22,203 nucleotides of DNA from assembly GCA_016198745.1 (NCBI GenBank), contig JACQHZ010000177.1, forward strand, positions 1 to 22,203, read 5' to 3'. The notes beneath the pieces were generated by a model, which did no database searches, was not told the origin of the DNA, and saw only the letters and a program-made list of their open reading frames with translations. Shown here piece after piece: positions 1-22,203 of this stretch. The position numbers were made by a program, and so were the translations under genes. The stretch is from Verrucomicrobiota bacterium. Its GTDB lineage: Bacteria; Verrucomicrobiota; Verrucomicrobiia; JABWAM01. Position 1 is the first letter of the stretch, and the number at the start of each line of letters is the position of its first letter.

Positions 1-233
1 ACTACGACCAACATGTTGGTTCTAATTTGTGAGTAGCCGGTCAGGGGGGTACATTTTTTGTGCCCCAGTGAGAAACCAGCAACGAATCCGATGCGGAGCG
101 AACCGCGCACCTGCGTTGACGCCGTTTCACTGACGCACCGAACAAGCCCAACCACCGCCGCATGCGGCATGGTCGCGGCAATCTTTTGTCGTCTTCCTGA
201 TTTTCGTTGCTTGTTCCTTCGTCAAATGGATAC

Positions 234-3200
234 ATGGCAGATCAAACCATGATGACGCGGCTGCCGTCTGCAAAACAAGTCAACACCGAGAAACTGGCTG
301 GGGATATTCTCCGCGCGACGCAAGGCGCGCGAACGGAAGAGGATGTCAAAATGCGTGTTGAGCCTTTGCTCCAGCAGGCATTCAGTGAAGCGGGGATTGA
401 TGTCAATCTGGCCGAGTATGAGAAGGCCACCACGGTTACCGCCAAACGGATGGATGCCGTGTACGGCTATGTCATCATTGAGTACAAAGCGCCCGGAAAG
501 TTGCGCGGCGACACGGCCATTCGAGATGCAAAGACCCAGCTTCAATGGTATTTGGAGGAGGAATCGCATCGCCACGGAATTCAGCGGGAAGCTTTCCTGG
601 AAAAAGCGGTGGGTGTGGCTTGTGATGGCGACAGTCTCATGTTTGTCCGCTATAGCCGGACCGCGAAGATATTGTCCCCGCCCATTCCGGTTGAGATCCA
701 GCAGGCGGATTTATTTCCAGAGGTTACGCCCCAACGCGGTTTTCAATCGCAAGGGCCATTCCCCATCACGGCCAACAGCATGGCCAGTTTGCTGATTTAT
801 GTCCGCTCGGCGGGACGGCGGCCCCTCACGGCCGAGGGCTTGGCCAAGGTGTTCAGCCCTGAACATGCAACCGTTCGTTTTCTCATCTCCGAGCTGTATT
901 CGGCGGCCATGCGCGGTCAACGCCGCAGCGCCCTGCCGCGGGTGGCGACATTTTATGAGGAGTGGGACCGAATTTTTGGCGTCGTCTATGGCGAGAAATT
1001 GGAGAAGGCCGAAAAAGCCGCCGAAGAAACCGCGCGACTCTATGGGCTCCCGTCCGGCATCCGGCTCAAGCCGCTTCTATTTGCCATCCATACGTTTTTC
1101 GCGTTTCTCATGAAGCTCATTGCGATTGAACTGATCGCGCTCCAGAAGAGATTGCAATTCAGTTCGTTTGTCGAGGGGTTGGCGGTCGAGGAGGATGATG
1201 CGCTCCGGAAGCGCCTGGATTTTCTCGAAAGCGGGGCGGACTTCTCCCGTCAAGGCATTGTGAACTTTTTGGAAGCCGATTTTTTCTCGTGGTACCTCGA
1301 CGCGTGGAACCATCGCCTGGCCAATGCCATCCGGAAAATCGTCCAAGCCCTGGCCGAATTTGAACCGGCTACGCCCATTTTGGAACCCGACTGGACCCGC
1401 GACTTGCTGCAAAAACTCTACGAACTGCTCGTTCCACGCGTCTTGCGGCATGGCTTGGGCGAGTATTATACGCCCGAATGGTTGGCCGGTTACCTGGTGG
1501 ACAAAACCGGCTATGACGGAGCGCCTGGCGTTCGCTTCCTTGATCCCGCCTGTGGTTCCGGCACTTTCCTCGTGCAAGCCATTCAGCGCGCCGTCAAGCA
1601 TGCGGAAACCCAATCCAAAGTTCGAATTGCGGAAGTGGGCCGGGCGATCCTGGACGGGATTATAGGATTCGACTTGAATCCCTTGGCCGTCCTGGCGGCG
1701 CGAACCAACTATCTCATCGCGTTTTCGCGTTTTCTTCCGTATATCCGGCCGATTTCACTTCCGGTTTATCTCTGTGATTCTGTTTTGCCGCCCGATCAAT
1801 ACTCCGAGCAACAGCAGACTTTTTTTGACAACACTGTTGTCTTTAAGACGCGGGCGCATGATTACGTCTTCCCGGTTTCCATGAAGAACAAGGGGATGAT
1901 TGACCAGTTCACCGGGTTGGTGATGACCGGGCTGCGTGGAAAACTGACTCCGATGCAATTTGAACGATCCTTGAGCGGCCAAATGCGCCTCGTGGCCGCC
2001 GATCAGACCCGGCTTCTGGAAATCTATCGAAAGATCAAGCAACTGGATGATGAAGGGCGGAACGGAATCTGGGCGCATTACATCAAGAACGCTTTTGCCC
2101 CGGTTTACGTCGGGCAGTTCGACTTTGTGGTTGGCAATCCGCCGTGGATTCGGTGGGGCTATCTTGCGGATGACTACCGCAAACAAACGTTGAAACTCTG
2201 GCATGACTACGGGCTTTTCTCGCTCAAGGGGCATCAAACCCACCTTGGGGCCGGTGAGAAGGATTTTTCCATGCTCTTCACGTATGCCTGCGCCGATCGC
2301 TATTTGAAGGAGCGCGGCACGATGGGCTTTGTCATCACCCAGGAGGTGTTCAAGTCCAAGGGGGCCGGCGAAGGGTTTCGACAGTTCCAACTCGGCGAGA
2401 AAGGCGCGCATCTCAAACTTCTCGGCATGGAGGACATGGTTCATCTGCAACCGTTCCAAGCGGCCAATAAGACCTGCATCTTTACCCTCAAGAAGGGGCA
2501 AGCCACTTCTTATCCGGTGCCGGTCGTTGAATGGAAACGAAAAACCGGCGTGAGCAAAATTCATCCGGAATGGAAACTGGAGGAAGTTTTGGAGAAAACC
2601 GAGCGGCGCAACGTCAAAGCGATTCCGGTTGATCCCCGCAAGAGCGTTTCCTCCTGGCAAACCGCCACGAGCACGGGGATCGCTTCAAGCGAAGTGTTAA
2701 AGGGTAAGAATCCTTACAAGGCGCGCCTGGGCGCTCGCGTGGAACCTTACGGCGTTTTTTGGCTGAATTTGAAGGCGGTCCGCCCGGATGGAATGATCGT
2801 GGTGGCGAATCAACATGATCGCGGCAAGCGCGACATCAACCCGGTAAGCGATTCCATTGAACCGGATCTCGTTTTCCCCGCCGTGAGCGGCGGTGATCTG
2901 GTGAAGTTCGGCATCAGGCGCCACTTTTATGTTCTTCTGTCCCAAAACCCCAAATCACGAAAAGGATATGAAGAAGATTGGATGGCTGAAAACCTGCCAC
3001 ATACCTATGCTTACCTGACACAATTCAAAGCCGTTTTAGTCAAACGCGCTGCCTACCAAAAATATTTCCATAAGGAAGTCAAAAAAAATGGAGTCGTTGT
3101 TCATCGTGAGGCCATCGCTCCGTTTTATTCCATGTATAATATCAGCACAGAATCCTTTGCGCGCCATCGCGTGGTTTGGAAGCGGATGGCCTCACGGATG

Positions 3201-3563
3201 GCAGCGGCGGTTCTGACCTCGTTGCGCACTCCTTTTGGAACAAAAACGGTCATTTCCACCGATACAACCTCCTTTATCACCGCGAAAAATGCGGAGGAGG
3301 CGCACTATCTTTGCGCCGTTCTCAATTCTGATGTGGTGGATGAATTTATCCGGAGTTTTTCATCCGGGGGGCGTGGGTTTGGCGCTCCCTCCGTTATGGA
3401 AAATATAGCGATTCCGCTTTTCGAGGCGAACAACCGGCTCCACAAGGGGCTTGCCGAACTCTCCCAAGAGGCTCACAAAGTGGTTGCACGCGCTGAAGAC
3501 ACGACGCCGATGGAAAAAGAAATCAACGCGGCTGTTCGAAAAATATGGAATATCGCCTCCTGA
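234..3563 (+). CDS. Type IIG/IIL single-polypeptide restriction-modification enzyme (MmeI-like): N-terminal PD-(D/E)xK endonuclease, gamma-class N6-adenine DNA methyltransferase, C-terminal target-recognition domain
   Basis: The track's M at 207 is a TTG codon, so I place the start at the first in-frame ATG (234); ATGs at 249/252 are alternatives. N-terminal motif MDAVYGYVIIEYK (D-x8-E-x-K, nt ~453-488) fits a PD-ExK nuclease core as in MmeI. MTase motif X-like LGEYYTPEWLAGYL; motif I VRFLDPACGSGTFLV (nt ~1539-1559); GFDLNPLAVLAARTN; motif IV FVVGNPPWIRWGY (nt ~2136-2147). A ~470-aa C-terminal region after NPPW is consistent with a TRD. Domain order nuclease-MTase-TRD in one ~1100-aa chain is the MmeI/Type IIG architecture. 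Confidence 0.72.
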   Translation: MADQTMMTRLPSAKQVNTEKLAGDILRATQGARTEEDVKMRVEPLLQQAFSEAGIDVNLAEYEKATTVTAKRMDAVYGYVIIEYKAPGKLRGDTAIRDAKTQLQWYLEEESHRHGIQREAFLEKAVGVACDGDSLMFVRYSRTAKILSPPIPVEIQQADLFPEVTPQRGFQSQGPFPITANSMASLLIYVRSAGRRPLTAEGLAKVFSPEHATVRFLISELYSAAMRGQRRSALPRVATFYEEWDRIFGVVYGEKLEKAEKAAEETARLYGLPSGIRLKPLLFAIHTFFAFLMKLIAIELIALQKRLQFSSFVEGLAVEEDDALRKRLDFLESGADFSRQGIVNFLEADFFSWYLDAWNHRLANAIRKIVQALAEFEPATPILEPDWTRDLLQKLYELLVPRVLRHGLGEYYTPEWLAGYLVDKTGYDGAPGVRFLDPACGSGTFLVQAIQRAVKHAETQSKVRIAEVGRAILDGIIGFDLNPLAVLAARTNYLIAFSRFLPYIRPISLPVYLCDSVLPPDQYSEQQQTFFDNTVVFKTRAHDYVFPVSMKNKGMIDQFTGLVMTGLRGKLTPMQFERSLSGQMRLVAADQTRLLEIYRKIKQLDDEGRNGIWAHYIKNAFAPVYVGQFDFVVGNPPWIRWGYLADDYRKQTLKLWHDYGLFSLKGHQTHLGAGEKDFSMLFTYACADRYLKERGTMGFVITQEVFKSKGAGEGFRQFQLGEKGAHLKLLGMEDMVHLQPFQAANKTCIFTLKKGQATSYPVPVVEWKRKTGVSKIHPEWKLEEVLEKTERRNVKAIPVDPRKSVSSWQTATSTGIASSEVLKGKNPYKARLGARVEPYGVFWLNLKAVRPDGMIVVANQHDRGKRDINPVSDSIEPDLVFPAVSGGDLVKFGIRRHFYVLLSQNPKSRKGYEEDWMAENLPHTYAYLTQFKAVLVKRAAYQKYFHKEVKKNGVVVHREAIAPFYSMYNISTESFARHRVVWKRMASRMAAAVLTSLRTPFGTKTVISTDTTSFITAKNAEEAHYLCAVLNSDVVDEFIRSFSSGGRGFGAPSVMENIAIPLFEANNRLHKGLAELSQEAHKVVARAEDTTPMEKEINAAVRKIWNIAS

Positions 3564-4414
3564 AACCTTCTGAGCCGGCTTATCCGAGGAAACTCCTGCA
3601 ACGCATGGGCAAGGAGGCGCCAACGCTTTATTATCATGGTCCGCTCAAGCTGCTCGACCGGTTCACCATGGCCGTGATTGCCGCCGACAGCATTCCGGCG
3701 CCCGCCATGCAGGCCACGAACGACCTGCTTTTCAAGATTCGTGAATACGCCCTGAATTACATCGGTCCCTGGCATTCGGTTTGGGAGACGGAAATCTTTC
3801 GGCTGGCGATTTACACTCCCAATGATCCGCAACGGCTTCGCTCCCTGACCATGCTTACCGCGCGGGGAATGGCGCGGGAGAATTGGGATGACTACCTGAA
3901 CGACCGATTTGGCTACAGCGGTCCCTTCAGAGGGTTCCCCGAAAAGGAGGAGTATTATCGCCGGGCGAAGGATGGGGAATTACTGGTTCTCTCCATCACC
4001 GAACCGGATGTGAAAAGGTTGTTGCGGGAAAACATCCTGTTGAGAAACTGGGTGGCGTGCGCGCTGGCCGACGTGGTTTTCGTGCCGTTTGCCGAGAAGG
4101 GGACGAAGACTTACATCACCTGCAAATTGGTTGTGAAGGCCGGCCTACCGGCCTTTACCTGCCAATACTATCCCGACCGGAATGAGGATCCCAACAAGCA
4201 ACTTTTTGAACTGGGAATTCCCTCGTACAATCGGAAAACGGTGGGGCCGTATCTGGATTCTCTGGGCGCAAGCACCGCCGGAGAAGCGCCGTTTCCGGAG
4301 GTTGAAATGCAATCCTTGATGGAGTCGTCGCCACAATATGGCGCGATTTCCAAATCTACCGGAAATAAAACACGCCAGGCCGAGTTGTGGGAGCGGAAGT
4401 CCATCAAGAAATGA
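3545..4414 (+). CDS. Divergent DprA/Smf-like Rossmann-fold (SLOG superfamily) domain protein, translationally coupled to the RM enzyme
   Basis: ATG at 3545 lies 19 bp inside the upstream RM ORF (stop 3561-3563). N-terminal segment EPAYPRKLL..APTLYYHGPLKLLDRFTMAVIAADS parallels the DprA pattern YP..L..I.DPP.VLY.KG.L.LL....VAIVGSR. C-terminal segment RNWVACALADVVFVPFAEKGTKTYITCKLVVKAGLPAFT parallels DprA RNRIIAGLS..VLVVEA...SGSLITA..A...GR.VFA.PG. The canonical glycine-rich loop (GSRxxSxYG) is replaced by AADSIPAPA, so it is probably not a canonical DprA. Confidence 0.6.
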   Translation: MEYRLLKPSEPAYPRKLLQRMGKEAPTLYYHGPLKLLDRFTMAVIAADSIPAPAMQATNDLLFKIREYALNYIGPWHSVWETEIFRLAIYTPNDPQRLRSLTMLTARGMARENWDDYLNDRFGYSGPFRGFPEKEEYYRRAKDGELLVLSITEPDVKRLLRENILLRNWVACALADVVFVPFAEKGTKTYITCKLVVKAGLPAFTCQYYPDRNEDPNKQLFELGIPSYNRKTVGPYLDSLGASTAGEAPFPEVEMQSLMESSPQYGAISKSTGNKTRQAELWERKSIKK

Positions 4415-4469
4415 AGCGCCATGCCAGGATGACGGGGGATTGTTGCGCGAAACCGAAGCATGCCATACG

Positions 4470-5102
4470 ATGAAAACCTATCTGCAACTTGCGCTTGATG
4501 TGGGAGAAAGCGCGGATTTGTTCGCGTTGGCGGACCGGGTGAAGGCGTGGGTGGACTGGATTGAACTCGGCACGCCGCTGATCAAGCGATACGGCATCGG
4601 CGTCGTCGCCCAGGCGCGAAATGCCTTTCCCAAACATCGCATCCTCGCCGACATGAAAACGACCGACGCTGCGAGGCTCGAAGCGGACATGGCGTTTGAA
4701 GCGGGCGCGGACATCTTCACCGTGCTCGCAGCCGCCTCCGACGCAACCGTCCGTGAGGCCGTGGAAGGCGCGCGGCACCACGGCAAGCAGGTGGTGGTTG
4801 ACCTCATCGGGCAACCCGATCCGATTGCGCGCGCGCAACAACTGATCGGCTTGAAGCCGGACTATTTCAATCTGCACCGCTCGACGGACGCCCGACGCGA
4901 CGGCGCGGAACTGCGTCTGGATTTGATTCGCGAATTCAAATCCCGAATTCCGGCGCCGCTTTCCGTGGCCGGCGGGATTGATCATCAAAACATCCGCGCC
5001 GTCCATGAGGCGGGCGCGGTCGTTGTGGTGGTGGGAAGCGCCATCACCTCGGCTAAGAATCCCGAACGAGTTGCGCGCGCAATGAAGGAGGCGATCCAAT
5101 GA
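4470..5102 (+). CDS. hxlA: 3-hexulose-6-phosphate synthase (HPS; OMP-decarboxylase/KGPDC fold), RuMP pathway
   Basis: From the ATG at 4470, MKTYLQLALDV... matches the HPS N-terminus. ADMKTTDA (Lys/Asp of the KGPDC family), VAGGI and a Gly-rich C-terminus are typical HPS features. The upstream extension of the raw ORF (4338-4469) overlaps the preceding gene and is probably untranslated. Confidence 0.8.
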   Translation: MKTYLQLALDVGESADLFALADRVKAWVDWIELGTPLIKRYGIGVVAQARNAFPKHRILADMKTTDAARLEADMAFEAGADIFTVLAAASDATVREAVEGARHHGKQVVVDLIGQPDPIARAQQLIGLKPDYFNLHRSTDARRDGAELRLDLIREFKSRIPAPLSVAGGIDHQNIRAVHEAGAVVVVVGSAITSAKNPERVARAMKEAIQ

Positions 5103-5635
5103 GTTTGCGTGATGTCACCAATCAAATGGCCGCCGAAATGCGGAAGGTGCTGGCCGGCGTCCGGGAAGCGGAGGTCAGGAGCCTGGAACGCGAAATCCAG
5201 CGCGGAAAGGCTGTCTTTTTCACGGCGGCGGGGCGAACGGCCATTCTGCTGCGCCCATTCGCCATGCGGATGATGCAATACGGCTTTGAAAGCCATGTGG
5301 TGGGGGAAACCACGACGCCGCGCGTAAAGTCCGATGATCTGGTTGTGTTGGCGTCCGGAAGGGGGAACACCGCCGGGGTGGTCCATCGCGCGAAAGAAGC
5401 GCGCTTGCTCGGCGCGCGGGTCTTTGTCATTACCAGCAACCATCAATCGCCCCTCTTTGCGACCGCCACGCATTCGTTGCTGATTCCGCCGCCGCGCGGC
5501 GGATCGTTTCAATTCGGGACCAACTGGTTCGAGCAAGGACTGTTTTTCTTGCTTGAATGCGTCGCGCACCGGCTGGCGCGGGCAAAGAAGATCACTTTTG
5601 AAAAACTTCTCCTGAGACATGCGAGTCTGGAATAA
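5099..5635 (+). CDS. hxlB: 6-phospho-3-hexuloisomerase (PHI), SIS-domain protein, RuMP pathway
   Basis: ATGA overlap with hxlA stop (5099-5102). Sequence ...GKAVFFTAAGRTAIL...LVVLASGRGNTAGVV..ARVFVITSN... is a SIS-domain sugar-phosphate isomerase fold of the size (178 aa) and gene order typical of hxlAB. Confidence 0.78.
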   Translation: MSLRDVTNQMAAEMRKVLAGVREAEVRSLEREIQRGKAVFFTAAGRTAILLRPFAMRMMQYGFESHVVGETTTPRVKSDDLVVLASGRGNTAGVVHRAKEARLLGARVFVITSNHQSPLFATATHSLLIPPPRGGSFQFGTNWFEQGLFFLLECVAHRLARAKKITFEKLLLRHASLE

Positions 5636-5801
5636 GGTGGCGCACGACTCTCTCTCCGAAATCGAACGGGGCGTCGCCCTGATGAACCATTGCAAGACGA
5701 TCAAGGTGTCGCTTTTGCCCTGACAATGCGTATTTTCCGGCATGGTTCAACGATTCCAAGTTTACGATTCAACGGTTAGCGATTTTCACCTTCAATCCGG
5801 T

Positions 5802-5835
5802 CAACCGTGAACCCCTGAACCGTGAACTTGGAACC
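5802..5835. repeat. Same repeat family in opposite orientation: caaccgtgaacc cctgaaccgtgaac ttggaacc, upstream of the ceramidase-like gene
   Basis: TGAACC units at 7-bp spacing (tgaacc-g-tgaacc). Located in the 215-bp hxlB/ceramidase intergenic region. Confidence 0.7.
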
Positions 5836-5849
5836 ATACCCCTTTTCCC

Positions 5850-7247
5850 ATGAACTCATCCATGACCCAACCGGTTCCATCGTCCTTTTTCAGTCCGTCA
5901 TTCCGCGGGTTGATCGGCGTCGCGCGGCGGGACATCACCCCGCCTGTCGGCATCTACGCGCGCAACTGGGGCGCGGCCAAACAGGACACGGCCGAAGGGG
6001 TTCACCGTCCGTTGACGCTGACGGCGCTGACGCTGCGGACCGAACCGCAAAGCAAACCGCTGGCGCTGGTGGATACGGACCTTGGCTGGTGGCGGAGCAT
6101 CTTCAACGAGCAGGCGTTTCGCGGCAAAATCCTGGAAAAACTGGGACTCGATCCTTCGCGGTTCATCTTCACCCTGAGTCATACCCATTCCGCGCCGCCG
6201 TTGACCGAGCCTCATCCGGATTGGCAGGGCGGCGAATTATTGCGCGGTTATCTGGAGACGCTTCGTCATGCAACCATCGAGGCGGTTTTGAACGCCTTGA
6301 AATCGGCGACGCGCGCCACCCTCGAATGGCACACCGGTCGTTGCCAACTGGCGGCCAACCGCGATTTGCCCGATCCCGACCCGACAAGGCGTCGCGTTGT
6401 TTGCGGATTTCATCCGGATGCCGATTCCGATGACACGTTGCTGATCGGACGCGTGACGGACGACGCCGGCAGGATTCTTGCGACGCTGGCCAACTACGCA
6501 TGTCATCCCACCACCCTGGCATGGGACAACAGGCTTCTGTCGCCCGATTACATTGGCGCGATGCGCGAGACGATCCAGGATCACACCGGCGGCGCGCCGG
6601 CGATCTTTCTCCAGGGCGCATCAGGCGAACTTGCGCCGCGCTACCAATACGTCGGCGATCCCGCCGTGGCTGATGCGCATGGCCGGCAACTGGCGTTCGC
6701 AGCGCTCGCGACGCTCGCCGACATGGAACCGTCGGGCACTGAACTGGCCTATGGCGGAGTCATCGAATCCGGCGCGCCATTGGCAATTTGGAAACGCCAG
6801 CCGCGCCGCGCCTCCGACGTGTTGCGGGCGTTCCATTCCACCGTCGAATTGCCGTTGAAAGACTGGCCGTCCGCCGCTGAACTGGAACGGCAGCGCCATG
6901 CCTGCGCCGACCGCGTCCTGGAGGAACGTCTTCGTCGCAAACGGGACATCCGACTTGTGTTGGGCGACGGAAAGACGTTTCCGCTGCCTTTCTGGGTGTG
7001 GCGCATGGGCGACGCATTTCTGGTCGGCTGCATGGCCGAATCGTATTCGTGGTTGCAGCAACATCTTCGACGCCGGTTTGTCGGGCGCGCGATTGCGTGC
7101 ATGAATCTGGTCAACGGCTCGATCGGCTACCTGCCCCCGGCTAAATCGTACGACGCCGATGCCTATCAGGTCTGGCAAACGGCGTTCGACCGCGGCAGCC
7201 TGGAAATTTTGGCTGCTGCTTATGAACGCGCCATCGAAACGCTTTAG
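5850..7247 (+). CDS. Neutral/alkaline non-lysosomal ceramidase N-terminal-domain-like protein (catalytic-domain-only, 465 aa)
   Basis: GVARRDITPPVGIYARNWGAA resembles the conserved G.A..DITPP.G..M.GY start of the neutral ceramidase domain. LSHTHSAPP resembles the conserved THSGP metal-binding segment. It is shorter than full-length ceramidases and has no obvious signal peptide. Confidence 0.5.
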   Translation: MNSSMTQPVPSSFFSPSFRGLIGVARRDITPPVGIYARNWGAAKQDTAEGVHRPLTLTALTLRTEPQSKPLALVDTDLGWWRSIFNEQAFRGKILEKLGLDPSRFIFTLSHTHSAPPLTEPHPDWQGGELLRGYLETLRHATIEAVLNALKSATRATLEWHTGRCQLAANRDLPDPDPTRRRVVCGFHPDADSDDTLLIGRVTDDAGRILATLANYACHPTTLAWDNRLLSPDYIGAMRETIQDHTGGAPAIFLQGASGELAPRYQYVGDPAVADAHGRQLAFAALATLADMEPSGTELAYGGVIESGAPLAIWKRQPRRASDVLRAFHSTVELPLKDWPSAAELERQRHACADRVLEERLRRKRDIRLVLGDGKTFPLPFWVWRMGDAFLVGCMAESYSWLQQHLRRRFVGRAIACMNLVNGSIGYLPPAKSYDADAYQVWQTAFDRGSLEILAAAYERAIETL

Positions 7248-7269
7248 CCTCAGGACTTCGTCCGCCCGA

Positions 7270-8448
7270 TTACTTTTTGGGCGACTCCTTCCCGCTCTTT
7301 TTATCGTCCTTCTTCTCGACCAGCAAATCCTTGCGTTCCTTCAGCAGCGAATCAATTGTCCATTTGGAAACGAGATATGTCCACGGCTCGCACTCCTTGT
7401 CGGTCTTGGCTTTCTCCTCAAGTTTTTGGAGCTTCTCCTTGAATTCCCTGTCCAACCGTTCCTTGTCTGCGGGTTTCTCATCCTTGCCGGGAACCCGAGT
7501 CTTGGAAAAATTGGCGTCCACCTTAACTTGAAGATGATAGGCATCGCTTATCACCTTGCCGATTTTTACCGTGTAGGAAAACCCGTCGAACGTTTTGATG
7601 GCAATCAGCGTGGGCATATTCAGACCGGCATCCTCGGGTTTGGTTTGAGGCGCAACCACGTCATTAAAACTGGGGGATGACAAGGCGCTGGCCGCGCTCG
7701 ATACCTTGGCTGAGTCGAGCGATGCATCCGACTTGGCCCCATCCAATTTCCAGTCGGCTGTCTCCGTATCGCGGGTCAATCTCCAGCATTTGGACGATTC
7801 CTTCGATGTGACCGCGATTTCCTTCGGGTTTTCCACTTTGAAAAAGGTCTTGTCGAGCCACGATTCCGACTTGGGTTCAACCTCGGAGAAAAGTTCGGAA
7901 ACCAGCGCCACATCCTTCGACTCGCCCAATGTCAAAACATAACGACTGTCAGGATAACCGCCACTTCCTCCAAATGGGCTGCTCTCGCTCATCTGCCGCA
8001 TGTGTTTTTTCCCGAGCACCAGCGACTTTATCATTTTTCCACTCGCGTTACGCAACTCCACCAGGGTGCCTGAACTGGGAGCGGTCTTGTCATCGGGAGA
8101 AACCAGTTCCAAACGTTTGTATTGGGAACTCCCCACCGCCATCCATTGAACGGCCTTAAGTTCCCAAAGTTTGCGGAGAAAGTCACTGATCTGCGTGAAA
8201 TTCGCCGGATAATCATACCGCTCGCGAACACGCCAAACGCCATCCTTTTTGACCAAGTTCAACCCGCCACTGGATTGAGCGATGCGGACTTGCTCGATGT
8301 CATTGATGGGAAAATCCGCCAGCACCTTCAGCCGGGATCCCGCTGCGGACGATTTCCAAGAACTCCGGCCGGATTTCAAGACAAAGAAACTTATGCCGAC
8401 CACAATTATCGCGACGATGAGAAGAAGATTTAATTGTTTTTGATTCAT
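7270..8448 (-). CDS. DUF4340-domain protein (accessory to GldG-type ABC transport systems), N-terminal signal/TM anchor
   Basis: Start MNQKQLNLLLIVAIIVVGISFFVL (hydrophobic anchor) corresponds to the ATG complement at 8446-8448; the longer raw ORF to 8556 is an upstream extension. Position directly downstream of the GldG-like gene and the beta-rich, Lys/Glu-rich C-terminal tail are typical of DUF4340 partners of GldG. Confidence 0.65.
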   Translation of the reverse strand: MNQKQLNLLLIVAIIVVGISFFVLKSGRSSWKSSAAGSRLKVLADFPINDIEQVRIAQSSGGLNLVKKDGVWRVRERYDYPANFTQISDFLRKLWELKAVQWMAVGSSQYKRLELVSPDDKTAPSSGTLVELRNASGKMIKSLVLGKKHMRQMSESSPFGGSGGYPDSRYVLTLGESKDVALVSELFSEVEPKSESWLDKTFFKVENPKEIAVTSKESSKCWRLTRDTETADWKLDGAKSDASLDSAKVSSAASALSSPSFNDVVAPQTKPEDAGLNMPTLIAIKTFDGFSYTVKIGKVISDAYHLQVKVDANFSKTRVPGKDEKPADKERLDREFKEKLQKLEEKAKTDKECEPWTYLVSKWTIDSLLKERKDLLVEKKDDKKSGKESPKK

Positions 8449-8500
8449 GGCAGTGAGTCTTTGCAAGTGGTTGCGAATGCCCCAGGAGCACGGTTCCTCG

Positions 8501-10351
8501 TCACTTTGTCTTCTTCCGTTTATAGTTGGCCAGCGCCAAACCCAGCACCACCACACACAGGGGCATAACGGTGATGTTCAGCCATTTCAGACGGTTCTCC
8601 AGGGAATCTATATCGCGGCGCAAATCCTTGCGCACCTGTTTAAGCTCAAGCTTGACCTGGGTTTCCTGCTGGCGAAACCGTGTGATCTCCGCCTGCTGTT
8701 CAGGGGAGAGAATGAAACGCTGCCCTTGCTGCTTGTTCTTCTCCAATTCACCGAGGCGCTGACGCGTGGTCGAGAGGCTTTCCTCAAGTTCTTTGATTTT
8801 CGTCCGGTAATTGGCTTCCGCCATCGCTTGCATTTGCTTAACCACGATGAAAGGACGGTTCATTGTTGCGCGACTGCGGACTCCGATCAGATTGTTATCT
8901 CCTGCCATCTGTTCGACCAGGCTTTGGGCAAAACTCAAGTTGCCATTCAAGGGCTGAAGGATTTTCTGTCCAAAAATGTTGTGAACCTGCACACAGAGCG
9001 GGTCGAACAATAGGTCGCTGTCACCAACCAGGACCACGGTGGCAGGCGCGGCGGATTCCTTGACTGCCGGCTTGGTTTTGTCACCGGGATTGCCCTCTGG
9101 GAAAGCGGTGTTGAACTTTCCGGTCAATCGCAAAGCGAGGGTGTATTCTTTGCCCGAAGAAACAAAGTCGCGAATCGTTCGCTCGGAGCTCATCTCGGCC
9201 ATCATGGCAGCGACGAGTTGGGATTCCGTTGTCGTTTTCAACAGAACGGTTTGCTTGAGTCCCTTCATGGGTGTTCCCGTGAACACACCGGCGAAAGCCA
9301 ATAGCACATTGTCCACCTGGCTTGTCACAACATCGTCGGTGTTGATGCTTTTGGATGTCAGCGAGAGGACGCTGGGAACCGTCTCTGTCCCTCCACCCCG
9401 GTTAAGCTGGGTCACCAGATTCATGTCAGCGACCACCTTCTGAGGGTCAAATTCAATTCCCCATGCCTTCAGAAGTTTGCCGAGTGTTGCCCCGCTCCCC
9501 GGCGGACGCTGAAATGGGGCGCTCTTCTCCGCAATCGGGAGAGGATCCAGGAAGGCAATCAGCTTGCCGCCGCGCAGGATGAATTGGTCAAGAGCAAACT
9601 GGGTTTTCTCGGAAATATCCTTTGGACAGATCGCCACCAATACTTTGATGCTCTCGTCAATCTGTTCCACCGTTGGCTCCACCTGCCTGACGTCGAAATC
9701 ATTCTTGAGCTCGTTGATAAAAGTCCACGGCGCTTGGGATCGTGGCTGCTGTCCCGGCGGCATATAATTCATGTTCATGGATACGCCGAAGACAGGCAGG
9801 CTGCTCATGACACCGATGATGGGTTTTTCGGGACGAACTGCGCGTGAGATGGCTCGGGAAATTTCGTATTCGAGAAGCCGCTCGCGTTCCGGCGCGAGAA
9901 AGGGGATGGCCACCTTGGCGTCCAGGCAGGTGACGGAAAGCCCCAAGTAAATCCGATCTTCCATGTTGACCGACTGCCCATCAACTCCATCGAGACGGGC
10001 TGAATCCTCGGCGTCGGAATCCGGTTGTGGATCGAGCTTCTCGACTTCAATCATGCCCTTGCCAGCCTGGCGGTATTCGGCCAGCAGGTCCTCGACACGC
10101 TGGGCATAATTTTTCAAAAAGACCGGCAGGGCATTGCCTGCCCGGCTGCAATAAAAGCGGAGCTTGATCGGAGTATCGAGTTTGGCCAATATCGCCCGCG
10201 TTCCTGGTGAAAGGGTGTAAAGTTTTTCGGAGGTGAGGTCAACCCGTGCTTTGGCTAAGCTGGCGATCACGTTGACGGCAATGACAATGACCAGCATCAC
10301 CGCCACGCCGGTCAGCGAGTAGAAAAGCATTTCAAGTTGTTTTTTCTTCAT
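8501..10351 (-). CDS. GldG-like ABC-transporter auxiliary component (ABC_transp_aux family), N- and C-terminal TM helices
   Basis: 616 aa. N-terminal TM MLFYSLTGVAVMLVIVIAVNVIA, C-terminal TM ITVMPLCVVVLGLALA after a coiled coil, large periplasmic middle. The architecture and neighbourhood (ABC ATPase + ABC-2 permease upstream, DUF4340 downstream) match the GldA/F/G-type cluster. Confidence 0.7.
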   Translation of the reverse strand: MKKKQLEMLFYSLTGVAVMLVIVIAVNVIASLAKARVDLTSEKLYTLSPGTRAILAKLDTPIKLRFYCSRAGNALPVFLKNYAQRVEDLLAEYRQAGKGMIEVEKLDPQPDSDAEDSARLDGVDGQSVNMEDRIYLGLSVTCLDAKVAIPFLAPERERLLEYEISRAISRAVRPEKPIIGVMSSLPVFGVSMNMNYMPPGQQPRSQAPWTFINELKNDFDVRQVEPTVEQIDESIKVLVAICPKDISEKTQFALDQFILRGGKLIAFLDPLPIAEKSAPFQRPPGSGATLGKLLKAWGIEFDPQKVVADMNLVTQLNRGGGTETVPSVLSLTSKSINTDDVVTSQVDNVLLAFAGVFTGTPMKGLKQTVLLKTTTESQLVAAMMAEMSSERTIRDFVSSGKEYTLALRLTGKFNTAFPEGNPGDKTKPAVKESAAPATVVLVGDSDLLFDPLCVQVHNIFGQKILQPLNGNLSFAQSLVEQMAGDNNLIGVRSRATMNRPFIVVKQMQAMAEANYRTKIKELEESLSTTRQRLGELEKNKQQGQRFILSPEQQAEITRFRQQETQVKLELKQVRKDLRRDIDSLENRLKWLNITVMPLCVVVLGLALANYKRKKTK

Positions 10352-10369
10352 AGTCTAAAAGGATGGAAT

Positions 10370-11131
10370 TCAACCGGCCCGTCGCGATCGAATAATGACA
10401 CCCGTTGTGAAGAGTCCAAAGCTGGCGATGGACAGGAAGAAGAGGATGTCTCTTGTATCCAGTACGCCGCGCTGGAACCCTTCAAAATGGGTCATCACAC
10501 TACAGGCGGCAACGGTATCAACCAACCAGGTGGACCCGGATAGCAGTCGCGTCAGAAAATCCGTGACCGGGGGCCAGCCGGCGAGAATCAGGAACAAACA
10601 GATCACCACGGACAAAATGAAACTGATGACTTGGTTGCGGGTAATCGCCGATGTCATTGAACTCACTCCCAAGTAGGAACCTCCCAGGAGCAGACTGCCC
10701 ACATAGCCGCTGAGGATCACTCCATTGTCGGGGCGCCCCAGATAGTTTACGGTGAGGATGAGAGGAAACGTCAATATTAAGGTCAGCGCCAAAAACAACC
10801 ACGCCGCCAGGAACTTGGCGACGATGGCCTGCCATGCCGTTACCGGCATTGTCAGCAGGAGTTCGATGGTCCCCATGCGTTTTTCTTCCGCCCAGAGGCG
10901 CATTCCCAGCGCAGGCAGGAAGAAAAGGTAAAGCCACGGGTGCCAAATGAAAAAGGAAGTCAGCGAGGCCTCACCGCGTTCAAAGAATCCCCCCACCATG
11001 AACGTGAAGAATCCGACGAGCAGAAGAAAAATCACAATGAACACATACGCCACCGGCGACGCAAAATAACCCGCCAGTTCCCGTTTGATTATCGTGCGGA
11101 TGGGTCCCCAACTGGAAGTGATGGTCTTCAT
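10370..11131 (-). CDS. ABC-2 family transporter permease (GldF-like), ~6 TM segments
   Basis: 253 aa, highly hydrophobic with multiple predicted TM helices. 4-bp overlap with the upstream ATPase gene (11128-11131). Confidence 0.75.
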   Translation of the reverse strand: MKTITSSWGPIRTIIKRELAGYFASPVAYVFIVIFLLLVGFFTFMVGGFFERGEASLTSFFIWHPWLYLFFLPALGMRLWAEEKRMGTIELLLTMPVTAWQAIVAKFLAAWLFLALTLILTFPLILTVNYLGRPDNGVILSGYVGSLLLGGSYLGVSSMTSAITRNQVISFILSVVICLFLILAGWPPVTDFLTRLLSGSTWLVDTVAACSVMTHFEGFQRGVLDTRDILFFLSIASFGLFTTGVIIRSRRAG

Positions 11132-12093
11132 GATGATTTCTCCGTTGCGGTTTCAGACAAGGTAATGCTGCGGAACACGTCGTCGAGGCGGCCTTCTTCA
11201 CAGCGCAGTTCCTCGATTTTCCATTGTTCGCGGGTTGCGAGTTCATATATGCCGAGACCCAACTCTCCCTCCTTGCCGTTCGGTTTTGGAAACACCCGCA
11301 CGCTCGCGACCGGCGCAGGCGCTTCAAGGATTGTTGTTTTGGCGACCAGCGGTAATTGGGTCAGCTTCGTGTTGGCCACTGCGGTGGAAACGCCGGTCAG
11401 TCGCACCGTGATGGCCCCAGCGGTTTCCGAGCGGTTCTTCAACTCCTGTGGTGTCCCGTTGGCCACAATGCGCCCGCGATCAATGATGATGGCGCGGGAA
11501 CAGACGGCCTCGACTTCTTCCAGAATGTGGGTTGAAAAAATGATCGCCTTTTCCTCGCCCATTCGACGGATCAATGCGCGAATCTCATGTTTCTGATTGG
11601 GATCAAGGCCGTCGGTGGGTTCGTCCATGATAAGAATGTCCGGATCATGGATGATTGCCTGGGCGAAGCAGGTCCGGTGGCGGAACCCCTTGGAGAGTGT
11701 CTCGATGCTTTGGTGAAGGACCGTTTTAAGCGAGCACATCTCGACCACACGGTCCACCGCCTGCTGTGTGCGGTTGCCGCGCATACCCCGCAATTCGGCT
11801 GCAAATTGGAGGAACTCGGAGACGGTCATATCGGTGTAGGCGGGGGCATTCTCGGGCAGATAACCAATCATGCGCTTGCAAATGATCGGTTTTTCCGCCA
11901 TATCCTCGCCGCCGATGGTGACGGACCCCGAAGAGGGGGGGATAAAACCGGTGATCATTCGCATGGTGGTGGATTTGCCTGCCCCGTTTGGCCCAAGGAA
12001 CCCAAGAATCTCACCCCGCTCGACGGAAAACGACAGGCCATTCACCGCCGCGATTGGGCCAAAGGATTTACAGAGATTTTGAACTTTTATCAT
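11128..12093 (-). CDS. ABC transporter ATP-binding protein (GldA-like) with C-terminal extension
   Basis: Walker A GPNGAGKST, Q-loop, signature LSKGFRHR (LSGGQ variant), Walker B ILIMDEPTDGLD, H-loop STHILEE. ~90-aa C-terminal extension typical of GldA-type ATPases. Confidence 0.85.
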   Translation of the reverse strand: MIKVQNLCKSFGPIAAVNGLSFSVERGEILGFLGPNGAGKSTTMRMITGFIPPSSGSVTIGGEDMAEKPIICKRMIGYLPENAPAYTDMTVSEFLQFAAELRGMRGNRTQQAVDRVVEMCSLKTVLHQSIETLSKGFRHRTCFAQAIIHDPDILIMDEPTDGLDPNQKHEIRALIRRMGEEKAIIFSTHILEEVEAVCSRAIIIDRGRIVANGTPQELKNRSETAGAITVRLTGVSTAVANTKLTQLPLVAKTTILEAPAPVASVRVFPKPNGKEGELGLGIYELATREQWKIEELRCEEGRLDDVFRSITLSETATEKSS

Positions 12094-12147
12094 GGTTTGT
12101 CGTGGTTGATTTCATGAAGTGGAATACAAGTAACCAGAATGAAGAAG

Positions 12148-15100
12148 TCAGGATGATGGACGGCGGCGGGATGGCTTGGATGCCTGCCCCTTGAGTTGAT
12201 TGAGGAGTTCCTGATAATTTCGCAGCATGAGGTCAACTTCGGCGCGGAGTTGCTGCAGTTGCGTCGTGGTGAGGCGGTCGGTGGCGAGGCTGTTCTCCAT
12301 CCACGCCTGCATGACCTGGAACTGGCGCTGAATGATGTTGGTGAAAACTTCCGGCACGCTGTAACGCACCTCGATCTGGTAGCCGGGTGGTCCGCTTTCG
12401 CCGGGAGCTTGCATCGGCGGTTCGGAAGGGGCAGGCGCAATGTCCGCGGACACGGAGGCCGGCTCCGTCGCAGCGGGGGGGTGATGGGGCAGGGCGGAGG
12501 CGACTGCCGGCGTCGCCGTGGAGGCCGGTTGTTGCCGCCAATCGTCCAAAAACTTGCGAACCACATCGAGCGTGTCAGTGGAGATGGAGGTTTCGATCTG
12601 CCGCGGCCCGGTCGCCGATTGCATTTGCTCCACGGTCGTTCGCGTCTGCCGCGCCAATCCTTCGGTCACGCTGTTTTTGATCGCCTCCAGCCCCTCGCGA
12701 AACGCGGCAAGTTGAACAACCACCTTGCCCACCGGATCGCCGGGGTCGGCCTCGGCAAAGAGCTGCTTCCGTTTGTAGGTGGACGTGATCTCGGTCCATC
12801 GTTCTTTTTCCTTTTCCGTCTGCGCGCCAAACATTTCCTTGAACTTGAGCAGGTTCGCTTCGGCGCCGGTGGCGAGGGTCTGCGCCTCGTTCTTGTAGTG
12901 ATCGTCAAGCAGATTGCGAATCTCCTCCTCGTTCATGATGGGGACGACCTTTTCCGCCAGACGATTCATGTTGCGGTAGGACCCTTGCAGCTTGAACGCG
13001 GGCTCCGTCCGGTAGGCATCGGCCTGGGCCGCGGAACGGATGTATTCCTGGTTGACCCGCAAGACCACGTCGCGGATTCGCAACAGGGATTTCATCACCG
13101 CCACCATCTCGCCGACCTCCTCTGGCGAATAGCTGCCCTCGAACTCGATTCCCTCGGCGGAACCCGTTTCCGCATAGCGAACGATCGCGAATACATCCTT
13201 CTGATTCTTGACGCTGAGCCGCTGAAGATAGGGATTCGAGGTGATCGCGTTTTCCAGGCAGCTCATTCGGAAGACAGCCTCCTGGTTGCCGATGATATCG
13301 CCGAGGTTGTAGGTGTCGGCGCGGTTGGCCAGCATGTCCGGAATCTTGAACTTCTCGCCGCTCTCGGTGTAGGGGTTGCCGGCCATCACCACCGCCACCT
13401 TTCGTCCCCGCAAATCGTAGGTGCGCGGCGCGCCCTGATAAACGCCTTCGATCCGGCGCTGGGCGTCGCAAAGGGAGATGAATTTCTGCAGAAACTCCGG
13501 GTTGCAATGTTGGATGTCGTCCAGGCAGATCATGACGTTGTCGCCCATTTCCAGCGCCAGGTTGAGCTTGGCCACCTCCTCGCGAGCGGTGGCATTGGGC
13601 GCCTCGGCGGGATCGAGCGAAGTCACGTTGTGGCCGAGGGCGGGGCCGTTGATTTTCATGAAGACAAGCCCCAAGCGATTGGCCACGTACTCGACCAGGG
13701 TGGTCTTGCCATAGCCCGGCGGCGAAATCAACAGAAGCAGCCCCATGCGATCGGTGCGCTTGTCGGCGCCCGCCACGCCGATCTGCTTGGCCAGGTTGGC
13801 GCCGATGAGCGGCAGGTAGGATTGGTCAATCAATTGGTTGCGCACAAACGTCGTGAGCACGCGCGCCTTGAAATCGTTCAAGCGCAACGCCTCGCGTTTT
13901 CGGTCCATGAGACTCTTCTTGATCCCGCTGTAACGTTCGAAAGCGGCGGCACGCTCGCGAATGAACCGCCGCAGCTTCGCGATGAAGGCATGGTAATGGA
14001 AGGCGTAGGCACGGTCCTTCAGCGCCGCGTGATTGCCCATAAAATCGGCGAGCTTGGCCTTGACGCTCACCTCGACCACCTGGGAAGGGTCGAAGGCGTT
14101 GTAAAACAACAGGGCGGCCGCCTCCTCCACGAACTCCGGATCGTGTCCGCCGTTCCGGGAAACAAAAGCGCCCAACCAGTCCATGATCACGTCAAAGCCG
14201 GCCAAACGGTCGCCCTTCACCGAATCGCGCGCGTTCTCGAAGGGACCCTGAAACAATTTTATTCGCAAATGATCGTCGAAATCCTTCAGGATCGTCGCCG
14301 CCTCCTGGCTGATGACAAACCGCTCCCGGCTGACGAATTCATGGAACAGGTATTCGGCTGCGTCGTCCACGATCTCGGCGGAAAACAACCTGCTCCGTTG
14401 GACAAAGCCGCCCACGAGTTCCCGTAACTCGGCCAGGTACGCCTCCTGTCTTTCACCACCCGGAAAAAGCCCGCTCAACGCGCCGAGGCTCTTGAGCTTG
14501 GCCTGGATCACCTCCCGACGGGCGGCATCCGGGCATTCGTTCCAAGCCAGGCGGGCGCAAGCGCGCGCGCGTGGGTGATAGCGCAGCAACCCGATTGCCG
14601 CATGCGTCCCCGCCAGCGCCCGCAGGATTGCCGCCGCATCCGGATCGTGAACCCCCTTGACATAACCTTCGGCATAACGCGACGCCATGAATGCGCGAAC
14701 CAATTCGACCCGCTGCTCGTCGGTCATCTTCATGATCTCCGTGAGCGGCTTGCTCCGTCCGGCGAGGCTTTCCTGGAACAGCACGTAGGCCAGGTATTCC
14801 GATCGGTAAACCTCGCGGTCCTCGGAAACAACCTCCTGATCCCATACGGCGCGGGTGGCAAGAAAATCCGGCTCCTGGATTTTCTCGAAATAGTTGGTGC
14901 CGGCCAGGTGATAAAACATCTCGCCGTCGCGCGGGACGACGGTGAGGTCCAGCGGCTGGGTGTTGACCGAAAATTTGTGCGGACCGAACTGGATGATGCT
15001 CTTGCCGTCCACGAACAATTCGAGGCGGTCCTTGAGCTGCTGGACGGCGCTTTCGCGGATGCTCTTGAGACGGTTCTGGATTTCGTCCGCCTTGACCGTG

Positions 15101-17544
15101 TCCTCCAGTTCCACGAGCTGCGCCACGATCTCCCGGACCTTTTCCACCATCAGGTCCGAGGCGAAATAGCTGTTGATCTCGTTGAGATTGTTGAACGCCT
15201 CGGCGCGATTTTTTACGCCGTTCAGGATGCGGTCGGCGGTGGCCAGAAAAACGCCGGCCCGTTTGTTGCGCGCCTCCACGAGCTGCAGTTTTTTCGCGGA
15301 CAGCGCGTTGTAAATCTCCTCGCGCTTGGCTGCGAGCTTCTGAAGGTGCTCCTCGAAATCGGCGAAGCGCCCCTCGATTTCCTCGATCTGCACCATCAGT
15401 TTGGTCAGGCACTCATCGCATTTCTTCGCGGTGTCGCACAAATCGAGATAATTGGCCGCCGCCTGGTCGAGCAGTTTGACCTGCGCGCCGAACTGGGCTT
15501 CCCCTTCCACGCCAAGCAGTTCTTTTTTCCGCGTCTTGAGCGATGCCTTGGCCTGGTTGAGCGTGGCGTAGATGGCGGAAATGTTTTCGATGATGCGCGT
15601 GGTTTCGGTGGAATCTTCGATCTTGAGGTTGCCGACGATCTCCACCAGCATCTCCAATTCTTTGGAACAGGCGGCGAGTTCCTCCTCCAGCCTGGCGGCC
15701 TCGGTCACTTTCTTGAGATGCTCGACCGCGCCGCGCTGTTTCCCGACCCTCTGCTGGTAGGGTTGGAGCGCCTCCGGTTTCAGCAGGAACTCGACGCACA
15801 GCTTCGAAAGCCGATCCAGGTGTTCGGCCGCCTCCTTTTCGAGACCGTCCACCGCCGGCGCGTCAATGTAGCGCAACTCCTTCAGCGAGATGATCTCGCC
15901 CCGCACCGCGCGCAGGGCAGTCAGACATCCCACGAAGGCATCGATGGATTTGAGGTTGGTGTAATCGATTCCCCCGATCAGGTCCGCCGTCTTCTGTTTG
16001 ACGCGGCCGAGTTCCCCCGCCGTGTTGCGGCGGATGTTGGCGACCTTTTCGAACTCGTCAATGGCGGCGGTCGCCGCATTTTTGATCTCGACCAGGGCTT
16101 CCCGAAGATTGAATGCGTTGGAATCCCCCAACCAAAAATAGGCGTCCGTGATGTCGGTGGCCTTCTTGACAAGGTCCACGTAGAGGTCGCCGTAAGTGTC
16201 CTGCTTGGCGATCAGGTTCAACAACTCGTTGCACTCGGCCATGCAGGTGACGATGGGCGCATTGCCGATCTTGAACAGGAAGGAGTCCTTTTTGGCCGAG
16301 GGCGGGGCATTCCGGCTGAGGAACGGCGTCCGCCAGATCTGCAGCGAATGATGGCGGCGCGCCTCTTCGTTGCACTTGAAGCAGATCAACTCGCCGCCCG
16401 CGAACAGGGAATACCCGTTGCAGATGATCGGCGTCTCCGTGCCGCGCTCGATCCGGTTGTACGTCAGCAGGATGTAAACCCCGGTGGACACATTGAAGAA
16501 GACGTAGATGAAATCCTCGCCGTTGGGCGCTTCGTGTCGGGTGTAAAACCGCATGTCGGCCAGGCCGGTCTCGAAGAGCTTGAATTCGCCGGTCTGAAGG
16601 CAATAGCCATTTTGAAAGATGATGCCCTGCTCATCCGGCAGTCGGACGCACGAATCTCCGATCTGATCGATGCGCTTGACCTCGTTCGTCTTTCCATTGA
16701 AAACCAGATAGCGGTATTTTTGCTCCTCGAACGGACGTATTTTCAGCAGGATCAAATTGCCGACGGTCGCAAAGTATATCTCCGCGTCATCCAGCGTCTG
16801 GTCCTTGTTCTCGACCGGCTCCGAGTAGATGCCGTGGCCGGAGGCGGTGTTGTCCTCCACCTTGATGGTCAGATTGCCGTCCAGCGTATCGACAAACACG
16901 CGGTCCTCGATGGAGACGTGCGGGTGCCGCCCCGGACGATGAAGATCACGCGTCGCCCGGTTCCACTCAAACTCCTGCTGCGGCGGAAAACCGGTTTCAT
17001 GATCGAAGCGGTTGCCAAGGTAGTTCACCCCCTTGTCGTCAAGCCGCCATTTGAATGCCTTGATGTCCGAGGCGCTCTTTCCGATTTGAAACACCATGTA
17101 AAAATGAGGCTCGCCCCAGTGGAACCGGCTGAAAACCGTTTCCTTGTAGTAACGGTACAGCTCCTTGAAATCCATTTGGAACGCCTCTGCGTTCAGAATG
17201 TCCAGCGGCAGTTCGTGGAACGCGTGTTCCCGGTATTCGTAAATGCCGAAGACGTCCTCGACTTTGGTCTCCGACCGCAAGCCCATGCTGACATTGTAAC
17301 CGAAGATGAACCGGTTCTTGTTCGCCGGGATCATGTCCCGCGGCACGCAGTTGTTCTTCGTGGCCACGTGTTCGGTGGCCAAAAGCTCGAACTCGATGGC
17401 GCCAAAGACCTCCTTGCGCGCGGCGTTGAGCTGATCGAGGCGCCCGCGCAGTTCCTTGCCTTGCGCGAGCAGGCGATTGCGAAGGATCTCGTACGTCCCG
17501 CTCTCCAGGACGACGTTTGGTGTGACTGCCTTATCTTCGGGCAT
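12148..17544 (-). CDS. Giant (1798 aa) multidomain protein of unknown function with one embedded AAA+ ATPase module of AAA_5/MoxR-McrB type (residues ~1265-1420; nt ~13285-13752)
   Basis: Uninterrupted 5.4-kb ORF. Walker A LLLISPPGYGKTTL (nt ~13699-13740 on the - strand), Walker B VMICLDDIQ, sensor-1-like KVAVVMAGNP followed by IPDMLANRAD (arginine-finger region), then a helical lid. N-terminal ~1260 aa: predicted beta-rich region (~res 200-400), long coiled-coil/helical regions (~res 480-850), additional helical domains. C-terminus: Pro/Ala/Thr/Ser-rich linker (res ~1670-1722) plus a short helical tail. No family I can name with confidence. Confidence 0.6.
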   Translation of the reverse strand: MPEDKAVTPNVVLESGTYEILRNRLLAQGKELRGRLDQLNAARKEVFGAIEFELLATEHVATKNNCVPRDMIPANKNRFIFGYNVSMGLRSETKVEDVFGIYEYREHAFHELPLDILNAEAFQMDFKELYRYYKETVFSRFHWGEPHFYMVFQIGKSASDIKAFKWRLDDKGVNYLGNRFDHETGFPPQQEFEWNRATRDLHRPGRHPHVSIEDRVFVDTLDGNLTIKVEDNTASGHGIYSEPVENKDQTLDDAEIYFATVGNLILLKIRPFEEQKYRYLVFNGKTNEVKRIDQIGDSCVRLPDEQGIIFQNGYCLQTGEFKLFETGLADMRFYTRHEAPNGEDFIYVFFNVSTGVYILLTYNRIERGTETPIICNGYSLFAGGELICFKCNEEARRHHSLQIWRTPFLSRNAPPSAKKDSFLFKIGNAPIVTCMAECNELLNLIAKQDTYGDLYVDLVKKATDITDAYFWLGDSNAFNLREALVEIKNAATAAIDEFEKVANIRRNTAGELGRVKQKTADLIGGIDYTNLKSIDAFVGCLTALRAVRGEIISLKELRYIDAPAVDGLEKEAAEHLDRLSKLCVEFLLKPEALQPYQQRVGKQRGAVEHLKKVTEAARLEEELAACSKELEMLVEIVGNLKIEDSTETTRIIENISAIYATLNQAKASLKTRKKELLGVEGEAQFGAQVKLLDQAAANYLDLCDTAKKCDECLTKLMVQIEEIEGRFADFEEHLQKLAAKREEIYNALSAKKLQLVEARNKRAGVFLATADRILNGVKNRAEAFNNLNEINSYFASDLMVEKVREIVAQLVELEDTVKADEIQNRLKSIRESAVQQLKDRLELFVDGKSIIQFGPHKFSVNTQPLDLTVVPRDGEMFYHLAGTNYFEKIQEPDFLATRAVWDQEVVSEDREVYRSEYLAYVLFQESLAGRSKPLTEIMKMTDEQRVELVRAFMASRYAEGYVKGVHDPDAAAILRALAGTHAAIGLLRYHPRARACARLAWNECPDAARREVIQAKLKSLGALSGLFPGGERQEAYLAELRELVGGFVQRSRLFSAEIVDDAAEYLFHEFVSRERFVISQEAATILKDFDDHLRIKLFQGPFENARDSVKGDRLAGFDVIMDWLGAFVSRNGGHDPEFVEEAAALLFYNAFDPSQVVEVSVKAKLADFMGNHAALKDRAYAFHYHAFIAKLRRFIRERAAAFERYSGIKKSLMDRKREALRLNDFKARVLTTFVRNQLIDQSYLPLIGANLAKQIGVAGADKRTDRMGLLLLISPPGYGKTTLVEYVANRLGLVFMKINGPALGHNVTSLDPAEAPNATAREEVAKLNLALEMGDNVMICLDDIQHCNPEFLQKFISLCDAQRRIEGVYQGAPRTYDLRGRKVAVVMAGNPYTESGEKFKIPDMLANRADTYNLGDIIGNQEAVFRMSCLENAITSNPYLQRLSVKNQKDVFAIVRYAETGSAEGIEFEGSYSPEEVGEMVAVMKSLLRIRDVVLRVNQEYIRSAAQADAYRTEPAFKLQGSYRNMNRLAEKVVPIMNEEEIRNLLDDHYKNEAQTLATGAEANLLKFKEMFGAQTEKEKERWTEITSTYKRKQLFAEADPGDPVGKVVVQLAAFREGLEAIKNSVTEGLARQTRTTVEQMQSATGPRQIETSISTDTLDVVRKFLDDWRQQPASTATPAVASALPHHPPAATEPASVSADIAPAPSEPPMQAPGESGPPGYQIEVRYSVPEVFTNIIQRQFQVMQAWMENSLATDRLTTTQLQQLRAEVDLMLRNYQELLNQLKGQASKPSRRRPSS

Positions 17545-17551
17545 AGCAACT

Positions 17552-17587
17552 GCTCAGGTGTCAGGTTCAGGGTTCAGGGTTCAGGGT
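17552..17587. repeat. Tandem heptamer repeat array, ~5 imperfect copies of GGTTCAG (CCTGAAC on the - strand), in the 5' leader of the giant gene
   Basis: Direct reading: gctcagg tgtcagg ttcagg gttcagg gttcagg gt. Sits 8-43 nt upstream of the giant-gene start codon (17544, - strand). Confidence 0.8.
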
Positions 17588-17820
17588 ATTGCGGCGTGCG
17601 ACAACTTTCCGGTGGTTTTCGTGCTTGGCTAACTCACGCGCCTGTTCGCGGCATGGCAGGCGGGCCAATTGCCACGCCTCAATATCCTCCAATCGTTTGA
17701 CCCGCCTGCCAAGCGGCGGGCAGGTCTTCATATTTGCCCGACCTCTCTCGCCCTCGCCGCTCGCCGTTGCGACGAAACGCTCTGACGTGGTCGGAAAGCC
17801 TCCGGCGTAGTGGGGGACCC

Positions 17821-17867
17821 TTTGAACCACCCTGCATAGGGTGGTGAACCCGGAACCGTGAACCGTA
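17821..17867. repeat. Repeat-family copy plus embedded perfect 7-bp-stem palindrome (ccaccct-gcat-agggtgg) downstream of the flotillin gene
   Basis: tttgaacc-ACCCTGCATAGGGTGG-tgaacc cggaaccgtgaaccgtag: GAACC units flank a hairpin (17827-17844). It lies 13-60 nt 3' of the flotillin stop on the - strand, so it is a possible terminator or REP-like structure. Confidence 0.6.
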
Positions 17868-17879
17868 GTACTCACTCGT

Positions 17880-19970
17880 CTATTTCTTGCCCGTCGGCTC
17901 CTCGCTCACGACTTCACCCAGCAGCTTGCCGCCGAGTCCGGCGCCTTCCGCCCACTTCTTGAAGCGCTGCAGCGCCGTTCGCATGCTGACGTTGGGCGCG
18001 AGCGGGATCATCTGGGAAACCGCGGCCGTGATGGTGAGGTTGCGGAGATCCTCGGACGTCAGTCCGAACTGATCCACCCATTTCTTGAGTTGATTGCGGA
18101 AGTAACCGGGGTCGGAGGGATCGAAGAACGTGTCGCGCACCGCCGACAGCGTGCGGCTGTTGTCCACCACCCGGTCCACGACCTTGCCGCCCGTGACGGC
18201 ATTGACGATCTTGTTGAAGAACTCGGTCTCGCCGCCCACGATATCGATCTTCGCGCTCTTGAGCGCCTCGCCGACCACCCCGGCTTGGGCCATGGCGATA
18301 TCCTTGCGAATCCCGATCTCGGCCAGGGCCAGGTCTTTTTCCACGGTGAGCTGGATCTTGAACTCCTCGTGCTCGCGCCCGACGGCGTTGAACTGCTTCA
18401 TCGCCTCGGCCTTGCGGAGGATGCCGTCCGCGTCGGCCTCGAACTTCAACCGCATGACCGTCGCCTCCGCGGTGCCCTGCTTCTGGTTGGCCGCGGCCCT
18501 GGCCTCGGTCACCTGCGCCTCGGCGAGGCCGCCCGCCGCGTTTTCGGCGGTGATGCCCTCGGCCAGTTTCTTCTTGGCGCTCGCCAGTTCGGCGGCGGCG
18601 GAATGCTCGCCCTGCGCCTCGATGACCTCTTTTTGCGCGTGCAGTTCGGCGGCCCGTTTCGCCGCTTCGGCGGCTTTCACCTGGGTGAACATCTCCTGCT
18701 CGGCCTTGAGTTCGGCGGCCTTCTTGGAGGCCTCGGCCGCCTTGATGTTTCGAATCACCTGCTGGTCCGCGTCCGCTTCCGCGGCCGTCACGGTCACCCG
18801 CTTGGCGCGGTCGGCTGTGAAAAAAGCCTCGGTATCCTTGATCTTCTGTTCCTCCTCCACGACGGCCTTCTGCACCGTGACCCGCTGGCGGATCACATCC
18901 TGGATGTTCTTCTTCTCCACCTCGACGGCCTTCTCCTTCTCGATGCCGGTCAGGGTGACGATTCGCTCGCGTTCGATGTCCTCAAGCTGGCGATCCTTTT
19001 CCACCCGCACGGTCTCGACGGCATTGGTGCGTTCCTTGTTCTTCAGCGCCACGATGATCTGCCGTTCCTTGTTCTGCTCGGCAACCTGCACCTCCTCTTC
19101 GGTGGCGATCCGGGCCTTCTCTGCTTTGAGGTGCCCTTCTTGCTGGACCTTGAGCGTCTCCGACTCCTCGCGCGCCGTGATGGAGGCCACCTCCCGTTTC
19201 TGTTTCTGCTCCGCCTCCGCCAACTGGCGATTCTGTTCGAGGATCAACTCGCGCGTCTCGACGTTCTTCTGGTTGAGATCGCGCTCGCAATTGCGGTTGA
19301 ATTCATTGGTGAGGATCTTCTGTTGCGCCGTTCGTTCCGTGATTTTCTTGATGCCCTCTGAATCCAAAATGTTGTCGATATCCAACATCTCCACCGGGGT
19401 CTGCTCCAGGTGATCGATGGCGGCGTCGTCCAGCACATAGCCATTCAGGTCGGTGCCGACGTGACGCTTGATGGCTTCGCGAAAATCAGCGCGTTTGTTG
19501 AGCAGGTCCACAAAATCAAAATCACGCCCGGCCGTCTTGAGCGCGTCAGAAAACTTGGGTTCAAAAAGTTGAGCCAGAATTGCTTCATCCGAGCCCCGCT
19601 GACAGCCGAGCGTTTGGGCAACGTGCCGCACGTGATCCTCGTTTTTGCTGTCCACCCGTATATAAAAGGTCACTTTGATGTCCGCGCGCAGGTTGTCCTT
19701 GCAGATCAAGCCGTTGGCGCCGTGCCGATGGATCTCGACGCGCTTGACCGAGACATCCAGGTATTCCAGCTTGTGGACGATGGGCAGAATGATCATGCCG
19801 TTAACCGACATCTTCGTGCCGCCCAAGCCTGTCCGAACAAGCGCCTGTCCCTGGGTGGGTATGCGAAATGTCCAGCCGACGACGAGACGGAGCAGGATGT
19901 AACCACTGACAAAAACAACGCCCGCTCCGAAAATCCAAAGAACAATCTGAATTATGAAAGCAATGGTCAT
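17880..19970 (-). CDS. Flotillin-family SPFH/band-7 protein (YqiK/FloT-like) with long Glu/Ala/Lys-rich coiled-coil region
   Basis: From the ATG complement at 19968-19970: MTIAFIIQIVLWIFGAGVVFVSGYILL (membrane hairpin) then the SPFH core RIPTQGQALVRTG.GG..MSVNGMIILPIVHKLEYLDVSVKRVEIHR...LICKDNLRADIKVTFYIRV. ~280 aa of E/A/K/Q-rich repeats (flotillin EA repeats) and a C-terminal globular region. The longer raw ORF to 20156 is an upstream extension. Confidence 0.8.
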   Translation of the reverse strand: MTIAFIIQIVLWIFGAGVVFVSGYILLRLVVGWTFRIPTQGQALVRTGLGGTKMSVNGMIILPIVHKLEYLDVSVKRVEIHRHGANGLICKDNLRADIKVTFYIRVDSKNEDHVRHVAQTLGCQRGSDEAILAQLFEPKFSDALKTAGRDFDFVDLLNKRADFREAIKRHVGTDLNGYVLDDAAIDHLEQTPVEMLDIDNILDSEGIKKITERTAQQKILTNEFNRNCERDLNQKNVETRELILEQNRQLAEAEQKQKREVASITAREESETLKVQQEGHLKAEKARIATEEEVQVAEQNKERQIIVALKNKERTNAVETVRVEKDRQLEDIERERIVTLTGIEKEKAVEVEKKNIQDVIRQRVTVQKAVVEEEQKIKDTEAFFTADRAKRVTVTAAEADADQQVIRNIKAAEASKKAAELKAEQEMFTQVKAAEAAKRAAELHAQKEVIEAQGEHSAAAELASAKKKLAEGITAENAAGGLAEAQVTEARAAANQKQGTAEATVMRLKFEADADGILRKAEAMKQFNAVGREHEEFKIQLTVEKDLALAEIGIRKDIAMAQAGVVGEALKSAKIDIVGGETEFFNKIVNAVTGGKVVDRVVDNSRTLSAVRDTFFDPSDPGYFRNQLKKWVDQFGLTSEDLRNLTITAAVSQMIPLAPNVSMRTALQRFKKWAEGAGLGGKLLGEVVSEEPTGKK

Positions 19971-20154
19971 GGTGACTCCTTTGAGATGGGTGGGTCCTTC
20001 TTTCCCGCGTGTATCACGAAACGCAGGAAGCACATGCACTTTGACGAACGCGCAAGGGAAAGACAACCACGAAACGACTCCAAAAACGCCTTGCAAATGG
20101 AAACGAAACGCGTCAAGTTGCGCGCAAGGCTCGCTGATCAGCAGCCCGTCCCTC
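19971..20154. promoter_or_regulatory. Divergent intergenic region between the flotillin (-) and Sel1-repeat (+) genes carrying short direct repeats (CACGAAACG x2-3; CGCGCAAGG x2)
   Basis: cacgaaacgc (~20014), cacgaaacga (~20068), aaacgaaacgcg (~20101); gcgcaaggg (~20050) and gcgcaaggc (~20122). No confident -35/-10 call. Confidence 0.35.
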
Positions 20155-21117
20155 ATGACCGCCCCGTTGCATTCCGCTTCCCGTCAGAAGGTGGACCTGG
20201 TATTCGATGTCATCGAGTATTTTCTTCCGTTCTTCGAGCGGTTGATCGGACGGTTGCTGGGGTTTCCACCCGAGCGCGAAAAAATGGTGGCAGCGCTGGA
20301 CGCCCTGCGTGACATTGCGGAAAAGGGCAATCCTCAAGCTCAGGAAAGGTTGGGCAGGGTTTTTCAAAAGGGCGAGGGCGTTCAGCAGGATTTCAGCGTC
20401 GCGGCTGACTGGTTGAAGAAGGCCGCCGACCGCGGCGTCCACAGCGCCCAGGATCAACTCGGCGTGATGTACGAAACCGGCATGGGTGTACAGCAGGATC
20501 ACGTGAAGGCATTCGAGTGTTTCCGTCAGGCTGCCGAGCAGGGATTGGCCGCCGCTCAACTGCGCCTCGCATCAGCTTACGAAGAAGGCAACGGAACCTC
20601 TCAGGATCAGGGCGAGGCGCTCAAGTGGTGTCTCAAGGCTGCCGCCCAGGGATTGGCCGAGGCGCAAAACAAGGTGGGTGTCATCTTCGAGAACGGACTC
20701 GGCGTAACCCAGGATTATGAAAAGGCGCTCCGCTGGTATCGCAAGGCGGCCGGGCAGGGACTGGTCGAGGCGCAGAAACATCTGGCAGAAATGCACCAGA
20801 AAGGACTGGGCATCCCGCAGGACGATCAAAAAGCCCTCCGCTGGTACCGCCGCGTGGCCGAACAAGGGGACGCCGAGGCGCAATACAAGGTGGCGCAAAT
20901 CTACGAAAACGGCCTGGGCGTCGCCAAGAATCCCGTCGAGGCATTCAAATGGTTCGAGGTCGCGGTCGCGCACGGCTTCAGCAATGCCGACCAACGCAAA
21001 GCAGCCCTGGAAGCGTTGCTGCCCGCCGAAGACCTGGGGAAGATCAAATCGCAAGCGGCAGACCTGGTCCGCGAGATCAAGAAAATCAGCAACAGTTACG
21101 CGACCCCAAACCGGTGA
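20155..21117 (+). CDS. Sel1-like repeat (SLR/TPR-like) protein
   Basis: At least six ~36-aa repeats of the form A..W(Y)(R/K)KAA.QG...AQ..LG..Y..G.GV.QD. Start placed at the in-frame ATG at 20155 (MTAPLH...). The raw ORF from 19954 would overlap the flotillin 5' region. Confidence 0.75.
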   Translation: MTAPLHSASRQKVDLVFDVIEYFLPFFERLIGRLLGFPPEREKMVAALDALRDIAEKGNPQAQERLGRVFQKGEGVQQDFSVAADWLKKAADRGVHSAQDQLGVMYETGMGVQQDHVKAFECFRQAAEQGLAAAQLRLASAYEEGNGTSQDQGEALKWCLKAAAQGLAEAQNKVGVIFENGLGVTQDYEKALRWYRKAAGQGLVEAQKHLAEMHQKGLGIPQDDQKALRWYRRVAEQGDAEAQYKVAQIYENGLGVAKNPVEAFKWFEVAVAHGFSNADQRKAALEALLPAEDLGKIKSQAADLVREIKKISNSYATPNR

Positions 21118-21168
21118 TCGTCTTGGACCCGAATGGCCTATGCTGCAATCAACGGGCGGAAATGCAGA

Positions 21169-22074
21169 TCAGCGTTTCGGAACGAGACGGTGTTTCTTCA
21201 GCCATCGTTCGACTGTCTCGCGGGCGTTCCATTTGCTTCGATTTTCCAATGCTGCATCCCATCGGCTGGTGATGCCGCCTTCCAGGGGAATCACCGCGCC
21301 GTTGATGAACCCGGCCCTGGGCGAGGCAAGAAAAGCCGTCATCTCCGCCACATCGTTCGGCAGGCCGGCCCGTCCCACGGTGGAAAAGTTCACCGCGCTC
21401 GCATGGTGAAGCGGCACCAATTCCCGACATAAAGCTTGCGCCGCCTCAGCGGGCAAATGCTTCAATGTCTTTCGCAGAAATGAATAACCGGGCACCGATC
21501 CCACCCGAATGGCGTTCACGCGCACGCCCTTTGGACCAAGGATCAACGCAAGACACGCGGTGAGCGTCTCAAGCGCCGCCTTCATCGATGGGTAAAGCAA
21601 CTGGCCAATCGCATGTTTGACGGCCAGGATGCTGGAGATGTTGACGACGCTCCCTTTCTGAGCAACCAGCGAATTCTCCGTCGCCTGCGTCAACCACAAG
21701 GCGGACGAAAAGTTCAGGTGAAACGTCGTGTCGAGCATTTCCTCGGTCAACTCGCCCAACGGAGTTTCATGCCCCGGATTGGCGGTGGCGTTGTTCACCA
21801 GGAGCGCAATCGGCCCTAATTTTTCGATGACTTCATGCGCCAGGTGATGACAGCTTTGGCGTCCGTCAAACCGCGCGACAAACCGGCCATCCGCCGCAAG
21901 GGGACGGCCGAAGGCTTTTTCATAAAGAGCAAAGGAGGAATGCGAAGTTGCGCTGGCGGCCACGCGCCATCCCTCGCGACGCAGCACTTCGCAGATGGCG
22001 GGGCCGATGTTGCCCGTCGCGCCCGTCACCAGCGCCAACGGCTTGACGTTCTCGTGATGTTTTTTCGTTTTCAT
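21169..22074 (-). CDS. SDR-family short-chain dehydrogenase/reductase (NAD(P)-dependent oxidoreductase) with ~40-aa C-terminal extension
   Basis: N-terminal Rossmann motif ALVTGATGNIG, NNAT (NNAG-like), catalytic Ser...YPSMKAA (YxxxK). Confidence 0.8.
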   Translation of the reverse strand: MKTKKHHENVKPLALVTGATGNIGPAICEVLRREGWRVAASATSHSSFALYEKAFGRPLAADGRFVARFDGRQSCHHLAHEVIEKLGPIALLVNNATANPGHETPLGELTEEMLDTTFHLNFSSALWLTQATENSLVAQKGSVVNISSILAVKHAIGQLLYPSMKAALETLTACLALILGPKGVRVNAIRVGSVPGYSFLRKTLKHLPAEAAQALCRELVPLHHASAVNFSTVGRAGLPNDVAEMTAFLASPRAGFINGAVIPLEGGITSRWDAALENRSKWNARETVERWLKKHRLVPKR

Positions 22075-22100
22075 GAGGATGATCGCACGCTGAACAGTTG

Positions 22101-22200
22101 CGATTTACGGCACGGTTCAGAGTTCAGCGGTTCAGGGTTAAAGGATTTGAACCTGAAAACGGGCAACCGTTGAACCGTGAACCTGGAACTTTTGAACCAT
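22101..22200. repeat. Repeat-family copies in inverted arrangement (GGTTCAG units 22104-22137, then TGAACC units 22148-22198) upstream of the SDR gene
   Basis: Sequence cacggttcag agttcag cggttcaggg ... ttgaacc tgaaaacgggcaaccgt tgaaccgtgaacc tggaac ttttgaacc. The two halves are imperfect reverse complements of each other (imperfect long inverted repeat). The window ends inside or just after it. Confidence 0.65.
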
Positions 22201-22203
22201 GCC

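Follow-up and report, generated by a model that had tools for sequence, protein, structure and literature searches.

The window, a stretch of 22,203 nucleotides from a Verrucomicrobiota bacterium, contains a two-gene Type IIG restriction-modification system in which a large enzyme is followed by a DprA-like protein (hereafter the partner) encoded in an overlapping frame (Table 1). Gene 1 ends with a TGA at 3561-3563 and the ATG of gene 2, at 3545, opens a reading frame that is +1 relative to gene 1; the 19 nt shared by both genes fall exactly where an initial annotation made without database searches (the sequence-only reading) had placed them. The evidence presented here is computational throughout, and the genomes are from uncultured organisms.

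Table 1. Features of the enzyme-partner locus (positions in the window)
Feature	Position	Strand	Remarks
Type IIG restriction-modification gene (gene 1)	234..3563	+	1109 aa from ATG 234; PADLOC PDLC03630
PD-(D/E)xK nuclease motif D74-X8-E83-Y-K85	453..488	+	D74, E83, K85 invariant in 20 homologues
Methyltransferase motif I, DPACGSGTF (residues 437-445, AdoMet binding)	1542..1568	+	Invariant in alignments A2 and A3
Methyltransferase motif IV, NPPW (residues 635-638, catalytic)	2136..2147	+	Invariant in alignments A2 and A3
TaqI_C-like target-recognition region (residues 971-1044)	3144..3365	+	Pfam PF12950, E=9.5e-5, below cut-off
19-nt dual-coding overlap	3545..3563	+	End codons and stop of the enzyme; ATG and opening codons of the partner
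Partner gene, DprA-like (gene 2)	3545..4414	+	289 aa; AlphaFold model, Foldseek, profiles
DprA-clade SLOG Rossmann domain (residues 1-250)	3545..4294	+	
A46-A47-D48, at position of DprA ssDNA motif G-S/T/A-R	3680..3688	+	D48 invariant
Family-specific insert NWDDYLNDRFGYSGPFRGF (residues 113-131)	3881..3937	+	hhalign gap; absent in short DprA-like relatives
I164-L-L-R167-N168, at position of DprA F/L/Y-x-x-R-N/D	4034..4048	+	N168 invariant; I164 and R167 near-invariant
Disordered, mostly basic C-terminal tail (residues 251-289)	4295..4411	+	pLDDT 45-59
Q278-A-E-L-W282, candidate beta-clamp-binding motif	4376..4390	+	Q278 invariant

Motifs and profiles identify the product of gene 1 as a single-chain Type IIG enzyme, with a nuclease, a methyltransferase and a single recognition module in one polypeptide. 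It matches the PADLOC model REase_MTase_IIG (PDLC03630) over its full length (residues 22-1104, E=1e-262) as well as Pfam N6_Mtase, Eco57I and TaqI_C, and the invariance of D74, E83, K85, DPACGSGTF and NPPW bears out the initial Type IIG call. Homologues are 58-71% identical, conservation in region 721-1060 (0.69) is much like that of the remainder of the protein, and translation may start at Met7 (nt 252), which is invariant across homologues. The initial description as MmeI-like holds for architecture and motifs: like MmeI, whose motifs are VD70-X9-E80MK82, FFDPACGCGNFL and GNPPF (PMC2582602), the enzyme is a single chain of about 1000-1100 aa in which a PD-ExK nuclease at the N-terminus is followed by a gamma-class N6-adenine methyltransferase (DPACGxG, NPP[FW]) and, at the C-terminal end, by a TaqI-like recognition region. 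It does not hold for family membership, which we ruled out: the sole match to the Pfam MmeI models was MmeI_Mtase (24.2 bits; cut-off 27), with none to MmeI_N, MmeI_hel, MmeI_TRD or MmeI_C, and a PDB sequence search did not find MmeI. Top Foldseek matches of the enzyme, in a low-confidence fold search, included PglX, DrdV and MmeI. PglX, a BREX methyltransferase that depends on accessory proteins, would thus share a related methyltransferase fold, but BREX is a six-gene system, PglX lacks a nuclease domain and scores with the NCBIfam PglX models fall well short of their cut-offs here.

The overlap between enzyme and partner is not a chance feature, because it measures either 19 nt (38/43) or 16 nt (5/43) in all 43 related genomic and metagenomic loci. 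The partner's start codon, ATG in 33 and GTG in 10, falls within the conserved C-terminal end of the enzyme (...LWNI(K/S)x*), and this arrangement suggests that both genes are translationally coupled. A census run from both genes found the pairing and the overlap conserved in either direction, which answers the refuting condition set by the sequence-only reading, namely that the two genes are never co-located in other genomes. The partner lies directly downstream in all assessable enzyme relatives at 56% identity or more, across about ten phyla; in genomes, a partner homologue is immediately preceded by the enzyme at 37 of 41 loci, and all six metagenomic enzymes in this identity range that have downstream sequence are followed by a partner. 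In about 70 sister enzymes (34-47% identity) no DprA-like ORF was found within 3 kb, and plasmid relatives (about 29% identity) are standalone, with no partner found. The partner is therefore always present as the obligate companion of this Type IIG clade, whose distribution it tracks exactly, in contrast to MmeI, which is a single protein without a partner (PMC2582602). No conserved third gene was found in these loci. Furthermore, short DprA-like relatives of the partner adjoin other Type IIG genes in varied orders (L130, L137, L134/L135, L139/L140) and some have a IIG-type methyltransferase-like module fused to them: the link between DprA-like proteins and Type IIG enzymes has recurred independently.

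Sequence evidence by itself makes a weak case for assigning the partner to DprA. The signature strings noticed initially are indeed present, but the partner reaches 25.0 bits with Pfam PF02481 (cut-off 29.6; residues 3-68 only) and 25.2 bits with TIGR00732 (cut-off 191), so that curated DprA/Smf cut-offs are not reached and homology is recovered via profiles only. The AlphaFold model (pLDDT 86, pTM 0.82) has DprA as its top Foldseek matches (E=6e-11), and hhalign relates the partner family to the short DprA-like clade (E=7e-42), whose profile in turn matches the full Rossmann domain of Streptococcus pneumoniae DprA (E=2.7e-13). Fold and profile evidence, and not single-sequence scores, therefore settle the assignment: the partner has the extended Rossmann fold of DprA and belongs to the DprA clade of the SLOG superfamily, whose fold is common to LOG, MoCo-carrier, YpsA and ThsA-SLOG. 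The LOG (PF03641) motif P-G-G-x-G-T-x-x-E, described in PMC3950713, is absent, the corresponding stretch reading A-E-K-G-T-K-T-Y. Neither a SAM or winged-helix domain nor AdoMet motifs were found in the partner.

DprA motif 1 (G-S/T/A-R, Gly50-Arg52 in Helicobacter pylori DprA, HpDprA) is missing. Across the partner family this position reads (C/A)-(S/A)-D, and a two-step hhalign alignment (family to short clade to DprA) places the invariant D48 opposite Arg52, a residue whose change to glutamate lowers ssDNA affinity about 315-fold (PMC3950713). With an invariant aspartate at the key ssDNA-binding arginine, the biochemistry of DprA is not simply transferable to the partner. Motif 2 retains R-N, with Ile in place of F/L/Y, and I164-N168 aligns with F-L-A-R-N of HpDprA (Phe140-Asn144, PMC3950713). 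Other invariant acidic or aromatic positions sit, like D48, at strand ends (W76, E81, E83, K188). In the family-specific insert D120, R121, G123, G126, P127, F128 and F131 are invariant, and one could speculate that it is a contact surface.

The C-terminal tail is the other distinctive part of the partner. The median pI of the family's tails is 9.7, and 111 of 120 contain Q-x-x-[LFM]-[LFW]; when the tails are shuffled the motif occurs in 4.0 +/- 2.0, and among distant relatives 1 of 107 has it. In 53 of the 120 the motif is at the extreme C-terminus. The pattern (R/K)x(R/K)-Q-x-(S/T)-L-(L/F), which becomes QISLF, QLKLF, QLELF or QLKLGL in divergent members, lies in the low-pLDDT segment (below 60) and resembles the beta-clamp-binding consensus QL(S/D)LF (PMC9690074). 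It is a degenerate pattern of five residues, of a kind not easily recognised in a sequence (PMC9690074), and RQAELW, as the window reads, is a weak variant; we hence consider the tail to carry a candidate clamp-binding motif. Solo partners retain it without an enzyme, which argues for a host target and not the enzyme, and it was found at the C-terminus of 1 of about 65 partner-less sister and plasmid enzymes. Our literature search found no report of a restriction-modification or defence system using a clamp motif. The replication-coupled maintenance methylation performed by DNMT1 would be a functional analogy for the partner. DNMT1 is among the PCNA-interacting proteins, and the putative motif is like the short Q-based hydrophobic peptides at disordered termini of clamp-tethered proteins, such as bacterial MutS, MutL and SocB or eukaryotic Dnmt1 with PCNA (PMC9690074). 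HpDprA is a housekeeping competence protein with a G-T-R52 motif and unlinked to any particular restriction-modification system, while the partner is fixed to one enzyme and has Asp at the R52 position, the extra insert and the clamp-like tail. The missing arginine and the clamp-like tail, neither of which figured in the sequence-only reading, are likely to shift the mechanism.

We propose, with a probability of roughly 40%, that the partner, rather than being a competence DprA, is a clamp-docked protective accessory subunit that tips the balance from cleavage towards methylation on host DNA that has just been replicated. Its Rossmann domain would contact the enzyme and/or DNA, while the disordered tail would dock onto the beta sliding clamp remaining on newly replicated DNA. 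With the partner docked, the enzyme would be concentrated behind the fork and there favour methylation while its cleavage is restrained, so that transiently unmodified host sites would be methylated ahead of cutting. Invading unreplicated DNA would instead encounter free, cleavage-competent enzyme, and the overlapping frame would tie the supply of partner to that of enzyme. The methylation-favouring state is modelled on an effect of HpDprA seen in vitro with separate methyltransferases and restriction enzymes: HpDprA physically binds methyltransferases, stimulates methylation and inhibits restriction enzymes (PMC3597690), so the H. pylori precedent named initially is real.

The rationale for such a subunit is that, with IIG enzymes that modify one strand, one daughter duplex is unmodified after replication; how MmeI avoids self-cutting has been described as an open question, and Eco57I requires a second methyltransferase (PMC2582602). 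The initial view that Type IIG enzymes act alone is thus true of some and not of Eco57I. The locus is like Eco57I, to whose Pfam family the enzyme has a match, in pairing a IIG enzyme with a separately encoded second protein, which would likewise be protective; the companion here is, however, a DprA-like Rossmann protein and not a methyltransferase. No second methyltransferase adjoins this enzyme, and the partner would solve the documented self-cutting problem if the enzyme is a one-strand modifier.

The pattern of gene loss is what a protective component would predict. The enzyme gene is disrupted with the partner intact in five loci (L002, L019, L033, L036, L045) and deleted to a 12-codon stub (..KSLWNIKF*) in L035, and two partners are solo (L024, L031); no intact enzyme without partner was found among about 28 full-length loci. 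This asymmetry is only suggestive, because metagenome frameshifts may be assembly errors and the enzyme gene is a four times larger target. Counted against the protective reading are the sister clades and plasmid relatives that manage without a partner and almost all lack a clamp-like motif of their own, the invariant D48 at the position of the ssDNA arginine, and the degenerate motif with its weak QAELW copy.

We consider it unlikely that the partner instead mends breaks or nicks made by the enzyme at forks, without regulating it, by binding damaged or single-stranded DNA and promoting recombinational repair, thereby acting as the antitoxin in a defence module resembling a toxin-antitoxin pair. 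Such a protein exists: ShosA, a DprA-like antitoxin, binds ssDNA and offsets the toxicity of its own partner, in a system described as working via DNA damage and repair (PMC11961720). The loss of enzyme with partner kept, and never the reverse, also fits, as does the abundance of clamp motifs in repair proteins (PMC9690074). The partner, however, carries Asp where R52E costs so much affinity, its globular domain is only mildly basic (family median pI 7.7), it lacks the N-terminal SAM domain of ShosA and any winged helix, and ShosT/PsyrT-type toxins are absent. Membership in ShosTA or PsyrTA was rejected, since a Type IIG enzyme, and not a phosphoribosyltransferase toxin such as ShosT, stands beside the partner, ShosA is unmatched in PADLOC and the weak PsyrA match, which would favour repair, covers residues 5-61 only (E=9e-7).

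It is likewise doubtful that the partner raises defence, bringing or licensing the nuclease at actively replicating foreign DNA via the clamp or a replication intermediate. The clamp-like motif would fit this role equally, the system is found in defence islands (beside SIR2-HerA in L003), and other subclades of the enzyme family carry SNF2/ResIII helicase or AriA-like ATPase genes, which look like effectors or motors. Yet a pure activator could be lost harmlessly and observably, contrary to the absence of such losses beside intact enzymes and to the persistence of solo partners, and host forks also bear clamps, making fork targeting dangerous without discrimination. Far less probable is a SLOG sensor in which a nucleotide or cofactor-like ligand switches the enzyme allosterically, as in Thoeris ThsA: the invariant strand-end residues and the retained R167-N168 base pocket, its gating Arg gone, are compatible with a conserved ligand pocket, but no conserved signal-generating enzyme was found near the pair and the LOG motif is missing. 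Finally, an ordinary competence DprA or unrelated overlapping gene, as some public records for the family imply ('DprA/Smf involved in DNA uptake'), is contradicted by the conservation of pair and overlap in about ten phyla, the 25 bits against the equivalog cut-off of 191, the loss of motif 1 and the restriction to exactly one enzyme clade, and has next to no likelihood.

The literature yielded no description of a Type IIG enzyme paired with a DprA-like protein. If the protective, clamp-docked reading is true, the partner would be an undescribed helper linking a bacterial immune enzyme to DNA replication.

In the window, taken from a 22,203-bp contig of a Verrucomicrobia metagenome-assembled genome, the gene for the Type IIG enzyme and the DprA-like gene that follows it (its partner) share a dual-coding junction, whose claimed length of 19 nt is exact by the ORF coordinates tabulated below. 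Upstream of the enzyme gene only 233 nt remain before the contig ends. In 38 of 43 loci the overlap measures 19 nt, and in the other 5 it measures 16 nt; the partner starts with ATG in 33 and with GTG in 10, and a Shine-Dalgarno-like core precedes this start in only 20 of the 43. The conserved overlap, taken with the scarcity of such cores, would fit a partner gene whose translation relies at least partly on that of the enzyme gene. On the other side, the family model for 3-hexulose-6-phosphate synthase aligns with the longest ORF from residue 46-49 only, which probably places the real hxlA start at the downstream ATG and leaves partner and hxlA without overlap. A promoter and terminator scan of the window stayed at background level, and no tRNA genes were found in it. 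The nearby Gld-like operon sets the pair in chromosomal rather than mobile surroundings. Carriage by mobile elements was also considered and rejected, as neither 72,556 plasmids nor IMG/VR yielded a partner homologue. Further along, the 1798-aa and 758-aa genes may form a pair, so far uncharacterised, that serves in DNA maintenance or defence.

Features of the window and of related loci (L-numbers; P-numbers are partner homologues or DprA-like proteins)
Locus	Feature	Position	Strand	Remarks
Window	Type IIG enzyme	ATG 234 to TGA 3561-3563	+	1109 aa
Window	Enzyme recognition region	about 2394-3413	+	residues 721-1060
Window	DprA-like partner, HY360_08775	ATG 3545 to 4414	+	289 aa; +1 frame relative to enzyme
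Window	Partner tail motif RQAELW	4373-4390	+	
Window	Longest 3-hexulose-6-phosphate synthase ORF	4338-5102		begins within partner gene
Window	hxlA, then hxlB	probable start ATG 4471		56 nt past partner stop; ordinary ribulose-monophosphate genes
Window	GldA/GldF/GldG-like ABC transporter operon, DUF4340 gene	7270-12093	-	ordinary housekeeping
Window	DUF3686 ('ATPase involved in DNA repair'), DUF7902 and AAA+ protein	12148-17544	-	1798 aa; weak PADLOC LmuB match, E=1e-7
Window	Protein without family match	17880-20156	-	758 aa; directly upstream of 1798-aa gene; 158-aa ORF overlaps its 3' end
L001	Locus with partner identical to that of L002	4735-8019		closely related genome
L002	Partner with interrupted enzyme gene	5699-8019		
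L031	Solo partner and neighbours	2002-8934		
L046	Fusion protein P0199	8001-10280		
L130	Short DprA-like gene upstream of PDLC03630-family gene	6001-11698		
L139	As L130	2475-3476		
L140	As L130	493-2253		
L137	PDLC03628 Type IIG and DprA-like cluster	1-6651		
L134	As L137	114-6624		
L115	Enzyme-family subclade, 34-35% identity	6409-9219		
L121	As L115	4491-7181		
L126	As L115	6310-9009		

The two-gene pairing proposed by the sequence-only reading was borne out from both directions. Starting from the partner, one genome per species was scanned, which gave 41 loci, all in uncultured genomes and spread over about ten phylum-level lineages, and tblastn found the enzyme (47-70% identity) in 37 of them, ending 10-16 nt past the partner start. 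Two distant homologues, P0054 (deltaproteobacterial MAG) and P0085 (JGI metagenome contig), each directly follow a Type IIG gene of 1092-1094 aa and overlap it by the same 19 nt; one of the two lies in a defence island beside SIR2-HerA. Starting from the enzyme, a metagenome scan with the enzyme alignment gave 80 relatives: all six that are at least 56% identical and have downstream sequence carry the partner, and for about 70 at 34-47% identity neither tblastn nor the family HMM finds the partner or any other DprA-like ORF closer than 3 kb. On plasmids, full-length relatives (about 29% identity) occur as lone 'N-6 DNA methylase' genes. This two-way census establishes the partner as a defining character of one clade of the enzyme family, and on it a housekeeping DprA or a chance overlap was rejected. 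The unit has two genes: when the flanking ORFs of 48 partner-clade loci were clustered, no third conserved gene appeared, the clusters consisting only of shadow ORFs and a lineage-specific rubrerythrin. Other neighbours are conserved in the subclades at 34-35% identity (L115, L121, L126 and the flanks of L112, L113 and L119), one set having a SNF2/ResIII/RapA_C helicase of about 900 aa downstream and another an unknown pair without Pfam match, about 555 aa upstream and about 467 aa downstream.

The enzyme is matched end to end by the PADLOC Type IIG model PDLC03630 (E=1e-262) and by the Pfam families N6_Mtase and Eco57I, TaqI_C falling below its cut-off. Alignments of 16 and of 20 homologues keep invariant a D74-X8-E83-x-K85 nuclease triad, the AdoMet motif DPACGSGTF and the catalytic motif NPPW. 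The architecture is that of MmeI and the motifs are nearly the same, those of MmeI being VD70-X9-E80MK82, FFDPACGCGNFL and GNPPF (PMC2582602). The label "MmeI-like" thus holds for architecture and motifs and fails for family membership, since the enzyme reaches none of the MmeI-specific Pfam models; judged by these matches, it is a Type IIG enzyme that shares the layout of MmeI and is not a member of the MmeI family. Its AlphaFold model is poor (pLDDT 62.6, pTM 0.46), and the fold matches of that model (BREX PglX, M.BseCI, CamA, DrdV and MmeI) give a coarse superfamily indication, placing it in the broad methyltransferase group. Recognition specificities of such enzymes, as in the MmeI family, normally diversify. 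Here column conservation is 0.69 in the recognition region, against 0.65-0.77 elsewhere and 0.77 in the catalytic domains; that this region is about as well conserved between phyla as the catalytic parts is unusual, and suggests that the whole partner-bearing clade has one common recognition sequence.

Sequence models recognise the partner only marginally: PF02481 scores 25 bits against a cut-off of 29.6 (residues 3-68), TIGR00732 scores 25 against 191, and the PADLOC match, to PsyrA, is weak and partial (E=9e-7). AlphaFold, run on an alignment, gives a confident model (pLDDT 86, pTM 0.82), whose first 14 Foldseek matches are all DprA or ShosA. Furthermore, the partner family (365 matches of about 277 aa at 52-78% identity, in Verrucomicrobiota, Kiritimatiellia, Planctomycetota, Myxococcota, Gammaproteobacteria and others) is linked by profile-profile comparison to a DprA-like clade of about 200 aa (E=7e-42), whose own profile matches the complete Rossmann domain of Streptococcus pneumoniae DprA (E=2.7e-13). 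Fold matches and profile links together show that the DprA/SLOG assignment made from sequence was right despite the Pfam score below cut-off. Unlike DprA, the partner has no flanking SAM or winged-helix domain, and it carries an insert at residues 113-131 with many invariant residues. Of the two signature ssDNA motifs defined on the structure of Helicobacter pylori DprA (HpDprA) with ssDNA, 'F/L/Y-x-x-R-N/D' is kept as I-L-L-R-N, whereas 'G-S/T/A-R' is altered to (C/A)-(S/A)-D, with Asp48 invariant. As the R52E substitution lowers the ssDNA affinity of HpDprA about 315-fold (PMC3950713), canonical DprA-style ssDNA binding is not to be assumed for the partner.

After the globular domain comes a mostly basic tail (pLDDT 45-59, median pI 9.7), in which Q278 is invariant in a 20-sequence alignment. 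A Q-x-x-[LFM]-[LFW] motif lies within the last 45 residues of 111 of 120 members, against 4.0 +/- 2.0 (maximum 12) for shuffled tails; of 107 distant DprA-like relatives just one has such a pattern, and the peptide is specific to the family. Its consensus is (R/K)-x-(R/K)-Q-(A/T/L/M/I)-(S/T)-L-(L/F), as in QMSLL, QLSLL, QISFL and QGKLF, with QISLF, QLKLF, QLELF, QLPLW and QLKLGL in more divergent representatives; QMSLL is also the peptide used by E. coli MutS, and the window's own copy is a weaker variant. Bacterial beta-clamp-binding peptides follow the consensus QL(S/D)LF, usually at the C-terminus and with some variation allowed (PMC9690074), and the best reading of the tail peptide is a candidate clamp-binding motif. 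A C-terminal degron is less likely, because the motif, although it forms the extreme C-terminus in 53 members, is internal in 58 of the 111 that bear it; an enzyme-docking peptide is less likely too, because partners without an enzyme keep it (QQLSF in L024 and L031, QGKFNF in L035). Among the C-termini of about 65 sister-clade enzymes lacking the partner, one has a clamp-like motif, a result that speaks neither for nor against the clamp idea.

Loss of the two genes is asymmetric. The partner is intact in five loci whose enzyme is interrupted or frameshifted (L002, L019, L033, L036 and L045), and in L035 the enzyme has been deleted to its last dozen codons ('..KSLWNIKF' and stop) within the same rubrerythrin synteny as complete-pair loci. 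No intact enzyme without an intact partner was found among about 28 full-length loci and 6 metagenome loci. Orphan methyltransferases exist and solitary nucleases do not; the pattern here is likewise that of a protective component, to be read with the caution that the enzyme is a fourfold larger mutational target and that assembly frameshifts may be artefacts. In L002 only fragments of the two ends of the enzyme are left, other small genes (an AAA_14 gene and a 64-aa ORF) standing in place of its middle part. The solo partner of L024 follows an ORF6N gene. That of L031 follows a Schlafen AlbA_2/HATPase_c_4 gene and an 832-aa ResIII helicase, with a 673-aa radical-SAM, spore-photoproduct-lyase-like gene downstream, and this context may be another defence or repair setting for the family.

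The short DprA-like relatives, which share the motifs IGGF(H/Q)SPxExE and RNRxVAALAD, adjoin or are fused to at least two other IIG families. In L130 a DprA-like gene precedes a IIG gene (PDLC03630, 33% identical to the window enzyme) and an AAA_15 ATPase resembling AriA/OLD; in L139 and L140 the DprA-like gene, preceded by a small HTH_3 gene, is followed by a IIG gene 50% identical to that of L130. The DprA-like proteins of these loci have 202-222 aa, and the two arrangements look like separate three-gene variants. With PDLC03628 enzymes the order is reversed: L137 runs PLD-SNF2 helicase, IIG, DUF3800, DprA-like, and in L134 and L135 (IMG/VR contigs) the DprA-like gene follows the IIG gene immediately, L134 adding an upstream SNF2 helicase and a 4-nt overlap. 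These clusters and L133, three of the four on IMG/VR 'viral' contigs, resemble DISARM in their parts list and match no system that we found described. In proteins of about 690-760 aa (P0199, P0181, P0205, P0209 and P0216) a PDLC03628-type methyltransferase-like module (positions about 466-757) and a C-terminal DprA-like domain are fused; P0199 stands alone, a RecQ-like helicase two genes off. The module has 'GFDVVLGD' and no NPP[YFW] motif, and is probably catalytically dead, which weakens the fusions as proof of a role in methylation. The variety of gene orders and enzyme families, along with the fusions, points to a direct functional, and probably physical, relationship between the short DprA-like clade and IIG-type methyltransferase modules.

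Where a IIG enzyme modifies one strand, replication leaves one daughter duplex unmodified; Eco57I answers with a second methyltransferase, and self-protection by MmeI is described as an open question (PMC2582602). No second methyltransferase lies beside our enzyme, and HpDprA binds methyltransferases, stimulates methylation and blocks restriction (PMC3597690). From these points we propose, at a probability of roughly 0.4, that the partner couples the enzyme to replication and in this way shields the host from it: docked on the clamp and bound to the enzyme, a DprA-like subunit would bring methylation to the places where host sites become unmodified. The shortness of the motif counts against this protective model, as do sister clades that have neither the partner nor a clamp-like motif of their own. 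A fuller version, in which the beta-clamp peptide of a DprA-derived adaptor places the Type IIG enzyme on newly copied DNA and tilts it toward methylation, the GGF(H/Q)SPxExE clade being a dedicated accessory family for Type IIG-like enzymes, is doubtful. If true, it would be a bacterial counterpart of the PCNA-guided maintenance methylation by Dnmt1, and a general answer to how one-strand-modifying enzymes spare the unmodified daughter chromosome. The same peptide could instead target or activate cleavage on replicating invader DNA, which is rather unlikely. A repair or antitoxin role resembling that of ShosA (PMC11961720) is not a probable explanation either. That the SLOG fold serves as a ligand-sensing switch seems very unlikely, and coincidence, after the census, is negligible.

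PADLOC, Pfam and NCBIfam hold no model for the partner family or the pair. Full-text literature searches returned no description of a DprA-like partner of a Type IIG enzyme, although the 2015 SLOG survey (Burroughs et al.) may mention such contexts, and no report of restriction or defence systems that use a clamp motif. On evidence that is computational and drawn from uncultured organisms, we classify the pair as a Type IIG system whose accessory subunit has not been described before. MmeI-like Type IIG enzymes count as the minimal, self-sufficient restriction-modification system. How they avoid cleaving host DNA that is briefly unmodified after replication was left open by their discoverers (PMC2582602), and a conserved non-enzymatic partner that seems obligate and bears a candidate peptide for docking on the clamp offers a concrete, testable handle on that question. 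Cloning or using enzymes of this clade without the partner may fail or prove toxic, and the DprA-like clade can serve as a marker for Type IIG-associated systems not modelled in defence-finder libraries. The pair would also add restriction-modification to the defence modules, such as those of ShosA and PsyrA, in which a DprA-like protein forms the protective half.

Follow-up and report, generated by a model that had tools for sequence, protein, structure and literature searches.

The closest described relative of the locus studied here is the bacABCDEF "biofilm-associated cluster" of P. aeruginosa, whose genes bacA-F are co-transcribed (Wallart et al. 2024, PMC10948618). In addition to the flotillin BacD (PA3729) and the giant ATPase BacE (PA3728/PA14_16190), the operon comprises bacA (CesT/Tir-like), bacB (PspA), bacC (YqiJ-like), and bacF (PLD family). 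In a bacA mutant, BacB-F are jointly up 6- to 13-fold (PMC10948618), and PA3728-PA3732 are up-regulated by phage infection (PMC12041424). Deletion of paFlo3/bacD, the flotillin gene, lowers P. aeruginosa biofilm by only ~20% and has no stress phenotype under the tested conditions (PMC13086221). The operon type has already been described from comparative genomics by Ravi et al. 2024 (mSystems, PMC11237479), in one paragraph, without structure, motif analysis, or experiment.

The analyzed window, a Verrucomicrobiota contig of 22,203 nucleotides (JACQHZ010000177.1), carries the flotillin and ATPase genes only. It has the same architecture and neighborhood as the operon of Ravi et al. and represents their "abbreviated operon", although in an even shorter form, since the YqiJ-like gene is missing; the extended form was recovered here in Bacteroidota (locus L042 and others).

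The giant ATPase gene occupies positions 12148..17544 (minus strand) and encodes 1798 amino acids. The open reading frame is genuine, as originally called, and not a chance one, because more than 5500 full-length homologues (E<=1e-10) are found across phyla, with cross-phylum identity of 50-57% and, for many of them, query coverage of ~90%. By sequence, the protein is a member of the DUF3686 giant ATPase family of the BacE/PA3728 type. The original prediction could assign it to no named family; names do exist, namely Pfam DUF3686 and DUF7902, the NCBI name "DNA repair ATPase", and BacE/PA3728. The window protein and its counterpart from the P. aeruginosa bac locus (P0123) share 42% identity over 1667 aa (E = 0), are collinear over the full length with the same Pfam domains, and are both encoded directly downstream of orthologous flotillin genes. 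The P. aeruginosa gene order reads DUF2170, PspA, 213 aa, 688 aa, 1746 aa, PLD, YaeQ, RecJ, LasB, and the 1746-aa protein is identified as PA3728/BacE by this order up to recJ and lasB. We know of no reported mutant phenotype or biochemistry for BacE.

The family is widespread and highly conserved: it is found in Proteus, Vibrio, Pontibacter, Hymenobacter, and P. aeruginosa, where the sequence cluster of the ATPase has 3222 members. Its distribution is patchy and includes megaplasmid copies (pQBR103, Deinococcus, Streptomyces). The protein has zero TM-like segments (maximal KD19 = 1.30) and is predicted to be soluble and cytoplasmic. The Rfam scan gave no match, and the promoter/terminator scan gave a result at chance level.

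The ~1260 N-terminal residues, previously considered unassignable, can be assigned because two Pfam families match here over their entire profiles. DUF3686 (PF12458, E 4.3e-177, profile positions 1-448/448) covers residues 31-470 (16135..17454, minus strand), and DUF7902 (PF25472, E 5e-28, profile positions 1-85/85) covers residues 591-675 (15520-15774, minus strand). The AF2 model of the DUF3686 region shows an N-terminal helix and a beta-propeller (27 predicted strands, pLDDT ~90), the latter probably with seven blades. All Foldseek matches of this region are generic beta-propellers (Elp1, Ctf4, prolyl oligopeptidase, DDB1, clathrin NTD). DUF7902 lies inside a predicted long-helix bundle or coiled-coil arm at residues 471-845 (15010..16134, minus strand), with helices of up to 58 residues. 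The expected beta-rich block followed by coiled coil is thus reproduced by the model, with a beta-rich N-terminus and then ~425 aa of long helices. Residues 846-1235 (13840..15009, minus strand) form three further elements in the AF2 models: a small beta domain (~850-890), an all-alpha domain (~892-1150, pLDDT >94), and, up to residue 1235, a short beta element with a helix of 37 residues that connects to the ATPase. No other folded part of the protein is less conserved; identity across phyla is ~40%.

The AAA+ module at residues 1236-1600 (12745..13839, minus strand), consisting of an alpha/beta core, a lid, and a helical extension, is the only P-loop module both in the Pfam search and in the AF2 model, in agreement with the original prediction. 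Its core shows 84% identity across phyla. Walker A (residues 1274-1281, 13702..13725, minus strand) reads SPPGYGKT, not GPPGYGKT as had been written, and its G, K, and T show no variation among 93 sequences. The other motifs were correctly placed: Walker B, ICLDD, at residues 1339-1343 (13516..13530, minus strand), and the segment from sensor-1 VVMAGNP (from residue 1385) to IPDMLANRAD (from residue 1401), at 13315..13392 (minus strand), identified from invariant columns and the model. In the same 93 sequences, D1342, D1343, Q1345, and H1346 of the Walker B region are invariant, as are N1390 of sensor-1 and R1408, R1512, and R1524; R1408 is a candidate arginine finger. The PPGYGKT, DDIQH, AGNPYTESG, and NRAD columns are invariant in the 12-, 93-, and 8-sequence alignments, window protein included. 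The motor is likely active, judging from these residues and from the core identity; however, the family consensus of Walker B, hhhhDDIQH, has Asp-Asp in place of the usual Asp-Glu, hence, hydrolysis is an assumption.

Assignment of the module to an AAA+ clade comes from the predicted structure. The AAA_5 profile scores 29.0 bits (gathering cut-off 22), although generic AAA in Pfam is equally good (29.8 bits); NCBIfam yields sub-threshold P-loop matches only. In the PDB sequence-profile search, only ~40 residues around the P-loop (to beta2) match, and only p97-type proteins; due to this restriction, the clade cannot be placed by sequence profiles. The closest solved folds to the predicted model are CbbQ and NorQ, both MoxR ATPases, and the module is modeled as MoxR-like. 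The model has a beta-hairpin at residues 1364-1377, between alpha3 and beta4, that is, in the pre-sensor-1 position, and a conserved 18-residue loop (1300-1317), not predicted as a hairpin, in the helix-2 position.

The C-terminal region, residues 1671-1798 (12151..12534, minus strand), was delineated by pLDDT <50, composition, and conservation. As expected, it consists of a linker (~1671-1730), Pro/Ala/Ser-rich and of low model confidence, followed by a tail of two helices. Identity here is 14-19%, and the region is absent from Bacteroidota homologues (~1650 aa).

The flotillin gene lies 335 nt upstream of the ATPase gene, on the same strand (17880..19970, minus strand), and encodes a YqiK-type protein of 696 aa, assigned by profile alignment to YqiK and conserved synteny. 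The true start is at MTIAF... and not at the start of the 758-aa open reading frame. The protein has one TM segment, an N-terminal helix followed by Arg residues; a divergent SPFH domain comes next, and then a long coiled coil. Pfam Band_7 (PF01145) does not match either the 758-aa or the 696-aa form, even at E 10, and the PDB sequence search found no relative; for this reason, the homology was established through hhalign of the 12-sequence flotillin family to E. coli YqiK (reference sequence from NC_000913.3), with probability 99.95%, E 4.4e-38, and 397 aligned columns. The flotillin neighbor of the original prediction thus stands by profile comparison, although not by a Band_7 match. The window flotillin is 40% identical to BacD/PA3729 of P. 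aeruginosa and 50-56% identical to the partners in other phyla.

The association of the two genes is conserved. Among 69 informative loci, from Verrucomicrobiota, Planctomycetota, Bacteroidota, Desulfobacterota, Calditrichia, Hydrogenedentota, and Kiritimatiellota, 64 have a flotillin-like gene upstream in the same orientation: within 1.5 kb in 61 and within 3.1 kb in three more; in four or five loci, the surrounding 8 kb contain no flotillin. The usual third gene, upstream of the flotillin gene in 59/66 loci, is YqiJ/NfeD-like and homologous to E. coli YqiJ (E 1.7e-9, profile comparison). The window contains no match to this gene or a remnant of it, even at E 10, and its place is taken by an oppositely oriented Sel1-repeat gene. 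Two close relatives (L089 and L090, with ATPases 70% and 57% identical) also have no adjacent YqiJ-like gene. The core unit is the flotillin with the ATPase, and a two-gene form exists in Verrucomicrobiota. Three further minus-strand open reading frames, 17567-17875, 20113-20559, and 20572-21054, were rejected as spurious, having neither a Pfam match nor similarity to the compared partner proteins; the latter two are antisense to the Sel1-repeat gene. Some 8 kb away, the window further contains a type IIG-like RM gene.

Besides the flotillin and YqiJ-like genes, there are no conserved neighbor families. CesT_Tir-PspA genes directly precede the cassette in 7-8/84 loci, in Bacteroidota, and such additions are also seen in Pseudomonas loci. 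In pQBR103, the cassette sits in a YjfI-PspA...SPFH-ATPase array. A PLD-family gene adjoins the cassette in several loci, and Bacteroidota loci have a divergent S24/HTH regulator. Among the large open reading frames of the window, a 22-kb contig only, no match to PspA or CesT was reported. The observed synteny shows functional coupling, and says nothing on which protein is the substrate.

The giant ATPase probably remodels membrane-bound flotillin assemblies under membrane stress. In a more specific form, to which we give an even chance, it would act, as a unit with the upstream flotillin, as an ATP-driven cytoplasmic remodeler within a membrane-stress module of the PSP type, with the flotillin assembly as its target. 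Here, the flotillin would oligomerize into an assembly at the inner membrane, on its cytoplasmic side; the ATPase would form oligomers via its MoxR-like AAA+ ring; the beta-propeller and coiled-coil arms may dock on the flotillin assembly or on proteins held there; and ATP hydrolysis would assemble, disassemble, or otherwise remodel the flotillin (possibly PspA) scaffold, within a membrane-stress and repair response of the PSP type. A bolder version, which we offer tentatively, is that BacE-type ATPases are dedicated, ATP-powered remodelers of flotillin cages in bacteria and, by way of these cages, of membrane repair of the PspA type; such an ATPase might be a soluble, MDa-scale AAA+ ring with six propeller-tipped arms gripping the flotillin dome. 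The membrane-proximal ATP-driven machine or scaffold of the original prediction is retained here in its link to the flotillin, but not in its link to the downstream transporter genes.

Several other explanations have to be weighed. MoxR ATPases activate or mature other enzymes, usually with a VWA/MIDAS partner as a co-factor, and the giant ATPase could be a maturation chaperone of this kind, inserting a cofactor into, or assembling, a membrane complex corralled in a flotillin microdomain, with the flotillin as a scaffold and not a substrate. Such a role would agree with CbbQ and NorQ as the nearest solved folds and with the modeled beta-propeller and coiled coil, which resemble client-binding and spacer modules. 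However, neither a VWA/MIDAS partner gene nor a candidate client gene is conserved nearby, nor was a VWA match reported among the large open reading frames of the window, and we regard this explanation as unlikely.

The polymer acted upon may also be PspA, a member of the ESCRT-III superfamily: the ATPase would then disassemble PspA polymers in the manner of Vps4, while the flotillin merely recruits it to the damaged membrane. The presence of PspA with its CesT/Tir partner at the head of the cassette in 7-8 Bacteroidota loci, in pQBR103, and in P. aeruginosa argues for such a role, which would imply that genomes with the short cassette encode PspA elsewhere. We consider it rather unlikely.

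A conflict or anti-phage function, with the giant NTPase sensing infection and, jointly with the PLD-family enzyme, aborting it by an action on the membrane, is quite improbable. It is consistent with the patchy distribution including megaplasmids, the PLD-family gene and S24/HTH regulator noted above, the type IIG-like RM gene of the window, and the induction of the operon by phage infection (PMC12041424); the induction, however, would be equally expected of a generic phage-shock response. PADLOC gives no system-level match: LmuB matches over the coiled coil only (E 1.3e-7), and IetA over just 29 P-loop residues (E 9e-4). A tblastn search against phages found no homologue of the ATPase, and both the very high cross-phylum conservation (50-84%) and the 3222-member P. 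aeruginosa cluster argue against this function.

The role of a DNA repair ATPase, implied by the Pfam and NCBI names, is very improbable. Apart from the name, it draws on a RuvB_N match that spans 52 residues at the P-loop and falls below the cut-off (26.4 bits against 27, E 7e-6), but Pfam, NCBIfam, and the fold search reveal no DNA-binding, nuclease, or recombinase domain, the fold searches yield propellers and AAA+ folds only, and the conserved neighbors are membrane proteins. The literature search found no mention of DUF3686 or PF12458 and none linking "DNA repair ATPase" with flotillin; the database name looks unfounded.

Finally, the giant ATPase as part of the ABC-2/GldG/DUF4340 transporter encoded downstream, an association made originally from the window, where the ABC ATPase gene has the same orientation and begins 54 nt past the stop codon with no convincing terminator in between, can be dismissed, as this link is effectively refuted by non-conserved synteny: GldG and DUF4340 occur near the ATPase in 2/84 loci only, there ~5.5 kb off and on the opposite strand, and are absent in the closest relatives (70% and 57% identical).

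Much work has been devoted to bacterial flotillins and PspA; to our knowledge, no ATP-consuming partner has been established for their assembly or turnover. The DUF3686/BacE family is a strong candidate for such a partner, because of the near-constant flotillin adjacency, the 84% core identity, the tractable hosts, and the phage-induced orthologues. Should the bolder version given above hold, the ATPase would supply flotillin dynamics in bacteria with their first known energy source and would parallel Vps4/ESCRT-III and FtsH-HflK/C in function. The window protein itself adds a further member to the family and does not constitute a new system; a domain map and a set of candidate point mutants are now at hand.

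Compared to other known systems, the E. coli YqiJ-YqiK operon has homologous flotillin and NfeD-like genes but no giant ATPase, and ~270 C-terminal residues of the window flotillin family do not align with YqiK. Compared to MoxR proteins (CbbQ, NorQ, RavA; AAA_5), the window ATPase has no VWA partner, ~1230 extra N-terminal residues, Asp-Asp in Walker B, and a helix-2 insert not predicted as a hairpin. In the window, an SPFH-family scaffold is coupled genetically to an AAA+ ATPase at the inner membrane; the combination of an AAA+ machine with an SPFH cage is likewise seen, as an analogy only, in FtsH-HflK/C, prohibitin/m-AAA, and SLP2/YME1L. FtsH is membrane-anchored and protease-bearing, with a classical-clade AAA+ module, whereas the window ATPase is predicted to be soluble, has no protease domain, and would face a cytoplasmic flotillin; the flotillin-ATPase pair may be a soluble counterpart of FtsH-HflK/C.

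The ORF at 12148..17544 on the minus strand translates, as originally predicted, into a 1798-aa giant protein. At E<=1e-10 it has over 5500 database matches, the best 120 of which are full-length, spanning 1670–1910 aa with 50–57% identity even between phyla. The gene is real and strongly constrained. No family had been assigned to the protein; Pfam DUF3686 (PF12458), however, covers residues 31–470 end to end (E 4e-177), and DUF7902 matches residues 591–675. The window ATPase is thus a further member of a known, functionally uncharacterised family, whose operon type was already described by Ravi et al. (PMC11237479), and its local peculiarity is a two-gene Verrucomicrobial form without YqiJ. 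Searching all of 1.84 billion cluster representatives for the propeller region (see below) gave 734 proteins at E<=1e-3; the complete-looking ones among the best 150 of these have 1600–1930 aa, and hence the propeller domain appears to be restricted to the giant-ATPase architecture.

The N-terminal domains, formerly considered uncharacterised, can be parsed in two AlphaFold2 models built from a 93-sequence alignment (mean pLDDT 86 and 81.5). The predicted layout comprises an N-terminal helix (residues 15–47); a beta-propeller of 27 strands, probably with seven blades (about 53–405); bundles of long helices of up to 58 residues (420–845); a small beta domain (about 850–890); an all-alpha domain with pLDDT above 94 (about 892–1150); a 37-residue helix (1184–1220); the AAA+ core and lid (about 1236–1600); a low-confidence Pro/Ala/Ser-rich linker (about 1671–1730); and a two-helix tail (1732–1787). 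Identity over 11 homologues of other lineages is 84% in the AAA+ core, 57% in the propeller, 41% in the all-alpha domain, and under 20% in the tail. No TM-like segment was found in the window ATPase, and the protein is cytoplasmic.

Walker A reads SPPGYGKT (residue 1274), and the GPPGYGKT quoted previously does not occur; the other quoted motifs are present, namely ICLDD (Walker B, residues 1339–1343; 13516–13530, minus strand), VVMAGNP (residue 1385), and IPDMLANRAD (residue 1401). K1280/T1281, D1342/D1343, N1390, R1408, R1512, and R1524 are invariant across the 93 sequences, and the nucleotide site is conserved and probably competent. The Walker B consensus of the family alignments A2, A3, and A6 is hhhhDDIQH, with Asp-Asp invariant in the 93 sequences, whereas AAA+ proteins usually have Asp-Glu; unlike classical AAA+ unfoldases, the family has a conserved post-beta2 loop, INGPALGHxVTSLDPxEAPNA, without an aromatic pore-loop residue. 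Pfam AAA and AAA_5 both match residues 1270–1395 above the cut-off, although weakly. The predicted model places a beta-hairpin (residues 1364–1377) at the pre-sensor-1 site; at helix 2 it has a conserved loop of 18 residues and no hairpin. The sequence match to solved AAA+ proteins is limited to the stretch from the P-loop to beta2; hence, "MoxR-like" is the best label, though a provisional one, for the single AAA+ module, which is retained as claimed originally.

Gene neighborhoods were compared in 80 loci of species-representative genomes, taken from at least 579 confirmed matches, and in four loci found by exact look-up. A same-strand flotillin-like gene lies upstream within 1.5 kb in 61 of the 69 loci with enough upstream DNA and within 3.1 kb in three more, so that the predicted synteny with flotillin is seen in 64/69 loci. 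A gene for a membrane protein of ~210 aa, a homologue of E. coli YqiJ (E 1.7e-9), precedes flotillin in 59/66 loci, and clustering of all ORFs of the fetched loci revealed no further conserved neighbor. Judged by gene order, the giant ATPase is genetically coupled to YqiK-type flotillin, near-obligately, and to PspA, recurrently.

The window flotillin (17880–19970, minus strand; 696 aa, start MTIAF) is encoded upstream of the ATPase; it has one TM helix, at the N-terminus, along with a long coiled coil. It has no Pfam Band_7 match; a 12-member alignment of its family matches E. coli YqiK with a probability of 99.95% (E 4e-38). No YqiJ-like gene was found in the window, and the Verrucomicrobial relatives L089 and L090 (70% and 57% identical) show the same two-gene form; in the position taken by the YqiJ/NfeD-like gene in 59/66 other loci, the window has a gene for a Sel1-repeat protein (19954–21117, plus strand; six repeats, E 1e-63), divergent from flotillin. 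The 335 nt that separate the flotillin stop codon from the start of the ATPase gene (17545–17879) yielded no Rfam match and no convincing coding-strand terminator; it contains a GC-rich hairpin near 17700–17727 and, just upstream of the ATPase ATG, about three copies of a short CCCTGAA-type tandem repeat. The gap is 670–880 nt in five Bacteroidota loci (L037, L042, L064, L067, L080) and larger in L053 and L071; such gaps could hold an extra small gene, and the 113-aa ORF in L042 has no homologue in the other loci.

SPFH proteins elsewhere form cages working with AAA+ machines (FtsH–HflK/C), and MoxR ATPases are ring-shaped remodellers. The N-terminal TM helix of the flotillin is followed by Arg residues, which suggests a cytoplasmic SPFH and coiled-coil assembly that shares its compartment with the ATPase. 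By analogy, we consider it an even chance that a ring-forming ATPase remodels a flotillin scaffold: the AAA+ ring would be the oligomerisation interface, the propeller-tipped helical arms would grip the flotillin assembly or proteins trapped inside it, and ATP would be spent to assemble, disassemble, or reshape the scaffold during membrane stress. The flotillin link and the membrane-proximal machine proposed originally both stand, the latter as an inference.

A MoxR-style chaperone serving an unknown membrane client is a rather unlikely alternative. Vps4-like action on PspA ranks next and is likewise unlikely, and a conflict or defence module is improbable. Action in DNA repair, as implied by the Pfam description of PF12458 ("ATPase involved in DNA repair") and the NCBI label of homologues ("DNA repair ATPase"), is very improbable: RuvB matches of the window protein cover 52 P-loop residues only, under the cut-off, no search of it gave a DNA-related domain, and a literature search found no mention of DUF3686 or PF12458, so that no support was found for the name. 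Membership in an ABC/GldG transporter, whose ABC ATPase, ABC-2 permease, GldG-like, and DUF4340 genes the window also encodes, is the least credible reading and was rejected, since GldG and DUF4340 occur in no more than two loci, on the other strand at a distance of about 5.5 kb, and are absent beside the closest relatives (70% and 57% identical).

Other plus-strand genes of the window encode an apparent fused type IIG/IIL restriction-modification enzyme of 1118 aa (207–3563; N6_Mtase, Eco57I, and TaqI_C domains); a 289-aa protein with a sub-threshold DprA-like match (3545–4414); OMPdecase/HUMPS-family (4338–5102) and SIS-domain (5099–5635) proteins, with a 4-nt gene overlap, resembling a hexulose-phosphate synthase/isomerase (RuMP-type) pair; and a 465-aa protein with a sub-threshold neutral-ceramidase N-terminal match (5850–7247).

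Abbreviated operons without PspA are widespread (Ravi et al., PMC11237479). The extended operon was recovered in Bacteroidota, on plasmid pQBR103, and in P. aeruginosa; in 7–8 Bacteroidota loci it comprises CesT_Tir_1 (E 4e-54), PspA_IM30 (E 4e-41), YqiJ-like, flotillin, and ATPase genes. These Bacteroidota loci also carry a divergent HTH and S24-peptidase (LexA-like, self-cleaving) regulator (L042, 1974–2771, minus strand, and six others), which hints at damage-inducible control. A PLD hydrolase is sometimes added (Ravi et al., PMC11237479); we observe a small PLDc_2 gene, bacF in P. aeruginosa, beside the cassette in L088 (13260–13952), L042 (1286–1981), L010, L018, L055, and L086 (22843–22929, cut at the locus end), including two Planctomycetota and two Bacteroidota loci. 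L086 is the Pseudomonas megaplasmid pQBR103 (NC_009444.1, 84437–97641), whose array encodes YjfI, PspA, rhomboid, DUF2491, DUF350, DUF1190, GspS-like, hypothetical, SPFH, and "DNA repair ATPase" proteins; here YjfI, PspA, DUF2491, DUF350, DUF1190, and GspS-like form an E. coli yjfIJKLMC-like set, joined with the rhomboid protease to SPFH and the giant ATPase.

The P. aeruginosa cluster, with 3222 member sequences, has the gene order DUF2170, PspA, 213 aa, 688 aa, 1746 aa, PLD, YaeQ, RecJ, LasB, which identifies the 1746-aa protein as PA3728/PA14_16190, the BacE of bacABCDEF. The genes bacA–F are co-transcribed, with a sigma-54 promoter proposed; BacB–F rise together 6- to 13-fold in a bacA mutant, and bacA and bacB mutants have defects in biofilm, rhamnolipid, and virulence (PMC10948618). 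The ATPase orthologues are stress-induced, and phage infection induces PA3728–PA3732 (PMC12041424). Single deletion of bacD has only a marginal effect (PMC13086221). Published reports on the operon contain no BacE biochemistry or mutant phenotype. BacE is 42% identical to the window protein over 1667 aa, and BacD/PaFlo3 is 40% identical to the window flotillin.
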